From positions 192,001 to 256,000 of the forward strand of contig OY760686.1 of NCBI GenBank assembly GCA_963663865.1: a DNA stretch of 64,000 bases, in the 5' to 3' direction. Positions within the stretch are counted from its first letter, which is position 1. Each line of letters starts with the position of its first letter. Position numbers and translations under genes: made by a program. This DNA is from Spirochaetota bacterium. GTDB lineage: Bacteria; Spirochaetota; UBA4802; UBA5550. Below the pieces are notes generated by a model that worked only from the letters and a program-made list of their open reading frames with translations, did no database searches and had not been told where the DNA came from. Shown here piece by piece: positions 1 to 64,000 of the stretch.

Positions 1-765
1 GCAAGAAAAGAGAAGCTCGACGAAGTTGAGAAGAACATTCACTCACTGCTTGAACTGAGCGACCTGGCCCTTAACAGAAGCGATACAATGCAGGAAAACA
101 TAAGCAAGATAGACGTTGTCAACGCCAGAATGGACGCCCTTGCCAGAAGCTACAGCGATCTGGAATCGAGGATTGAAGAGCTGAAAGAGTATGAAGACCT
201 GATAGCGAAAAACATATCCACCGCGAACCGGTCAGAGGTAATCATGAAGTCCTTTGAGAACAAGCTGGGCTCTTATCAGAAGATCATGGAGCGCTCAGAC
301 AAGCGCGTGGAAAAAATCACAAAGCATCTCCAGGAAATAGAGGAGCAGACGGTAATTCTTAAAACACGCAAAAACGAGATTCAGGAGCTGAAGGACAAGT
401 TTGAGGAGATTGACGGACTATCTGTGGTAATGGAGAAGAGGGTTGATCAGATTTATGCCATGTTCAAGAAAGTTGAAACCCTTCGCACCGAAATTGATGC
501 GACGGACAGCAGACTTCAGGACATGTTTACCAGGACGGACGAGAAGATGCGCGAATTCGCTGATTTCATTCAGGCCGTCGATGCCGGAAATCCCATTCTC
601 AAGCAGGTGAATAAAAACATTTCGCCGGCAAAGAACATTAATGAAAATACGATTAAAACCGTCCGGGAGCTTTCAGACAGAGGCTGGGCGCCGGCAGAAA
701 TCGCGAAGAAGATGCTGATTGACGAGAACTCCGTCAGGTTTATTATAAATACTGCGTCGCTGTAA
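1..765 (+). CDS. C-terminal part of a long coiled-coil protein with a C-terminal HTH-like motif (spirochaete SpiroCoCo/CfpA-like); 5' end lies outside the window
   Basis: Frame is open from base 1 to 765; heptad-rich E/K/L sequence; ends TVRELSDRGWAPAEIAKKMLIDENSVRFII. Confidence 0.6.
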   Translation, partial: ARKEKLDEVEKNIHSLLELSDLALNRSDTMQENISKIDVVNARMDALARSYSDLESRIEELKEYEDLIAKNISTANRSEVIMKSFENKLGSYQKIMERSDKRVEKITKHLQEIEEQTVILKTRKNEIQELKDKFEEIDGLSVVMEKRVDQIYAMFKKVETLRTEIDATDSRLQDMFTRTDEKMREFADFIQAVDAGNPILKQVNKNISPAKNINENTIKTVRELSDRGWAPAEIAKKMLIDENSVRFIINTASL

Positions 766-772
766 GAAGCAC

Positions 773-798
773 GGCCGCTGTTTCTGCAGCGGCCTTTT
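773..798. terminator. Intrinsic terminator between convergent genes
   Basis: GGCCGCTG-N6-CAGCGGCC followed by TTTT. Confidence 0.6.
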
Positions 799-806
799 CC
801 ATTTTC

Positions 807-1364
807 TTAACTGCCTTCCTTCATTCTTTCTCTCAGCTGTTTTATTATCTCTTCATCTGAGAGGCTCTTTCTTAAAACGACCCTGTACTTGACGTCAAAT
901 TTGGTTGGATATACTGTTTTATTGGAGGGCGATTTAAACTCCCATCGCTGAAGGTCCTGCAGTATTACCTCGTCAATCTCCACAAGATAGGTGGGCTGCT
1001 GGGGCCTTATTTTGCTAATACGCCCCGAATCCGGATAGAGCCAGACAGAGTAAACTCCCTCTCTCTGCTCCTCGATTGTATCAAATTTTTTTATCTCCGA
1101 CGAGATGTACCTGTCTCCGCCGTCATCCTTCTTGCGCTCGATTGTATCAGCACTTCCCATTTGAGCGACTATGTAGTTGTCAGAGGTTAGAAGTACATGA
1201 TACAAATCTTTTGACTTGCTGTCGGGATTAAGAAACGCGGCATTCTCGCTGTTTTCCGGGTCCCACACGGGCCTTTTCTCAGGGGCCGTCTTACAGCCTG
1301 CCGCTATTATAACCGCGGCGAAAGAAATAATAACCGCCCTCGCCATCCACACCTTTCTCTTCAT
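807..1364 (-). CDS. Lipoprotein with a TonB-C-like domain (Leptospira LA_2219-like)
   Basis: Start reassigned to MKRKVW at 1364, 1 nt past the upstream stop; lipobox AAGC; C-terminal ILQDLQRWEFK..PTKFDVKYRVVL. Confidence 0.55.
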   Translation of the reverse strand: MKRKVWMARAVIISFAAVIIAAGCKTAPEKRPVWDPENSENAAFLNPDSKSKDLYHVLLTSDNYIVAQMGSADTIERKKDDGGDRYISSEIKKFDTIEEQREGVYSVWLYPDSGRISKIRPQQPTYLVEIDEVILQDLQRWEFKSPSNKTVYPTKFDVKYRVVLRKSLSDEEIIKQLRERMKEGS

Positions 1365-1365
1365 C

Positions 1366-1668
1366 TTACTCTTCCTCCGGAGTTTCGTCTTCAGTTTGGG
1401 ACTCTTCAAACTGTTCGGGACTTGTCCCCTTTTTTGAATCTTCAATAAAGTTACCAAGCCTGTCGACAGCATCCTTGAGTTCCGCGTATTCGTGGACTTG
1501 AAGAGTTACGCCTTTCTGTGTAGGCTTGTAAGTTACATCTCCGCTGGAATTGTCAATTGAAGGATACCAAATCCTTATGTTAATAAGATCACGCCCCTGG
1601 AACTCCGAAACCTCAACGCGTATAATCTCATTATTGCTCTTTTTTATATCCTTAATTATTACGCCCAT
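1366..1668 (-). CDS. PC4/YdbC family ssDNA-binding protein
   Basis: IRVEVSEFQGRDLINIRIWY...KPTQKGVTL signature. Confidence 0.8.
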   Translation of the reverse strand: MGVIIKDIKKSNNEIIRVEVSEFQGRDLINIRIWYPSIDNSSGDVTYKPTQKGVTLQVHEYAELKDAVDRLGNFIEDSKKGTSPEQFEESQTEDETPEEE

Positions 1669-1750
1669 TTTGCCTCCTGTAATAAATAATCCTCATTTTA
1701 TATATCATTTTCGCGGCGAAGCTGTCAATTAATAATCGTTTTCAGCACAA

Positions 1751-2000
1751 GAGTCCGCTCTTCATCTGATGAATATGGATCGTTCTGCTCCAACCATGTT
1801 CAAGTATATTGCTTACATAGAAAAGGGCTTCAACGTGGGTTTTTACACCTGGTTATAATGAGCTATATCGTGTCCCCGGGGGATGTTCATATACGGATTT
1901 TCTTTTTGCGTAACAGGCCGTAGCGTAATTACATATATATCACTGCATAATGCAAAACTGTTCTTTATATAAATGGGATTTTTTTTTAAATCCTTTAATG
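1751..2000 (-). pseudogene. N-terminal half of a DUF1016 (YhcG-like) gene, frameshifted
   Basis: Manual translation gives NIPRGHDIA/IITRCKN/VEALFYVSNILEHGWSRTIHIHQMKSGL, matching the DUF1016 N-terminal motif IPWGHN...EALFY...GWSR..L.HQI.SGL. Confidence 0.75.
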
Positions 2001-2103
2001 TTTTGCAATTATTTGACTAATTGTATTACCGGGAAATAACAAAACAGACAACATTCTGTTGAGTACATTTCTTTTATAAATAGAAGATTGGAAATAGCAA
2101 ACA

Positions 2104-3060
2104 TTATTCAATATTAAGTAATAGATTTTGTAGGGTAACAAAGCTCTTTTTTAACTCACTGCTGTTCGGCTTTTCGCTGTTCCATAGTAGACTTGATAAT
2201 TCCTGTTCGTAAGTGTATTCCAGCGATTTCCATATTTTATCAAAGTTTCTGAATATAGGAGCTTCAGAAATCGGCCTGTTCAGCCATTCCCCTGAAAAAG
2301 TTGAATTGTTTCTGTCGTCATTAATTGCTAATCTAAGAGTATCACCAATGCTTTCAGGTGAATCAATTGTCTTCATTATCTGAGCAATGTCATAAAAATG
2401 TCTTATTTTCCCCTTTAACTTATCCGGTCCTTCGTAAGACAGTCTGGCAAGCGAAAGTATCTTTTCACAGAAAGTTCGTTCGATAGACAGAGTTAAAACA
2501 CTGAAGGGCTGAAGCTCATATTTTTCAATATTTTCATCAAAGCTGTTGTCCTTCATAAATCGGTATATGAAGCTTTCAATCTCCATATACTCTACAGGGG
2601 AAGGGTGGGTGAAGGTATTTATTTCCAGCTGGATTACTCTCTTGATAGGTATATAAATGTTGTCGGTTTCAAGCAAAGGGTATTCATAGAAGGTTTTCCT
2701 GTTTCTTCCCTTTTTCTCTGTTCCTGGGTGATCTTCAATTGTTTTCAGACCGGCTGTCAGAGTCTTTTCAATACTCTTCATCAGCGATTTTCGTTTGCTG
2801 TCTCCAATCTCCGGTTCTCTGATTGCCAGATATACATCCTCTGAAAATCGCTCAAGACATTTGTAGGCTTTAGTCAGGGAAGTTCCGCCCTTGAAAACCA
2901 CCTTATCCGAGTAATCACTTAAGGAAAGATTTTTCAACAAAAATACAACCCAGTAGTCCTTCTCTATGAAGGTTTCTGGAATACTCATATACTTAAGTGT
3001 TCCCCTTATAAGTGATAAAAAACTGCCCGGGTCTTCGTGCAGTTTCATCTTATTTTCCAT
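2104..3060 (-). CDS. AbiEii/AbiGii-family nucleotidyltransferase toxin (type IV TA), possibly inactivated
   Basis: IEKDYWV, FKGGTSL, RFSEDVYL (canonical RFSEDIDL), ERTFCEKI, RHFYDI motifs. Confidence 0.85.
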   Translation of the reverse strand: MENKMKLHEDPGSFLSLIRGTLKYMSIPETFIEKDYWVVFLLKNLSLSDYSDKVVFKGGTSLTKAYKCLERFSEDVYLAIREPEIGDSKRKSLMKSIEKTLTAGLKTIEDHPGTEKKGRNRKTFYEYPLLETDNIYIPIKRVIQLEINTFTHPSPVEYMEIESFIYRFMKDNSFDENIEKYELQPFSVLTLSIERTFCEKILSLARLSYEGPDKLKGKIRHFYDIAQIMKTIDSPESIGDTLRLAINDDRNNSTFSGEWLNRPISEAPIFRNFDKIWKSLEYTYEQELSSLLWNSEKPNSSELKKSFVTLQNLLLNIE

Positions 3061-3764
3061 TTATATTTATTTGGAAGTACAGTATCAGTTATACCGATAT
3101 TGTAAGAAGAGAAGGGGTTGAGTGAATCAGAAAGTTTCTGAATGTCAATATCCGGTGAAGTGAGTTCAACTATTGCACATACAAGTGCCCTGGTTGAAGG
3201 GGTGTATTCCATGGCTGCATCAACAAGTTCTATCTTTTGACTTTCAGGCAATTTTTGTATAATGCTCTTGATTATTATAAGTGCCTCATTCGGTTCTGTA
3301 TCAGGAATCTTTTTTATTGCTCTGAGAGCGTCAAGCAGCTGAAGAACCTCTGCAGAATAATTCCCGGTTTTTAATATCGAGCGTCTGTATCTGACAGTTA
3401 ATCCGCCTATTTTTCTTGGCTTTCTGTATGAGTTGGCTGCTATTACTATTGTTGACGGTATCTGTGTTGTAATACCGAACCTGTTAAAGGCCGATGTTCC
3501 GGTCACGTAAGCCTGTTTATTCACCAGTATGTCATTGATTACAAGACTGCTTTTAGGAAGCAGGGAGCCGTATTCCGTTATTTCCGGTTTGTAGTAAAGA
3601 CCTCTCTCTAAACGTTCAATATAACCTTTCTTTACAAGTCTGCTAAGAGCCTTTGCTGCGGCTAGGTCTTTTCCTGCAGGAATCTGAATATCTCGTTGCC
3701 GTAAAAGCGATCCTGGTGGTAGAACGTCTATCTTCTGTTTGATTGTTTCAGCTATTGATTTCAT
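3045..3764 (-). CDS. AbiEi-type antitoxin (DUF6088-like, wHTH N-terminus)
   Basis: KALSRLVKKGYIERLERGLYYKP and AFNRFGITTQIP; overlaps the AbiEii start; start MKSIAE at 3764. Confidence 0.8.
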   Translation of the reverse strand: MKSIAETIKQKIDVLPPGSLLRQRDIQIPAGKDLAAAKALSRLVKKGYIERLERGLYYKPEITEYGSLLPKSSLVINDILVNKQAYVTGTSAFNRFGITTQIPSTIVIAANSYRKPRKIGGLTVRYRRSILKTGNYSAEVLQLLDALRAIKKIPDTEPNEALIIIKSIIQKLPESQKIELVDAAMEYTPSTRALVCAIVELTSPDIDIQKLSDSLNPFSSYNIGITDTVLPNKYKWKIR

Positions 3765-3792
3765 GTACTCAATATACATTAAATGTTTTGGT

Positions 3793-3826
3793 TGTGTCAA
3801 GTAAATATATGCACTTAGTTGACACA
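3793..3826 (-). promoter_or_regulatory. Inverted-repeat operator upstream of the AbiE operon
   Basis: TGTGTCAAgTAA-N10-TTAgTTGACACA, with TTGAC -35-like hexamers in its arms; AbiEi proteins autorepress through such repeats. Confidence 0.6.
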
Positions 3827-3945
3827 TTTAAACGTCTATCTATATCAAATATAATATATGTAAAATTCCGATAATATATTTTATGTCGCATGTTGCTATA
3901 TAACTATTCAACAGAACATCACATCCTTAACACTAAAAACTTAAG

Positions 3946-4893
3946 TTAGGCTTGATTTCTTATCGGAATTATGGATTTTGAAATATGTACTTCTTCCATT
4001 TTTACTATTTTTAAAAATAAACTAAGTGCATGTTCTTCATTTATTGGATTTTTTCCAGGTCCAATTTTTATGTGTTTAAATGGATGACTATTCTTTGTAC
4101 TAAGAATTATTTTTGTATATTCAATAAAATTATTTTTAACTACTCTTACGTCTCTTTCTCCATCGATTAATATTATTCTCCATTCTCGCTCATCACAATA
4201 ACCTTCATGTTTTAATAATGGTGAAAACTCGGCCATAATTCTTTTAAAAATGGTAATCATATAGTCAATAAATTCTATTGAATTTTCCTTAGGTGCTTCG
4301 TTAAATATTAATGACAATGAATTAATTGAGTCATTTAAAAGCTTAGAAACAATTTGAATTTGTTTCTTTTTATCATAAACAACCTTCGAAATGCTAAAAG
4401 GAGAAGAGCTTGTTATGCCAAGGCTATCAAGCCAACTATATGATAATCCAATTGCAAAACCATTGCAATTATCAGCATAATTTCTCCATTGACCTAATAA
4501 ATCTCCGTTTTCAGATAAACATTCTATGTATGTAGATGGCTCTAAAAAAAAATCATCAATGTTTCTTATCGCCATCCATAATATAGCCTTAAAATCATCA
4601 ACAGTTTCAACATTTTTAGGATCAACTTTTGGTAATTGTAATAAATGTTGCGAAGCAATTTCTTTTGAAATTATTTCAAATAATTTATTTTCTGTTGGGT
4701 CATTTACGTAATTGAATTGAGTTGCATATATAGTTTTTGAATCAATAATACGTTTCAGTGAATTTGCATTTGTATAATGCCATAGAGTTGTTGGCAAATC
4801 AGCTTCTTTATCAGGTCGTATAGTCTCTAAACCTGCTGATATTATCTTATTTATAAATTCATTTGCTTTATCCATTAGTTCTTTAGGTAACAT
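3946..4893 (-). CDS. DUF2971 domain protein (often defence-island associated)
   Basis: LWHYT, NDPTE, CLSENGDLLGQWRNYA, KHEGYCDEREWR motifs; AT-rich. Confidence 0.8.
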   Translation of the reverse strand: MLPKELMDKANEFINKIISAGLETIRPDKEADLPTTLWHYTNANSLKRIIDSKTIYATQFNYVNDPTENKLFEIISKEIASQHLLQLPKVDPKNVETVDDFKAILWMAIRNIDDFFLEPSTYIECLSENGDLLGQWRNYADNCNGFAIGLSYSWLDSLGITSSSPFSISKVVYDKKKQIQIVSKLLNDSINSLSLIFNEAPKENSIEFIDYMITIFKRIMAEFSPLLKHEGYCDEREWRIILIDGERDVRVVKNNFIEYTKIILSTKNSHPFKHIKIGPGKNPINEEHALSLFLKIVKMEEVHISKSIIPIRNQA

Positions 4894-4989
4894 ACTATTA
4901 ACCTCAATATCATACTGTTTTTAGCATTCACTTAGTTGAGTCCTGGATGATAAAGCAATTGGGGCGCCATGGTGCTTCTTCTTGTTATT

Positions 4990-5529
4990 TCAACCCCTCT
5001 CTTTCAACCTTAACGCATACAGCTTAATCTGATTCTCAAAGTGAAATAAAGCCTCAGCGATATATTCAGCATCTTCGCTGCTTTCGCATTCTATAACACA
5101 GCTTCCGCTTTCCTGATTAACAGAATACTGAATTGTTTTAACCTTCTTCTCTGTCTGCTTTTTCTCCTGGTTCTTTTTACTTTCTTTTTCAACAAGTTCT
5201 TCAATGGCAGGTATTGTCAGGTTCTTTTCTATTGCTGCTTTTTCAACCTTGTCTCTAAATTCAGTGTCAGTTATCTCGCTTATCAGTTTAGATTTCTTTG
5301 TTCCCATACTTGCTTTTTCAAACTCAACGTTGTTGTATAGCCACATGTATTCAAAAGCCATACGCTTTCCGAAACCGAGAGAGTCTTTGAAATTTTCGAT
5401 CCAGGCATTGAAAGAAGTAAATTCAGGCTTCCTATCCTCAGCTTCGCCTTTTGAACTCCACTTGTTGAGGTCTGTTTCAATTCTTATAGTATAGCTAAGG
5501 TTGAATACTTCGTTGAGCTTAGTAAGCGC
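4990..5529 (-). pseudogene. 5'-truncated DUF3102-like (phage/MGE) gene
   Basis: Frame stays open upstream of the listed Met (FTSFNAWIENFKDSLGFGKRMAFEYMWLY) back to a TAA near 5530, with no start codon. Confidence 0.45.
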
Positions 5530-5598
5530 GTATTATCTGCGAAATATCAACAAAATTTTTAAATATAGTAATTGAAAATGGATCAAATAGCAATTGTT

Positions 5599-5745
5599 TC
5601 ACCTCTTATACTTTTTCATCATTCCTTCGTAAACCGTGTCGTAACTGCTCGAAGAGTTCCAGAATAGATAGCCTTTTCCGTTGTTGTCGTCTACAGCCTT
5701 TATCTGACTGAGGTTGTAGTCTGCTTCGTAGCAGGTCGTCTCGCA
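5599..5745 (-). pseudogene. 3' fragment of a putative glycoside hydrolase (DUF4015-like C-terminus)
   Basis: Manual translation YEADYNLSQIKAVDDNNGKGYLFWNSSSSYDTVYEGMMKKYKR*. Confidence 0.4.
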
Positions 5746-5825
5746 CGTTCTGTGCTCGACTTTCCGGACGCGCTTCCTGCGCTCCGGTTCAACGTCGCCG
5801 GATTAAGAAACCTTTCTGAAGCAGT

Positions 5826-6381
5826 TTACTTCTTCTCGCTCACTCCTTCCAGCTCTGCTTCAATCTCCTCAATAGACGGAAGACTTCTTCTGTACTCCTC
5901 CGGAAGAGACTCTGTTAGTTTATATTCCGAAATACCGATAGGCTTGTTAATGTCACTCAAGGCATATTCAGCTACAAGCCTGTCTCTTTTCTTACAGATA
6001 ATAATTCCGATAGTGGGGGGGCTGTTTCAGTTTTATATTTTTCATCTACTGCCTTAATGTAAAAGTTCAGTTTTCCCGCGTGTTAAGGTTCAAACCTGGT
6101 TGTTTTAAGTTCTATAACAACATAGCAGTGAAGCTTAATGTGATAAAACAGTAGATCAATGAAGAAGTCACTATCTCCCACTTGAATAGGGACTTGTCTT
6201 CCTATGTAGGCAAAGCCTGCACCAGGTTCGAGAAGATACTTTGAATCGTGCTCGACAAGGCTTTTCTCCAAGTCAAGTTCTGTATATTCAGAATCAAGAG
6301 TAAGGAAATCAAAAATATAAGGGGCTTTAATTGCCTGCTGAGCAAGCTCTGAAACAGGTTTAGGCAGTTTCTCTGGAAAGT
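5826..6381 (-). pseudogene. C-terminal half of a DUF1016 (YhcG PD-(D/E)xK) gene with a stop and frameshifts
   Basis: NFPEKLPKPVSELAQQAIKAPYIFDFL...GAGFAYIGRQ...FFIDLLFYHIKLHCYVVIELK...P*HAGKLNFY...LPSIEEIEAELEGVSEKK*. Confidence 0.85.
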
Positions 6382-6675
6382 TTATGAAGCTTTAAACCTG
6401 TTTATCAGCTTCAATTCACCATGTATTTTTTTCTTCTCTTCCTCCAGGTCGTAATCATCCTGAATACCCATCCAAAACTGTGGGGAGTTTCCAAAAAACT
6501 CCGACAATCTCAATGCAGTATCTGCGGTTATTCGTCTTTTCCCTTTAATTATCTGTGATATGCGTGTTTGAGATATTTTTATCTCCCTGGACAATTTATA
6601 AGCACTCACTCCAAAAGGATCTAAAAACTCCTCCTTTAGTATTACTCCCGGATGTATATTAGGCAATCTTTCCAT
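6382..6675 (-). CDS. higA: HigA antitoxin (Xre HTH)
   Basis: IHPGVILKEEFL...RRITADTALRLSEFFGNSPQFWMGIQ. Confidence 0.9.
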   Translation of the reverse strand: MERLPNIHPGVILKEEFLDPFGVSAYKLSREIKISQTRISQIIKGKRRITADTALRLSEFFGNSPQFWMGIQDDYDLEEEKKKIHGELKLINRFKAS

Positions 6676-6686
6676 ATTTTCACCTC

Positions 6687-6968
6687 TTAATGGTAATCAA
6701 TAATTTCTACATTGAACGCGTTTCCATTTTCCCACTTAAAACAAACTCGCCATTGGAAATTAATTCTTATACTATAAAAGCCCTCTCTATCCCCTTTTAG
6801 AGCTTCTAATCTATTGTTTGGCGGTATTCGCAGATCGTTTAAATCTCTGGCATTATTCAACATCCTCAACTTCTTTCTTGCCGCAAATTGTATATCTTGA
6901 GGTAATTTTAACGATTTGAGACCAGCCCATATCTTTTCAGTTTCTTTTGACCCGAATTCTATGATCAT
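6687..6968 (-). CDS. higB: HigB toxin (RelE family)
   Basis: DLRIPPNNRLEALKGDREGFYSIRINFQWRVCF...IIDYH; toxin-first gene order. Confidence 0.9.
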   Translation of the reverse strand: MIIEFGSKETEKIWAGLKSLKLPQDIQFAARKKLRMLNNARDLNDLRIPPNNRLEALKGDREGFYSIRINFQWRVCFKWENGNAFNVEIIDYH

Positions 6969-6974
6969 ATGCTT

Positions 6975-7009
6975 ATACTAACGCATTTGTTTAGTATCGT
7001 CATGCGTTA
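6975..7009 (-). promoter_or_regulatory. Overlapping inverted repeats, probable HigA operator
   Basis: ATACTAA..TTAGTAT (6975-6997) and TAACGCAT..ATGCGTTA (6979-7009) directly upstream of higB. Confidence 0.55.
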
Positions 7010-7116
7010 TTGTTGTTTTAATATTTCACAACTTTCGCACCAGAACACTTACACGGCTGAAATTGAATATTTAGCTCTTTTATACATTATGGCATACAAT
7101 CAAAACTGCGTTCCTG

Positions 7117-7593
7117 TTAAACAGGAATCGTCCACTCCCGTATCGCCTTCTCAATAGTTTCTTTATCCAGATAGGTGATCCTGCATATTTCTTCTGTTGA
7201 ATATCCATGCTTAGACAATCTATATGCAACATGCTCCATGCTCTCGCCAATTTCGATCATATTGTTGTCATAGTCATAAAACCTGACTACCAGCTGCTTC
7301 CAGGGCTGTTCGACTGCTTCATGAACAAACTCGAGCCCCAGATCCCTTATCTTTTTGACAACATCATCTAAATCATCATGCTCGAAATATAGCTCAAAAT
7401 TATTTGACTTCTCTTTTATCTCGGTACAGCCTGTTACCGATTTAAAATGCTCTTTCAGATGAATCGCGAAACCGCCTTCAAACAGAATATTTTCACCATA
7501 ATCGGCTTTAACAGCCTGGCATAGAACGTTTTCGTAAAATTCCCGAGATCGCCTGATGTCACTCACGACTACCAATGGGCAAATGAACTTCAT
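7117..7593 (-). CDS. VOC/glyoxalase family protein with a C-terminal HTH-like extension
   Basis: LVVVSDIRRSREFYE...EQPWKQLVVRFYDYDNNMIEIGE. Confidence 0.85.
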   Translation of the reverse strand: MKFICPLVVVSDIRRSREFYENVLCQAVKADYGENILFEGGFAIHLKEHFKSVTGCTEIKEKSNNFELYFEHDDLDDVVKKIRDLGLEFVHEAVEQPWKQLVVRFYDYDNNMIEIGESMEHVAYRLSKHGYSTEEICRITYLDKETIEKAIREWTIPV

Positions 7594-8065
7594 CTGATTT
7601 CTCCTGTATATTTTTGAGCGTTGTTTTTTAGTTTATGCTATACTTTCTCTCCAACAAAACCGTCATAACAAAGTGCCGATAGCCGGAGAATGTCCCCGCT
7701 TGCCACCTCAAGGAATAATTCAGTATTCTATAATATATTTAAGCAGCTGAAAGTAAAATAAGAAAAATCATAATTTACTTTCATTCTTCATTTTCCATCT
7801 TCACAGTGTCCACAATCACCAGCAGAAAAACCAGCATGTTTTCCCGGGGATGATCCTGTTGCTGCTTCTCACAACCGGCTATTCAAAACAAATTACCTTT
7901 TTACACCACTTTTATGAGCAGAGAGTCATTTGATATTCATTCTGCCCCTCAATTCCGGCTTGATTTAAATAGTCGCGCTTTTCATTCTTTCAAAATAAAG
8001 TTTGCTTGTCAAAAAACGAGTCAGTGAAGTTCACTGTAAAAAAAGCGTACTTCCGGAGGGCAGGA

Positions 8066-9103
8066 ATGGGACTTACATACATGGATTCAGGGGTCAATGT
8101 TGAAGGCGGCAACAGGTTTGTTAAGAAAATTGCTCCTTTTGTAAAAGACACCTTTTCAGAAAGGGTCATTACGGACATCGGGGGATTTGGCGCGCTTTTT
8201 TCCGCGGCCTTTCCTGAGATGAAGGAACCTGTCCTCGTTTCGGGCACCGACGGAGTGGGAACAAAACTTCAAATTGCCCGTATGCTCAAAAAGCATGACA
8301 CCATCGGCATTGACGCGGTTGCCATGTGCGTTAACGATATCGTCGTATCAGGCGCGGCGCCGCTGTTCTTCCTCGACTATATATCCTGCGGCCGTCTACA
8401 GGAAGATGTCCTGGTTGACGTAGTCAAAGGCATCGCTGACGGCTGCAAGATTTCGGGATGCAGCCTTGTCGGAGGCGAAACCGCCGAGCATCCCGGTGTA
8501 ATGCCGGACAACGACTACGACATTGCCGGCTTCGCGGTAGGCGTTGTAGACAGGCAAAAGATCATCAACGGCTCTGCCATTAAACCCGGAAACGCAGTCA
8601 TTGGGATAGCGTCAAGCGGCATTCATTCAAACGGCTACTCAATGGTCAGAAAGCTTTTTCTTGAACTCAGGAAGACCGACCTCTCTTCGGTTCCGGCCGG
8701 ATGGGACAGAAATCTTGGCGAGACGCTTCTTGCGCCTACCCGCATTTATGTTAAGAGCATTCTGAATGCTCTGTCCGAAAAAGTCCAGATCAACGGCCTT
8801 GTTCACATAACAGGAGGCGGATTCTATGAGAACATTCCCCGGGTACTTCCGGACGGGATATCGGTGAGGATAAATACTGAATCATTTTCGATGCCGGGGG
8901 TGTTTAAGCTTATTCAGTCAGAGGGCGGCATAAGCGACAGAGAAATGTACACCACCTTCAACATGGGCATCGGCATGATGGCTTTTGTTCCCGCGGAGCA
9001 GGCTGACACGGCGCTTGAATCGTTCAGGGCTTCAGGCGAAGAGGCCTTCCTCATCGGGGAAACAGTTGCGGGCGCTGACGAAAGGGTCATCCTTCACAAA
9101 TAG
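8066..9103 (+). CDS. purM: Phosphoribosylformylglycinamidine cyclo-ligase (AIR synthase)
   Basis: TYMDSGV, GTDGVGTK, DAVAMCVND, GGETAEHPG, HITGGG, TFNMGIG; RBS GGAGG. Confidence 0.97.
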   Translation: MGLTYMDSGVNVEGGNRFVKKIAPFVKDTFSERVITDIGGFGALFSAAFPEMKEPVLVSGTDGVGTKLQIARMLKKHDTIGIDAVAMCVNDIVVSGAAPLFFLDYISCGRLQEDVLVDVVKGIADGCKISGCSLVGGETAEHPGVMPDNDYDIAGFAVGVVDRQKIINGSAIKPGNAVIGIASSGIHSNGYSMVRKLFLELRKTDLSSVPAGWDRNLGETLLAPTRIYVKSILNALSEKVQINGLVHITGGGFYENIPRVLPDGISVRINTESFSMPGVFKLIQSEGGISDREMYTTFNMGIGMMAFVPAEQADTALESFRASGEEAFLIGETVAGADERVILHK

Positions 9104-9105
9104 CT

Positions 9106-10776
9106 TCATGAGAATCTGCGGGCGATTGCATCTGCTGCCCGAATTCCGTCTGTCGCGGAACTTACAATTCCGCCCGCGTACCCGGAGCCTTCTCCTGCCG
9201 GATAGAGCCCTGAGATCGAACATGACTCCAGGGCTTCGTTTCTTACAACCCTTACGGGCGAGGATGTACGTGTCTCCGCTCCAATCAGTACAGCCTCGCT
9301 GCTTATGAATCCGCGCATTTTCCTGTTAAAAGCCGTAAGCGCCATTTTCAGCTCAGCGGCCATCCATTTCGGCAGAAAAGTCATTTCCGATTCAGCGGTT
9401 CCAGGCCTGTACGTGTTTTCCGGCAGCCCTGCGCCGTACTTGCCTGACAGAAAGCTGCTGACCCTCGCCGCGGGGGCCCTGTAATTGCCGCCCCCCTGAT
9501 TGTATGCCTCAGTCTCTATTTTCCTTTGCAGCTCAATCCCGGCCAGAACATCATCCCCCAGATCTTCAGGATGGACTGTGACCACAATGGCCGAGTTGGA
9601 ATATTCGCCGGCCCTGTCAGAAAAGCTCATGCCGTTGACACAGAGCATCCTGTTCTCCGACGAGGAGTTTATGACTCTGCCGCCCGGGCACATGCAGAAC
9701 GAGTACACTCCCCTGCCGCTTTTCACGTTTCTATATGTCAGAGAGTATTCGGCGGGCGGCAATATATTCCTGTAAGAGCTGCGCCCGTACTGTATGTCAC
9801 GAATGAGCTCAGCGGGATGCTCAATCCTCACACCGGCAGCAAACCCTTTCTTTTCAAGACGCACATTCAGCTTCCGCAGCATTGCGAAAACATCTCTCGC
9901 TGAATGTCCTGCCGCCAGAACAACGCTCTCTGCCTTAATCTCAGCTCCGGACGACAACCTTACTCCACGGACAGCTCCATTACAGACAAGAATATCATCC
10001 ACCCTTGAATTAAAATGAATCTCAGAGCCGGAATCAACAATGTGAGTTCTTATACGCTGTACTATTTGTGAAAGAACATCGGTTCCGATATGGGGCTTTG
10101 CCTCATACGCGATTGAAGAAGGGGCGCCGAACTGAATCATCCTGCTGAAAAACCATGCGCTCTCGGTACGCCGTGCCCTCGCTGTCAGCTTCCCGTCTGA
10201 GTAAGTTCCGGCACCGCCTTCTCCAAAAAGAACATTGCTTTCGGTGTTTAATATGCCGCCGCTCTCAAGCTGCCTGATATCAAGACTCCTCTCTTCAACC
10301 GGCCTGCCTCTTTCAAACACTATGACTTTCAGCCCGGCTTCAATGAGGCGCAAAGCGCAGAAGAGTCCCGCGGGCCCCGCTCCGACAACAACTACAGGCG
10401 CACGGCTCGCCGCTTTCGGAGCTTCGGAAAGCTCCTCCTCTGCAGCCGGTTCCACACCGGCAGTACCGGGTTTATAATCCGACTCTTTCATTTCGACAGT
10501 CACTGTGCAGACATAGTGTATATCGCCTTTGTCGCGGGCGTCGAGTGACTTCCTGATCATTTTCAGATTCGAGAACCATGCCCCGTCAAGACGCTCTCTT
10601 ACTGTATTCCGTATTTCTTCCTCTCCCTTATCGGGCGGAAGCTTTAATCCGGACAACTTAACTAACATTGATGCCCACCTTTCTATCAGACCTGGGGCAT
10701 GCCCCGGTCTGGATATCATATTTGAGAGCCGCCCGATATCAATCACAATTATTCGGATATCTTCTCTCAGTTCCAC
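9106..10776 (-). CDS. NAD(P)/FAD-dependent oxidoreductase (HI0933-like, ~550 aa family)
   Basis: VVVVGAGPAG, FGEGGAGTYSDGKL, SFCMCPGG, ETRTSSP, GEGSGYAGGIVSSATDG. Confidence 0.85.
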   Translation of the reverse strand: MELREDIRIIVIDIGRLSNMISRPGHAPGLIERWASMLVKLSGLKLPPDKGEEEIRNTVRERLDGAWFSNLKMIRKSLDARDKGDIHYVCTVTVEMKESDYKPGTAGVEPAAEEELSEAPKAASRAPVVVVGAGPAGLFCALRLIEAGLKVIVFERGRPVEERSLDIRQLESGGILNTESNVLFGEGGAGTYSDGKLTARARRTESAWFFSRMIQFGAPSSIAYEAKPHIGTDVLSQIVQRIRTHIVDSGSEIHFNSRVDDILVCNGAVRGVRLSSGAEIKAESVVLAAGHSARDVFAMLRKLNVRLEKKGFAAGVRIEHPAELIRDIQYGRSSYRNILPPAEYSLTYRNVKSGRGVYSFCMCPGGRVINSSSENRMLCVNGMSFSDRAGEYSNSAIVVTVHPEDLGDDVLAGIELQRKIETEAYNQGGGNYRAPAARVSSFLSGKYGAGLPENTYRPGTAESEMTFLPKWMAAELKMALTAFNRKMRGFISSEAVLIGAETRTSSPVRVVRNEALESCSISGLYPAGEGSGYAGGIVSSATDGIRAADAIARRFS

Positions 10777-10962
10777 GGTTAAATATTGACAAATCCCCGA
10801 CTAATATCGTAGAAATTAAGTATAGATGGTTTACATATTATCAGCATTTTTCTTTCTGCCTGTAGTTCGATAATCGATTTGCAGGATCGGACATTACGGC
10901 GGAATTATTACTGGACAAAAATATCCTGTATTAGATTTAGGAAGTTCAACTGGAGGCAAAAA

Positions 10963-11493
10963 ATGAAACAAATTGGAATAATACTTGGAAGCGATTCAGA
11001 CCTTCCTAAAATTAAAAACTGCTTCACTATACTCGAAGAGTTCGGTGTGGAGTTTGATCTTATAGTATCGTCTGCGCACAGAACACCTGAAAAGACGGTC
11101 GAATGGGTATCATCGGCAAGGGAGCGAGGCCTGAAGGTAATAATCGCCGGAGCAGGCGGAGCCGCCCATCTTCCGGGTGTTGTAGCGGCACACACGACAT
11201 TGCCGGTCCTCGGAATACCGATTGAGACCAAAATTGCTGGAGGCCTTGACTCAATGCTCTCCATCATTCAGATGCCAGCGGGGATTCCAGTAGCAGCCAT
11301 GCCCGCTGGGAGCGCCGGAGGCGCAAACGCGGCCCTTTTCGCCCTCAGCATCCTCTCCGTTGCCGACAGCGGAATCGCCGAAAAGCTTTCACGTTACAGG
11401 AAGTCCATGGCAGAAAAGATAGCAGCAAAAAACGACGAGCTCAACAGCCTTGGTTACAAAGAATATATAAGCAGATTAGAAGGCGGAAAATGA
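10963..11493 (+). CDS. purE: N5-CAIR mutase
   Basis: ILGSDSD, SAHRTP, IAGAGGAAHLPGVVAA, QMPAGIPVA; RBS GGAGG. Confidence 0.96.
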   Translation: MKQIGIILGSDSDLPKIKNCFTILEEFGVEFDLIVSSAHRTPEKTVEWVSSARERGLKVIIAGAGGAAHLPGVVAAHTTLPVLGIPIETKIAGGLDSMLSIIQMPAGIPVAAMPAGSAGGANAALFALSILSVADSGIAEKLSRYRKSMAEKIAAKNDELNSLGYKEYISRLEGGK

Positions 11494-13055
11494 TAGAACA
11501 TAATATCGATATACCTTCAGAGCGCATAATCATACTTGATTTCGGTTCTCAGTACACCCAGCTTATAGCGAGACGTATTCGCGAAGAGAAGGTCTATGCT
11601 GAAATAGTCCCGTTCAACCATCCGGTCGCGGAGATCAGAAAGGAAAAGCCAGCCGGGATCATTCTGTCAGGCGGACCGTCCTCAATTTATGAGAGCGGAG
11701 CCCCTCAGGTCTCTGATGAGATTTTCAATCTCGGTGTTCCGGTGCTCGGAATATGCTACGGTCTATACGTTGTCGTAAACAACTTCAAGGGCTCAATTGA
11801 AAAGGCCGCTTCGAGAGAATACGGCCCGGCAACCATCTCAATAACAGGTTCATCCCCCCTGTTCAAAGGGCTTAAAATGAAGGAAAAGGTCTGGATGAGC
11901 CATGGGGACAAGGTAACAAAGCTCCCGTCCGGATTTAACATCGCGGGGGCCTCCGGCAACGCCGAAATAGCCGCGATTGAAAATGAGAAAAAAAAGGTAT
12001 ACGGTGTTCAGTTCCATCCGGAAGTCCATCACACTACTAATGGGAAGAAACTGCTGAAAAACTTCGTTTTCAACATCTGCGGCCTGAAGCCTACCTGGAC
12101 CATGAAGTCTTTTATAGACTCTTCAGTTGAATCCATCAGGAAAGAGGTAGGCGGCGGGACAGTGCTTCTGGGACTGTCCGGCGGAGTTGATTCCTCAGTA
12201 ACGGCCATGCTCCTCCAGAAGGCCATCGGGGACAGGCTCTACTGTGTTTTTGTAAACAACGGCGTTCTCCGCAAAGACGAGGCCCGTCAGGTCGTAGACC
12301 GCTACTCAAAGCACATGAAGCTCAATCTGATTTACGTTGACGCGTCTGCGAGGTTTCTTAAAAAACTGCGCCGCGTACAGAACCCTGAGAAGAAGCGGCG
12401 TATAATAGGCAGGGAGTTCATCAAGGTATTCATGGAAGAAGCGGGCAAAATGGGACGCTTTGACTTTTTGGCGCAGGGAACGCTATATCCGGATGTCATC
12501 GAGTCGGTTTCAACCAAGGGCCCGTCTGAAACAATAAAGAGCCATCACAACAGGGTCCCCGAGGTCATGAAGCTCATCAGCACCGGAAAGGTCATTGAGC
12601 CGCTCAAAGAGCTGTTCAAAGACGAAGTCCGGGAGCTTGGGAAAACCATGGGCATGCCCGAAGAGCTCATCCGCCGTCAGCCCTTCCCCGGCCCCGGCCT
12701 GGCTATAAGGATTATCGGCGATGTAACCGCAGAAAGAGTGCGGATTCTTCAGGAGGCCGACGACATTGTTGTAAGCGAGATAAAGAAGGAGGGACTCTAC
12801 AACGAGCTCTGGCAGGTATTCGCCGTATTCCTTCCAGTAAAGTCAGTCGGCGTAATGGGAGACCAGAGGACCTATGAGAACGTCATAGCAGTCAGGGCCG
12901 TAACCTCAGTCGACGCCATGACGGCAGACTGGGCCTATTTGCCCGAGGAGCTGCTTCGCCGGATTTCGAACCGCATAATTAATGAGATCAAAGGAGTTAA
13001 CAGGGTCGTGCTCGACATTTCATCGAAGCCGCCTTCAACGATTGAGTGGGAATAA
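11490..13055 (+). CDS. guaA: GMP synthase (glutamine-hydrolysing)
   Basis: LDFGSQYTQLIARR, GICYG, QFHPEV, LSGGVDS, QGTLYPDVIES, KPPSTIEWE. Confidence 0.98.
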   Translation: MIEHNIDIPSERIIILDFGSQYTQLIARRIREEKVYAEIVPFNHPVAEIRKEKPAGIILSGGPSSIYESGAPQVSDEIFNLGVPVLGICYGLYVVVNNFKGSIEKAASREYGPATISITGSSPLFKGLKMKEKVWMSHGDKVTKLPSGFNIAGASGNAEIAAIENEKKKVYGVQFHPEVHHTTNGKKLLKNFVFNICGLKPTWTMKSFIDSSVESIRKEVGGGTVLLGLSGGVDSSVTAMLLQKAIGDRLYCVFVNNGVLRKDEARQVVDRYSKHMKLNLIYVDASARFLKKLRRVQNPEKKRRIIGREFIKVFMEEAGKMGRFDFLAQGTLYPDVIESVSTKGPSETIKSHHNRVPEVMKLISTGKVIEPLKELFKDEVRELGKTMGMPEELIRRQPFPGPGLAIRIIGDVTAERVRILQEADDIVVSEIKKEGLYNELWQVFAVFLPVKSVGVMGDQRTYENVIAVRAVTSVDAMTADWAYLPEELLRRISNRIINEIKGVNRVVLDISSKPPSTIEWE

Positions 13056-13062
13056 AGATTTA

Positions 13063-13614
13063 ATGTTTCGGAATGTGATTATATCATTTCCGCTAACATG
13101 TCTTCTCGTATTTTCATGCTCTGGGAGTCGGGATAACATCAAACCCATGCCGCAGGGGCCTTACTGGGAAAAGTGCCCTCTCTGCAAAGGGACCGGCCGG
13201 GTTACGGAAACAAAAACTGTTCCGGATGCAGGTGACTACGATCTCGAAAAGGAAACCAGTCCTGTCGCAGAGGCAATCTCTCAGGCTTGCTGCCTGCTCT
13301 GGTTTCTCGCCGCTCTCGGGGAGCCCGATGAAAAGAATGACGAAAACATCTTCAAACAGGCCCGGAAGGACAAACACGGCATGCTCAATCCCGACGACAA
13401 GTTTTACCCCATGAGCGGCACGGACTACAATCTGTATAAATCGTCGGCGGTACCGCCGAGGTCCTCATCGACAAAGAAGGTCAGGTGCCCATGCTGCAAC
13501 GGGACAGGCTGGGTTGACAACAGCCCGCCCCGTACTCCGCTAATCTTCGACAGAAAGGCCAGAGGCAGCTCAATCTCAGTACCGGAAAGTCTTTTTTTTC
13601 AAAACGGACATTGA
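13063..13614 (+). CDS. Hypothetical lipoprotein with two DnaJ-type CxxCxGxG motifs
   Basis: Lipobox VFSC; CPLCKGTG and CPCCNGTG. Confidence 0.55.
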   Translation: MFRNVIISFPLTCLLVFSCSGSRDNIKPMPQGPYWEKCPLCKGTGRVTETKTVPDAGDYDLEKETSPVAEAISQACCLLWFLAALGEPDEKNDENIFKQARKDKHGMLNPDDKFYPMSGTDYNLYKSSAVPPRSSSTKKVRCPCCNGTGWVDNSPPRTPLIFDRKARGSSISVPESLFFQNGH

Positions 13615-13685
13615 TTTTTTTGGCGGGGGGATAATGACCTTCCGCCTCCTCATTGCCCGCCGCTTACCCGGCCCTTCTGTTCAGT

Positions 13686-14900
13686 TTACAGGCAGGTTGA
13701 CTTGTGGCACGAGTCATCATCGTCTTCACCGGGCTTTTTTTTGCCCTGCATCGTTCCAATCATCATTACAATTATACAGATGAATATCACCTGTATAATA
13801 AGCGGCCTGTTGACGGTCTCCATCGCGTATTGTGCAGGAAGCGACACAAACAGCAGTACAGTGATAAGCCCCCTTGGCGCGACAAACAGGAAGGGATAAA
13901 CCGGTATCCTCAGCGCCTTGAGCGATATCCACCTTATTAGGAACATGAGGGCGGAAAGGCCGAAAGCCCATATAAGAGTTGATGTATTGAACAGCTCTGA
14001 AACATCAATTATGTAGCCGAACATAATAAAGAAAAGTGTCCTTATGATGAAAGTACCCTCGACTACGATTTCCCTGAAGCGCTCAGTTTCGGCCTCTATC
14101 AGATCAGGCCTGAAATATCGGAGCATCTTCATCTTCTTCAGACTTCCGATATTCCCAAGAAAAAGGCCAAGCAGCAGAATGTAAATCAGAGCGGGCAGGT
14201 GTATCTCCTTAAACAGAGTATATGTCAGAATAATGAGCACCATCATCGGGATGTACTTTATATGGTGCTCAATCCTTCGGAGAAATAGCATGAGCATGAG
14301 GGCCGCTATCGGCGACAGCAGAATAACCGCTATGACCTGAAGGCTGAAGTCACCAAATCCGGCAAGTCCAGAGGCAGAATTTACGAGGAGATAGTTGAAG
14401 AACACTACTCCGAGAATATCCGAAAAGCTGGTCTCATAGGTCACGAATTCCCTTTCAACCCTCTTCAGGTTTTTAACGCTCGGAATGGCCACCGCACTGC
14501 TGATTACCGCAAGAGGAATCGCGTTAAGCAGCGAGGTTCTCAGGTCGTAGGCCGCGTTGTAATTAAGTATTACCGCGGCGGCGGCGCAAAAAAGAGCCAT
14601 AGGCAGTACTGCCTGAAGAAACGACTTCTTTACGAGAGTAAGCCTGTTTCGATTAATCTCCAGGTCCATTGCCCCTTCAAGAACGATAAGTATAAGGCCT
14701 ACCGTTCCCGTAACGGGAAGTATATTGGTCAAATCTATCGTCTGAAACCCGAAAAAGACCGTGAGGTGCTTAAACAGAATACCAAGGGCAAGAAGAAGAA
14801 TAACCGAAGGTATTCTCGTCTTTGAAGCCGTCAGATCAAAAAAATACGCGGCAAGCAAAAGTACGCAAAGCGCAATAATTATCGCTGAAGTCATTATCAA
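13686..14900 (-). CDS. Cation:proton antiporter (CPA family)
   Basis: About 12 hydrophobic segments; IPSVILLL, ISSAVAIP, YETSFSDILG, APRGLIT. Confidence 0.8.
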   Translation of the reverse strand: MIMTSAIIIALCVLLLAAYFFDLTASKTRIPSVILLLALGILFKHLTVFFGFQTIDLTNILPVTGTVGLILIVLEGAMDLEINRNRLTLVKKSFLQAVLPMALFCAAAAVILNYNAAYDLRTSLLNAIPLAVISSAVAIPSVKNLKRVEREFVTYETSFSDILGVVFFNYLLVNSASGLAGFGDFSLQVIAVILLSPIAALMLMLFLRRIEHHIKYIPMMVLIILTYTLFKEIHLPALIYILLLGLFLGNIGSLKKMKMLRYFRPDLIEAETERFREIVVEGTFIIRTLFFIMFGYIIDVSELFNTSTLIWAFGLSALMFLIRWISLKALRIPVYPFLFVAPRGLITVLLFVSLPAQYAMETVNRPLIIQVIFICIIVMMIGTMQGKKKPGEDDDDSCHKSTCL

Positions 14901-15988
14901 CCATTTCTTCTTTCAGAATCAATACTGCGAATCATATCTACAACCTTTCTGACATCCTGCGCCCGGTCCTTTGACATCACGAGTATCTCACCGCCGGCCT
15001 CAACAACCGTCACATTTTCAAGTCCGAGAACTGTGATCCTCGACGACTCGGAAAACACCGAACAGTCCGACGAATCCACAAACAGGGCCTTTCCCGGCTC
15101 CGGTGAACGGTTCCCGCCGGAGTCTCCCTCAAGAATGCTGTCAATTGACGGCCAGCTCCCAAGGTCGGTCCATCCAAAATCAGCGGGAACAAGCGACCGG
15201 TCAGCCGCCTTTTCAAGAATCCCATAGTCAATTGAGATTGATTCTATTGAGCTGAATATTTCCTTTTTCAGTTCGGCTGAGGGGCCTGATACGGCCTTAA
15301 TCTCCTCACGCCCGAGCTCCATCAATCCCCTGAATCTGTCCATGTGCCCGGGCATGAGCTCCTCAAAGTGTTTGAGTATTGTCGAGACCTTCCAGACGAA
15401 TATGCCGCTGTTCCAGAAAAAGCTGCCTGATGCAACATACTCACGGGCCTTCACAATATCAGGCTTCTCGACAAAGCGTTCAACCGGAAGAACCGAGCCG
15501 CTGCTTCCTTCATTTGCCTTTATGTATCCGAATCCAGTATCCGGATACGCGGGTTTCAGCCCTATCGTGACAAGCCCGCCCTTCTCAGCCTCAGCAACAG
15601 CTGTTTTCAGCGCGCCGGCATACGATTCTCTGTTACGTATATAGTGGTCTGCCGGCAAAACGACCATTACAGCGTCATCCTCAAACGAGTTGATGTACAC
15701 TGCAGCGTACAGGACGGCGGCAGCTGTGTTCTTCGGCTGCGGCTCGCAGAGTACCGAGCCTTCAATACCGTTTTTTTTGAGCTCATCCTCAGTGATGCTT
15801 CCATGCTTCTCTGAGGTTACAACCACTGTGTGTTCAGGATTAAGCGGCTGAAGCCTCCTTACTGTTTCAGCGAGAAGCGAACCTTCTCCGGAGAGGTTGT
15901 GAAACTGCTTCGGCTTATCATCACGGCTCATCGGCCAGAGACGTGTGCCGGCCCCGCCGGCCATTATGACAGGAATTGTCTTCATCAT
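14897..15988 (-). CDS. manC: Mannose-1-phosphate guanylyltransferase
   Basis: MAGGAGTRLWPMSR..PKQF, EPQPKNTA, PADHYI, FVEKP, WNSGIF, SIDYGILEK, WTDLGSW. Confidence 0.93.
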   Translation of the reverse strand: MMKTIPVIMAGGAGTRLWPMSRDDKPKQFHNLSGEGSLLAETVRRLQPLNPEHTVVVTSEKHGSITEDELKKNGIEGSVLCEPQPKNTAAAVLYAAVYINSFEDDAVMVVLPADHYIRNRESYAGALKTAVAEAEKGGLVTIGLKPAYPDTGFGYIKANEGSSGSVLPVERFVEKPDIVKAREYVASGSFFWNSGIFVWKVSTILKHFEELMPGHMDRFRGLMELGREEIKAVSGPSAELKKEIFSSIESISIDYGILEKAADRSLVPADFGWTDLGSWPSIDSILEGDSGGNRSPEPGKALFVDSSDCSVFSESSRITVLGLENVTVVEAGGEILVMSKDRAQDVRKVVDMIRSIDSERRNG

Positions 15989-16956
15989 AAGCTGAAATCC
16001 CCCGACTCGTTAAACAGGAGCTTAAGCGGTTCCTTCTTGATTGAAGCGGGAAACTGTACCTGTGATTCGCCCTTCAGCCGGTAGCTGCCCTTGCCTTTTT
16101 TAAACGCGCTCAGAACTGACTTTGTCATGGAAAGAGTGCTGAACTCGCTTCTGACAGTAAGAACCGAGACACCGGCCTTTCTGCTTATCTCTTTAGTCGT
16201 CCCGTTGATAAGCTTTGTGCCGTTGACATCGAAATTGTAGTTAAGACTTTTAAAGTTGAACTCTGCCGCCGTGTCGTTTTTCATCTCGATATTGAACATC
16301 ACACTGAGCTTCAGATCGAGATCGTCAGGACTTATAACCTTCTTCGGCGTTTTCCCGGATATGATGTCGCTAAACATGCCCCTGATTTTTGAGGGACTCA
16401 CAGCCTTCTCTCCGGCCTCTTTCAATGCCTGTGCTATTTCCTTCTCGCTCGGAAGGTTCACCTTGAAGCCCGTAATTTTAATCGAGGGCCTGATAACTGG
16501 AATACGCTTTGTGAGCCTGTAATCAAAGCTCACTTTGTCTGAGAGCCCCGGTATTTTCGGAAGCGGTATGGTTATTTTCGTGTCAACCTGGCACAACAGG
16601 CTGTCTTTTTTCGTGTAATCTTTGACTATACCCGCGATATCAGAATACGACATGACGAGCCTCAGCGGTGTTCGTGCCGTGCCGCGTGATTTGACTTCGA
16701 GCCCCTTCGCTGCTGAGGTCTTCAGAAGGGGCTTATTCTCAAGAGACACATCGAATGCAACCGAATCAAGCTTCAGCGAAACCGGATACGGGTTGGATAT
16801 CTCTACGTCAAAAAGGAGTGTAATATCCTTCATGGATATGGATTCAATGTCAAAGGATGCAATTCTTGCGCTGGGCTTCTGTGTCAGTTTAAGCGACTGA
16901 CAGGATATGCCTCCAAAAACAAGAACAAGCGCCGGCAGTAACACAAGTTTTTTCAT
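15985..16956 (-). CDS. Lipoprotein with two LEA type 2 (WHy) domains
   Basis: Lipobox GISC; FDVEISNPYPVSL and FNIEMKNDT...YNFDVNG. Confidence 0.7.
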   Translation of the reverse strand: MKKLVLLPALVLVFGGISCQSLKLTQKPSARIASFDIESISMKDITLLFDVEISNPYPVSLKLDSVAFDVSLENKPLLKTSAAKGLEVKSRGTARTPLRLVMSYSDIAGIVKDYTKKDSLLCQVDTKITIPLPKIPGLSDKVSFDYRLTKRIPVIRPSIKITGFKVNLPSEKEIAQALKEAGEKAVSPSKIRGMFSDIISGKTPKKVISPDDLDLKLSVMFNIEMKNDTAAEFNFKSLNYNFDVNGTKLINGTTKEISRKAGVSVLTVRSEFSTLSMTKSVLSAFKKGKGSYRLKGESQVQFPASIKKEPLKLLFNESGDFSL

Positions 16957-17123
16957 CTGCTGTCTCCACTTATTAGTTATGATTCAGGTCTGTAATTTTG
17001 CGTGGTTAACAGGGTTTTCTGGTGCGCCATTAGAGCCGCAGCTTTCATCCCCCCGCGATAAATACGCATGCGAAGAACATAACGAAACAGCCGTAAAAGC
17101 GTCAAGAATAATCAGTCAGCCCG

Positions 17124-18389
17124 TCAATTGTTCAGAGCGGCCCGCAGAATATCATCCCTGCTTATCATGCCGCGGAAAAAACCGACTGAGTCAACAACAG
17201 GTATGCGTTTCATTGAATGTGAAGCCATTGTCTGAACAGCCGTCTCAACAGTCTCATCGGGGGAAATCACTATAGCGTCTTTTATCATAACATCCGAGGC
17301 CCTTTTGCCCATCAGCGCTGAATCAGGCGACAGACTCCCCTGAAGGCCCCTCTTGCTGAAATACCGCCTGATGCCGCTGTTTCTGTCAGAGAATACCCCG
17401 ATGAGGCTCCTGTCAGTTATCAGCCCGAGGAAGTGGCCATTATTGTCAGTGACAGCAACCCTCTGTGCCGAGTCTTCCGACATTATTCTCAGAACGGTTT
17501 CAACCGGGGTATCGGGCCTTGCAGTTCTCTGACTTTTAAGCATAATGTCGCCGACCCTGCAGCCCGGCTTTGCCGTAATTCCATCGCCCTCTAAAAGTTT
17601 GAAGCTGCCCGACTCCGAATTCACGGAGCAGATAATGTCGTATCGGGAAAGCATTCCGCTCACCCTTCCATCGGAAGACGTCACCGGCAGACGCTTGAGT
17701 CCAGACCTCAGCATAATATCTACCGCGCTTCCAAGCCTTATATTCTCATCTACGCATATTGGCGGGCTGCTCATTACCTCCTCAGCGGTCTTCTTCTCGA
17801 CAAAGCCCGCGGCGCCACCATTCTGAAGACTTTCGATCTCAGCGAGAAGCCCAAGCCTGACAGGCATACCGGCCCTGACAATTAAATCGGACTGTGTAAT
17901 TATACCGAGAGGGAAGCCCTTTTTGTCGACGACGGGAACTCCGTTAAACGGGGAATTAAGAAGAAGTTCAAGCACATCAGAGGCCTCTGCTTCGGGAGTA
18001 ACTGTTACGGGATTTCCGGTCATGACATCCCTCACCAGCATTCTTCGCGGAATAAGCCTGCTGTCTGCGCGGTGAGAGACCACATTGAGCTCTCTTACAG
18101 ACACAATGCCGTCTGACACTATCGAAGCAAGCTGCTCCACAAGACTTTCAGTGCTGCCGGAAGGTATTATTATCTCAATTTTCAGGGGCATGTTGTGAGA
18201 CAACACCTCAAGCCTTCCAGCTGATGCCTCGCCGTTTTCGTAGAGGGCAGCGCTCCCGGTATAGACTGTACATCTGCCGGCTGATCCGAGCTCCCTCACC
18301 CTTTTCATAATGACATCCTGCAGAGGCTGTCCCTCAACGCGGGCCTCCTGCGACGAGAAAACCTCAATCATGGTATAGGACAAGGGCAT
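17124..18389 (-). CDS. DUF190 (PII-like) plus multiple CBS-domain protein
   Basis: N-terminal LSHNMPLKIEII; four CBS-like repeats (VRDVMT, EEVMS, VGDIM, ASDVMI); RBS GAGGTG before MPLSY. Confidence 0.8.
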   Translation of the reverse strand: MPLSYTMIEVFSSQEARVEGQPLQDVIMKRVRELGSAGRCTVYTGSAALYENGEASAGRLEVLSHNMPLKIEIIIPSGSTESLVEQLASIVSDGIVSVRELNVVSHRADSRLIPRRMLVRDVMTGNPVTVTPEAEASDVLELLLNSPFNGVPVVDKKGFPLGIITQSDLIVRAGMPVRLGLLAEIESLQNGGAAGFVEKKTAEEVMSSPPICVDENIRLGSAVDIMLRSGLKRLPVTSSDGRVSGMLSRYDIICSVNSESGSFKLLEGDGITAKPGCRVGDIMLKSQRTARPDTPVETVLRIMSEDSAQRVAVTDNNGHFLGLITDRSLIGVFSDRNSGIRRYFSKRGLQGSLSPDSALMGKRASDVMIKDAIVISPDETVETAVQTMASHSMKRIPVVDSVGFFRGMISRDDILRAALNN

Positions 18390-18402
18390 ATCACCACCTC
18401 GG

Positions 18403-18777
18403 TCAGATGTATTTCCCCGCGGCGTGCCCGGCAATGACAAGGGCAATGCCGGCGCCGTTGTTAAGCAGAATATTGACAAGGGCGGAAAGATGAACCCCCC
18501 CGCCTCCGGGATTTGCTGTTTCAAGCGCAAATGTTGAGAATGTGGTCAAAGCGCCCAGATATCCGGTTATGAAGAACATTCTGAATGCAGGACTCAACAT
18601 GCCCCGTTCAACTCCCAGAGAGAACAGGAACCCAATCAGAAAGCATCCGGCAAGATTCACTGCAAGCGTCCCGTACGGGAAGGCCGTTCCAAGCAGTCTT
18701 GCCGCCGCCATGGAAACGCCGTAGCGTGAAACGGCACCCAGTCCGCCTCCGATGAAAATCAGCGCCAATCTTTCCAA
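18403..18777 (-). CDS. crcB: Fluoride efflux channel FluC/CrcB
   Basis: GGGLGAVSRY, FPYGTLAVNLAGCFLIG, TGYLGALTTFSTF. Confidence 0.95.
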   Translation of the reverse strand: MERLALIFIGGGLGAVSRYGVSMAAARLLGTAFPYGTLAVNLAGCFLIGFLFSLGVERGMLSPAFRMFFITGYLGALTTFSTFALETANPGGGGVHLSALVNILLNNGAGIALVIAGHAAGKYI

Positions 18778-18907
18778 ACTCGCAACCTTCCGTGTTTTTC
18801 AGCTACCTGCCATGTACAAATAGCCAGGCACTCTAAAACAGCACTGTCAGCGTCAAAGCGCAAGCTTTTTTTAAGAGCATCGCCTTCGCGGTAAACTCAC
18901 TGCCAAT

Positions 18908-20128
18908 TCAGATGAGAGGCCTGTCCGGGCCTTTGCTTTTCCGGTAATTCGATGGGCTTGTGGCAAGGTATTTCGAGAATGTCCGGTTAAAGGTGTTTTT
19001 GGAATTGAATCCCGATTTAAACGCGACTGAGATCATCTTTTCTTCAGACTCCTCAGAGATTATTCTCCTGGCCTCTTCTACTCTGAATTTATTCACAAAA
19101 TCATAGAAGTTGCATCCGGAATGCTTGTTGATAATCTCTGAAAGGTGGTTTCGGGGGATATCGACCCTTTCAGCAAGGGAACCCAGGGTAAGCTCCGGAT
19201 CAAGATAGTACTTCTGTGTCTTCATAGAGTGAAGCAGCCCCCGATAAAGCTTCTCTGATTCCTCCGCGGATAGTGACGATTTTTTATACTTTGCATCTCT
19301 GTCCTGTCCCCCGGATGGCTGCAGCAGATCATTGTTTGCCGCGTACAATTCCGGGTTCATGAGGAGCTTAAAGCCTATTATAAAGACAATCATTGAAACC
19401 ATCGGCTTATACAGCCCAAAATGGAAGGGATGAACATCAAGACTGAATCCAAAAAAGGAAGCCACATATGTCGACCATATCATTCCGGCGAGGAAGATAT
19501 AGTTTATAGTTATTACATAGAGCAGATATTTGGCCCAGGACAGGTTCACCTTCTCATGGTTTGAATTATGGTGTACGCTTCTCCTGGTGTAACGCGATAA
19601 AAGCCGATGAGTCAGGGCGATATAGACAAGCACCTGAACAAGAAATATATTGGCGTTATGCTCAATTCTGAAATGATAGGCCGGATCATTTGTGCCGGTG
19701 CTGACTCCATGGAAAAATGCCTCCGGATTTTCAGGCGTAATAAAGTATATTGGAAACAACATAGCCAGAGGTATTATGATGTTTAAAAGATGCAGAAAGT
19801 CTTTCCTGTCAAATTGAATTCTCGGTTCAGACACATACTTTATATACAGGTAGAGAAGCGGGCCGACAAGATACTCGACAGTCATATCAGTGCACTTTAA
19901 AAATGAGGCCCCGAAGTACAATATGAACGGAACAAGCCCCATCAAGAGCATGTGATAGCTGAAAAAAAGCAGGAAGAGACCGAGAAGTATATTGTTGACT
20001 CTTGTTCCCCGTTTGATTTTAAAAAGCAACGCGCTAATAAAGAAACAAAAGATGATAGCTACAAAACAAACAATCGAATGAATCTCAAACTCCATGTTCA
20101 TCCCCCGAAATAAAGCAGTGATATCCAT
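18908..20128 (-). CDS. Membrane-anchored AraC family transcriptional regulator
   Basis: About 7 N-terminal TM segments; C-terminal YLDPELTL..LA, NFYDFVNKFRVEEA, SGFNSKNTFNRTF; true start may be near 20101. Confidence 0.88.
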   Translation of the reverse strand: MDITALFRGMNMEFEIHSIVCFVAIIFCFFISALLFKIKRGTRVNNILLGLFLLFFSYHMLLMGLVPFILYFGASFLKCTDMTVEYLVGPLLYLYIKYVSEPRIQFDRKDFLHLLNIIIPLAMLFPIYFITPENPEAFFHGVSTGTNDPAYHFRIEHNANIFLVQVLVYIALTHRLLSRYTRRSVHHNSNHEKVNLSWAKYLLYVITINYIFLAGMIWSTYVASFFGFSLDVHPFHFGLYKPMVSMIVFIIGFKLLMNPELYAANNDLLQPSGGQDRDAKYKKSSLSAEESEKLYRGLLHSMKTQKYYLDPELTLGSLAERVDIPRNHLSEIINKHSGCNFYDFVNKFRVEEARRIISEESEEKMISVAFKSGFNSKNTFNRTFSKYLATSPSNYRKSKGPDRPLI

Positions 20129-20147
20129 CTGCTGAGGATATCACTGC
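20115..20147 (-). terminator. Perfect 12-bp hairpin after the GH78 gene
   Basis: GCAGTGATATCC-N9-GGATATCACTGC, followed by TTTATT on the minus strand. Confidence 0.6.
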
Positions 20148-20162
20148 GTTTTCATAAATTGC

Positions 20163-22988
20163 TTATTGAGATACGACCGTAAAGCTGTATGATCCGGAAC
20201 CGACACTGAAACGGCGGTAGCCGTCAACGGCGTCGAGCTCAGTGACTCCTTCTGAATCAGCCGCCGGGACACAGCCTTCGGTTACTGAATCATTTCCGTC
20301 TCCGGGCACACAAACCGTGGCTGTCGTATTTGGCGGAACAGTTACTGAGAGAGAAAAGCCGCTGGCGGTTTCAGCCCACTCGCTTGATATTAGGCCGTAA
20401 ACCGATTCGAATGTACCCTTCGCAGAGGTCAGTCCGCCGCCAGGCCTCGGCATGATAGTGAGCTCACGGAATCCCGGGCTGTCCGCCCTGATGCCCGCTA
20501 TGTTCCTGTACATCCAGTCGCCGACAGCTCCATAGGCGTAGTGGTTGAAAGAGGTCATGTCCGTGGTCTGATATGAGCCGTCCTCTTTCCGCGAGTCCCA
20601 TCGCTCCCACATTGTCGTAGCCCCGACAGTAACAGGATAGAGCCATGAAGGATAATCTTCAAGCAATAAAAGATCATAAGCCTCTTCAAGGTAGCCGTTA
20701 TCACTCAGCGCCGGCAAGAGGCAGGGCGTTCCAAGAAATCCGGTACTAAGATGCCCGCCGTTATTTGCAAGACGGAATTTGAGATTCAAAACAGCGCTCT
20801 GCTTCCTGCTCTCCTCAAGTATTCCAGTCGCGAGAGGAAGAGCGTAGGCAGTCTGGCTTCCAGTGCTTATAGTGCCGTCCGGGGCCACATAGTCCCGGCT
20901 GAAAGCATTCTTAACGGCGGCTGACAGTTCAGACATTGTCTGAGAATCAGCCTCTTCTCCAACAGCGGCGGCCATTTCAGACATAAGCCCTGTAACGTAG
21001 GCGTAATATGCCGTTTTCAACATTGTTTTGTCTGTCTCATCGTCAAGATTAAGATGGTCGCCCCAGGCGTAGTAGCTGTCACCCGGTATGCAGTCCACTG
21101 CGACCGCGGAAACACTGTCAATGTAATCCATCATGGCCTGATAGTTTTCCGTTATAACATCAGTCTGGCCGTATCTCTGCCAGAGTACGTACGGCACAAT
21201 AATGACAGCGTCAGCCCATCCAACCCTTCCCCACTTGACATTCCATTCATTTGTTCCCGGTGTCAAATTGGTATCAGGCACAATATTCGGAATTTCGCCT
21301 GTTTCGCTGTTCTGAGCGTCCCTCATGTCCTGCATCCACTTGTCACCGAGAAAAGCGTAAGCGTCGACAAGGTATGTCGCGCTCGGAGAGAAAAGCTGAG
21401 CGTCAGCGGTCCATCCGGCACGCTCGTCCCGCTGCGGGCAGTCTGTAGGAACGCTGAAGAAGTTGCTCCTGAGGCTCCACTCGATATTGCTCTGAAGCTG
21501 ATTCACGAGCTCATTCGACGTTGTAAATGTGCCTGTGACCGGCGTATTTGTTGTCATTACAAGTCCTGTTATTGTGTCCTTCGAAGGAGACGAAGAGAGC
21601 CCGGTCGCCTCGACATATCTGAAGCCGTGATATGTGAAGCGGGGAACATAGACTTCTGTACCCTCGCCCTTAAGCGTATAGATATCCGTCGCGTCGGCGG
21701 TCCTGAGATTCCCGACGTATATATCGTTTGCGGCGGCGCCGGCCGGATCTTTACCATACGAAGGCTGAAGAACCTCAGCGTGCCTTAACGTGACAGTCTG
21801 GCCTGCTTCTCCTTTGACTTTAAGCCTTACTTTTCCGGCAAAATTCTGGCCGAGGTCAAAGATATAAACCCCGGGCTTGGAACCTGATTCCCAGAAGTCA
21901 ACCGGTTCAATCTCCTTTATGACCTGTACCGGCTGGTCCTTTTGAGCGGCTATGGCGCCGCTGTAGCTGAAGGTGGATGGAGTGCCCCATGCGGAGTCAT
22001 CATATCCGGGTTTGTCCCACCCTGTAAGCTCCTTTCTTGCGTCATAAGTCTCGCCGTCAAAGTTGCTTGTAGAGCGTATTGGGCCGTCAGCCGTGGCCTT
22101 CCATGTGCTGTCGGTCACCATAGTTTCAGATGTTCCGTCTTTATACTCAATCTTCAGCTGGGCAAGAAGACATGGATTGTCTCCGTAGACCCTCAAATGG
22201 CCGAGATTCATCGCGTGCTCTCCGGTGTACCATCCGGCGCCGAGGATTCCGCCGATAGCATTATCCCCCTTTTTCAAAAGAGACGTAACATCATAGGTCT
22301 GGTACTGAACCCTTTTGTTATAGTCCGTGAAACCTGGAGCCATTTCATCCTTTCCGGCCTTCTCACCGTTGATGTACATCTCGTACACGCCAAGGGCCGT
22401 GCAATAGAGATACGCCCTGCTGACCTCTCCACTTAAGGAAAACTCCTTCCGAAGATAAGGGCTGGGATAAACATCCGGAACCTGAACAAGTCCTATCCAC
22501 TGTCCCTGCCACTCCGACTGATCGACAATTCCGGTATGAAAGAATGCAGCGTCGGTCCAGTCAAGCTCCATGTCATTCTGATCCCAGAGCTTAACCTTCC
22601 AGTAATAAGTCTTCTGCGGCTCAAGCGCCGGGCCCGTGTACTTAACGCCCAGTGCTTGAGCGGACGGGATTTTTCCGCTGTCCCAGACATCCCCGGCTCC
22701 ACCTGAAAGTATGTCTTCACTTGAAGCCACTATGACTCTGCAGGCAGACTGGAACTGTCCCCTTCCCTCAGACTTCATCTTCCAGCTCAGCCGGGGCGTA
22801 AGCGTCCCTGTACTCATGGGATTTACCCTGTGTTCCACGGTCAATCCGGTTGCCACCGTAGTATTGGAGCTTGCTCCTCCCTTATCGTCGCCGCATGCCG
22901 TAAACCCGGCGGCAAGGAGAACGGCGGAAACAACCATTGAGACCTTATATAGCTTTAAACCCCTGAAGGTCTTTTTTTCTTTCATCAT
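20163..22988 (-). CDS. Alpha-L-rhamnosidase, GH78, lipoprotein
   Basis: Lipobox FTAC; DLGQNFAG, PRFTYHGFRY, PTDCPQRDERAGWTAD, GATTMWERW, SFNHYAYG. Confidence 0.92.
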   Translation of the reverse strand: MMKEKKTFRGLKLYKVSMVVSAVLLAAGFTACGDDKGGASSNTTVATGLTVEHRVNPMSTGTLTPRLSWKMKSEGRGQFQSACRVIVASSEDILSGGAGDVWDSGKIPSAQALGVKYTGPALEPQKTYYWKVKLWDQNDMELDWTDAAFFHTGIVDQSEWQGQWIGLVQVPDVYPSPYLRKEFSLSGEVSRAYLYCTALGVYEMYINGEKAGKDEMAPGFTDYNKRVQYQTYDVTSLLKKGDNAIGGILGAGWYTGEHAMNLGHLRVYGDNPCLLAQLKIEYKDGTSETMVTDSTWKATADGPIRSTSNFDGETYDARKELTGWDKPGYDDSAWGTPSTFSYSGAIAAQKDQPVQVIKEIEPVDFWESGSKPGVYIFDLGQNFAGKVRLKVKGEAGQTVTLRHAEVLQPSYGKDPAGAAANDIYVGNLRTADATDIYTLKGEGTEVYVPRFTYHGFRYVEATGLSSSPSKDTITGLVMTTNTPVTGTFTTSNELVNQLQSNIEWSLRSNFFSVPTDCPQRDERAGWTADAQLFSPSATYLVDAYAFLGDKWMQDMRDAQNSETGEIPNIVPDTNLTPGTNEWNVKWGRVGWADAVIIVPYVLWQRYGQTDVITENYQAMMDYIDSVSAVAVDCIPGDSYYAWGDHLNLDDETDKTMLKTAYYAYVTGLMSEMAAAVGEEADSQTMSELSAAVKNAFSRDYVAPDGTISTGSQTAYALPLATGILEESRKQSAVLNLKFRLANNGGHLSTGFLGTPCLLPALSDNGYLEEAYDLLLLEDYPSWLYPVTVGATTMWERWDSRKEDGSYQTTDMTSFNHYAYGAVGDWMYRNIAGIRADSPGFRELTIMPRPGGGLTSAKGTFESVYGLISSEWAETASGFSLSVTVPPNTTATVCVPGDGNDSVTEGCVPAADSEGVTELDAVDGYRRFSVGSGSYSFTVVSQ

Positions 22989-23075
22989 TCTACTCCTGAA
23001 TGGCGATACCGGGATGAATAATCAGCCCGGTATCTTGATAATCACTAAAGTAACTGTCTAAAATCAGCGGACTTT

Positions 23076-25271
23076 TTAGTCGTAATATCCGCCGCCGCCT
23101 CCGTCATCAGAGCTTGCAGCCCAGCTCATACCTGAACCTATTTTGAATGTTGGTGTCTGGGTATCCGCCGGGACGTCCTCGCTCTGGTTGCTTACCTCAT
23201 AGTCAGACGCGGGGATTTCCATTGGAAGTTTTGCAGTCGGTACAAAGTTGTTCTTGGCAAAAAGGACATCAAGAACAGCCTGGTCTGTGGCTCCGAAATC
23301 AACAAGGAACCCGTCAATATCTCCAATAAATGACGATACAATTCCCGGCCTTCTGGCGTACATTACTACAACGATCTTGAGGTTGGGATTAGTGGCCCTT
23401 GCGTCAATGGCAGCCTGCACCCTTGCAAGTTCGGCAAGAGCCGCTGTTCTGTTGCTGTCCATAGCCTCAGGCATAAAAGTGCCGTCCGGAAGAGCAGTTA
23501 ATCCGTCAAATGAGAGAGGCTCGGATCCGCACATTCCAAATGCGAAGTAGGCAGAAGTTCTTGCCCTTATTCTTATTACCGCCAGTTCGGCGCTGGCAAG
23601 ATCTGAGACAAACTCTACGTCACCGCCTCCGTAGTTTGCTGCAAGGGCTGCCGTATTGGCCTGTCCGCTGTCAGCATCGGCTACCATGCTGTCAAAGTAA
23701 ACCTTGACCGAACCGTCCTCATCCACATCGCTGTTCTCAGCATTTACAGGAAGATACGCTCCATCAACAGCGGAATCATGGTCTTCATTTTTCAGAAGCA
23801 CGATTGACCTTCTCATCGCGTCAAGGCCTGCCGCGGCGTTCTCAGCGCTGTTTACAATTGAAGCAGCCGCTGTTTCATCAACATAGGGGTTCTCAAAGTA
23901 TCCCATATCGAAAAGCGGCGGAAGAACATGACTTGCGGCGTAGTTAACGTCATCATCTGTCAGATAGCCCGATGTGTACGCCTCAGTTATTACATCCGTA
24001 TTGCTAATCATCAGCGACTGATGAGTCCCGGCAATAATGTGGGTTGCCATTCTCTCCGCGGCCGTCAGCGGTTCAACTCCCCAGACCATCATGCTTGTTA
24101 TACCCGCATCGGATACAGCCCAGCCGTTCCAGCCGATGTCATCTATCAGGAGGTCCTGCATCTGCTCAGCGCTGAACGCGGTACCAACCTTCTCAGAGAA
24201 ATATCCGCTTAAATTGATGCTATAGCAGGGCATTACTCCGGCAGGATTGGCCTTAAAGCACTCTCTGAATACACCGAGATGCTCCTCAAAGTTGTTTCCG
24301 GGGAAAACAGTGAATCTGCCCGGATTGTTATGTCCATCAATACCGTCAATCTGAGGGCCATGGCCGGGGAAATGCTTAAGGACGCTTGCGATACCGCCCG
24401 GAACCAGTTTGTCTCCGTTCTGAAGTCCGCGTATCAGCTCAGGAACATTGGCTTTTGCGATTCTGGAGTCCTCTCCGAATGTAGCAGCAACCCTTGTCCA
24501 TCTGGGCTCAGTAGCAAGGTCAGCCATTGGACCAAGGTAGCAGTTCCTGCCAACAGCCTTGAACTCCCGACGCACTACATCGCCGAACTGGCGTGTAAGC
24601 TCAGGATCGTTGATGGCAGCAAGCCCCTCGGGCTGCGGCCACATTGACCAGCATGTTGAAGCGTTTGATGAACCGTCCGCGTGGTGGCAGGGGTCTGACT
24701 TGCACAGATAAGGCACACCGAGTTCCTGCGCTTCGCACAGCTCCTGAATATTGTTGAAGAACTTCGCGGCAGTAGCCGGAGGGGTGCTTGAATCAGTAGA
24801 GCCTCCAAACCTCATCTTCAGGTTAACAATAACATTGGCCGTGCTGGTATACTGAGTCGTGTCAGTTATAAGATTTCCCGACGCATCGTACATTCCGGGA
24901 ACACCGGCATCAACTCCGTTTGAAGTCACCGGACTGTTTGGGCCTCCGCCACTGACTAGACAGGCAAGCTTGAACTCAATGTCCATCTTGCTGACAAGGT
25001 CGGCAACCCTGTCTTCTGTGGCAAGCCGCCAGTCCTCGTACGCGTCTAAAGAGCCGTTGCCGTTTGAGTCTTTAAACTGATAGCCGTCAACCGTAATAGC
25101 AGTTCTTGACCTCACGCCGATTTCAGGCTGTACAAGCTGTCCGTCGACACAGTAAACGCTTTCACAGCCATTCTCTTCCGGGACTTCGCCTGACTTGTCG
25201 TCACCGTCATCCCCGCAGGCAGCGAACAAAAGCAGCATACCCGAGAGAAGAAAAACAAAAAATTTGTTCAT
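23076..25271 (-). CDS. Beta-glucosidase, GH3, lipoprotein
   Basis: Lipobox FAAC; FKDSNGNGSLDAYEDWRL, PMADLATEPRWTR..TFGED, KHFPGHG, SIVLLKN. Confidence 0.9.
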   Translation of the reverse strand: MNKFFVFLLSGMLLLFAACGDDGDDKSGEVPEENGCESVYCVDGQLVQPEIGVRSRTAITVDGYQFKDSNGNGSLDAYEDWRLATEDRVADLVSKMDIEFKLACLVSGGGPNSPVTSNGVDAGVPGMYDASGNLITDTTQYTSTANVIVNLKMRFGGSTDSSTPPATAAKFFNNIQELCEAQELGVPYLCKSDPCHHADGSSNASTCWSMWPQPEGLAAINDPELTRQFGDVVRREFKAVGRNCYLGPMADLATEPRWTRVAATFGEDSRIAKANVPELIRGLQNGDKLVPGGIASVLKHFPGHGPQIDGIDGHNNPGRFTVFPGNNFEEHLGVFRECFKANPAGVMPCYSINLSGYFSEKVGTAFSAEQMQDLLIDDIGWNGWAVSDAGITSMMVWGVEPLTAAERMATHIIAGTHQSLMISNTDVITEAYTSGYLTDDDVNYAASHVLPPLFDMGYFENPYVDETAAASIVNSAENAAAGLDAMRRSIVLLKNEDHDSAVDGAYLPVNAENSDVDEDGSVKVYFDSMVADADSGQANTAALAANYGGGDVEFVSDLASAELAVIRIRARTSAYFAFGMCGSEPLSFDGLTALPDGTFMPEAMDSNRTAALAELARVQAAIDARATNPNLKIVVVMYARRPGIVSSFIGDIDGFLVDFGATDQAVLDVLFAKNNFVPTAKLPMEIPASDYEVSNQSEDVPADTQTPTFKIGSGMSWAASSDDGGGGGYYD

Positions 25272-25353
25272 GAAACTCCTCCTGATACTGTTAATAGTAG
25301 TGTTATTTAAACATCATCTCAATTCAACCAGAGATTATGTTTTTTGCAGAGCT

Positions 25354-26376
25354 TCAGTGACCGCTTTTTTGGGGCGGCCTGAATCCTTCGATTCGGCTAT
25401 GTAATTTTAGAATATAAAATATATCAGTAAGCAGGTTGTGCTGGGCATCTTCAAGCGCCGCGGCTTTGCCCGCGCATAAAGCTTTGGGCATATATTCAAG
25501 GACTATCGGGTTTTGTTTTCTCGAAACGGCCATGGTCCAGACACAGTCTGAGAGAATTTCCCTGAAGAAAGAATTTGTCCGGGCTGAAGACCTCTTTCTA
25601 TTTCTGCGGCCGGCGACCCTGTGAATACCGGACCATGATATGAAACGATGAGCCGAATCGAAGCTGAAAAGCATCTCACCGGCCTCGTAGACAATGGACT
25701 CGGCAAAGTGGAGAGGGACCCCCAATCTGTGATGTATTCTCTTTACCGTGTCCTTACAAAATGATGACAATAATTTGATTTCAGCTTCAATCTGGACGAG
25801 AGAAAGGCCGGGCATTCTGATACGGCTGCACAAAAGCGACAGGGTTAATCGAGCCGCCGGCGGGATTGCTGCTCTGCTATTCAGCAAAAATCTATCGACG
25901 AGAGCCTTTATGCTCTGAATATCAGCGGTTACAGCTTCAGGCTGATTGAGAGTATCTTCTTTGCCTGTTATTCCCATGATATCGCAGAAGCATCTAATTG
26001 ATTCGTTATCTAGCCCCGCTTCCTTGAGAATGCTGAGAGCCCTGTTTTGGCAGGAAAGCCTCTCTTTGACGAGCTCGAATCTGTACCTGTTCAACTCCCT
26101 GAGAACGCGGCGATTATACCGAAGCTCTTCATCCTCTGATTCTGAGGCTGACAGGCATGCGGCAGAACCCCATTCCACGCCCATGTACGGCGCTACTGAT
26201 TCGATCAGAGTTCTGACCCTTCCCGAGAGAGAATGCGCAGCAGAACGCCTGGAACGAAGCTGATCGAAGAAGTCTCCGTTCAGGCGATTTACGGTCCGGG
26301 GCTCAAACATCTCACGGCCGATTCTTTCCGATTTTAATATGGAATCCGCAGTCTTCATGACGGCAGGAAAGCACAA
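25354..26376 (-). CDS. IS110-family transposase-derived protein lacking the RuvC (DEDD) domain; probably catalytically inactive
   Basis: LRELNRYRFELVKER...NRALSILKEA, DIMGITG, LGVPLHFAESIVYEAGE..SFDSAHRFISWSG, TNSFFREIL, GKAAAL..AQHNLL..IFYILK align by eye with the IS110 coiled-coil and Tnp domains; start codon uncertain. Confidence 0.7.
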   Translation of the reverse strand: MCFPAVMKTADSILKSERIGREMFEPRTVNRLNGDFFDQLRSRRSAAHSLSGRVRTLIESVAPYMGVEWGSAACLSASESEDEELRYNRRVLRELNRYRFELVKERLSCQNRALSILKEAGLDNESIRCFCDIMGITGKEDTLNQPEAVTADIQSIKALVDRFLLNSRAAIPPAARLTLSLLCSRIRMPGLSLVQIEAEIKLLSSFCKDTVKRIHHRLGVPLHFAESIVYEAGEMLFSFDSAHRFISWSGIHRVAGRRNRKRSSARTNSFFREILSDCVWTMAVSRKQNPIVLEYMPKALCAGKAAALEDAQHNLLTDIFYILKLHSRIEGFRPPQKSGH

Positions 26377-26398
26377 AAAAAATCAGGAGTCGCCCCTG
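26375..26398 (-). terminator. Probable intrinsic terminator between GH78 and the IS110-derived ORF
   Basis: Minus strand CAGGGG-CGA-CTCCTG followed by A and a long T run. Confidence 0.45.
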
Positions 26399-26506
26399 CC
26401 TATCCGCTGGTGCTATTTTTTATGCTTTTATGGCGGGTTTTCTGCTTTTTCTTCGCGATAACGAGCCTGGACACCTACTCAGAGAATATTATTACGAATG
26501 GACGTA

Positions 26507-29302
26507 TCATTTGTATATAACTTCAAAAACATAGTCTCCCGAGCCTGCCTCAAACAGCGCCGCGTTGTCTTCCCGCTTAAAGCGGCTTACGCCGTCGGCA
26601 CCTTCAGCCGGAACACCGCCCTCAAGGATCGTATCGCCTTCTCCGCACGGAAGCCGAACCTCGGCCGTTGTATTATAAGGAACTGACAGCTCCATTCTGA
26701 ATCTTTCCGGGCCGCTTTGCCAGCTGCACTTAATTTCACCGCAGGGGCAGCGGTATGAAGACTCAGCCGATTTGATATCGCCTCCCGGCATTGGCGCCGC
26801 GTAAAAGCTTTTAAATCCCGGTTCTGCAGGATATAGACCCGCGATATTACGGAACATCCAGTTTCCGACTGAGCCTAAAGCGTAATGGTTAAAGGAGTTC
26901 ATGGCAGCGGACTGATATGAGCCGTCCGGTTTCACGGAGTCCCACCTCTCCCAGACAGATGTGGCCCCTGAATTCACCTGATACAGCCACGACGGGCACT
27001 CCTCCTGAAGCAGCAGCGAATAGGCTGTATCAGTGTATCCGTTCGAAGACAGTGCATCGAGAACAAAGGCAGTACCCTGAAATCCGGTAGTAAGCCGGTT
27101 ACCGTTCAGGCGGACTGCTTCGTCAAGCCGGGCTGCCGCTAATTGCCTCAGGTGTTCATCGGCGATAAGGCCCATTCCCAGCGCAAGGGCATAGGCCGTC
27201 TGGCTTCCCGAATCGACAGTGCCGTCTGAGGCGATATATTTTTCACATATCGCCTCAGACGCGTTGAGACTATAAGCGGTGTTCTCTGAGGATACATCCT
27301 CCATTCCGACAGCGGCCGCCATCCCGGCAAACAGCCTGACGGTGTAAGCGTGATAGGCCGAGTCAATGAAGCGCTGCCCTGTCTCATCCAGCGAAAGCCA
27401 GTCTCCCCATGCCCAGTAATCATCGTCTACAAGGTAGTCCGTTGCTGCGGATTTAACAAAATCGATGTAGGCCCGCATTGCCTCGAAGTTCTCTTCGATA
27501 ATCCGCGTGTCACCATAGAACTTCCACAGCGTATAGGGAACAATTATCATCGCGTCGGCCCATGCCGCGCGTCCCCACTTCTGAGTGCTGTGGTGGGTCG
27601 ATTCGGGGAAGATTGAATCAGGCGCGACATTGGGCACCTGCCCGTCGCTGTTCTGCCCGTCTCTCAGGTCTTTGAGCCACTTCAGTCCCAAAAAGCCCGC
27701 GCAGTCGAGGTTCCAGACGGCAGCCTGCACGAACGCCGCTATATCCCCCGTCCAACCGTTACGCTCGTCACGCTGCGGGCAGTCAGTCGGAACGCTTACG
27801 AAGTTGCTCCTCTGGGTCCGCACAATGTTCTCGTGCAATATGTTCAGCTTTTCATTGGAAGTCCTCATACTGCCGATGCGTTCAATACCGCTGGATAACA
27901 CCTGAGCTGTCAGCTCCGAGCCGTCGGGCGTACCGCTCAGCCCGGTAACCTCTGCATATCGAAAGCCGTGATACGTGAACCGGGGCGTGAACTCCTCAAC
28001 ACCGCCTCCCTTCATGACATATACATCTGTTGCGGCCGCCGTTCTCAGGTTTGCCGTATAGATATCGTCGCCGCCCGCGTCCAGAGGCACCCTGCCGGCT
28101 GCCGGCTGAAGCACCTCCGCGTGACGAATTGTGACAGTCTGCCCCGGGCTTCCCTGTGCGCGCAGAGTGACCCTGCCGGCGATATTGACCCCGAAATCGA
28201 AGATATAGACACCGGGCTTCGTGGATGACTCCCACACGCTGACAGGCTTAAGCTCATCAACAACTCTCACCGGCTCATCGGGCTGAGCCGAGAGCTCTTC
28301 CTCTCCGGGAGAGTACCAGATCGCGTCACTCCAGGCGCTGTCATCAAAGCCGGCCTCATCCCACCCCGAAAGATTCTTACGGGCGTCATGGGTTTCTCCA
28401 AGAAAAAGCGACGAGCTTAAAACCGGCCCGTCCGTAAAGGACTTCCACTTCCCGTCGCTCACAACAGTCTCGAAAGTCCCGTCCTCATATTCGATTTCAA
28501 GCCGGGCAAGCAGCAGAAGCTCATCGCCGTAGATGCATGTTCCCGCGGTCATCCCTATCTCGCCGGCGTACCACCCGGGTGCCAGGACGGCGCCGATGGC
28601 GTTACCACCGCTTTTAACAAGGCCGGTAACGTCGCAGACCTGATACTGAAACCGCTTTCGGTAGTCAGTCCATCCGGGAGAGAGAGCGCCGGTCCCCGCC
28701 CTCACACCGTTTATGCTTATCTCGTAAAGCCCGCAGGCGGTGCTGAAGAGCCTTGCGCTCTTAACTCCGTTGCCGGCAGAGAATTCCCTTCGCAGTACGG
28801 GCAAGGCCGTGCCGCAACCGCCATCCGGGGCGCCAATCCACTTCGCGTCCCAGTCATCACGGCTGAACAGCCCCGTGCTGAAAAAGGCCGGGTCACTCCA
28901 CCGGCTTTCCCTTCCCCGGCTGTCGCGGGTTTTAACCTTCCAGTAATATTTTCGGGAGGATATCAACGGTTTGCCAGCGTACCTTGCCCCTGCTGAAAGC
29001 CCGCTTTTAACCATGCCGGAATCCCACATGTCGCCGCTGCCGGATGCGAGCAGTTGCAAATCATTTGCAACTAAGATTCTAAAGGCGCTCTGGCTGAGGC
29101 CCCTTTCGTTTGACTCAGCCCTCCAGGACAAAGAAGGGGATGCGGAGTCGATCCCTTCGGGGTTTATCCTGTAATCGGTCTTCAAATCCATAAGAACGGT
29201 GCCTTCCGCTAACCCTGCCTCGTTCCCGCCGCCGCAGCCGGCGAACAGGGAGAGAACAGCGCCGGAAGCGGCTATAAAGCTCAGAAATGTTTTGAATTTC
29301 AC
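26507..29302 (-). CDS. Alpha-L-rhamnosidase, GH78, lipoprotein (paralogue of 20163-22988)
   Basis: Lipobox FAGC; PRFTYHGFRY, PTDCPQRDERNGWTGD, GATSVWERW, SFNHYALG; GTG start at 29302 after GGGGA. Confidence 0.92.
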   Translation of the reverse strand: MKFKTFLSFIAASGAVLSLFAGCGGGNEAGLAEGTVLMDLKTDYRINPEGIDSASPSLSWRAESNERGLSQSAFRILVANDLQLLASGSGDMWDSGMVKSGLSAGARYAGKPLISSRKYYWKVKTRDSRGRESRWSDPAFFSTGLFSRDDWDAKWIGAPDGGCGTALPVLRREFSAGNGVKSARLFSTACGLYEISINGVRAGTGALSPGWTDYRKRFQYQVCDVTGLVKSGGNAIGAVLAPGWYAGEIGMTAGTCIYGDELLLLARLEIEYEDGTFETVVSDGKWKSFTDGPVLSSSLFLGETHDARKNLSGWDEAGFDDSAWSDAIWYSPGEEELSAQPDEPVRVVDELKPVSVWESSTKPGVYIFDFGVNIAGRVTLRAQGSPGQTVTIRHAEVLQPAAGRVPLDAGGDDIYTANLRTAAATDVYVMKGGGVEEFTPRFTYHGFRYAEVTGLSGTPDGSELTAQVLSSGIERIGSMRTSNEKLNILHENIVRTQRSNFVSVPTDCPQRDERNGWTGDIAAFVQAAVWNLDCAGFLGLKWLKDLRDGQNSDGQVPNVAPDSIFPESTHHSTQKWGRAAWADAMIIVPYTLWKFYGDTRIIEENFEAMRAYIDFVKSAATDYLVDDDYWAWGDWLSLDETGQRFIDSAYHAYTVRLFAGMAAAVGMEDVSSENTAYSLNASEAICEKYIASDGTVDSGSQTAYALALGMGLIADEHLRQLAAARLDEAVRLNGNRLTTGFQGTAFVLDALSSNGYTDTAYSLLLQEECPSWLYQVNSGATSVWERWDSVKPDGSYQSAAMNSFNHYALGSVGNWMFRNIAGLYPAEPGFKSFYAAPMPGGDIKSAESSYRCPCGEIKCSWQSGPERFRMELSVPYNTTAEVRLPCGEGDTILEGGVPAEGADGVSRFKREDNAALFEAGSGDYVFEVIYK

Positions 29303-29718
29303 ACAGTCCCCCGAAAAACCACTCTGTAAGTTGTGATAGTTTTTCACATTGAATAGATAATTCAACCGAATTATTTCGATTTATCCGGCTAACCAGTAGA
29401 GGGGTTGAAAAGCCCCTTGATTTTGACTTAGCACAGGAAGAGAATCACCTGCAAGCATTGGCCTGCGTTTAGATTTGCCCGCCCCCTTTCCTCCTGCCAG
29501 GACCATTTTTTGAAACTGAAGCTAATTAATGATGGAAATAAAACCTTTTGTGAGCTAAAATTATCGGATCAGAACTCAACGCTTAAAATGGCAAGAAGCT
29601 TATACTGACAGGAAACGGATTCATACTGAACAGGTATTGGGAAGCACATTTTCTGACTGAACAGCCGTTAGATAATGGGGCGAAGACAAAAAGACCTTGA
29701 CTTCTTTAGTATTTTATA

Positions 29719-29738
29719 ATTATCTTATTTAAGATAAT
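29719..29738 (+). promoter_or_regulatory. Perfect 9-2-9 palindrome, probable repressor operator
   Basis: ATTATCTTA-TT-TAAGATAAT overlapping a TATAAT at 29715-29720, about 70 bp before the CoADR-fusion start. Confidence 0.5.
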
Positions 29739-29807
29739 CAGCTTTTAATAAATTCATTGAATCTTATTTTTCAAGTTGATCTATATATTAAAACTCCGGA
29801 GGTCTTT

Positions 29808-32300
29808 ATGACAGGAAGAACCGTTATTGTTGGAGGGGTCGCGGGCGGCGCGAGCACAGCGGCCAGATTGAGACGTATTGATGAAAACGCGGAAATTATA
29901 ATGCTGGAGAGGGGCCCCTATGTCTCGTTCGCAAACTGCGGGCTCCCGTACTATGTAGGCAATGTTATTACCGAACAGAGCGCCCTTGAGCTGATGACAC
30001 CGGAGCTTTTTTTCAACCGATTCAAGGTCGATGTCAGAGTCAGCAACGAGGCTCTGAAAATAGACAGAGCGAAGAAGAAAATTGAGGTTCTTAACCACAG
30101 CACCGGGAAAAAGTACGAGCTTGAATATGACACTCTGGTGCTCTCGCCCGGAGCCTCCCCCATAAAACCGCCCATACCCGGCTCAAATGAAGTCGACCTG
30201 TTCACAGTGAGAACAATCCCTGACTCGGCGGAAATAAAGAAGTACATAGGCGGAAAGAACGTCAGGAGGGCTGTTGTAATAGGCGGAGGCTTCATCGGCA
30301 TAGAAATGGCTGAGAATATGCATCATCTTGGAATAAAAACCACGCTCGTTGAAGCTGCCGATCAGGTGATGCTTCCATTCGACCGCGAGATGGCCCAGTT
30401 CCTTCACCAGGAGATTCTGTTTAACGGAGTCGACCTCATCCTCGACGATCCCGTCGACTCGTTCGCCAGAATTGGCGGCGTTCAGACGGTAAAGACCAAA
30501 TCGGGCGTCCGGATTGAAACCGACATGATTATTCTGGCAATCGGCGTAAGCCCTGACACATCGCTTGCGAAGGACGCCGGACTTGAGCTCGGCCCCAGGG
30601 GGCACATTATAGTAAACGACCAGATGAAAACTTCCGACCCGTCAATATTCGCAGTCGGAGACGCGATACTGTCCAAAAACTTCATAACCGGAGACAGCAC
30701 GGCAGTGCCGCTTGCCGGCCCCGCCAACAGACAGGGCCGTGTCGCGGCTGACAATATCGCGGGAAGAAAATCATCCTTCAAGGGGATAATGGGGACCTCG
30801 GTGGTCAAGATTTTCGGACTCGGCGCTGCCTGCACCGGCCTCAACGAAAAGTCTCTCGCCCTCGCCGGGGATAAGGAGTATGAGAAGGTCTATATCCACC
30901 CCAATCAACACGCCGGATATTACCCCGGAGCAACGCCGCTTACAATTAAGCTTTTGTTCAACAAAAAGAGCGGCAGGGTCCTCGGGGCGCAGGCTATCGG
31001 GGCAAACGGCGCTGACAAGCGTATTGACGTAATATCGGCCCTCATTCAAAAGGGCGGCACAGTTTACGACATGGAAGAGATTGAGCTGGCTTACGCTCCG
31101 CCTTACGGATCTGCGAAAGACCCGGTCAACATGGCGGGCTTTGTAGCGGCCAACACCATCAAAGGCGATGTAAAAATAACGCACTGGTCAGAGGTCGCCG
31201 ACCTTCGCGAAAAGGGGGCCTTCTTTCTCGACACAAGGCAGCCGGAGGAATACGACCTCGGCCGCATTCAGGGATCAGTCAATATCCCCGACACGGAACT
31301 CAGACAGAGACTCGCGGAAGTCCCCAAGGACAAGACTGTTCTTGTCTACTGTCAGGTCGGCTTCAGAGGATACCTCGCCGCAAGGGTGCTTATGCAGAAC
31401 GGCTACAGCGATGTAAGAAACCTCACCGGAGGATTTAAGCTCTACCACATAGCGACCTCGCCTCTCTCAGCGTTCAGCCTCGGAGCCCAGGAGGTCACAT
31501 CAGAGAAAGAACAGATGCTCGGGCGCCCGCTTGACGACATTATTCATCCGTCAATACCGGCTGTCAAAGCGAGCCTTGACTGTTCAGGACTGCAGTGCCC
31601 AGGCCCGATCATGAAGCTTGCCGCGAAGATGAAGGAGCTGCCTCAGGGCTCAGAGCTGAGCATCTCTGCCACCGATCCGGGCTTCGCTTCAGACCTGCCG
31701 GCATGGTGCCGCAGCACCGGGAACGAGCTTGTGTTCCTCGAAAAACGGGGCGAGAAGTTCGAGGGAGCTGTCAGAAAAACGGGTGCAGCGCCCAGACAGG
31801 CGTCAGCCGCCGCGGGCCAGCTGCCCAACGACAAGGCAATCATTCTCTTCAGCGGCTCATTAGATAAGGCTCTCGCCGCGTTTATAATAGCTAACGGGGC
31901 CGCGGCGATGGGCAGAAATGTTACACTCTTCGCGACGTTCTGGGGGCTGAATGTTCTCAAGAAGGACAAGAAGCCGCGCGGCCTGAAGAAGAAGTTTATC
32001 GAGAAGATGTTCGGAAGAATGCTTCCGCGCGGTTCTAAAAAGCTCATTCTTTCTCAAATGCACATGCACGGAATGGGCACATCCATGATAAAGGGCATCA
32101 TGAAGAAGAAAAACGTCGACAGCCTTCCTATTATGATAGACGCGGCTATTAAGGCCGGCGTCAACATAGTCGCCTGCCAGATGAGCATGGACCTCATGGG
32201 CGTGAAGAAAGAGGAGCTGCTTGACGGCGTTCAGATAGGCGGAGTCGCCGCGTTCCTCGAAGCCGCTGAGCATTCAGATACGAGTTTGTTTGTGGGGTAA
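29808..32300 (+). CDS. CoA-disulfide/persulfide reductase-rhodanese-TusA-DsrE fusion protein
   Basis: GGVAGGAS, SFANCGLPY, YAPPYGSAKD, rhodanese YCQVGFRG, TusA LDCSGLQCPGP, DsrE-like FATFWGL and ACQMSMD. Confidence 0.9.
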   Translation: MTGRTVIVGGVAGGASTAARLRRIDENAEIIMLERGPYVSFANCGLPYYVGNVITEQSALELMTPELFFNRFKVDVRVSNEALKIDRAKKKIEVLNHSTGKKYELEYDTLVLSPGASPIKPPIPGSNEVDLFTVRTIPDSAEIKKYIGGKNVRRAVVIGGGFIGIEMAENMHHLGIKTTLVEAADQVMLPFDREMAQFLHQEILFNGVDLILDDPVDSFARIGGVQTVKTKSGVRIETDMIILAIGVSPDTSLAKDAGLELGPRGHIIVNDQMKTSDPSIFAVGDAILSKNFITGDSTAVPLAGPANRQGRVAADNIAGRKSSFKGIMGTSVVKIFGLGAACTGLNEKSLALAGDKEYEKVYIHPNQHAGYYPGATPLTIKLLFNKKSGRVLGAQAIGANGADKRIDVISALIQKGGTVYDMEEIELAYAPPYGSAKDPVNMAGFVAANTIKGDVKITHWSEVADLREKGAFFLDTRQPEEYDLGRIQGSVNIPDTELRQRLAEVPKDKTVLVYCQVGFRGYLAARVLMQNGYSDVRNLTGGFKLYHIATSPLSAFSLGAQEVTSEKEQMLGRPLDDIIHPSIPAVKASLDCSGLQCPGPIMKLAAKMKELPQGSELSISATDPGFASDLPAWCRSTGNELVFLEKRGEKFEGAVRKTGAAPRQASAAAGQLPNDKAIILFSGSLDKALAAFIIANGAAAMGRNVTLFATFWGLNVLKKDKKPRGLKKKFIEKMFGRMLPRGSKKLILSQMHMHGMGTSMIKGIMKKKNVDSLPIMIDAAIKAGVNIVACQMSMDLMGVKKEELLDGVQIGGVAAFLEAAEHSDTSLFVG

Positions 32301-32309
32301 AATACAGTA

Positions 32310-32338
32310 GGGGGCGGCTCTGGCTGCCCCTTTTTTTC
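32310..32338 (+). terminator. Intrinsic terminator
   Basis: GGGGCGGC..GCTGCCCC followed by T7. Confidence 0.7.
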
Positions 32339-32524
32339 TGTACCGTAAGATTAGCCCTACCCCGCTTCTGTGCAATTAATGAATATGCGGATATGGTTCC
32401 CTGTAAAACCTTGATAAAGCTTTAAAAAAGCAATTGCTCAAAAAGCTTCTTCATAATACCATAATTCAGCTTCCTTACAGTTTTTCTCCAACTACAATAT
32501 AAACTTACATCAGAGGCTATCTAC

Positions 32525-34003
32525 ATGTTCAGAAATATAAGCAATCACCATAATCAGTACATGAACCTCGCGGACGGTACATGGGCCGAAAGTCGTACCG
32601 GTAAATATCTTACCATAAATTCGCCTGTTGATGATTCAGTGATTGGAGGCGTGCCGGCGATGACGTCGGATGAGGTTGACTTCGCCGTTGCATCGGCAAA
32701 AGCCGCTCAGAAATTGTGGAAGAAAAATACCATAGATAAAAAGGCCGCAATACTTTACCGTGCGGCCGATATACTGCTGCAGCATAAAACAGAGATAGCT
32801 GAGCTTATGATGAGGGAAATTGCCAAGGACCGCAAAGGCAGCCTCTCCGAAATCGAGCGGACAGCTGACTTAATCCGTTTCACAGCGGACACCGGGAAAA
32901 ACATTTCCGGAGAAACCCTTCCGGGCGACAGTTTCCCCGGCGGCAAGAGCACAAAGATATCAATAGTCAAACGGGAGCCGCTTGGTGTCGTCCTTGCCAT
33001 ATCTCCGTTCAACTATCCGGTAAACCTTGCTGCGTCAAAAATTGCCCCGGCACTCATGGCTGGCAATTCTGTTGTCTTCAAGCCGGCGTCGCAGGGAAGT
33101 CTTTGCGGCCTCTATCTGGCGAGGGTCTTTCAGGAGGCCGGTGTGCCTGCCGGAGTTCTGAATACCGTAACAGGAAAAGGAAGCGAAATCGGAGACTATA
33201 TCACAACCCATAAAAACATCAACTTTATCAACTTTACCGGAAGCACCCCGGTCGGCACGCATATTTCCAGAATTACCAGTATGGTTCCCCTGCTGATGGA
33301 ACTCGGCGGGAAAGACGCGGCCATTGTCCTGGCTGATGCCGATCTGGATCTGGCGGCAGAGAATATTGTTGCCGGAGGATTCTCCTACTCGGGACAGCGC
33401 TGTACAGCTCTCAAGCGTGTGCTTGTTGTAAACGAAGCAGCAGACCGCCTCGTGGAAAAAATCAGCGCTAAAGTACGGAGTCTCACCGCCGGCAACCCGT
33501 TAGAGAGGGATGTCGATATCGTCCCATTGATTAATACAAAGGCAGCCGATTTTGTTATGGAGCTGATTGAAGATGCCAGAGCCAGAGGCGCGAAGTTAAT
33601 AACAGGCGGCACCCGTACCGGCAACCTGATTGAAGCCACATTGTTTGATAATGTCACAACAGAGATGCGGCTAGCCTGGGAGGAACCCTTCGGCCCGGTG
33701 CTTCCGGTTATTAGGGTAAAGGATAAGGATGAGGCTATAGAAATTGCCAATGCTTCTGAGTACGGCCTTCAGTCAGCCGTATTTACTGAAAATATTAACG
33801 GGGCCTTTTACGTTGCCGATAAACTTGAAGTCGGCACAGTGCAGGTTAACAACAAGACAGAAAGAGGACCGGACCACTTTCCGTTCCTTGGAGTAAAATC
33901 CTCAGGGATAGGGACTCAGGGAATAAGATATTCTATAGAGTCGATGTCGAGGCCGAAGGCGACAGTTATAAATCTGGCACATCAGGAAACAGACAAAGAA
34001 TAA
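32525..34003 (+). CDS. gapN: Non-phosphorylating NADP-dependent glyceraldehyde-3-phosphate dehydrogenase
   Basis: ISPFNYPVNL, FTGST, MELGGKD, FSYSGQRCTA, WEEPFGP, NNKTERGPDHFPFLG. Confidence 0.92.
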   Translation: MFRNISNHHNQYMNLADGTWAESRTGKYLTINSPVDDSVIGGVPAMTSDEVDFAVASAKAAQKLWKKNTIDKKAAILYRAADILLQHKTEIAELMMREIAKDRKGSLSEIERTADLIRFTADTGKNISGETLPGDSFPGGKSTKISIVKREPLGVVLAISPFNYPVNLAASKIAPALMAGNSVVFKPASQGSLCGLYLARVFQEAGVPAGVLNTVTGKGSEIGDYITTHKNINFINFTGSTPVGTHISRITSMVPLLMELGGKDAAIVLADADLDLAAENIVAGGFSYSGQRCTALKRVLVVNEAADRLVEKISAKVRSLTAGNPLERDVDIVPLINTKAADFVMELIEDARARGAKLITGGTRTGNLIEATLFDNVTTEMRLAWEEPFGPVLPVIRVKDKDEAIEIANASEYGLQSAVFTENINGAFYVADKLEVGTVQVNNKTERGPDHFPFLGVKSSGIGTQGIRYSIESMSRPKATVINLAHQETDKE

Positions 34004-34086
34004 ATGTCCAACATCAGCACTGAACTTCTACGTTAATGAAGTCTTAAATGATACTCTCCATGTTATCTACTTATCAGGAGTTTACC

Positions 34087-34437
34087 ATGGCCAGTAAGTA
34101 CTGTGTAAATTGCGACCGCGTTGTTGAAGCAAAAAGGATTGTTGGAGCCGGGTCATTAATCATGGTTCTCTGTACTCTCGGCTGGTGGATTCTGGCTATA
34201 CCGTTTTACTCGAAAAGATGTCCTATCTGTAAAGGGACGTCTTTTGGAGAAAAGACGATACAGCAGGTTGAAGCCGAAGCGACTTTGCCGCAAGCAGTCA
34301 CTGCTTCGACAGAGCCTGATCCGCTGGAGAAGCTTCAAAAACTTCAGGAACTTAAAAATGCCGGGACTATAACAACCGATGAGTTTAACGAGTACAAAAA
34401 CAGAATTCTGGCATCGGTTAAAGTGAACACGCTTTGA
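34087..34437 (+). CDS. Zinc-ribbon/TM protein with a C-terminal SHOCT domain
   Basis: CVNC..hydrophobic stretch..CPIC; LEKLQKLQELKNAGTITTDEFNEYKNRIL. Confidence 0.75.
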   Translation: MASKYCVNCDRVVEAKRIVGAGSLIMVLCTLGWWILAIPFYSKRCPICKGTSFGEKTIQQVEAEATLPQAVTASTEPDPLEKLQKLQELKNAGTITTDEFNEYKNRILASVKVNTL

Positions 34438-34575
34438 GCCGGCGGAACGCTGAAGAGCTTACATAAACAACCAGCGGATAATAGCTTAAAAAAACAAAAC
34501 TTTAAAGTCTAACTTCAAAATAAATTTTTTAATTAATTATCAATCATACCATGACAGATTCTGTCTGGGGGGATT

Positions 34576-35259
34576 ATGAACAGGCAAGCAAGTAAAGCAT
34601 CAACAGTAATTGAGATGAGAAGACAAATCAACTCGGATTACATGGACATGCTTATAGACCTTAACAGGGAACTCCAGAGCTGCCAAAACGAAATAAAGAA
34701 ACTCGTTGCTAAATCCATTGAATATGAAATGGGTATAGAAGCAAGTGACCGATGGCTGGCGGCAGACAGACGCAATGACACAGAGGGCTTTGAGTCCGCC
34801 TCAAGAACGATTGGCAACCTGAATAAACTTGAAAAAGATTTTACCTGTCTCCTCAAAAATTCGCGCAGCAGCTTTTCAGGCTTTACCCTTAAGAAAAGAA
34901 CAAAGCCATGTAACTATCTTCTTGCCGCAAAAACAAGTCCACTTCCCAAAAAAGATACTGCCAGACCCAAAAGAGGCAAGGTAATTGCCGTAGATTTCAA
35001 AGGTAGAGAGAGCGCCATCATAGACCTGACACGCAATTATCTGAATGACATAGAATCCCGCATATACATGTCAGCGATAAATCTTGCCTGTTCAAGTGCA
35101 TGGCGTGAGTGGAACGAAAGCATGCCTGCCGGATCTATAGTTGACTTTGCTCCGGAGGCCCTATTTAATACCGGAGATGAGAATGTTACCTGTCTGATGA
35201 AACTCTGGGAGATTGTAACTGCCTGCATTGACAATTTTGACCACCGGACTGATTTGTGA
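34576..35259 (+). CDS. Hypothetical protein
   Basis: 227-codon ORF with GGGGGA RBS; no family recognised. Confidence 0.5.
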   Translation: MNRQASKASTVIEMRRQINSDYMDMLIDLNRELQSCQNEIKKLVAKSIEYEMGIEASDRWLAADRRNDTEGFESASRTIGNLNKLEKDFTCLLKNSRSSFSGFTLKKRTKPCNYLLAAKTSPLPKKDTARPKRGKVIAVDFKGRESAIIDLTRNYLNDIESRIYMSAINLACSSAWREWNESMPAGSIVDFAPEALFNTGDENVTCLMKLWEIVTACIDNFDHRTDL

Positions 35260-35340
35260 TAATACAGAAACCGGCAGTTGAGCAATATGAGCATCTGAGA
35301 CACCATTCTAAACCATATGGGAAATGAGTGACATCAACAC

Positions 35341-35742
35341 ATGAGATACCTGGGCTTAATACAATGCAAAAAATGCAACTACAGGAAGATGTTCACTCTC
35401 GGCATTGGCTTTATGGATTCAAGTATTGAGAACATCCTTGATTCGACTATAAGATCCAGGCAATCACGTGAATGCATCAAAAGAATTCTGAAAGATGAAA
35501 CAGTAAATAACATAGACTATTCCCGTGTGATTATGCGCTGTGAAAGATGCAACAGGCTTTACGCGCGGTTATCTCTCAAAATTGAGCATCAGAGTGGAAC
35601 ATATATCCAGCTGTACAGATGTCCAAAATGCAAAGGACAGTTGAATGAGCTTCCAGAGTGTAAAAATAATACAAAAGAAGTACCTTGCCCTGATTGCGGC
35701 AAACCAGCCCTTGTGATAGAGGATTGCGGGTTTTGGGATTAG
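35341..35742 (+). CDS. Hypothetical zinc-finger protein (four CxxC)
   Basis: CKKC, CERC, CPKC, CPDC. Confidence 0.65.
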   Translation: MRYLGLIQCKKCNYRKMFTLGIGFMDSSIENILDSTIRSRQSRECIKRILKDETVNNIDYSRVIMRCERCNRLYARLSLKIEHQSGTYIQLYRCPKCKGQLNELPECKNNTKEVPCPDCGKPALVIEDCGFWD

Positions 35743-36199
35743 GTTAAATAAAATGCTTTCCTTTTACTGCCGGTGAGATATGAGTTTGTTAACATCCGCA
35801 TTCGTGGCATGATGGAGCGGAGAAGAGTATTCTACAGCTGATGAACTGAATAGGAAGGAAGAAGTCGTTTATTGACGTAAATCTTGAGAGCTATTCTGTA
35901 TCTGTCGGCATTGAGAATGACTGCAATACCTGTGCAATTCTTGATGTCAAACGCGAACCGGGATTAAGTTCATGTTGATCTGTCAGTCTAAGCTGTATCG
36001 GAAAAGTGTTCCTGATATTGATCTGAGATTTAATGGTGATAGGGATATTGAGCTTTTGAATCTAGGGAGCTTTTCGGAGAAGTATGAGGTTGGGAATGTG
36101 GCAGAAAGTTAGAAGAATAAAATGTTAATCCAGGATTAGTAATATGCCATTGCCCCGCCCCCTGTGGGAATAAAAATTCATTTTTAAAGGAGGAAAGGT

Positions 36200-36679
36200 A
36201 TGTTGAAAAAAATCGCTATGGTCGTTTTGCTAATTACGTTTTCGGGGCTCTCAATTGCAGCAGATACCGTTAAGAAAGATAACGGCAATCAGCCATGGGT
36301 GGTCGACATCGAAAATCTGACAGTAAAAAATGAAAATTTCCGCTCCTCGCAGTGGACGGGTAGCAACCTTCAGATGACCGTCATGTCGCTTAAGCCAGGT
36401 GAGGAGATAGGATTAGAGAAGCATGACAAGAACGATCAGTTCATCCGTGTTGAAAAAGGGAATGCCCGTGTTGTGATGGGCGTTTCGAAAGATAAAATGA
36501 CTTTCGACAAAAAAGTTTCAGATGATTGGGCCATTTTTATCCCAGCCGGTTTCTGGCACAATATTATCAACGAAGGGGATAAACCGCTCAAGGTTTACGT
36601 TATTTATGCTCCTCCGGAGCACCCCGCTGGAACATTGCACAAAACTTTCAAGGAATCGGAAGCCGCTCATGGTCATTGA
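36200..36679 (+). CDS. Secreted cupin domain protein
   Basis: Signal peptide; QMTVMSLKPGEEIGLEKH..DQF, IPAGFWHNI, YAPPEH; RBS AGGAGG. Confidence 0.88.
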   Translation: MLKKIAMVVLLITFSGLSIAADTVKKDNGNQPWVVDIENLTVKNENFRSSQWTGSNLQMTVMSLKPGEEIGLEKHDKNDQFIRVEKGNARVVMGVSKDKMTFDKKVSDDWAIFIPAGFWHNIINEGDKPLKVYVIYAPPEHPAGTLHKTFKESEAAHGH

Positions 36680-36808
36680 CCGGAGAGGAGAGGACAGCCA
36701 TTGAGGAAAAGCACAGGCAGTATTCTTAATTTTTTTGCTGAGATGTCATAAATATTAATCTGAGGGTAATAACTGTTCAAATATTCGAATTTCCATGAGG
36801 CCACATCT

Positions 36809-37219
36809 ATGAGCAAAAACTCAATATTTAAGATGATCTGTTACATGAACGATTACACCCTGTGGGATGAGACGATTCATGATAACGTGCTCAGGTTTCA
36901 TAAATCGTATTCGATCTATCCCAACATCATGCTTGCATCAAAGAATACATGGGATAAAATAGATGAATTCGCCAATCTCCTTCATCCGGATTCCATTATA
37001 GATTCTGATGATTATATCTTCGACGAAGACATGGACGACCACGCGATTAAGCCCATCTCTTCCTTTGAGTCAGATGACTATACTCTTCATTTCTGTGTCG
37101 ATGAAAAGGCGAATGAGAATTACTTTTTTCTGGTCTTCGATGAAACTCCAATTTTTGACGGTGAACCATACGAATATGATGACGGAGAAGATGCAGTGAT
37201 TTATAGAAGAATAGCCTGA
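36809..37219 (+). CDS. Acidic hypothetical protein
   Basis: 136-codon ORF with GAGG RBS. Confidence 0.55.
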   Translation: MSKNSIFKMICYMNDYTLWDETIHDNVLRFHKSYSIYPNIMLASKNTWDKIDEFANLLHPDSIIDSDDYIFDEDMDDHAIKPISSFESDDYTLHFCVDEKANENYFFLVFDETPIFDGEPYEYDDGEDAVIYRRIA

Positions 37220-37267
37220 GTTGTTCTTGTAGCCTTTTTTAATAGATTTTTATTTAACGGAGATGAT

Positions 37268-37660
37268 ATGAAACTAGAAGGATTTGGGATATTTGTAAAG
37301 GATATGCCCGTGATGGTTCGTTTTTACAGAGACGTGTTAGGATTTGATATTAAAGAAGATGAAAATACAACCAATGTTTATTTGGTAAAAGACGGAACGC
37401 TGTTCCTGCTTTATAGAAGAACTGATTTCGAAAAAATGGTAAATCATGGTTTTGAGTATGTGAAAAACCTAAACGGTCATTCTGAAATAGCTTTAAGTGT
37501 TGAAAATTATAGTGCTGTCGATAGAACATTTAATGAAGTAATTGGGAAAGGGGCTGTATCAGTTCTGGAACCAACAACAGAATCCTGGGGTCAACGGACA
37601 TGCTATATCGCAGACCCTGAAGGGAATTTAATTGAAATAGGATCATTCCAAAAGGATTGA
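37268..37660 (+). CDS. VOC/glyoxalase family protein
   Basis: GIFVKDM..MVRFYRDVLG...WGQRTCYIADPEGNLIEI. Confidence 0.9.
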   Translation: MKLEGFGIFVKDMPVMVRFYRDVLGFDIKEDENTTNVYLVKDGTLFLLYRRTDFEKMVNHGFEYVKNLNGHSEIALSVENYSAVDRTFNEVIGKGAVSVLEPTTESWGQRTCYIADPEGNLIEIGSFQKD

Positions 37661-37669
37661 ACGATTAAA

Positions 37670-37834
37670 ATGGGAACGACGCCTCAGTTTATAGAATTTG
37701 TTATCGATCAGATTGATCATCGTTGGAACAAAAGATACAGAAAGATGTTCGGTGAATATATGGTTTATGTAAATGATAAGCCAATACTGCTTGTATGTGA
37801 TAATACCGTTTATGCAAAAAGGGCTTCTCTGTAG
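37670..37834 (+). pseudogene. Truncated TfoX/Sxy N-terminal domain gene (54 aa, not in the ORF track)
   Basis: MGTTPQFIEFVIDQI...YRKMFGEYMVYVNDKPILLVCDNTVYAK followed by an early stop. Confidence 0.7.
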
Positions 37835-37953
37835 AGAGTTTTGAAACTGAACCTTCTACGGAAGGCAATGGATCAAAAAACGGGGATATGTTTCTGATTT
37901 TTGGAAAACTAAGATTTGGGAAAATTCTGGGTGATTAACCAGTCGAGCAATAT

Positions 37954-38568
37954 CTATGAACTTTTTAATCCGTTTTCGATAATTTTATGTAATTTCGTTG
38001 AATCTGCTAATTGGACGCAGTCAATTGATGCCTGGATATATTCATTAGGAGCTGCAACTGAATAATCAATAAATTCATACCCATTATATGTTGAAATCAT
38101 ATCAAAGAAAAGCCGTGTTATTCTCCCATTTAGTTCATAAAATGGATGGAGTGCAATTAACTCGCCTTGATAATATGCTAACTTTTTTGAAAATTCAATT
38201 CTATTTCGAGAATTAAAACTACGTAAATAGTTATCTTTTTCAAGATTCGAAAATATTATTTGAGAATTCCTTTTTACAAATGCCCCCTGACAAAATCGGC
38301 TATTCCCTTTAGTCATATTGAAGGTTCTGTATTCCCCTGCCCATTCATACAGAGATTCAAATGTTCTTTTATGCATCGATTTGAAATAATTTTCATCGAA
38401 GATGGTGTCTTCTTCAAGTTCATCATAAAATATCAGATACGCATCTTCCAGAAGAGTGCGTTCTAATTCATGAATTTCGTCAGGATCGGTTATGTCTAAT
38501 TTATTTTTGGGAATGCTTGTGCCGGGGAGGTAGATTGAACTACTTACCAGATGATACTTTGATTCCAT
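37954..38568 (-). CDS. Fic/DOC family toxin (class I)
   Basis: PKNKLDITD, HKRTFESLYEWAGEYRT, HPFYELNGRITR. Confidence 0.9.
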   Translation of the reverse strand: MESKYHLVSSSIYLPGTSIPKNKLDITDPDEIHELERTLLEDAYLIFYDELEEDTIFDENYFKSMHKRTFESLYEWAGEYRTFNMTKGNSRFCQGAFVKRNSQIIFSNLEKDNYLRSFNSRNRIEFSKKLAYYQGELIALHPFYELNGRITRLFFDMISTYNGYEFIDYSVAAPNEYIQASIDCVQLADSTKLHKIIENGLKSS

Positions 38569-38692
38569 GCTCTTTTTTTAATTTTATAATTTTATCTTGA
38601 ACCGGTTTGTCAGCAACAATATACCCTTCAATTGCTTGAGTTGTCCTTATAGTCTTTTTTAATAATTTTTTATTAATTGGTTTTTTATTCAT
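38540..38692 (-). CDS. Fic antitoxin (VbhA/FicA-like), 50 aa, not in the ORF track
   Basis: MNKKPINKKLLKKTIRTTQAIEGYIVADKPVQDKIIKLKKEHGIKVSSGK*; carries the (S/T)xxxE(G/N) motif as TQAIEG; overlaps the Fic start. Confidence 0.75.
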   Translation of the reverse strand: MNKKPINKKLLKKTIRTTQAIEGYIVADKPVQDKIIKLKKEHGIKVSSGK

Positions 38693-38774
38693 ATTTTCTA
38701 ACCCACTTATATCTCAATAATAAGCAGCATTTGACAATTGTCAAGATATAATCATATTCTGGAAAAATTGGTGT

Positions 38775-39707
38775 TCACTCCCCATATACCGCGGCAAGCT
38801 CACTAATTCTGCGCTTCATTTCAGTGCGGACATGCAGCGGTTCCAGACACTCGCATCTGCTCCCGAAGCTGAGAAGAATATTGTAGTAGTAGTCGTTCTC
38901 TATAAAAGGGAAATTAACAATGTAGTGCCCGTCACCATCCTGCGAAAAATCTTCATAGGAACAGTAATCGAGAACGGTATCCATGACAGAGCGGTGAATA
39001 CGGATCTTGATGGTGGTCTGCATGCTTGTCAGAACATCAGAGATGTCGAGCTGGGGTTTCTGATATTCACGCGGACTAAAGGATTCCTCTTCTATTTGCA
39101 GGTTTGATATGCGGGAGAGCTTGAAGAGGCGGAAGTCGTTTCGCGTACGGCAGTATCCCTGCCAGTACCAGTGACTGCTTTTCAGTACAAGCTGATACGG
39201 CTCGGCAGTACGAGAGGTCCTGTTCCCGTGGCGGTCGGTATAGTCGAATGAAAGAAGCCGATATCCCCCCAAAGCCGTTTTGATAATTTCCAGATACGGC
39301 TGAATGTTCCTGTTGCCCATCCATGGATGCAGATCAATATGTATCTGGTTCACCTTCAGTTCAATGTCATTGGACCTCTCGGCGGGGATGAGACTCTTAA
39401 CCTTCGCGAGGGCGTTTGCCAGCTCGTCGCCACGCATAACGCTGGATAGGCCGGAAAGCCCTGTCAGGATAGCGGAGAGGTCGGCGGATGAAAAGACATT
39501 CCTGTCAATCTTGTATCCCGGCATGATCTCAAAGCCGCCGCCGACTCCCGGAGTTGAACGGACGGGAATCCCGGCCATGTTGATGGAGTCAATGTCGCGG
39601 TAGATGGTCCGCGGTGAAACCTCAAACTTATCCGCCAGCTCATGCGCGCTGATACGCTTTTTGTCGAGAAGTATCATGATGATGCTGACAAGCCTGTCGA
39701 TCTTCAT
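38775..39707 (-). CDS. YafY-like HTH-WYL transcriptional regulator
   Basis: MKIDRLVSII, FEVSPRTIYRDI, EPYQL..KSSHWY, RNDFRLFKLSRI. Confidence 0.9.
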   Translation of the reverse strand: MKIDRLVSIIMILLDKKRISAHELADKFEVSPRTIYRDIDSINMAGIPVRSTPGVGGGFEIMPGYKIDRNVFSSADLSAILTGLSGLSSVMRGDELANALAKVKSLIPAERSNDIELKVNQIHIDLHPWMGNRNIQPYLEIIKTALGGYRLLSFDYTDRHGNRTSRTAEPYQLVLKSSHWYWQGYCRTRNDFRLFKLSRISNLQIEEESFSPREYQKPQLDISDVLTSMQTTIKIRIHRSVMDTVLDYCSYEDFSQDGDGHYIVNFPFIENDYYYNILLSFGSRCECLEPLHVRTEMKRRISELAAVYGE

Positions 39708-39763
39708 GTTATACCCCCCGTGTGAAATTGCTGCCGCTGCGCTGGAGGCTCCTTCAGCCTGCA

Positions 39764-41038
39764 TTAAAGAAAGCTGGCGAAGAGATAAATATTCAATACG
39801 GTAACCAGTGCTCCTGTCAGATACAGAACTGCTGCGTTGGCCTTTGAATTTTTGTACTCTCCCATTACCCTTCCGGAGGATGTCAGATAAACCTGCAGAA
39901 ACACGGTAAAGGGCAGCTGAATACTGAGCATCATCTGGGATATTATCAGTCCCCTGAACGGGTCAGTTATGAGAAAGATTATGCCCAGTGCCGCCACAAA
40001 CGACAGAAGGATTCCGGTTTTTGAGTGTACATCCTTTATGTCATACGGCTCTTTAAATATTCCGGAAAATATTGAGCCTGCCGCCATTCCTGATGTAATG
40101 GTCGACGCCACGCCAGCGAAAAGAAGCGCAATTGCGAATATAAACGCGGAATGGCCGCCAAGAAGGGGAGAGAGAAGACCCTGCGCCTGCTGAAGCTCGG
40201 TTACCTTAACCCCGGCGGCGTAAAAGCCGGATGCTGCAAGCAGAATCATGGCGCTGTTTATCCCCCAGCCGATCAGCATTGAAAAGAGGGTGTCAAAGAA
40301 TTCATACCTGAGTTTTTTTCTGATGACATCCTTATTCTCAAGGTTCCACTGACGGCTTTGAATTATCTCTGAATGAAGAAACAGGTTGTGGGGCATTACG
40401 ACAGCTCCGAGAACGCTCATTACAACCACTATGGAACCCTCAGGCATTGACGGTGTAACCCAGGCTTTTCCGGCCGCGGCCCAGTCTATTTTTACAAGCG
40501 AGAGCTCATATAGAAACGACAGTCCTATGACCGACACAAAGGCTATTATCCACTTTTCAATCATGCGGTATGAGTTGGTAAAGAGCATGATGATAACAAA
40601 GACTGTCACGAGAACTGCTCCTGCTCTTATGGGAATATTGAAGAGCATGTTCAGGGCGATTGCCCCGCCAAGAATCTCGGCAAGCGAGGTCGAAACCGAA
40701 GCCAGAACGGCTGATCCGAGAAGCGGCACCGACCAGCGCCTTTTCAGGTAGGTTGTCGCTGCTTCGGCCAGGCACAGGCCGGTTACTATTCCGAGGTGGG
40801 CAACATTGTGCTGAAGCAGAATGAGCATTACAGTTGAAAGGGTAACCACCCAGAGAAGGGCGTATCCGTAATCGGCTCCTGAGGCAAGGTTTGATGCCCA
40901 GTTGCCCGGGTCTATGAAGCCCACCGTAACGAGAAGACCCGGTCCCAGATATTTGAGAATCTCAAGGCCGCCCAACCGGGGATTGTGATGGGCTGAATCA
41001 TATCTCTTTTTGATATAGCCGAATAATCTGATCATCAA
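39764..41038 (-). CDS. mntH: Nramp family divalent metal transporter
   Basis: GPGLLVTVGFIDPGNW, GAVVMPHNLFLHS, SQMMLSIQLPF. Confidence 0.88.
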   Translation of the reverse strand: MMIRLFGYIKKRYDSAHHNPRLGGLEILKYLGPGLLVTVGFIDPGNWASNLASGADYGYALLWVVTLSTVMLILLQHNVAHLGIVTGLCLAEAATTYLKRRWSVPLLGSAVLASVSTSLAEILGGAIALNMLFNIPIRAGAVLVTVFVIIMLFTNSYRMIEKWIIAFVSVIGLSFLYELSLVKIDWAAAGKAWVTPSMPEGSIVVVMSVLGAVVMPHNLFLHSEIIQSRQWNLENKDVIRKKLRYEFFDTLFSMLIGWGINSAMILLAASGFYAAGVKVTELQQAQGLLSPLLGGHSAFIFAIALLFAGVASTITSGMAAGSIFSGIFKEPYDIKDVHSKTGILLSFVAALGIIFLITDPFRGLIISQMMLSIQLPFTVFLQVYLTSSGRVMGEYKNSKANAAVLYLTGALVTVLNIYLFASFL

Positions 41039-41190
41039 ACACCTCTTACTGGTATAACTCCAAATAATTCACATTATAAAAACTTCTCATAATTTTCTGA
41101 GATGATTTTGAATTGTTGCCATGCAGATGTCAACAATTACAGGATATATTAAACACGTAAATAAAGCAATCTGCCGGATAGGAGGAACAT

Positions 41191-41682
41191 ATGCAGGATA
41201 AAGCGCTGGTCGTTATCGATATACAAAACGACATCACAAAGAATTACAGGGATATTATCAGCAATATCAATAAGGCTATTGATTGGGCTGTTAATGAGAA
41301 TATTCATGTTGTTTACATAAGGCATGAAAATCTGTCAGCCGGTACGAGGACTTTCAAACCCGGAACGCGCGGGGCAGAACTGGTACCGGAGTTGAAAATT
41401 GTATCAAAGAATGTCTTCACCAAGTACAAGGGAAACGCATTAACCAGCGATGGCTTTGCCGAGTTTCTCGCAAAAAACAGGATACGTGAGTTCTACATAG
41501 CCGGGGCAGATGCTGTTGCCTGTGTAAAATCAACCTGCTTCAATCTGCGTAAGACGGATTACAGCGTCAGCGTTCTGTCGGACTGCATCACCAGTTATGA
41601 CAAGAGGAAAATCGACGAGATGCTCAGGTATTATGAGAGCAAGGGGTGTGAGGTAGTGTGTTTGGAGGAGCTGGGAGTGTGA
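41191..41682 (+). CDS. Isochorismatase-family cysteine hydrolase
   Basis: ALVVIDIQND, FTK, GADAVACV (Asp-Lys-Cys triad). Confidence 0.88.
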   Translation: MQDKALVVIDIQNDITKNYRDIISNINKAIDWAVNENIHVVYIRHENLSAGTRTFKPGTRGAELVPELKIVSKNVFTKYKGNALTSDGFAEFLAKNRIREFYIAGADAVACVKSTCFNLRKTDYSVSVLSDCITSYDKRKIDEMLRYYESKGCEVVCLEELGV

Positions 41683-42145
41683 GGAGTTTTTATGATGGGC
41701 TGTTAAACGGAGGGGATGTGCCTCGTCGTTTTTTTGTTGGGGAGAATGGGGCTGGAAGGATTGAATTGAAGATGAAGGAATTGGACGAGACGGGAAGATG
41801 AAAAAAGTGAATTGCTGATAAAAAAGCAGACGAACTGAAAGTGAGGAAGATTGCATTGAATACCAAGGATGGGAGGAACTAAAAATTTGGGAAGATTGGA
41901 ACAGGAAAAAATTTCTTGCAAAAGTGGAAGATATGGTGGAGGGATTGGGGTAAAATGAAATGATTTATCGGGCAGCAGATGAGTTAGATGCTGGATTAAT
42001 CGGAATTGGCTTTTTGCCGGAGCTGCCAATGTGATTTTTGATGTCAGTGATTGTTGGAGTGTTGCTGGGAAGTATGTTGTGGGGAAGGATATTATATTAT
42101 ATTCGTAAAATGATAGTTATGTGCAATTTTAATACTAGGTAACTT

Positions 42146-43279
42146 ATGAATTCTTCAACAGATATTCTTGAATTTAAAAATATTGTAAATCTTATACTTC
42201 ATTATTTTGATCATGGAATTATAAAAAAGGATCAAATTGCCAAGAGACATATAATAGAAAAATTATCACTTCCTTATCTTGACGATGAATTAATTTTAAA
42301 TCCAATTGTCATGTGCCAATTTTTGGTTACTCAGTTTATAGGTCTTTACTCTTCTCTTGATGCGGAAACAAGGAGTCTATTTGATAGCGTCTATTCTCGA
42401 TTTAACAGTTATGAGTTATTTCTTAGAATACGATCCTTTGATCCTAACCATGGTCTTTATTACCCACATAAATTTGAAACATCAGATTGTTCATATTTTA
42501 TAGACCGAAACAAGCCTTATTTGATAACAATTACTTCCAAAAAATGGCTTGAAGAGGAAAAACTAGGTGGTAATGAACTGGGTTGGATTATTAGACCTGA
42601 GATCAAAGCATTGTCAGCAATGTCATTTTCTTTAAAAAGGTTTTATTGTGTGTTTTGTTTAAATAATAATCCTATAGATATACCACTAAATTTTATAACT
42701 GACCAAAATAAGCTATCTCCTGAAATAACAGAAAAAATGAAATCAATTCTATATGTTTTACATTTAATTGATTTCAAAAATAATTATGACAAAGAGATAC
42801 ATGATGATATTAGATTTAATTTTCGTAGCTATCAATTTGTTGATATCGATAGGTCATATGAGCTTTACAATAATTTTAATATCAATGACAGCCTTACTTT
42901 AAGAACATCATTTTTATTCTTATAAGCTGCAATGCTTTTTCATCAGAGTAGAATTTTTGGTGAAGAAGCTTTGCAGAACTTTTATTTTGGTATTGAAGGT
43001 TGTTTACGAGTTATTTATTATAAGCATCATACTAATGGTAATTTTAAAATAAATGAAGTTGAAAAAATAATTGATGAAATTTTTCCATTAGATGGATATT
43101 CTGAATCACTAAGTTCATTTTATGAAAATCGGATTAAGTTAGTTCATCCAGAATCAAGGTTCGACTCAGATTGGAGCCCAAAGTTTTCTGCAGATGAATT
43201 TATGGATAATTATGAGTGGATTTTAAAATTACTTTATTATGCAATATCTGGTATTGTTTATGAGGATAAGCTAATGTAG
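42146..43279 (+). pseudogene. Single gene with a C-terminal HEPN-like domain, interrupted by one in-frame TAA (42923-42925)
   Basis: TTC TTA TAA GCT GCA ATG: both ORFs share one frame; the second part has the RxxxxH motif (RIKLVH) and FGIEG. Confidence 0.7.
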
Positions 43280-43294
43280 TTATTTTAAAACTGC

Positions 43295-43427
43295 GCCCAA
43301 CAAAGATTGGCTGCTCCGGGCGCTCCTCGCAAGCTTTGGCGCGTCCTCGGCCCTTTGGGCACATTGCATTCTTTCACGTTTTTTGCATGTGAAAAAATGC
43401 AATTTCAGACACGCTGTGATGTTATAG
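43295..43427 (+). mobile_element. Degenerate attC-like integron cassette recombination site
   Basis: GCCCAAC (RYYYAAC) 15 bp after the stop, internal hairpin ATTGCATTcTTTCAC..GTGAAAaAATGCAAT, terminal GTTATAG; the gene is preceded by GTTATGTGCAAT at 42116. Confidence 0.45.
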
Positions 43428-43531
43428 ACAATACCTAACGAACATTGGTTGAGAATGTGATGTAAATAAACAATAAGCGGTCTTCAAATCCCCGTGCCCA
43501 AGAGAGCCCTACGACCGTGTGGCACAAATAA

Positions 43532-46500
43532 ATGGAAAGGGAATATATGAATATTAACTGGCATAACATAAGACCAATAAACGGTGATCAAAAAGAAGGT
43601 TTTGAAGAATTTATTACACAATTAGCACGTAAAGAGTTAATTCCAAATCAATTTAAATTTATACGTAAAGGAAAACCAGATGCTGGTGTCGAATGCTTTT
43701 GGATTCTGGAAGATAATTCAGAATGGGCTTGGCAAGCAAAATATTTCACATCAAGTTTTGGTGATAGTCAATGGAATCAATTAGATGAATCAATAAAGAC
43801 TATAATTGAAAAACATACAAATGTAGTTAAATATTTTATTGCTATACCAATAGATCCGCCTGATGCGAGAATCGATGGTCAAAAATCACTGCTTCAACGA
43901 TGGGATGAACATGTACAAAAGTGGAAAGATTGGTCAAATAATAAGATCGATTTTGTTCCATGGTGGCACTCTGACTTAATAGAACGAATACAAAAACCAG
44001 AAAATTCCGGTTTTTTACTGTTTTGGTTTGATAAAGAACAATTTACCAATGATTGGTTTAAACAAAAAATCCAACTATCTATCGCTAACTTAGGGAATAG
44101 ATATACCCCGGAAATTAACTTTGAATTAGATATTGTAAAAATATTTGATGGAATTGCTCGTGACAGTAAGTATTCTAAACAATTATACGAAAAGTTTGAT
44201 GATCTTCTTATCAATCTAAAGAAATCTATACCAAGATATGAGGACAGTGAATTATCAAAGCAAATAGAAAAAATAAATCATTGTTGTAATTTTCTTAGCC
44301 AAGAGTATAATGATATAATTTCAATCGATGATAAAGAATATGATTTTGATAAATTAGAATCTAAAGTAACTGAAGTATCCACAATTATTAATAATATTGA
44401 AAACCGAATTGATGAATTAATCAAGATAGTTGATAAGGAAGAAAAAGAAAGACTCAATCACACTAAATACTATATAAGAAATACTTATGCACCTATAAGA
44501 AATTTTCAATCTTTTATTAATAACACAACAATAAAATTATTTAATAAACCATATCTTCTATTGGATGGCGAAGCGGGGATTGGCAAATCACATCTCCTTG
44601 CAGATATTGCTAATATCCGAATTAAAGAAGATAAATATTCATTATTGCTCCTGGGACAACATTTCAATAATACTGAAAGTCCTCAGAAACAAATATTAGA
44701 TCAATTAGATTTAAATTGCAAGTTTGAAGAATTTCTTGAAGCATTAAATTGTAAAGCCCAAATATCAGGAACAAGAATAATAATATTCATTGACGCAATC
44801 AATGAAGGTGCTGGTAAATTCTTTTGGCCAGATTACTTCAACGGTTTTATTATTAATATTTCCAAGTTCAGCTGGTTAGGTTTAGTTTTTTCAATTCGGA
44901 CATCGTATCTCAAACTTCTTGATAATAATATAAATCATTTGTCGAATGAACTAATTAAACACACTCATTATGGATTTAGAAATGTTGAGTATGAAGCATC
45001 AAAATTATTCTTTAAAAATTACAACATTGAATTACCAAGTGTTCCGCTGTTACATCCTGAATTTCAGAACCCACTGTTTTTAAAGCTTTTCTGTGATGGC
45101 CTGGATAAGGCAGGATATACAAAAATCCCAGATGGAATCAACGGTATCACCAAGATTTTTGATTTTTTTATTGATAGCATTAACATAAAACTATCTTCAC
45201 CAAAATTTTTTAATTATTCATCTGGTGTTAATATTGTTGAGAAAGTAATACATCAGCTAACAAAGTATAAATTAATTAACGATTTATATTATATACCAAT
45301 TGATATTGCAGTAAAAAATGTAAGTGACATTCAAAATACCTATAATATTTCAGGAAATTTAACTGATGCTTTGATTTCTGAAGGGATTCTTTCGAAGAAT
45401 TTATTCTGGAAAGAAAAAGAAAATTCTGAAGAAGGTATATATATATCATATGAACGTTTTGAAGATCATTTAGTTGTTTCGGAAATTTTAGATGATATTT
45501 CAAGTGATAAAATCCGCAAGGAATTTGAAGATGAAGGTGCTTTATTTAAATTTATTAAAGATGAATATGCAATCAATTGGCATAAAGGTATCATCGAAGC
45601 ACTTTCAATTCAATTGCCTGAAAAATACAGCATTGAATTATATCAATTATTAGATGATAAAAATAATTATGAGATAGCAGAAGCATTTGTTAGCAGTTTG
45701 TTGTGGAGGAGAAACGACTTAGAAATTGATGAACAAGTGATTGAATATATAAATAGTACAGTTCTTAAATTTCAAGGGACACATGATTATTTTTGGGATA
45801 TAGTAATTGCGGTTTCTAGTAACCCGAATCACTTTTTTAATGGAAATAAAACTCATGAAATACTCAGCAAGTATTCATTATCTGACCGTGATGCATGGTG
45901 GACTCAATTAATTCATTATTGGTATAATGATGAAACTTCAGTAAAAAGATTGATAGACTGGGCTTGGTCAATAGAAGATAAAAGGCATATATCTGATGAT
46001 TCTATTGAGCTTGCTTCAATAATGTTATCATGGTTTCTTGCTAGCACAAATCGTAGATTAAGAGACTCTGCGACAAAAGCACTAATATGTTTACTTGAAA
46101 ATAGAATACATATTTTGAAAAAATTGCTAATAAAATTTGAAAACGTAAATGATCCATATATATATGAACGTGTATTTGCTGTGGCATATGGGTGCACTTT
46201 GCGAACTAAAATAACTGGAAGTCTGCCAGAGTTAAGTCAATACATCTATGACAGAATATTCAATAAAGATAAAGTATATCCGCATGTCTTATTAAGAGAT
46301 TATGCACGTGGTGTTATTGAATACACGCTGCATTTAGGTTTTGATTTACCTTTGGATATTACTAAGGTTAGACCTCCATACAAAAGCGATTTTCCTCCTA
46401 CACCTACAGATGCAGAGATAAATAAATACAAAATTGACTACAATAGCCGGGATTCTCATGATCATGATTGGAGTGTTAATTCAATACTCAGATCAATGGA

Positions 46501-47734
46501 AATTGAATATACCAGAAATGGTAGAGCAGCTGGATATGGTGATTTTGGAAGATATGTCTTTCAAAGTAATTTTTATGACTGGGATAATATTAGTCCAGTT
46601 GATCTAAAAAATATTGCAATAAAAAGAATTTTTGATTTAGGATATGATTCAAAAAAACATGGTGATTTTGATAAAATGATTCCATACCATGGACGTCATT
46701 ATCATACGCAAGAAAGAATAGGGAAAAAATATCAATGGATAGCTATGCACGAATTATTAGCACAAGTTTCAGATAATTACAAAATGAAAGCATCTTGGCG
46801 AAACTGGGGAGAAGACAATACTATGGTTGATTTCTGTGGTCCATGGGAACCCTTTTTAAGAGATATTGACCCATCAACTATTCAAAGAAACAATAAACTT
46901 GCTATTGTTAATATTCAGCCAAAAATAACATATATGAATTGGGATATGGATAACAATCAATGGTTAAATGATATTTCCGATCTTCCAGAACCTAAGATTA
47001 TTATTGAAGATGAGACCAAGGAATGGGTAATGCTTGAAGGACATTATGATTTAAATGAGGAAAAAATATTAGGTAATGAGATATATTCAATTCCTCAAAA
47101 ACAATTTTGGTACCTTATTAAAAGTTATTTCGTTCCGTCAGATCAATACGATGTAATATATAAATGGTTGTCAGATAAAAATTTCATGAACAGGTGGATG
47201 CCAGAGTCACATAATAGTTATGAGATGTTTAATAGAGAATATTACTGGTCACCAGCTTATAATTATTTTAAAAAGGAATATTATGGCGGAGAGCAAATTA
47301 GCAAAATTTATGACCGTGAAAATGATAACGAAATTGGTGATGTAATAGTTACTACTGAATCATACTCGTGGGAAGCAGAATATGATTTATCAAAAGAAGA
47401 AACATTTAGATTTTACAAACCATGCTCAAAGCTTGTTAAGGAATTAAGGCTTTTCTATGGAAATAATGAGAGTTATATGTATTCGGATAATGGGGAACTA
47501 ATATGCTTTGATAACTCAGAAGGAAACTCAGGTTATCCATGCTTGTTTTTTAAAAAATCAGTTTTAAAAGAATTTTTAGAAAAGCATAATTTTAAAATGA
47601 TTTGGACTGTTCTAGGTGAGAAAAACATAATAGGTGGGCATGGTCGTGATAATTATGGGAGATGGCCAATTGTTTCAGGTATATATTCAATGATAAACGA
47701 TGAAATATCAGGTAATATAAAACTGTATGAATAA
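43532..47734 (+). CDS. Avs2-like antiviral STAND NTPase with an N-terminal restriction-endonuclease-like domain
   Basis: N-terminal FEEFITQL..PDAGVE..WQAKYF; Walker A GEAGIGKS; Walker B IIIFIDAINE; NPLFLKLFC; long helical C-terminus. Confidence 0.72.
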   Translation: MEREYMNINWHNIRPINGDQKEGFEEFITQLARKELIPNQFKFIRKGKPDAGVECFWILEDNSEWAWQAKYFTSSFGDSQWNQLDESIKTIIEKHTNVVKYFIAIPIDPPDARIDGQKSLLQRWDEHVQKWKDWSNNKIDFVPWWHSDLIERIQKPENSGFLLFWFDKEQFTNDWFKQKIQLSIANLGNRYTPEINFELDIVKIFDGIARDSKYSKQLYEKFDDLLINLKKSIPRYEDSELSKQIEKINHCCNFLSQEYNDIISIDDKEYDFDKLESKVTEVSTIINNIENRIDELIKIVDKEEKERLNHTKYYIRNTYAPIRNFQSFINNTTIKLFNKPYLLLDGEAGIGKSHLLADIANIRIKEDKYSLLLLGQHFNNTESPQKQILDQLDLNCKFEEFLEALNCKAQISGTRIIIFIDAINEGAGKFFWPDYFNGFIINISKFSWLGLVFSIRTSYLKLLDNNINHLSNELIKHTHYGFRNVEYEASKLFFKNYNIELPSVPLLHPEFQNPLFLKLFCDGLDKAGYTKIPDGINGITKIFDFFIDSINIKLSSPKFFNYSSGVNIVEKVIHQLTKYKLINDLYYIPIDIAVKNVSDIQNTYNISGNLTDALISEGILSKNLFWKEKENSEEGIYISYERFEDHLVVSEILDDISSDKIRKEFEDEGALFKFIKDEYAINWHKGIIEALSIQLPEKYSIELYQLLDDKNNYEIAEAFVSSLLWRRNDLEIDEQVIEYINSTVLKFQGTHDYFWDIVIAVSSNPNHFFNGNKTHEILSKYSLSDRDAWWTQLIHYWYNDETSVKRLIDWAWSIEDKRHISDDSIELASIMLSWFLASTNRRLRDSATKALICLLENRIHILKKLLIKFENVNDPYIYERVFAVAYGCTLRTKITGSLPELSQYIYDRIFNKDKVYPHVLLRDYARGVIEYTLHLGFDLPLDITKVRPPYKSDFPPTPTDAEINKYKIDYNSRDSHDHDWSVNSILRSMEIEYTRNGRAAGYGDFGRYVFQSNFYDWDNISPVDLKNIAIKRIFDLGYDSKKHGDFDKMIPYHGRHYHTQERIGKKYQWIAMHELLAQVSDNYKMKASWRNWGEDNTMVDFCGPWEPFLRDIDPSTIQRNNKLAIVNIQPKITYMNWDMDNNQWLNDISDLPEPKIIIEDETKEWVMLEGHYDLNEEKILGNEIYSIPQKQFWYLIKSYFVPSDQYDVIYKWLSDKNFMNRWMPESHNSYEMFNREYYWSPAYNYFKKEYYGGEQISKIYDRENDNEIGDVIVTTESYSWEAEYDLSKEETFRFYKPCSKLVKELRLFYGNNESYMYSDNGELICFDNSEGNSGYPCLFFKKSVLKEFLEKHNFKMIWTVLGEKNIIGGHGRDNYGRWPIVSGIYSMINDEISGNIKLYE

Positions 47735-47931
47735 CCGCCTCCGCACGTCCTGTGCTGCGGCGGGTGCGCGGGGATTTTAAGAAACTGGTAACCGTGAGAG
47801 TGTGGTATTGCCTATAACAAGAAAAATATAGTTGCGAACGATATCGGGACAATATTTTTCTTAAGCAAGGAGTAATTACAAAATGTGAGATTGGCCCTGT
47901 TCCACGTGCCCCCTCCGGGGGGCAGAAAAGA

Positions 47932-48147
47932 TCAGTTCACATAATACCAGTAAAAATCATTCATCGCCTTTTGCAGTGATTCTGAATTAACTTTTTCCTG
48001 TTCTATATAATTTGATAATGTCAAATATGCTTCACGGAAGTTTCCATTATCAAACTGTTTCCTAAAAACTTCCAAATTATCTTTATGTTTAAAATCTAAG
48101 TTGTTAAGTTCTTTTACAAGATTATTGTAATATTCTTTATTTATCAT
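47932..48147 (-). CDS. Putative immunity protein of the RHS toxin
   Basis: Small AT-rich ORF overlapping the toxin stop codon (ATGA coupling). Confidence 0.7.
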   Translation of the reverse strand: MINKEYYNNLVKELNNLDFKHKDNLEVFRKQFDNGNFREAYLTLSNYIEQEKVNSESLQKAMNDFYWYYVN

Positions 48148-51100
48148 TTTTTTAACTCAAAAAGTTGAAAGTTATTAATAAATTTAGACGTAACAGCTTG
48201 AGTACCACCACCTTTTCCCCATTGAGGCATGGTTTTGCATATTGGTTCAAGATTAAATCCGGTTCCCCATTTACCTTTCGGAATAGTGATATTATTAATT
48301 ATTTGTAGGGTATCAAATTTGCCATAGTGAGAAGGAGAGCTAGGCAGTTGAAGTAAATTTTTAACTTCATTCCTATTAAATCTACTTAAATCATTAAATG
48401 TGAAGTATGTAGTTTCACCTTTTGACATTATATTCCCTTTTAATGCACTATCAATCGCAGGTTGATTTAATGCCCTATACCCAGTCGACGGCACAACATC
48501 CCCATTAGGTTTAACATAAAAGTCTGCTTTAGGTTTTGCAATACTTTTATTGTGTTTTATACCCTTGCCACCACCTCTCCCGGCCCGACTCCAGCTAATC
48601 CCTCCAACAAACATCATCTCCCGGAATTCGCTGAGGTTCTTCGGAGCCACAAGAAGAGCAGCTTTGGAAACGCCGGCACTGGCCGCGTGATAAATGGTCT
48701 TCAGACAGTTCGAAGTCTTAAACGAATTAATGGTCTGCTCGGAGTGGTACCTGTCGTTGTACTCCAAAGCCTCCCTTACAGTCATAATCGACCGGTCAGC
48801 GATTTGCTCAACGTCTATATTCCCGCTCGGATCCCCGAATCCCACCGGATTATTCCGGCAGTACGAGTAACGGTTCCAGCTCTGGGTGTCGTCCTCGTAG
48901 GGAACAACCGAGTCAGCGGTCACAAAGCGGCACAGGCCGGCGTCGTAGTGGCGCGCGTTGAAAAAGATCAGGCCGCTTTCGCGGTCGGTTTCCTGCGAAT
49001 TGAACTTAGGCCGGTATTTCGCAGCGCCTTCAGAGAACCAGCTGCCTCCGAAGGGCAGGTATTCGGTCTTCGAAACGGGCAGGCCGTTATCATCTACTAC
49101 AAGTTTAACAGAATCGAGATGATCAGTCAAATAAAACCGTGCGTCCCCGTTGGCGGCAACTGCAGCAATGCGGATGCCGTTCAGATATAGGTGGTTCACG
49201 GAACACATCGTTCCCGGCGAGTCGTGAAGTCCGTCCGGAACGCTCTGTTCAAGCGCGAAGTACATTGACGGGCTGAGCACTTCCATGTGCGGAGACTTTC
49301 CGGCGGTGTCCGTTATCAGTTTCCTGATACGGAAGCCCTGCTCGTCGTAATGGTATTCACCCGCGGCGATGCCCGATGAGTCGTCTATGACCTTCCGTAT
49401 CCGGCTGGACGCGTCGTACTCAAGACGCCTGGTCCCATCCCCCGCAGATGACTGGTAGACCATGTTGCCGGAGGCGTCGTAGCGCATAACGCTCCCGCCC
49501 GTAGCGGAGGATATTTCCGTCAGAGCGTGGCCGCCTCCCGAATAGCTGCAGGTCATCTCTTCATGCCGGGTGCCTTCCGGCCCGCTTGCCGAGGCGCTCC
49601 GCGAGATCATGTTTCCGTTGGCCGTATAGCCGTAGCTGTGCGAGTATTTTCGAGCCTCAAGGCTATCGGATGATTTTAGAACACCCTCGCCCGCGACGAG
49701 CCGGTTCAGTCCGTCGTATGAGTAGCGGTGTGAGACTTGAGTGCCGGCAGCTCCGCCCGGCCGGAGCTCCGAGAAGTTTACTATTGAGGCGACGCTGTTG
49801 TCGTTCCTGAGCGTGTAGTTCACGTCCTCGAGTTTCCGTGTCATGCCGTTCGATTCTGTCGTGCTCAATATGCCGGTCAGCCTTCCGCGCGCGTCGTATG
49901 AGTATGTGCTTTCGGTGCCGTTGCCGCGTTCTATCGATTCGAGCTGACCGTCTTCGCTGTACGCTATGCGTTCAATCACGTCTCTTTTTTTACCGGAGGA
50001 TATTACTCTCACCGACTCGGCGCCCGCCGATCCGAGAGTGTACTCGGCGCGTATTCCCGAGGCAGTGCGCGGGTCTCGCGGATAGTCAACTGCCGTGAGC
50101 CGGCCCTGCAGGTCATACTCAAAGCGGGTGGTGAAACTCAATCCAGGCTGGTCGCCTGATAACGGGTCGGTGAAGGTGCGCGTCTCGCGGATGACCCTGC
50201 CTGTTTCGTCGTAGCAGAAGTCCTTTCTCTGGAAGGGGCCTATGATTGCAGCGAGGCGCCCGGCCGTGTTCCCCGGACTCTCAGCTCCGCCGTAGATGAA
50301 TCGGGTAGTCTCAATAACGTCAGTCCCTGCGTGAGAAGGCGCGCGGCTTTCTGTTACGCGCCCAAGGCAGTCGTAGTCCATCTCGCTGCGAAGGCCGCGT
50401 GCGTCTATTACAGCCGAGTTCTCTCCGTAGGCGTTGTACTCGAAGCGTGTATATCCGGTGTCAGGACAGCTCGTCTCAACGGGCCGTCCGAATCCGTCGT
50501 ATCTCCACTGGGAGATGCAGTTCCCTGAGCTGTCCCGCGCGCCCGCGGCAAAGAGCGATGGTTCAACTTGAGCACTCATCGCCGCACCGTTCAGGTCCAT
50601 TCTCTTTATGCGCCGTCCAGCCTGATCGTAAGCAAATCCCATTGAGGCCTCGACAAACCTTCCGTCGTCGCCCGTTCCCGAATCGGTGACGTATAGCAGA
50701 AGGCCGCGGCTGTTCGTAACGGTTTTGCGGGTGCGCCTTCCGGTGCGTTCGGTGACAGCCCACGGATTGCCGTAGATGTACTCAAATGAGGTGACGGCCG
50801 GGCCATCTTCGGGTGATGTCTCCGGAAGGGTGATCTTCACCGCGCGTCCGGCGTAGTCGTATTCTGTAAGCGTAGGGTGCTTTTCGCCTCTATGGGGATG
50901 ATACTCTTCCAGTTCATCTGCGCTGCACCAGTCAGCGCGGCTCCTCCGTGTTACTCGGCCGAGTGCGTCATAGGTAGTAAGTCCGCTTTTCACATGCCGG
51001 CCGTTGCCTGCGCTTTTCACCGAGTGAAGCACTCGTCCGCAGCCGTCACCGTACACGGCCTTTTCTATGTCCGGGTCTCCCGATCCGGTGAAGAGCGTAA

Positions 51101-54100
51101 CGTGAGCTGACAGCGGAAAGGCATCGTGCCGGTAGACAAACTCCGAGAGTCTGCGCTTCTCTTCGGAGATGACCTCGCACTGCGAGCATATCCTCCCCTG
51201 AGAATCATAAGCAGTAAACGACTGCTGAGAGCCCGGCCCGGAGGCGGACATGACCTTTCCGAATGCGCTGCCGTAATCGTACTCGAAGCGGGTAATGAGC
51301 GGCTCGGGTGCAAAGAGCTTTTTTGATGTGACGAACTGGTGAAGCTCACTGTCGTATTCTATCGCAGTTTTTCGTTCAGGGCTGCCGCTCCGGTCTGTCT
51401 CGGAGATCATGTTTCCGTAGATGTCGTACTCCCGGAATATCCGGCGCGGAGCGGGCTCTTGAAGAACGCCGCCGGTGTATTCGGTCTCTTCACTAACCGG
51501 ATTGAAGTTGAAGTCGTATGTGAATCGGGCAGTGGTTTCGTTTTCAGAGCCGGCGTGCTCTTTTCTGAGTTTAACAACTTGAGTGTTGGTCGTCTCATCG
51601 GTCTCAAATTCGGTAATGTTTGTATCAGTACTCTGAGAGCGGACTCCGTCCGCAAAGCGGTCGACACTTCGTTCGGTTTTTGAGATAAGAGCATACCCAG
51701 TCTCAGCGAACTGCATCTCCGATTCGGATGACTCAAAGAGCACCCTGTCGCGGAAGGTGTCGACGCATGAGTTCTCTGCAACGCAGCTTTTCTGATGCTG
51801 TCCGCTCTCTCCGAGCTCGTGTATCCGGTAGCTGTAATCCTGTCTGCGGTACTCAACGCCGTCCGCTCCGGTGAATACTGTCTGTTTAACCGCTCCGGCG
51901 AGGGCACGGTTCCAGAGAAAGTTGCCGTATGGTGTGTTGTGATAGTAAGAAGTCTGCTTCCCGCCCAGGGCATCGGTGACGGTGAAGTTTGAGAACCCGA
52001 AAAAGTCCGTTTCGCGGAAACCGCCGATGAATCGCGAGAAGGCATATCCCCCGCTGTAGCCGTATTTTGTGACAACCTCGTTGCCGGCGCCGTCTGATAC
52101 GGTCATCTTCGTGCAGACCCTGTAGTTTACCGGAAGGTCGGGGACGCCGTCGCCGCCGGTGTTGTCAAAGCCCGATGAGTTTGCGTACTCGAACCGGTAG
52201 ACTCCGCCGGTTCCGTTCGAGACCCTAACAGGCAGGTCGGGCACCGTGCCGGTACTCAGAGCAAAGTGCCACTCGGGGTCGGTGATACTGAAAATTCCGA
52301 TGTCGGTCTTGCCGTCTCCGTTGTAGTCGCCCTGTATCCACTGGTAGGGATAGAACTCCTTGTAGAGACCGGGCCGGCTGAAATCTAGTTCACTTAACAC
52401 TGCAGGCTCAGCGCGGAAGTCTGCAAGCTTCAGAAGCGTGCCGCCGCTATGCAGGATGGGACTCCCCGTGTGATCGAACTCGCCGCGGAACTCCTGCCCG
52501 TCAGAGAGAGTGTATGAGCCGGTGAGGCTGAGCGAGGTGAATCCGAAGCTGTTCCCGATAACGATCTGCCGCAGCGTATCTCCAGCTCTGTACCAGAAAC
52601 CGTCCGTGCACGGATAGTACTCTCCGTCGTAGCTGTAATCGAGACCAGCATCCGATGAACATTGAGAGAAACTTATTCCAGTACTTCCGGCGGAGTAAAT
52701 GCTTTCTTCAATCACGGCCCTGTGCCAGAGCTGTGCGTCCTCCCGGCTGTCACATACGAAAAGTGATGAGATACCGGATGAGCTCTTCGCAGTAAAGAAG
52801 TACAACCCGCCTGACTCGCGGAAATCTTCAGCTGTCAGCGAACCGGTGCTGTCAATCTCAAGGCGGCGGGGCTCTGACTCCGATGAACAGAGGACAAAGG
52901 CGGGCACGTCATCGCTGCCGTTGTCAAGCATCAGAATCTCATTATGCCAATCAGAGTTCCCGTAGAACTTTCCGGTCTGATAAACAGATGAGCCGATTTC
53001 GAAAGAGGGAATCTCTTCCTCAGAAAGCGAGGCGATGTTTTCTTTAATAACCTGCGAGTCACGGACTGACAGGCTCAGAAAGCAGTGTGATTCTCCCGAG
53101 TGTTCGTATAATAAGAGGCAGTCCCCGCCTTCTCCGTGCAGAGCACGCCCGCGGTTTAGTACAGTGAATCTGTCGAGGTCGATGCCGGAGTCTCCGAGAT
53201 AGCGTGCCTCTCCGCCGGAGCTCTGCAAATAGAAGCCTGATTGGAGAGCTCCGGCGGAGTTCCGTCTCCAGCAGAGAATTTCGGGCACTCCTGATGAAGA
53301 AAACGAGCCGGCAAAGGCTCTTTCGCCGCGCCCGGGCCATGTGTTTGAGTCGTAGACATAGTCTACTTTATAAGTCTTTTCCGTGCCTGGAATTACGGCC
53401 GTGCCGCTCCTTATGATAACCTCATCTGCCGGACAGGGCGCGGCGGTGAGCTTTTCTATTCCGGGGCAGTTTGAACCGTCACTGTAGATTCTGTACCTGA
53501 AACCGTCCGGAGCAGCTTCGCCCACCCAGAGCTTGTTGTCGGCCGCGGAAAAGAAGCCTATGTCAGTTCGGCCGTCTCCGTTGAAGTCTCCCTGTACAAA
53601 GCGGGTGATGTCCCTGAACTGAGGCGACCTCGAGAATGTCCTGAAACTGATGCTGCCGTCGCCTGTTTCGCCAAGTGTCCATGTCCCGCTTGAGCGGTCA
53701 AAGAGCAGGAAGTCAGCGCGTCCATCGCTGTTGAAGTCGCCGTAGAAGCGGTCATTTGACAGGAGCATGTTTTCAGGAGCCGTAAATCTTTTGAATAGTT
53801 TCCAGCTCAGAATGAAGCTGCCGTCCGCATCCCTGAACGTTTCACCGACATACCATGATCCGGACCGGCTGTCGTAGATCGAAATGTCAGACCTTCCGCT
53901 GCCGGTGAAATCCCCCTGAAAGAAATGCACTCTGTTTCGGGAAAGACCTGTTTCACTTGAGTCGAATGTCGAATCACAGTTAAGGCCCGGGCCGGGACTG
54001 TAGTCGCTTCTGAAGAGGTTCCTGAAGCAGCGGGCCACTTTGAGAAATTCAAAGCATCCGCCTTTGTTGAGCATCAGCGTCCACTCTCCGGCCGGTTCGT

Positions 54101-55601
54101 AAAACAGCAGTGCGTCTGAGAGCCCGTTGCCGTCATAGTCTCCTGTGAACCACTCGCAGGCCATTATATTTTTAACGGGGGATATCAACCTTCCGTATTT
54201 TTTGAACTCGAAGATCTTTCCGTTATGTTCAGCAACGACGAAATCTCCTGTGCCAGGAAGAAAGAAGGCAATGTCGCTCCGGCCGTCGCCGTTGTAGTCG
54301 CCGGTTACGTTTCCCCTGAAGAACTGTATCTCTGAATCAGTGTCAAAGCCGCGGTAAGCCTCGCCGTAAACAGGAAAGCTGTATCCGCCCCCGCGCCTTG
54401 CCTCGGCTGCTCTCCAGAGCCCGGTGTCCGGGTCAAAGAAAACCATATCGGAAAGGGCGTCACCGTTGAAGTCGCCCTCGAAGTATTTTACCTTCGCGGC
54501 ATTTTCAGGCTGCAGCACAAAGCTGTTTGCCGCCTGCTTCCATAAAAGGCTGTGTTCCGCACTGCTGTATGTGAACTCAGGGGCGGTGTCTGTTCTGTCG
54601 GATTCAACCGTGAGGAGAAGGGGGCGGCACGAGTCTTTGCCTGTTTCGTAGATCATTCTGTAATGCCAGAGGCTTTCATCTCCTGAGAGTCCGTCCCATC
54701 CGACTGAAATTTTATCGAGAAGGCGCGACATCGTCATTGTAAAGCCGGGTGCGCTCGATGTGTAAGGTTCGGTGCGTTCGGTGTAGCTGAAGCGTACCCA
54801 CTGCCGGGGCTCTGTGCCGCTCGGCTCATGACCTGTGTAACGCAGCTCCCTCAGATACAGCACACGGTCAAGTTCGCGGAGTTTGCTGTCGTAGACTGCC
54901 TGAATGTAGTTGCCGTTAAGGTCCTGACTCAAAGAGAAGTTCCAACTGAAGGTCTTCTTTTTATCATGGGGGGGATATATACGGGACGAATGGTCTTTGC
55001 CGAAAATGCTTAAGCACCCGGTAGAGTCACGAAGCTTCCAGACTCCGCCCTCAGCGCTGTCAGAGAGAGTAAAGAGCGACAGGTCATCTCCTGTCTCAAG
55101 GCGGTAATCTCCGTCCTCTCCTTCTCCGGATGTAATCTTTACAAGCCGCTTGCCGTTAAAGCTGAAGATATCGCCGGGTCCGTAAACGGGCTGGCCGCTG
55201 CGTGCTGACCGTGTGATTGCACCTCCGCCGGCAGCCAGCGTCCACCCTACTCCGCAGAGTCCGTCGCCCTTTGCGGAAGAGCACGATAAGGTTACCTGCG
55301 GTGTAAGGCCGGCGCGGCCCTCGGGTATCTCCAGCGGATATGAGAAGCTTACTATTCCGTAGTTGTTTACCGCTGGAGTTTTAATGAAGGCCGCGCCGGC
55401 CCACGGATCTGCCTGCGCATCAGGAGCTTCGGCCCCCGGCTTCCTGTTAGTTGAAGAGGAAAGAGCGTCTCCACCGGACGGGTCCGCGTCTGAAGGAAAG
55501 CCGGGGGCCGTGTTAAAGGACGTGAGGTTTCCGCCGGGACCGCATGAGAAGAGAATTGAGCACAAAAAAATGAAGAAGAATCTGTCAGTGGTTTTCGGCA
55601 T
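48144..55601 (-). CDS. Lipidated SpvB/FG-GAP/RHS (TcB-TcC-like) polymorphic toxin with an Ntox10-like C-terminal tip
   Basis: Lipobox LFSC; SpvB-like PLEIPEGRAGLTPQVTL..GVGW; GDFNGDGRxD repeats; YD repeats; core end NRYSYCRNNPVGFGDPSG; tip FDTLQ..EP..PQWGKGGGTQ. Confidence 0.88.
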   Translation of the reverse strand: MPKTTDRFFFIFLCSILFSCGPGGNLTSFNTAPGFPSDADPSGGDALSSSTNRKPGAEAPDAQADPWAGAAFIKTPAVNNYGIVSFSYPLEIPEGRAGLTPQVTLSCSSAKGDGLCGVGWTLAAGGGAITRSARSGQPVYGPGDIFSFNGKRLVKITSGEGEDGDYRLETGDDLSLFTLSDSAEGGVWKLRDSTGCLSIFGKDHSSRIYPPHDKKKTFSWNFSLSQDLNGNYIQAVYDSKLRELDRVLYLRELRYTGHEPSGTEPRQWVRFSYTERTEPYTSSAPGFTMTMSRLLDKISVGWDGLSGDESLWHYRMIYETGKDSCRPLLLTVESDRTDTAPEFTYSSAEHSLLWKQAANSFVLQPENAAKVKYFEGDFNGDALSDMVFFDPDTGLWRAAEARRGGGYSFPVYGEAYRGFDTDSEIQFFRGNVTGDYNGDGRSDIAFFLPGTGDFVVAEHNGKIFEFKKYGRLISPVKNIMACEWFTGDYDGNGLSDALLFYEPAGEWTLMLNKGGCFEFLKVARCFRNLFRSDYSPGPGLNCDSTFDSSETGLSRNRVHFFQGDFTGSGRSDISIYDSRSGSWYVGETFRDADGSFILSWKLFKRFTAPENMLLSNDRFYGDFNSDGRADFLLFDRSSGTWTLGETGDGSISFRTFSRSPQFRDITRFVQGDFNGDGRTDIGFFSAADNKLWVGEAAPDGFRYRIYSDGSNCPGIEKLTAAPCPADEVIIRSGTAVIPGTEKTYKVDYVYDSNTWPGRGERAFAGSFSSSGVPEILCWRRNSAGALQSGFYLQSSGGEARYLGDSGIDLDRFTVLNRGRALHGEGGDCLLLYEHSGESHCFLSLSVRDSQVIKENIASLSEEEIPSFEIGSSVYQTGKFYGNSDWHNEILMLDNGSDDVPAFVLCSSESEPRRLEIDSTGSLTAEDFRESGGLYFFTAKSSSGISSLFVCDSREDAQLWHRAVIEESIYSAGSTGISFSQCSSDAGLDYSYDGEYYPCTDGFWYRAGDTLRQIVIGNSFGFTSLSLTGSYTLSDGQEFRGEFDHTGSPILHSGGTLLKLADFRAEPAVLSELDFSRPGLYKEFYPYQWIQGDYNGDGKTDIGIFSITDPEWHFALSTGTVPDLPVRVSNGTGGVYRFEYANSSGFDNTGGDGVPDLPVNYRVCTKMTVSDGAGNEVVTKYGYSGGYAFSRFIGGFRETDFFGFSNFTVTDALGGKQTSYYHNTPYGNFLWNRALAGAVKQTVFTGADGVEYRRQDYSYRIHELGESGQHQKSCVAENSCVDTFRDRVLFESSESEMQFAETGYALISKTERSVDRFADGVRSQSTDTNITEFETDETTNTQVVKLRKEHAGSENETTARFTYDFNFNPVSEETEYTGGVLQEPAPRRIFREYDIYGNMISETDRSGSPERKTAIEYDSELHQFVTSKKLFAPEPLITRFEYDYGSAFGKVMSASGPGSQQSFTAYDSQGRICSQCEVISEEKRRLSEFVYRHDAFPLSAHVTLFTGSGDPDIEKAVYGDGCGRVLHSVKSAGNGRHVKSGLTTYDALGRVTRRSRADWCSADELEEYHPHRGEKHPTLTEYDYAGRAVKITLPETSPEDGPAVTSFEYIYGNPWAVTERTGRRTRKTVTNSRGLLLYVTDSGTGDDGRFVEASMGFAYDQAGRRIKRMDLNGAAMSAQVEPSLFAAGARDSSGNCISQWRYDGFGRPVETSCPDTGYTRFEYNAYGENSAVIDARGLRSEMDYDCLGRVTESRAPSHAGTDVIETTRFIYGGAESPGNTAGRLAAIIGPFQRKDFCYDETGRVIRETRTFTDPLSGDQPGLSFTTRFEYDLQGRLTAVDYPRDPRTASGIRAEYTLGSAGAESVRVISSGKKRDVIERIAYSEDGQLESIERGNGTESTYSYDARGRLTGILSTTESNGMTRKLEDVNYTLRNDNSVASIVNFSELRPGGAAGTQVSHRYSYDGLNRLVAGEGVLKSSDSLEARKYSHSYGYTANGNMISRSASASGPEGTRHEEMTCSYSGGGHALTEISSATGGSVMRYDASGNMVYQSSAGDGTRRLEYDASSRIRKVIDDSSGIAAGEYHYDEQGFRIRKLITDTAGKSPHMEVLSPSMYFALEQSVPDGLHDSPGTMCSVNHLYLNGIRIAAVAANGDARFYLTDHLDSVKLVVDDNGLPVSKTEYLPFGGSWFSEGAAKYRPKFNSQETDRESGLIFFNARHYDAGLCRFVTADSVVPYEDDTQSWNRYSYCRNNPVGFGDPSGNIDVEQIADRSIMTVREALEYNDRYHSEQTINSFKTSNCLKTIYHAASAGVSKAALLVAPKNLSEFREMMFVGGISWSRAGRGGGKGIKHNKSIAKPKADFYVKPNGDVVPSTGYRALNQPAIDSALKGNIMSKGETTYFTFNDLSRFNRNEVKNLLQLPSSPSHYGKFDTLQIINNITIPKGKWGTGFNLEPICKTMPQWGKGGGTQAVTSKFINNFQLFELKK

Positions 55602-55606
55602 CCCAC

Positions 55607-55683
55607 CCCTCCGCTGTTTCTATGTTTGTAGAATCAACGGACGGGCAGAATAAAAGGTGTGAAATTTTCAGCTATACGCTACA
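55607..55683. repeat. Copy A of a diverged ~80-bp direct repeat (RHS promoter/leader)
   Basis: CCCTCCGCTGTTTCT..CGGACGGGCAG..AAGGTGTGAAATTTTCAG recurs at 58431-58509. Confidence 0.7.
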
Positions 55684-55685
55684 AT

Positions 55686-57188
55686 TCATTCTCCTGTATT
55701 TATACTTTTATTCATCTTTTCCATGAGCTTATTGTACTCTTCGAAAATGTCAGAAGTGTATTCAGTGTAGTATTTTTGAATAATGTTTTGAAAATGGTCA
55801 TACGTGGTTGTTTTATCTATCATTTTATTTAAGGTACAAATCATTTCAGCGTCTCTTATGCAATTTTCATCATCCCCAAGAATCTCAGACATTGTTTTTG
55901 TTATGGTTTCAGTGTTTGTTTCAAGAGATTCAGTATCCTTATATGTTACTGTGAGAGTAAAGGTTGATGATGAATCAACTTCTGAATCAGCATTAAAGAC
56001 TTCATAAAAGTACTGCTTGGTATTATAAGAAAAATTTGTAGAAGAAACTTCGGATTCATCCTGTGAAGACTCTTCACTCGCAGTTGAAATATGAGTCATC
56101 TCTTCAGGAAACTCAAGTTTAAACTTAACATCACGAGCAGCGACCGATAATAGAGAAATAAATCTTTCATTGAAAGCCCTGTTTGCATCGGTTTTTGTAT
56201 ACATCGTAAAATATGCTCCTTTCCCAGCCTCAGTCAAAATATCAAGGAAGGATTCATTATAATCCATGCCGACCCCGATACCGGAAAAATATATCCCTTC
56301 CATGTTATTCAGTTCGGTATGCTGTGATATGTTCTCAGGATCAATCTCACCGGTATTGGCATAAGCATCTGTCAGCAAAACAACTCTGTTCATTTTGTTT
56401 TTATCATAAGATTTAATAGCTTCTTCATATCCAAGCTCAATTCCAGCGTTAAGATTTGTCGAGCCTTCAGTATTGAGATTCCATATTTCAGGTAGTATCT
56501 TTGAATCATATAATGAATATGGTGCCGCACTTAAAACGGTTTTTGCATCTTCAGAGAAGGTAACAAGATTAATAATATCACCTTCTTTAAGGGACTCCTT
56601 CAGGTTGCCAAGTGCGTATTTTACAAGTTCAAGGCGGGATAGTTCAGATTCACTTTCCAAAACCCTTGAATCCATTGAGCCTGATATATCTATGATAAAT
56701 GTTATAACAGCATTTTTGCGTTCTGCTCTGGTTATTACAGGTGATGCAAAGTAGACTCCCAGTCTGTATTCATTTATGGTATCATTTTCAATGGAAGGTC
56801 TTTCCCATAAACCCATTGAATATTTGAAAATACCGATTTCCTCAGTTGATTCCGGAGTAAAAGTCTCATAGTTTAGAAATTCCCATGGACGTGATAAACT
56901 CTCAGGAATGGGTTCCCCGTTATATATATAATATTTTGCAAGCTCAACAGCTGCCGTACTGGCAGAATCGTCATAAGAAAAGTAGAAATAATTTGCCGGA
57001 TCATCCTCATTTGCTTCTGTTTCAGTTGAATATGGAGTACTGTCATCAAAGTCACCATTTGAGGGAACTGAGGCATTCTTATCAGAATATGAATCTGAAC
57101 ACCCGGTGAATAAAAAAACTATACAAGACAGAGAAAAAAGGAATATGATTTTTTTTAAGTAGAACATCTGGTCCCCCTTTTGCATCAT
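55686..57188 (-). CDS. VWA domain lipoprotein (YfbK-like)
   Basis: Lipobox FTGC; MIDAS DISGS; GSTNLNAG; LLTDAYANTG. Confidence 0.85.
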   Translation of the reverse strand: MMQKGDQMFYLKKIIFLFSLSCIVFLFTGCSDSYSDKNASVPSNGDFDDSTPYSTETEANEDDPANYFYFSYDDSASTAAVELAKYYIYNGEPIPESLSRPWEFLNYETFTPESTEEIGIFKYSMGLWERPSIENDTINEYRLGVYFASPVITRAERKNAVITFIIDISGSMDSRVLESESELSRLELVKYALGNLKESLKEGDIINLVTFSEDAKTVLSAAPYSLYDSKILPEIWNLNTEGSTNLNAGIELGYEEAIKSYDKNKMNRVVLLTDAYANTGEIDPENISQHTELNNMEGIYFSGIGVGMDYNESFLDILTEAGKGAYFTMYTKTDANRAFNERFISLLSVAARDVKFKLEFPEEMTHISTASEESSQDESEVSSTNFSYNTKQYFYEVFNADSEVDSSSTFTLTVTYKDTESLETNTETITKTMSEILGDDENCIRDAEMICTLNKMIDKTTTYDHFQNIIQKYYTEYTSDIFEEYNKLMEKMNKSINTGE

Positions 57189-57555
57189 TTAATATCTGCT
57201 GGAATCTTATTAAGCTTCACAACAGAACAATTCAGCACTATGTTAGTACGTGTGAGTTTTCAAATAAAAAAGACACAAAATTTTAGAAAAATAAAAATAA
57301 TCTAATAATTCCCCTTTCTAGAAAAGATAATGAGAAAAACCGAACTTTTTCCCATAAAATATATCTTGATTTATATTAATATATAATTTAGCATATTGTC
57401 ATTCTTTGAATGCAATTTTGTGGATCTGACAACAGTAGAAAGATTCCCCTGTAAGCTTCTCTCGACGAAATATAATCAATTAATAGGTACTAAATTATTA
57501 AGTTGTTATAAGTCAGTTCATAGTTTTGATCTATAGATTAATAGGAGAGGCAGCA

Positions 57556-58281
57556 ATGAAGAAATCTGTCAATGGTTCATATCCATTATTTCTGACATCC
57601 TTATTATTATTTATCAGCGTACCATTTCATATCAATGCAAATGTTGTAGACAAAAGCTTTGGAGTAAAAGCCGACTTCGAAGTTCCCACACCGATAAGAT
57701 ATGGATCAAAACTTGCGGGGATTGCCAGCCACAGCTATTATTTGAGCTTCATGAATGGGGGAAGCAATAAAAGCGTAGATTATATTGAGTTTGGTTTTAA
57801 CGCAACTGCTATAGAATATCAGGGTTCTGGTAGTCTGTCAAGAGGTTATGGGCTGCTTTTCGGGTGGACTCCTTTACCCCTACCGGAAATGGTTTTTTTG
57901 ATAACAAAAAAAAATTACGATATGTATTCTTCTGCTACAATCTTTGTCGCGTTTACACGTATTTATAAAGTTTCAAATATTTTTTCTTATTCATTGTCTG
58001 CAAATATTGGCCCTGAATACGTGAAAAAAATTTCCATTCCGGGAAATGAAGATGAATATGATCCAGATATGAATTATGATGATTTGCTTGAGGCATATTC
58101 CAGTATGCACGATATAGACGGAAATTGGGGATGCAGGGTAAATACAAAGATTAAATTTTTTCTAATTCCTTTATCGGATATGACCCTATGGTCAGTGATT
58201 CTGGGTTATACGCATCATGTATTTCGCAATAATCACTTTAACACATTCGACATAGGTTTAAACTTTTCATTCTTTTTTTAG
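57556..58281 (+). CDS. Hypothetical secreted/outer-membrane beta-barrel-like protein
   Basis: Signal peptide; alternating hydrophobic strands; aromatic C-terminus FDIGLNFSFFF. Confidence 0.5.
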   Translation: MKKSVNGSYPLFLTSLLLFISVPFHINANVVDKSFGVKADFEVPTPIRYGSKLAGIASHSYYLSFMNGGSNKSVDYIEFGFNATAIEYQGSGSLSRGYGLLFGWTPLPLPEMVFLITKKNYDMYSSATIFVAFTRIYKVSNIFSYSLSANIGPEYVKKISIPGNEDEYDPDMNYDDLLEAYSSMHDIDGNWGCRVNTKIKFFLIPLSDMTLWSVILGYTHHVFRNNHFNTFDIGLNFSFFF

Positions 58282-58430
58282 GGATTTCTGCTCTACCCCC
58301 CCCTGAAGGTTTTTCTTTGAGAGTTCATCCTTTGCAATTATTGTTATAGTATTTCTGTCATCTTCGATTCCTGCATATTGAAGCTCTCAAGTGCTTTTGG
58401 CCGGGCAGATCTTTGGCAAACTGTTTGAAT

Positions 58431-58509
58431 CCCTTCGTTGTTTCTGTTTATAAAGATTAAGCGGACGGCAGGATTGGAAGGTGTGAAGTTTTTCAGTCTC
58501 TATGTTGCA
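58431..58509. repeat. Copy B of the diverged ~80-bp direct repeat
   Basis: CCCTTCGTTGTTTCT..CGGACGGCAG..AAGGTGTGAAGTTTTTCAG. Confidence 0.7.
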
Positions 58510-58621
58510 GGCGGTGTTTGTTTGGGAAATAATTAGAATTTATAAAATTATTTTCCACATTCCCTCAGGAATATCGTATAATATATGGTTTTGAATCAGG
58601 CGGCAAAGCGGAAAAGCCGCC

Positions 58622-58709
58622 AGAGACGCAAGATTTTGCGTCTCTTCAATTGGCTATTATATGCGTCTCTTCAATTCTACGCGTCTCTTCTATTATACGT
58701 GTCTCTTCT
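58622..58709. repeat. REP-like palindrome followed by three degenerate ~18-bp copies of its right arm
   Basis: AGAGACGCAAGATTTTGCGTCTCT then repeated G(C/T)GTCTCTTC units. Confidence 0.85.
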
Positions 58710-59505
58710 AACTTGCAGGCTTTACAGCCTCAATTGACGCTGAAACAACATAATCGGTAATCGGATTTTGAGGAGCCCATTCCCGTATAAATGCTTTGCT
58801 TTCATCTTTCGGGGCAATTCTAATCTGTTCAAATCCGGCATTTTTCAGCATTAGCTTAATTTCGTCTACATTTGCCGCTCCCGCAATGCAGCCTGTATAG
58901 AGAGCCATATCGCTTTTAACTTCCTCTGGAATCTCAACCATCGCAACAACATCCGAGACTGCCAGCCGTCCTCCCTTTTTTAGAACCCGAAAAGTTTCTG
59001 TAAATACACGCTGCTTGTCAGAGGACAGATTAATAACGCAATTGGATATAATCACATCAACCGATTCATCTTCAACGGGTAAATCCTCAATTTCTCCAGA
59101 GCGGAATTCCACATTGCTATAACCGCCCTTTTTGGCGTTTTCTTTTGCCTTCGAAATCATTTCAGGTGTCATATCCACGCCAATCACATGTCCGGATTGA
59201 CCAGCCTTTTTTGATGCAAGAAAACAGTCGAATCCGCCTCCTGAACCCAGATCAAGTACGGTTTCCCCTTCCCTGATTCCTGCCATAATATGCGGATTAC
59301 CGCAGCCCAGTCCCAGATTTGCACCCTGGGGAACAGCGTTTACATCATCCCCTGAATAACCGAGAATCTCTGCCATCTCAAGAGTATTGTCAGATTTACC
59401 GCAACAGGAAGCTGAACAGGAACAGCCGGCAGCCTTAGACTGCGCTGTTCTGCCGTAAGTTTCACGTACTGCTTTTCTAATTATTTCTGACTCGGAATTA
59501 CCCAC
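58708..59505 (-). CDS. arsM: Arsenite S-adenosylmethionine methyltransferase
   Basis: N-terminal CC motif, NLGLGCGNP, VLDLGSGGGFD, IISNCVINL, GCIAGA; GTG start after GGAGG. Confidence 0.92.
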   Translation of the reverse strand: MGNSESEIIRKAVRETYGRTAQSKAAGCSCSASCCGKSDNTLEMAEILGYSGDDVNAVPQGANLGLGCGNPHIMAGIREGETVLDLGSGGGFDCFLASKKAGQSGHVIGVDMTPEMISKAKENAKKGGYSNVEFRSGEIEDLPVEDESVDVIISNCVINLSSDKQRVFTETFRVLKKGGRLAVSDVVAMVEIPEEVKSDMALYTGCIAGAANVDEIKLMLKNAGFEQIRIAPKDESKAFIREWAPQNPITDYVVSASIEAVKPAS

Positions 59506-59563
59506 TGGAACCTCCATTTCAATTCGGTGTGTTGGCATCGTAAAACACAAAACACGTACAACC

Positions 59564-59677
59564 GAAGAGACGCAAGATTTTGCGTCTCTTCAGTTGTACG
59601 CGTCTCTTCAATTGTACGTGTCTCTTCAATTGTACGTGTCTCTTCAATTGTACGTGTCTCTTCAATTGTACGTGTCT
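59564..59677. repeat. REP-like palindrome plus five and a third tandem 18-bp units
   Basis: GAAGAGACGCAAGATTTTGCGTCTCTTC, with units G(C/T)GTCTCTTCA(G/A)TTGTAC running 59582-59677. Confidence 0.92.
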
Positions 59678-60120
59678 ATTGATTCTCCGTACTCTTCCCC
59701 CAGCTCTCTCTCAAGAACAATCATCTGATCAATGAACACAGGGTCTTCGAGATCGTTAGCCCGGAATTCAATATCGAGAGTTTTGTAGCCGGTTAAATAA
59801 AATGACAGCGTCACAGCCCTGATGTAGCAGTTATAGTCTTTATCCCCGAGAATATTCAAGTCATAGGCTGTATCGGCCTCAATGGTCACTCCAAAATTGC
59901 CCTCTGCATCAGTGAACTCAGTATGCCCCACAAAGTCCCATGCGGGGTGATTTTCTGTAGCCTCAACAGCCGTAATGGTTATCTCCACTCCTGGAAGGGG
60001 CAGCCCTTCCTCGTCTGTCACAACGCCTTCCACTACGAAGTTATTGTTAAGCTCTCCTGAGCAGGCGCTACAACAAAGCGCCACGACAGATATCAAAGCA
60101 GATGTAATATAATGTCTCAC
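59662..60120 (-). CDS. Lipoprotein with a carboxypeptidase-regulatory-like (CarboxypepD_reg) domain
   Basis: Lipobox CSAC; VEGVVTDEEGLPLPGVEI, TDAEGNF; last codons IDTYN* come from the 18-bp repeat. Confidence 0.65.
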   Translation of the reverse strand: MRHYITSALISVVALCCSACSGELNNNFVVEGVVTDEEGLPLPGVEITITAVEATENHPAWDFVGHTEFTDAEGNFGVTIEADTAYDLNILGDKDYNCYIRAVTLSFYLTGYKTLDIEFRANDLEDPVFIDQMIVLERELGEEYGESIDTYN

Positions 60121-60380
60121 TTCGCATATCCCCACAATCCAGGTTTCCGTCTCATCCGGCTGGCCTCTTTTTTTGGAACGCCCGAACAATCCTGCGCAAG
60201 ATCAGGCTTCCATCGAGAATGTTCCTGATAAAAATCAAATAGTCTTCGGATTAAATATAACAAGCTGCTGTCAAACGGCAAGAGCGTGTATGTTAAAATT
60301 TAGTAAAACTTTTATCAGAAATACCTCATAGCAACATAGCAGCGTGCAGGCGCAAATTACGGCTCCCTTTATGACAATAC

Positions 60381-61373
60381 TCACTCTTCTTCAGTGCTTT
60401 CGCCGACGGATGCCTCTCCTTCGGTCCACACAGCGCCGCCGTCTGAGGAAACAAGAAGCCTGCCGGAATAGTCCGCGAGGACGAGCACAGAGCCGTCAGA
60501 GGAACAGGCAATGTCATACCATGCCGAGGTTCCTGCAGCAGTCAATTCGGCCCATGTTGCACCTCCGTCAGCGGAGGTTAAGACAGCTCCATCATAAACA
60601 GCAGCGGCCAGAAAAGAGCCGTCAGCAGATCCCGCTATCGAAGACCAGTACCGCAATTCGGAGGCCGTCTGAATAGTCCATGCCGAGCCTCCGTCGGTTG
60701 AGGTATGAATATACACTCCCCATGGAGCGGAGGCAATGAGCGAACCGTTTGATGATACGTAAATGCTCTTCCAGTTATTTACAAGCTCTCCAGCGGCACC
60801 CGACCTCTCCGTCCAGGTTACACCGGCGTCTGTAGAAGTATATATGTAGCCTGCGGTCACGGCCGCTGCCATAAGCGACCCGTCAGCTGATACCGCGACA
60901 TCGCGCCAGAGCCTTTCCCCCGAGGCAGTCTGCTCTGTCCAGGTACTGCCTCCGTCAGCAGAGGTGTAGATAAAGCCGTTCCGTGCCGCAGCAGCCATAA
61001 TGCCTGCATCGGAGCTCATCGAAACAGCATACCATTGCTTTTCACCCGAGTCGTCCTGCTCCCTCCAGCTGGAGCCTCCGTCGGTGGACGTGTAAATGTA
61101 TCCTCCATTTACAGCTGCCGCCATAATACTTCCGTCAGAGGACACTGCTATGGACGACCAGTATCTCTGTCCCGCAGATTCGCGCTCCTGCCAGGTTGCC
61201 CCTCCGTCATCCGAGATGTATATTGAATTCTTCATGGCAGCGGCGGCAAGAACGGTTCCATCAGCTGAAGAGGCTACAGCTTCCCACATTCTTTCCCCTG
61301 ATTCTGAATCATCGCTACTGCATGAGTAGATCAGAAACACTGCCAGCATTATCGTATAAATTGAATATCTCAT
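60381..61373 (-). CDS. BNR/Asp-box beta-propeller lipoprotein
   Basis: Lipobox IYSC; about 7 repeats of W.SIA.SSDGS..AAA...YIYTSTDGG.TW. Confidence 0.85.
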   Translation of the reverse strand: MRYSIYTIMLAVFLIYSCSSDDSESGERMWEAVASSADGTVLAAAAMKNSIYISDDGGATWQERESAGQRYWSSIAVSSDGSIMAAAVNGGYIYTSTDGGSSWREQDDSGEKQWYAVSMSSDAGIMAAAARNGFIYTSADGGSTWTEQTASGERLWRDVAVSADGSLMAAAVTAGYIYTSTDAGVTWTERSGAAGELVNNWKSIYVSSNGSLIASAPWGVYIHTSTDGGSAWTIQTASELRYWSSIAGSADGSFLAAAVYDGAVLTSADGGATWAELTAAGTSAWYDIACSSDGSVLVLADYSGRLLVSSDGGAVWTEGEASVGESTEEE

Positions 61374-61556
61374 AGTTGGTACCCGGCACTCGTGGTAACA
61401 GATTTAATGTTCTTTGGCAAGCCCATTTTAAATACCGGCAAGAAATGATAAACTATTTCTGACTAACTCCGCTGTTTTCTAATCAGCTGTTCAGCTGTTG
61501 CCGGTCTGACACAGAACACCTGCAACATGCCTTGTTCTGCCAATGCATGTCAGCAA

Positions 61557-61955
61557 TCAGGATGCTTTCCCCAATTTCTCAGTAATATAGCTATTAACCA
61601 TCTCAGTAGTCTCAACAAAGAACGGAATTTCTTCCTTGCCGGGAATTGTCCTGCTGTATTGTTCCATTGTACATATTTCCTGAAATCCATTCATGTACAG
61701 CAGCCTTTTCTCAAGTTCAGGGTCCAGCTCTTCTTTTACCTTAATGGACTCAACGAGGTCAACGAGGGTATGGTTGTACGGCATAAAGTTAATTTTAATA
61801 AATAAAGCCATGAAAAACTTCTCAATACTCATTGCACACAGGTTATATATAATCTCAGGGCTGAACTTCTCTGAATTCATACTTCCTTTTGCGGTTCTCA
61901 GAAAATCCGTCCCTTCTTTATAAAAATCCTGCCAGGTGCTTTCTACGTATGCCAT
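61557..61955 (-). CDS. Stand-alone HEPN domain protein
   Basis: IYNLCAMSIEKFFMAL...PYNHTLVDL. Confidence 0.7.
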   Translation of the reverse strand: MAYVESTWQDFYKEGTDFLRTAKGSMNSEKFSPEIIYNLCAMSIEKFFMALFIKINFMPYNHTLVDLVESIKVKEELDPELEKRLLYMNGFQEICTMEQYSRTIPGKEEIPFFVETTEMVNSYITEKLGKAS

Positions 61956-62089
61956 TATCGGCCTCCGGTTATATTACATAGATTAGGGGAGCAGGAGAAA
62001 TCGTCATTGGCGAGCATTTTATATTCTGAATCGCGAATTTAACATTCAGGAAATATTACGTTAATCCGTCCTGCCTCATGAGGCCTGCT

Positions 62090-62689
62090 TTAACGATGGT
62101 CAGCCCCATTGTCCGGAAGGCTTTCTATTTGCAGGAGATGTTTCTTCAGCGTTGGATCAGGCGAATAATGCCCAGTACTTCCGTCAGCCTTTATTACGCG
62201 GTGGCATGGTACAATTACAGGGAAGCGGTTTCGGGCCATGCAGCTCCCGACAAAACGGGCCGCGCCCTTTAGCCCTGCCCTTTCAGCGAGCCCGCCGTAT
62301 GAAATGGTGGTACCGTACCGGACCTCCATGAGCGAACTGTAAACAGCAAGAGCCGCCGGAGAGAAGCCGGCCATATCCAGCCTCAATTCCATAATACCGT
62401 CTGACTTCGACATATTCCCGAACGAAGCAATGCGCTCATGATTTTTGAAAAACAAAACTCTGAATTCCTTAAGAGGGTCATTCCCCTGGAAAAAAGAGGT
62501 AAGAAAACGGGATACGGCCTCATCATTCGACTGGGCAGAGACAGACAAACTGGAGCCATCGCCCTGAAAAGAGATTCCTTTTATCAGTTGATCACCTAAC
62601 CGAATTGAATACACGCCAAACGGCGTTACACAGTGATGATCAGCAGATGCATTTACTGCCTGATCTTTCTTTTCGTATTCGTAAATCAT
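62090..62689 (-). CDS. ogt: Methylated-DNA--protein-cysteine methyltransferase
   Basis: GTTISYGGLA, AARFVGSCMARN, active site PCHRV. Confidence 0.9.
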   Translation of the reverse strand: MIYEYEKKDQAVNASADHHCVTPFGVYSIRLGDQLIKGISFQGDGSSLSVSAQSNDEAVSRFLTSFFQGNDPLKEFRVLFFKNHERIASFGNMSKSDGIMELRLDMAGFSPAALAVYSSLMEVRYGTTISYGGLAERAGLKGAARFVGSCMARNRFPVIVPCHRVIKADGSTGHYSPDPTLKKHLLQIESLPDNGADHR

Positions 62690-62722
62690 CCGAGAAAACC
62701 TCGTTTGCTTTTTACGCTTTTG

Positions 62723-62836
62723 TCAGCCTGCTGCTGACACATCGGCTGCATCAGGGGAGGATGTTCCCGTACAAAACAGCTTCCCTTTTCAGGGAAGCTG
62801 CCTGAGGGCGAAGAACTCAGGCTGAGAGGTACATCT
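62723..62836. repeat. Copy 1 of a ~110-bp structured direct repeat (37-bp identical core)
   Basis: TCAGCCTGCTGCTGACACATCGGCTGCATCAGGGGAG is identical at 63529-63565 and is followed by two hairpins. Confidence 0.85.
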
Positions 62837-62981
62837 ATCCCAGCTTGAAGTGAACCGGTTAAAAACAAGCTTGAGAAATTTCACTGTTAAGTTCGGCTCC
62901 GCACTTCGTTTATTGCTCAACGCATCACTCAATGATCACCTCATACGATAAAGCCTTTCTCTTTTATATTAACCAGTCTAA

Positions 62982-63242
62982 TCAATAATGATACTTGCAA
63001 GATGCAATGAGGATAACGTCTTTCTCAACTTTATATACAAGGCGGTGTTGAGAAGTAATTCGTCGAGACCAGTATGAAAAAAGCTCATGCTTTAAGGGTT
63101 CCGGCTTCCCAATACCACGGAAAGGCTCCCTGTCGATCGCTTTAATAATCTCATTTATTTTTGAAAATATCTTTTTATCAGATATTGCCCAATCCTGGTA
63201 ATCTTTAAAAGCGTCAGCATGAAAAGAAATTCTTCTCATCAA
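62982..63242 (-). CDS. yoeB: Txe/YoeB family toxin
   Basis: PFRGIGKPEPLKHEL.SYWSRRITSQHRLVY...CKYHY. Confidence 0.93.
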   Translation of the reverse strand: MMRRISFHADAFKDYQDWAISDKKIFSKINEIIKAIDREPFRGIGKPEPLKHELFSYWSRRITSQHRLVYKVEKDVILIASCKYHY

Positions 63243-63457
63243 GCAATAGAGACCTCAACCCGATTTTTCCCTTCTTCAAGCTCTTTAACCGCCTTAAGGA
63301 GATGATCTCGATTTTGCTGATCTTTGAGCAGGTATTCAGTCTCATCTTCTACAGCAATTACTGTTAACTCAATATCCTTATCATGATACATGTTCTGTAT
63401 TGACTTTATCAAATCAGCATTGAGCTCTTTTGAGTTTAAACGATATATTGTCTGCAT
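63239..63457 (-). CDS. Antitoxin with a YefM-like C-terminal neutralising helix
   Basis: DETEYLLKDQQNRDHLLKAVKELEEGK; ATGA overlap with yoeB; RBS GAGGTG. Confidence 0.8.
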   Translation of the reverse strand: MQTIYRLNSKELNADLIKSIQNMYHDKDIELTVIAVEDETEYLLKDQQNRDHLLKAVKELEEGKNRVEVSIA

Positions 63458-63528
63458 AACAGCACCTCTTAAATAAGGATATAGAAAAAATAGTATGATT
63501 GTCAAGATTTAAAAAATGTCCCTCTCCC

Positions 63529-63635
63529 TCAGCCTGCTGCTGACACATCGGCTGCATCAGGGGAGTTTCTTCTCGTGCTGAAAAGCTTCCATATCAAGGA
63601 GAGCTGTTCAGCGCAGAGTGAATGAGAGCTACATC
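63529..63635. repeat. Copy 2 of the ~110-bp structured direct repeat
   Basis: Identical 37-bp core, then diverged hairpins and the shared TGAGAG(G/C)TACATC. Confidence 0.85.
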
Positions 63636-64000
63636 CTACAAACCGCGGCTTTGCAGAAAGCTCCTTGCCTGAATCTCATCCGCGGCAAGCACCTCTTTCA
63701 GCTCGGAAGGCCCGCTGAATCTGCGCACCGGCCGTATCCAGCCGCAAAACTCCACCTTCAAAACCGTACCGTATATGTCTCTGTTGAAATCGAAGATATT
63801 CACCTCAAGCGTGCGCCCTGGACAGCCGAAAGTAGGGTTGCTGCCGATGCTCATCATCCCCCCGAAGATTTCTCCGCTTTCAAGCACAACCCTTACGGCG
63901 TACACGCCTTCGGGCGGAACCACCTTGTCCCGGTCGACCGGATCAACATTGGCAGTTGGATAGCCGAGAGTCCTTCCCCGTCCCGCGCCCCTGACTACTC
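63636..64000 (-). CDS. ribF: Riboflavin kinase/FAD synthetase, C-terminal part (5' end outside the window)
   Basis: GRGRTLGYPTAN, PPEGVYAV, SIGSNPTF, LEVNIFDFNRDIYG. Confidence 0.93.
   Translation of the reverse strand, partial: VVRGAGRGRTLGYPTANVDPVDRDKVVPPEGVYAVRVVLESGEIFGGMMSIGSNPTFGCPGRTLEVNIFDFNRDIYGTVLKVEFCGWIRPVRRFSGPSELKEVLAADEIQARSFLQSRGL

Follow-up and report, generated by a model that had tools for sequence, protein, structure and literature searches.

A catalytically inactive IS110-like protein without a RuvC domain and its family beside GH3-like genes in a Spirochaetota genome

The window, i.e. the whole 64,000-nt stretch analysed (positions 192,001 to 256,000 of contig OY760686.1), contains an open reading frame, P0001, of 340 codons plus stop at positions 25354..26376 of the minus strand, on which its neighbours in the window described below also lie. 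It encodes an IS110-like protein that lacks both the RuvC domain and the catalytic serine. As stated in the original prediction, this frame is intact and co-oriented between a GH78 and a GH3 gene: a GH78 alpha-L-rhamnosidase gene (26507..29365) lies upstream, and downstream are the gene of a GH3-like lipoprotein of 731 aa (23076..25271), a second GH78 gene (20163..22988) and an AraC-type (HTH_18) regulator of 406 aa (18908..20128). The latter is 26-28% identical to the AraC-type genes closing five other modules, whose several membrane helices were judged by eye. P0001 starts with TTG, and an ATG 18 nt further in, at 26358, gives the 334-aa form on record. By our own arithmetic, the chance of a 340-codon open frame at this composition is ~3e-8 per start. 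The pI of the protein is 9.5.

The 130-bp spacer following the GH78 stop (26377..26506) ends in a hairpin and T run, as previously noted: CAGGGGCGACTCCTG and T8 at 26398-26384 stand immediately before the P0001 start, and this structure looks like the terminator of GH78. No Shine-Dalgarno sequence was found in this spacer. Because of this and of the start position right after a terminator-like hairpin, expression of P0001 is doubtful. The 82-bp spacer between P0001 and the GH3-like gene (25272..25353) includes the AGGAGG ribosome site of the GH3-like gene and a promoter-like match at 25322-25294, and no terminator-like site was found within it.

All IS110 motifs that had been quoted for this frame are present in its translation (VLRELNRYRFELVKERLSCQNRALSIL, DIMGITG, GVPLHFAESIVYEAG, FDSAHRFISWSG, NSFFREIL, GKAAALEDAQHNLLTDIFYILK). 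The only IS110-homologous part of P0001 is a conserved core of residues 90-323 (25408..26109), consisting of a coiled coil and a Tnp-type helical domain. It is flanked by 89 N-terminal codons (26110..26376) without detectable homology and by a C-terminal tail of residues 324-340 plus stop (25354..25407), which differs in a second genome. Compared to the NCBIfam IS110 model (NF033542), P0001 reached E 1.3e-8 and 34.3 bits over residues 89-288, below the 140-bit cut-off. Pfam yielded sub-threshold matches only (E 0.036 and 0.041), with PF02371 at 14.7 bits, below its cut-off of 21.3, and PF01548 aligned over its last 30 profile positions only (E 0.036). A direct sequence search of the PDB gave only chance-level matches. 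When P0001 was compared to paralogues from its own genome, hhalign assigned a probability of 96.8% to residues 90-324, an HMM of eight full-length paralogues scored it at 51-55 bits (E about 1e-14 genome-wide), and leave-one-out family profiles gave 49-57 bits, true members scoring 149-357 bits. Altogether, these sequence comparisons indicate that the homology of P0001 to IS110 is real but weak. P0001 is the most diverged family member, with a tree branch of 5.76; it keeps 5 of the 5 columns invariant across the 42 sequences of alignment A3 and 7 of the 10 near-invariant ones.

The N-terminal RuvC DEDD domain had been proposed to be replaced by unrelated residues. Concordantly, residues 1-89 matched nothing, and the HMM of the paralogues detected no RuvC remnant in the six frames of 24901-27100. 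In the AF2 model these residues are helical or of low confidence (pLDDT < 50 at residues 1-43 and 68-79), and the 89 codons may represent an unconstrained tail or may be partly untranslated. The Tnp-domain loop, which reads CPGNNESAGK in canonical relatives, is degenerate as suggested, reading IHRVAGRRNRKRS (IHRVAGRR) in P0001 (alignment A2). The ten top Foldseek matches of the P0001 model, whose input alignment included IS110 proteins, were all IS621 or ISCro4, followed by TasH/TasR and then Nop5/Prp31. These findings support that P0001 is IS110-derived and catalytically dead, lacking the RuvC domain and the serine.

A whole-genome search at maximum sensitivity identified exactly nine IS110-like copies, P0001 and eight others, with no fragments and none broken. 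Each is single-copy, they are about 19-50% identical to one another with no near-identical copies, and P0001 is the smallest. None of the nine IS110 matches in the genome exceeded the curated cut-off. The nearest canonical relatives of the family are IS110 transposases of about 410 aa with the CPGNNESAGK loop. In alignment A2, five canonical relatives retain GLDVHK, MESTGxYW, KTDxxD and CPGNNESAGK, whereas none of the nine family members does. IS621 is inactive if any of D11, E60, D102, D105 or S241 is mutated (PMC11208158). As judged from the alignment, all five recombination-essential residues are lost across the whole family, and loss of the catalytic residues is a family trait that is not peculiar to P0001. 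The eight other members retain a degenerate RuvC-like domain of ~125 residues, predicted to include a RuvC-like sheet; P0001 retains none. As to homologues with the same domain loss, loss of DEDD and Ser is common to all nine paralogues, and loss of the RuvC domain was otherwise encountered only in one sister-genome orthologue of P0001. Invariant columns of the family alignment A1 are hydrophobic or Gly, Pro or Arg, plus one Glu that is also present in canonical members, and we found no conserved acidic, Ser or Tyr column in A1 replacing DEDD/S. Neither IS110-type ends nor a bridge RNA were recognised at the family loci by Rfam or flank comparison. The model of the full-length paralogue a557 (pLDDT 85.6) aligned with IS621 from end to end (E 4e-11, TM 0.61-0.64), with TasH and TasR chains ranking just below. 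Foldseek on the P0001 and a557 models thereby reproduced the predicted fold relation to IS621, Tas and Nop5.

The distance to a GH3-like gene is 46-1781 bp for all nine IS110-like genes. The genome has at least 22 GH3-like loci, eight of which have an IS110-like gene no further than 417 bp away. When positions were drawn at random 20,000 times, no more than four of nine IS110-like genes came that close to a GH3-like gene; the linkage is non-random. Seven of the nine copies precede the GH3-like gene in the same orientation, and two are downstream of it, behind strong hairpins. P0001 itself is co-oriented 62-86 bp upstream of its GH3-like partner, with the AraC regulator (18908-20128) following after the interposed GH78 gene. 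HTH_18 regulators adjoin five other IS110-like loci in addition to the one in the P0001 locus. The anticipated synteny with GH78 and GH3 therefore held for the GH3-like gene (9/9 loci) but not for GH78, which is not a conserved partner at the other eight loci. It is the GH3-like gene, together with the membrane AraC regulator, that is conserved as a partner. This adjacency could partly reflect a target preference of the ancestral insertion sequence. Among 80 loci with GH3 homologues from other organisms, none had an adjoining IS110-like ORF. A leader, ACTATTTTAGGAGG, was observed upstream of GH3-like genes, including copies without an IS110-like neighbour.

The original prediction further placed a possible guide RNA in the 130-bp spacer. 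The analyses gave no support for this: no conserved RNA emerged from Rfam or flank comparison, the spacer was no more stable in folding than its shuffled versions (z 0.17), and its hairpin is terminator-like. Rfam searches of the window and ten loci returned 5S rRNA and two chance-level matches only. All-against-all comparison of 18 flanks gave short matches only, with no conserved sequence or consistent structure upstream; at a43 and a56, where the flanks are strongly structured, the structure is the terminator hairpin of the gene upstream. For three canonical relatives, the upstream sequences differed too much for an RNA model. A 21-mer conserved upstream of a557 and a719 had a single further site, upstream of a frameshifted GH3-like gene, and was rejected as a family-wide signal. 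At three other loci, scanning for promoters and terminators gave results close to those expected from shuffled sequence. In line with the earlier remark that no TIGR-like array was seen, no tandem interspaced guide array was found near P0001 or any of the nine loci: within the window, TRF gave two 18-nt repeats only, both at a distance of over 32 kb, and genome-wide repeat arrays did not lie near any IS110-like locus.

Five of the nine family members, including P0001, are intact in a second related genome; the other four were not found there by exact-sequence look-up. The orthologues of a1075, a62, a90 and a557 are 98.1%, 97.6%, 97.2% and 96.9% identical, respectively, and nine ordinary genes of the same two genomes are 90.5-98.9% identical. 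The split of the a43 orthologue into 83 and 312 aa was rejected as a real break and treated as an assembly artefact, since the same assembly also splits GH3-like and AraC genes. The P0001 frame of 340 codons is open in both genomes. Its core differs at 9 of 234 residues (96.2% identity), within the range of ordinary genes, whereas the N-terminus differs at 15 of 83 aligned residues (82% identity), so that the core is better conserved (Fisher p 1e-4). The second-genome orthologue has an unrelated C-terminal tail ending in AVEALQKT, a difference which, read by eye, is a frame change. For the closest paralogue pair, a557 and a719, a dN of 0.395 and a dS of 1.66 gave a ratio of 0.24, which is rough because dS is saturated; the pair is under purifying selection. 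a43 and P0004, the latter from a 12.5-kb ENA contig, are 80% identical without gaps. In deep comparisons the IS110-like family diverged faster than its neighbours, with 50% identity vs 84% and 82%. Selection on a non-catalytic role, as originally proposed, is thus plausible in view of the nine intact dead paralogues beside GH3-like genes, the selection on a557/a719 and the conserved core of P0001.

No member of the dead IS110-like family turned up among 63 further genomes of the taxonomic family, 121 of the order and 400 sampled from the phylum, nor in two word-indexed searches of 5.8 billion proteins, where the P0001 query returned only P0001. A search of 40 relatives with P0001 gave weak matches to canonical IS110 only, and the strongest outside matches inspected (G017, G217, G122) were likewise canonical. 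Canonical members of the same subgroup occurred in five of the 400 sampled phylum genomes (two inspected), in addition to G017 of the same family. To judge from these searches, the dead family appears confined to one lineage. In the literature we found no bacterial retained inactive IS110 protein; proteins of a similar RuvC-less kind might be among those in the TIGR-Tas paper's supplementary clade tables. That paper remarks only on sporadic RuvC-less IS110-like proteins (PMC12045711).

Overall, there is good support for an exapted, inactive IS110 family. The more specific reading we prefer, to which we give an even chance, is that P0001 is the smallest and most diverged of nine lineage-specific exapted inert IS110 homologues, each fixed beside the gene of a GH3-like lipoprotein and, in most cases, that of a membrane-bound AraC sensor, and acts in cis as a nucleic-acid-binding module. 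The protein would no longer move DNA and would have been kept as a basic, probably dimeric (coiled-coil) module that most likely acts on its own cassette. For example, it might bind an RNA or a DNA or RNA structure and thereby adjust how strongly the GH3-like and AraC genes are expressed, much as nuclease-dead TnpB gave rise to the TldR regulators. Since it is the RuvC domains through which IS621 forms its dimer-dimer synapse, a protein lacking RuvC would bind without synapsis or cleavage. The stronger version, in which the nine proteins are RNA-guided (or RNA-structure-guided) DNA- or RNA-binding 'dead bridge recombinases', each serving one GH3/AraC carbohydrate cassette, with P0001 as natural minimal RuvC-less form, seems unlikely.

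Of the alternatives, decay would make P0001 an N-terminally truncated, non-functional IS110-like remnant whose frame is still open through recent death or slow drift. We regard this as rather unlikely, although its long branch and low family scores (49-57 bits), the missing RuvC part, the absent ribosome site downstream of a terminator-like hairpin, an N-terminus 18% diverged and a different C-tail between two close genomes, and the failure to find a homologue outside the sister genome all fit such a remnant. A relic does not readily explain 340 codons open in both genomes, a core conserved like ordinary genes and significantly above the N-terminus, the retention of family-invariant residues, or that 0/9 copies are broken. 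Alternatively, the frame may be kept open while the protein sequence is irrelevant, the element having inserted between promoter and GH3-like gene so that translation avoids polarity, or the element supplying a promoter or spacer. The upstream, co-oriented position of 7/9 copies, the absence of a terminator-like site before the GH3-like gene and the low family identity in deep comparisons agree with this. However, all members share one set of conserved motifs (A1; 149-357 bits in leave-one-out searches), the dN/dS of a557/a719 is 0.24, two copies follow the GH3-like gene and stand behind strong hairpins, P0001 itself comes after a terminator-like hairpin, and its core is more conserved than its N-terminus. 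We regard the proposal as improbable.

We consider it quite improbable that the dead copies are dominant-negative inhibitors of incoming active IS110 elements, acting via dead heterodimers formed through the coiled coil or via titration of bridge RNA. Retention of the coiled-coil and Tnp domains with loss of catalysis, the lack of any IS110 match above the curated cut-off in this genome and the canonical same-subgroup members elsewhere (5/400 phylum genomes and G017) would fit inhibitors, but nine copies mutually 20-50% identical and their strict placement beside GH3-like genes are left unexplained. A still working recombinase or mobile element with other catalytic residues is scarcely conceivable: full-length paralogues retain the overall fold, but no acidic, Ser or Tyr column substitutes for DEDD/S, every copy is unique, and P0001 lacks any RuvC domain.

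P0001 can be compared with four known groups. To our knowledge, IS110 recombinases are the only enzymes that pair two DNAs with one RNA. The bridge recombinases IS621 and ISCro4 share the coiled-coil and Tnp domains with P0001 and are the best structural matches of the P0001 and a557 models; unlike them, P0001 has neither RuvC domain nor DEDD nor Ser, and is single-copy and fixed beside a host gene family. TldR proteins are TnpB-like nuclease-dead repressors, i.e. exapted RNA-guided transcription factors (bioRxiv 10.1101/2023.11.30.569447). The IS110-like family would resemble them as products of a transposon-encoded RNA-guided enzyme that lost catalysis and was retained beside particular host genes, but the TnpB fold is unrelated to IS110 and the likeness is by analogy only. 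Nop-domain proteins such as Nop5 and Prp31 have been proposed to descend from IS110-like ancestors. Nop5/Nop56/58 and Prp31 share with P0001 a coiled coil and a helical RNA-binding domain (weak Foldseek matches, E 0.08-0.5), but they are archaeal and eukaryotic, work with fibrillarin, L7Ae and snoRNA partners, and P0001 is far closer to bacterial IS110 in sequence. The RuvC-like domain of Nop5 is inactivated and Prp31 has none (PMC11213020), and the fold relation among IS621, Tas and Nop5 is already in print (PMC12045711, PMC11213020). TIGR-Tas proteins have a Nop-like RNA-binding fold, TasH/TasR ranking just below IS621 for both models, and TasA, a solo-Nop protein, has no nuclease (PMC12045711); the nine loci differ in having no tandem interspaced guide array, and the affinity of the P0001 sequence is to IS110, not to Tas.

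If the stronger, RNA-guided version were true, dead bridge recombinases would be to IS110 what TldR is to TnpB and would represent, in living bacteria, an analogue of the step to Nop5/Prp31. A paralogous family that is dead yet intact and tied to one class of carbohydrate-utilisation cassette offers nine natural variants, one of them RuvC-less, in which the role of a coiled-coil and Tnp module that can no longer cut could be studied; it also bears on whether RNA-guided transposases other than TnpB have been exapted into regulators. Even with inert copies, the locus would remain an example of an insertion sequence that colonised one gene family and persisted as open frames.

The IS110-like ORF P0001 is a single open frame of 340 codons (window 25354-26376, - strand), and its protein-collection entry (334 aa) starts from an ATG 18 nt inside this longer frame. 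It is flanked by a GH78 rhamnosidase gene (26507-29365, -) on one side and a GH3 gene (23076-25271, -) on the other, followed by a second GH78 gene (20163-22988, -) and an AraC-type regulator gene (18908-20128, -). Divergent to the GH78 rhamnosidase gene lies an 847-aa fusion gene of the sulfur-carrier type (29757-32300, +), which joins pyridine-nucleotide disulphide oxidoreductase, rhodanese, TusA and DsrE-like domains; elsewhere in the window a very long ORF encodes 2485 aa (48144-55601, -).

All IS110 motifs quoted in the original prediction were found in the P0001 translation. Pfam gave no match to P0001 at E 0.01; relaxing the threshold to E 10 brought up the end of PF01548 at residues 90-119 and a portion of PF02371 at residues 226-288, and nothing else. 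The NCBIfam IS110 model aligned with residues 89-288 at E 1.3e-8 (34 bits; cut-off 140). The proposed loss of the RuvC DEDD domain and the catalytic Ser was borne out, as CPGNNESAGK is gone and scanning with the paralogue profile detected no RuvC remnant around P0001 in any frame. A direct sequence search of the PDB gave no meaningful match. The AF2 model (42-sequence alignment; mean pLDDT 75.6, below 50 at residues 1-43 and 68-79) is all-helical, with IS621 and ISCro4 as top PDB matches (E ~3e-3, TM 0.36-0.47) and TasH and TasR, then Nop5 and Prp31, at lower rank. The suggested structural likeness to IS621 and Nop5 was thus recovered, from a model biased towards the IS110 fold by the IS110 proteins in its alignment.

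The source genome, a single contig of 3.16 Mb in which the window covers 192001-256000, carries eight more IS110-like frames of 367-413 aa (a1075, a599, a90, a557, a719, a62, a56 and a43), each under the curated cut-off. Scanning all genome frames at maximum sensitivity returned exactly nine family matches and no fragments of family genes. The closest canonical relatives are IS110 transposases of ~410 aa from metagenomes, Streptomyces, Rhodopila and three genomes of the same phylum (G017, G217 and G122). These relatives retain GLDVHK, MESTGxYW, KTDxxD and CPGNNESAGK, none of which is retained by P0001 or any of the eight paralogues, and the family alignment contains no substitute conserved acidic, Ser or Tyr column. 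In IS621, any single mutation of D11, E60, D102, D105 or S241 abolishes recombination (PMC11208158). The model of the full-length paralogue a557 is three-domain and IS621-like (pLDDT 85.6, pTM 0.82; Foldseek against IS621, E 4e-11) and includes a RuvC-like sheet. Seven of the nine copies have a pI of at least 8.8.

Identity among the paralogues is 19-50%. Together with the outside protein record P0004 they fall into a single group (aLRT 82) in a quick ML tree, with branches of 1.4-2.4 compared to a canonical median of 0.43; the P0001 branch measures 5.76 and its placement is unsure. P0001 was matched by the profile of the eight paralogues at 51-55 bits (profile positions 142-365) and by hhalign with a probability of 96.8%, but scored 49-57 bits against leave-one-out family profiles, compared to 149-357 for real members. 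Homologues lacking the DEDD residues exist as these eight paralogues. No member of the dead family turned up in 63 further genomes from the GTDB family, 121 from the order or 400 sampled from the phylum. Word-indexed searches, one using the family alignment and one a557 alone, against 5.8 billion proteins returned only own-genome proteins, P0004 (an ENA contig relative of a43, 80% identical and gap-free) and the outside record P0005, then canonical IS110. In the literature, the IS110-Nop5/TIGR connection and TldR are reported; we found no bacterial dead-IS110 family there.

For the closest pair, a557/a719, NG86 gave dN 0.395, dS 1.66 and a ratio of 0.24, which is rough because dS is saturated; the anticipated constraint is seen in this paralogue pair. 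Their GH3-like and AraC neighbours gave 0.13 and 0.25. The pair lies in a mosaic duplication (genome 555400-562700 versus 717300-724500) whose DNA upstream of the IS110-like genes does not align. The stretch beginning 42 nt ahead of the GH3-like start and running to the AraC gene end is 83% identical at the DNA level, compared to only 66% within the IS110-like gene, which suggests from sequence comparison that the cassette was homogenised later by gene conversion or that the IS110-like genes split earlier.

Protein-cluster look-ups led to a second, related assembly (longest contig 1,816,914 bases) in which five of the nine genes have intact orthologues: a1075 (98.1% identity), a62 (97.6%), a90 (97.2%), a557 (96.9%) and P0001 (P0125, 340 aa, 92.4%), nine ordinary genes ranging from 90.5 to 98.9% between the same genomes. 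The remaining four gave no match by exact-sequence look-up, which cannot show absence. P0001 and P0125 differ at 15 of 83 aligned residues in positions 1-89 versus 9 of 234 in 90-323 (Fisher p 1e-4) and diverge completely beyond residue 323, where, by eye, the P0125 tail (ending AVEALQKT) matches the window DNA read in a different frame. Hence the IS110-homologous core behaves as a constrained gene and the ends do not. A third assembly (contigs of 183,297, 975,848, 13,087 and 8,214 bases) probably represents the same organism as the window, judging from one compared protein that is letter-identical; several of its genes (IS110-like, GH3-like and AraC) are broken into pieces, which makes assembly errors the likely source of its frameshifts.

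Each of the nine IS110-like genes has a member of a single GH3-like lipoprotein family at a distance of 46-1781 bp; seven of the nine are co-oriented with it and upstream (P0001, a1075, a599, a90, a557, a719 and a62) and two downstream (a56 and a43). Of the synteny with GH78 and GH3 raised in the original prediction, the GH3 side holds within the genome; 0 of 80 loci of GH3 homologues in other organisms had an IS110-like frame nearby. At E 1e-20 the genome has at least 22 GH3-like loci, and an IS110-like gene lies no more than 417 bp away from eight of them; when the nine genes were placed at random 20,000 times, no run put more than four within 2 kb of such a locus. The GH3-like family was not found in 25 relatives at E 1e-60, and remoter homologues (29-38% identity) are widespread. 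AraC-type (HTH_18) regulators, with several membrane helices judged by eye, end five modules; at the P0001 locus the regulator is placed beyond the second GH78. The sole large gap, between a62 and its GH3-like gene, is occupied by an IS3-type integrase-core ORF (rve, rve_3, HTH_21; L153, genome 60915-61772, +), whose insertion there leaves the GH3-like gene with a dead IS110-like gene on either side, a62 and a56. A 5S rRNA gene (L036 3243-3359, -; genome 63584-63700) ~600 bp upstream places a62 at the end of an rRNA operon. Some GH3-like cassettes lack an IS110-like gene, such as the frameshifted one at genome 571.5-573.8 kb (571521-573879, -, outside the window), in which the GH3-like gene is broken into frames of 162 aa and 631 aa; behind it, a frame of 386 aa starts like the AraC-type neighbours.

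We propose that a CPGNNESAGK-subgroup IS110 element native to the phylum colonised GH3-like/AraC cassettes expanded in this lineage, and that its recombinase would have lost catalysis and been kept as an intact, constrained, basic protein. In IS621, dimerisation is through the coiled coil, conserved nucleotides of the bridge RNA are read by the Tnp domain, and the synapse is built by the RuvC domains (PMC11208158); by this assignment P0001 retains the regions that serve to dimerise and to bind RNA. P0001-type proteins would most likely act as non-catalytic nucleic-acid-binding factors on their own cassette. Against function of the P0001 copy itself weigh its low family-profile score, the lack of a Shine-Dalgarno-type ribosome-binding site before it, whereas GH3-like genes do have AGGAGG, and the terminator-like hairpin with T8 (26398-26384), directly after which P0001 starts.

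That hairpin and T run had been foreseen, but the guide RNA placed in the same spacer was not supported: a 162-nt stretch across it has a fold no more stable than that of shuffled sequences (z 0.17). Rfam gave nothing over the window, and over ten related loci only 5S rRNA and two chance-level matches. No conserved element is common to the flanks of these nine genes, where terminator hairpins are the only strong structures, and a repeat search near all nine loci, P0001 included, found no TIGR-like array, as originally noted. A guide RNA encoded in trans, or one that evolves fast, may still exist. A 21-nt hairpin motif is restricted to a557, a719 and one further cassette, that of the broken GH3-like gene; the hairpin motif TCCTTGTCGGACAGGACGACA stands before all three. 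Related 18-nt units are tandemly repeated in two short arrays, at window 58654-58710 (3.2 copies) and 59584-59677 (5.2 copies, 97% regular). Elsewhere, three arrays of 21/42-nt units in 4 to 11 copies (genome 1198897-1199117, 2926152-2926396 and 3009646-3009814), none near an IS110-like gene, include the palindrome-like TTATGT...ACATAA, and a 60-nt unit is repeated 10.2 times with 91% match at genome 1423222-1423839.
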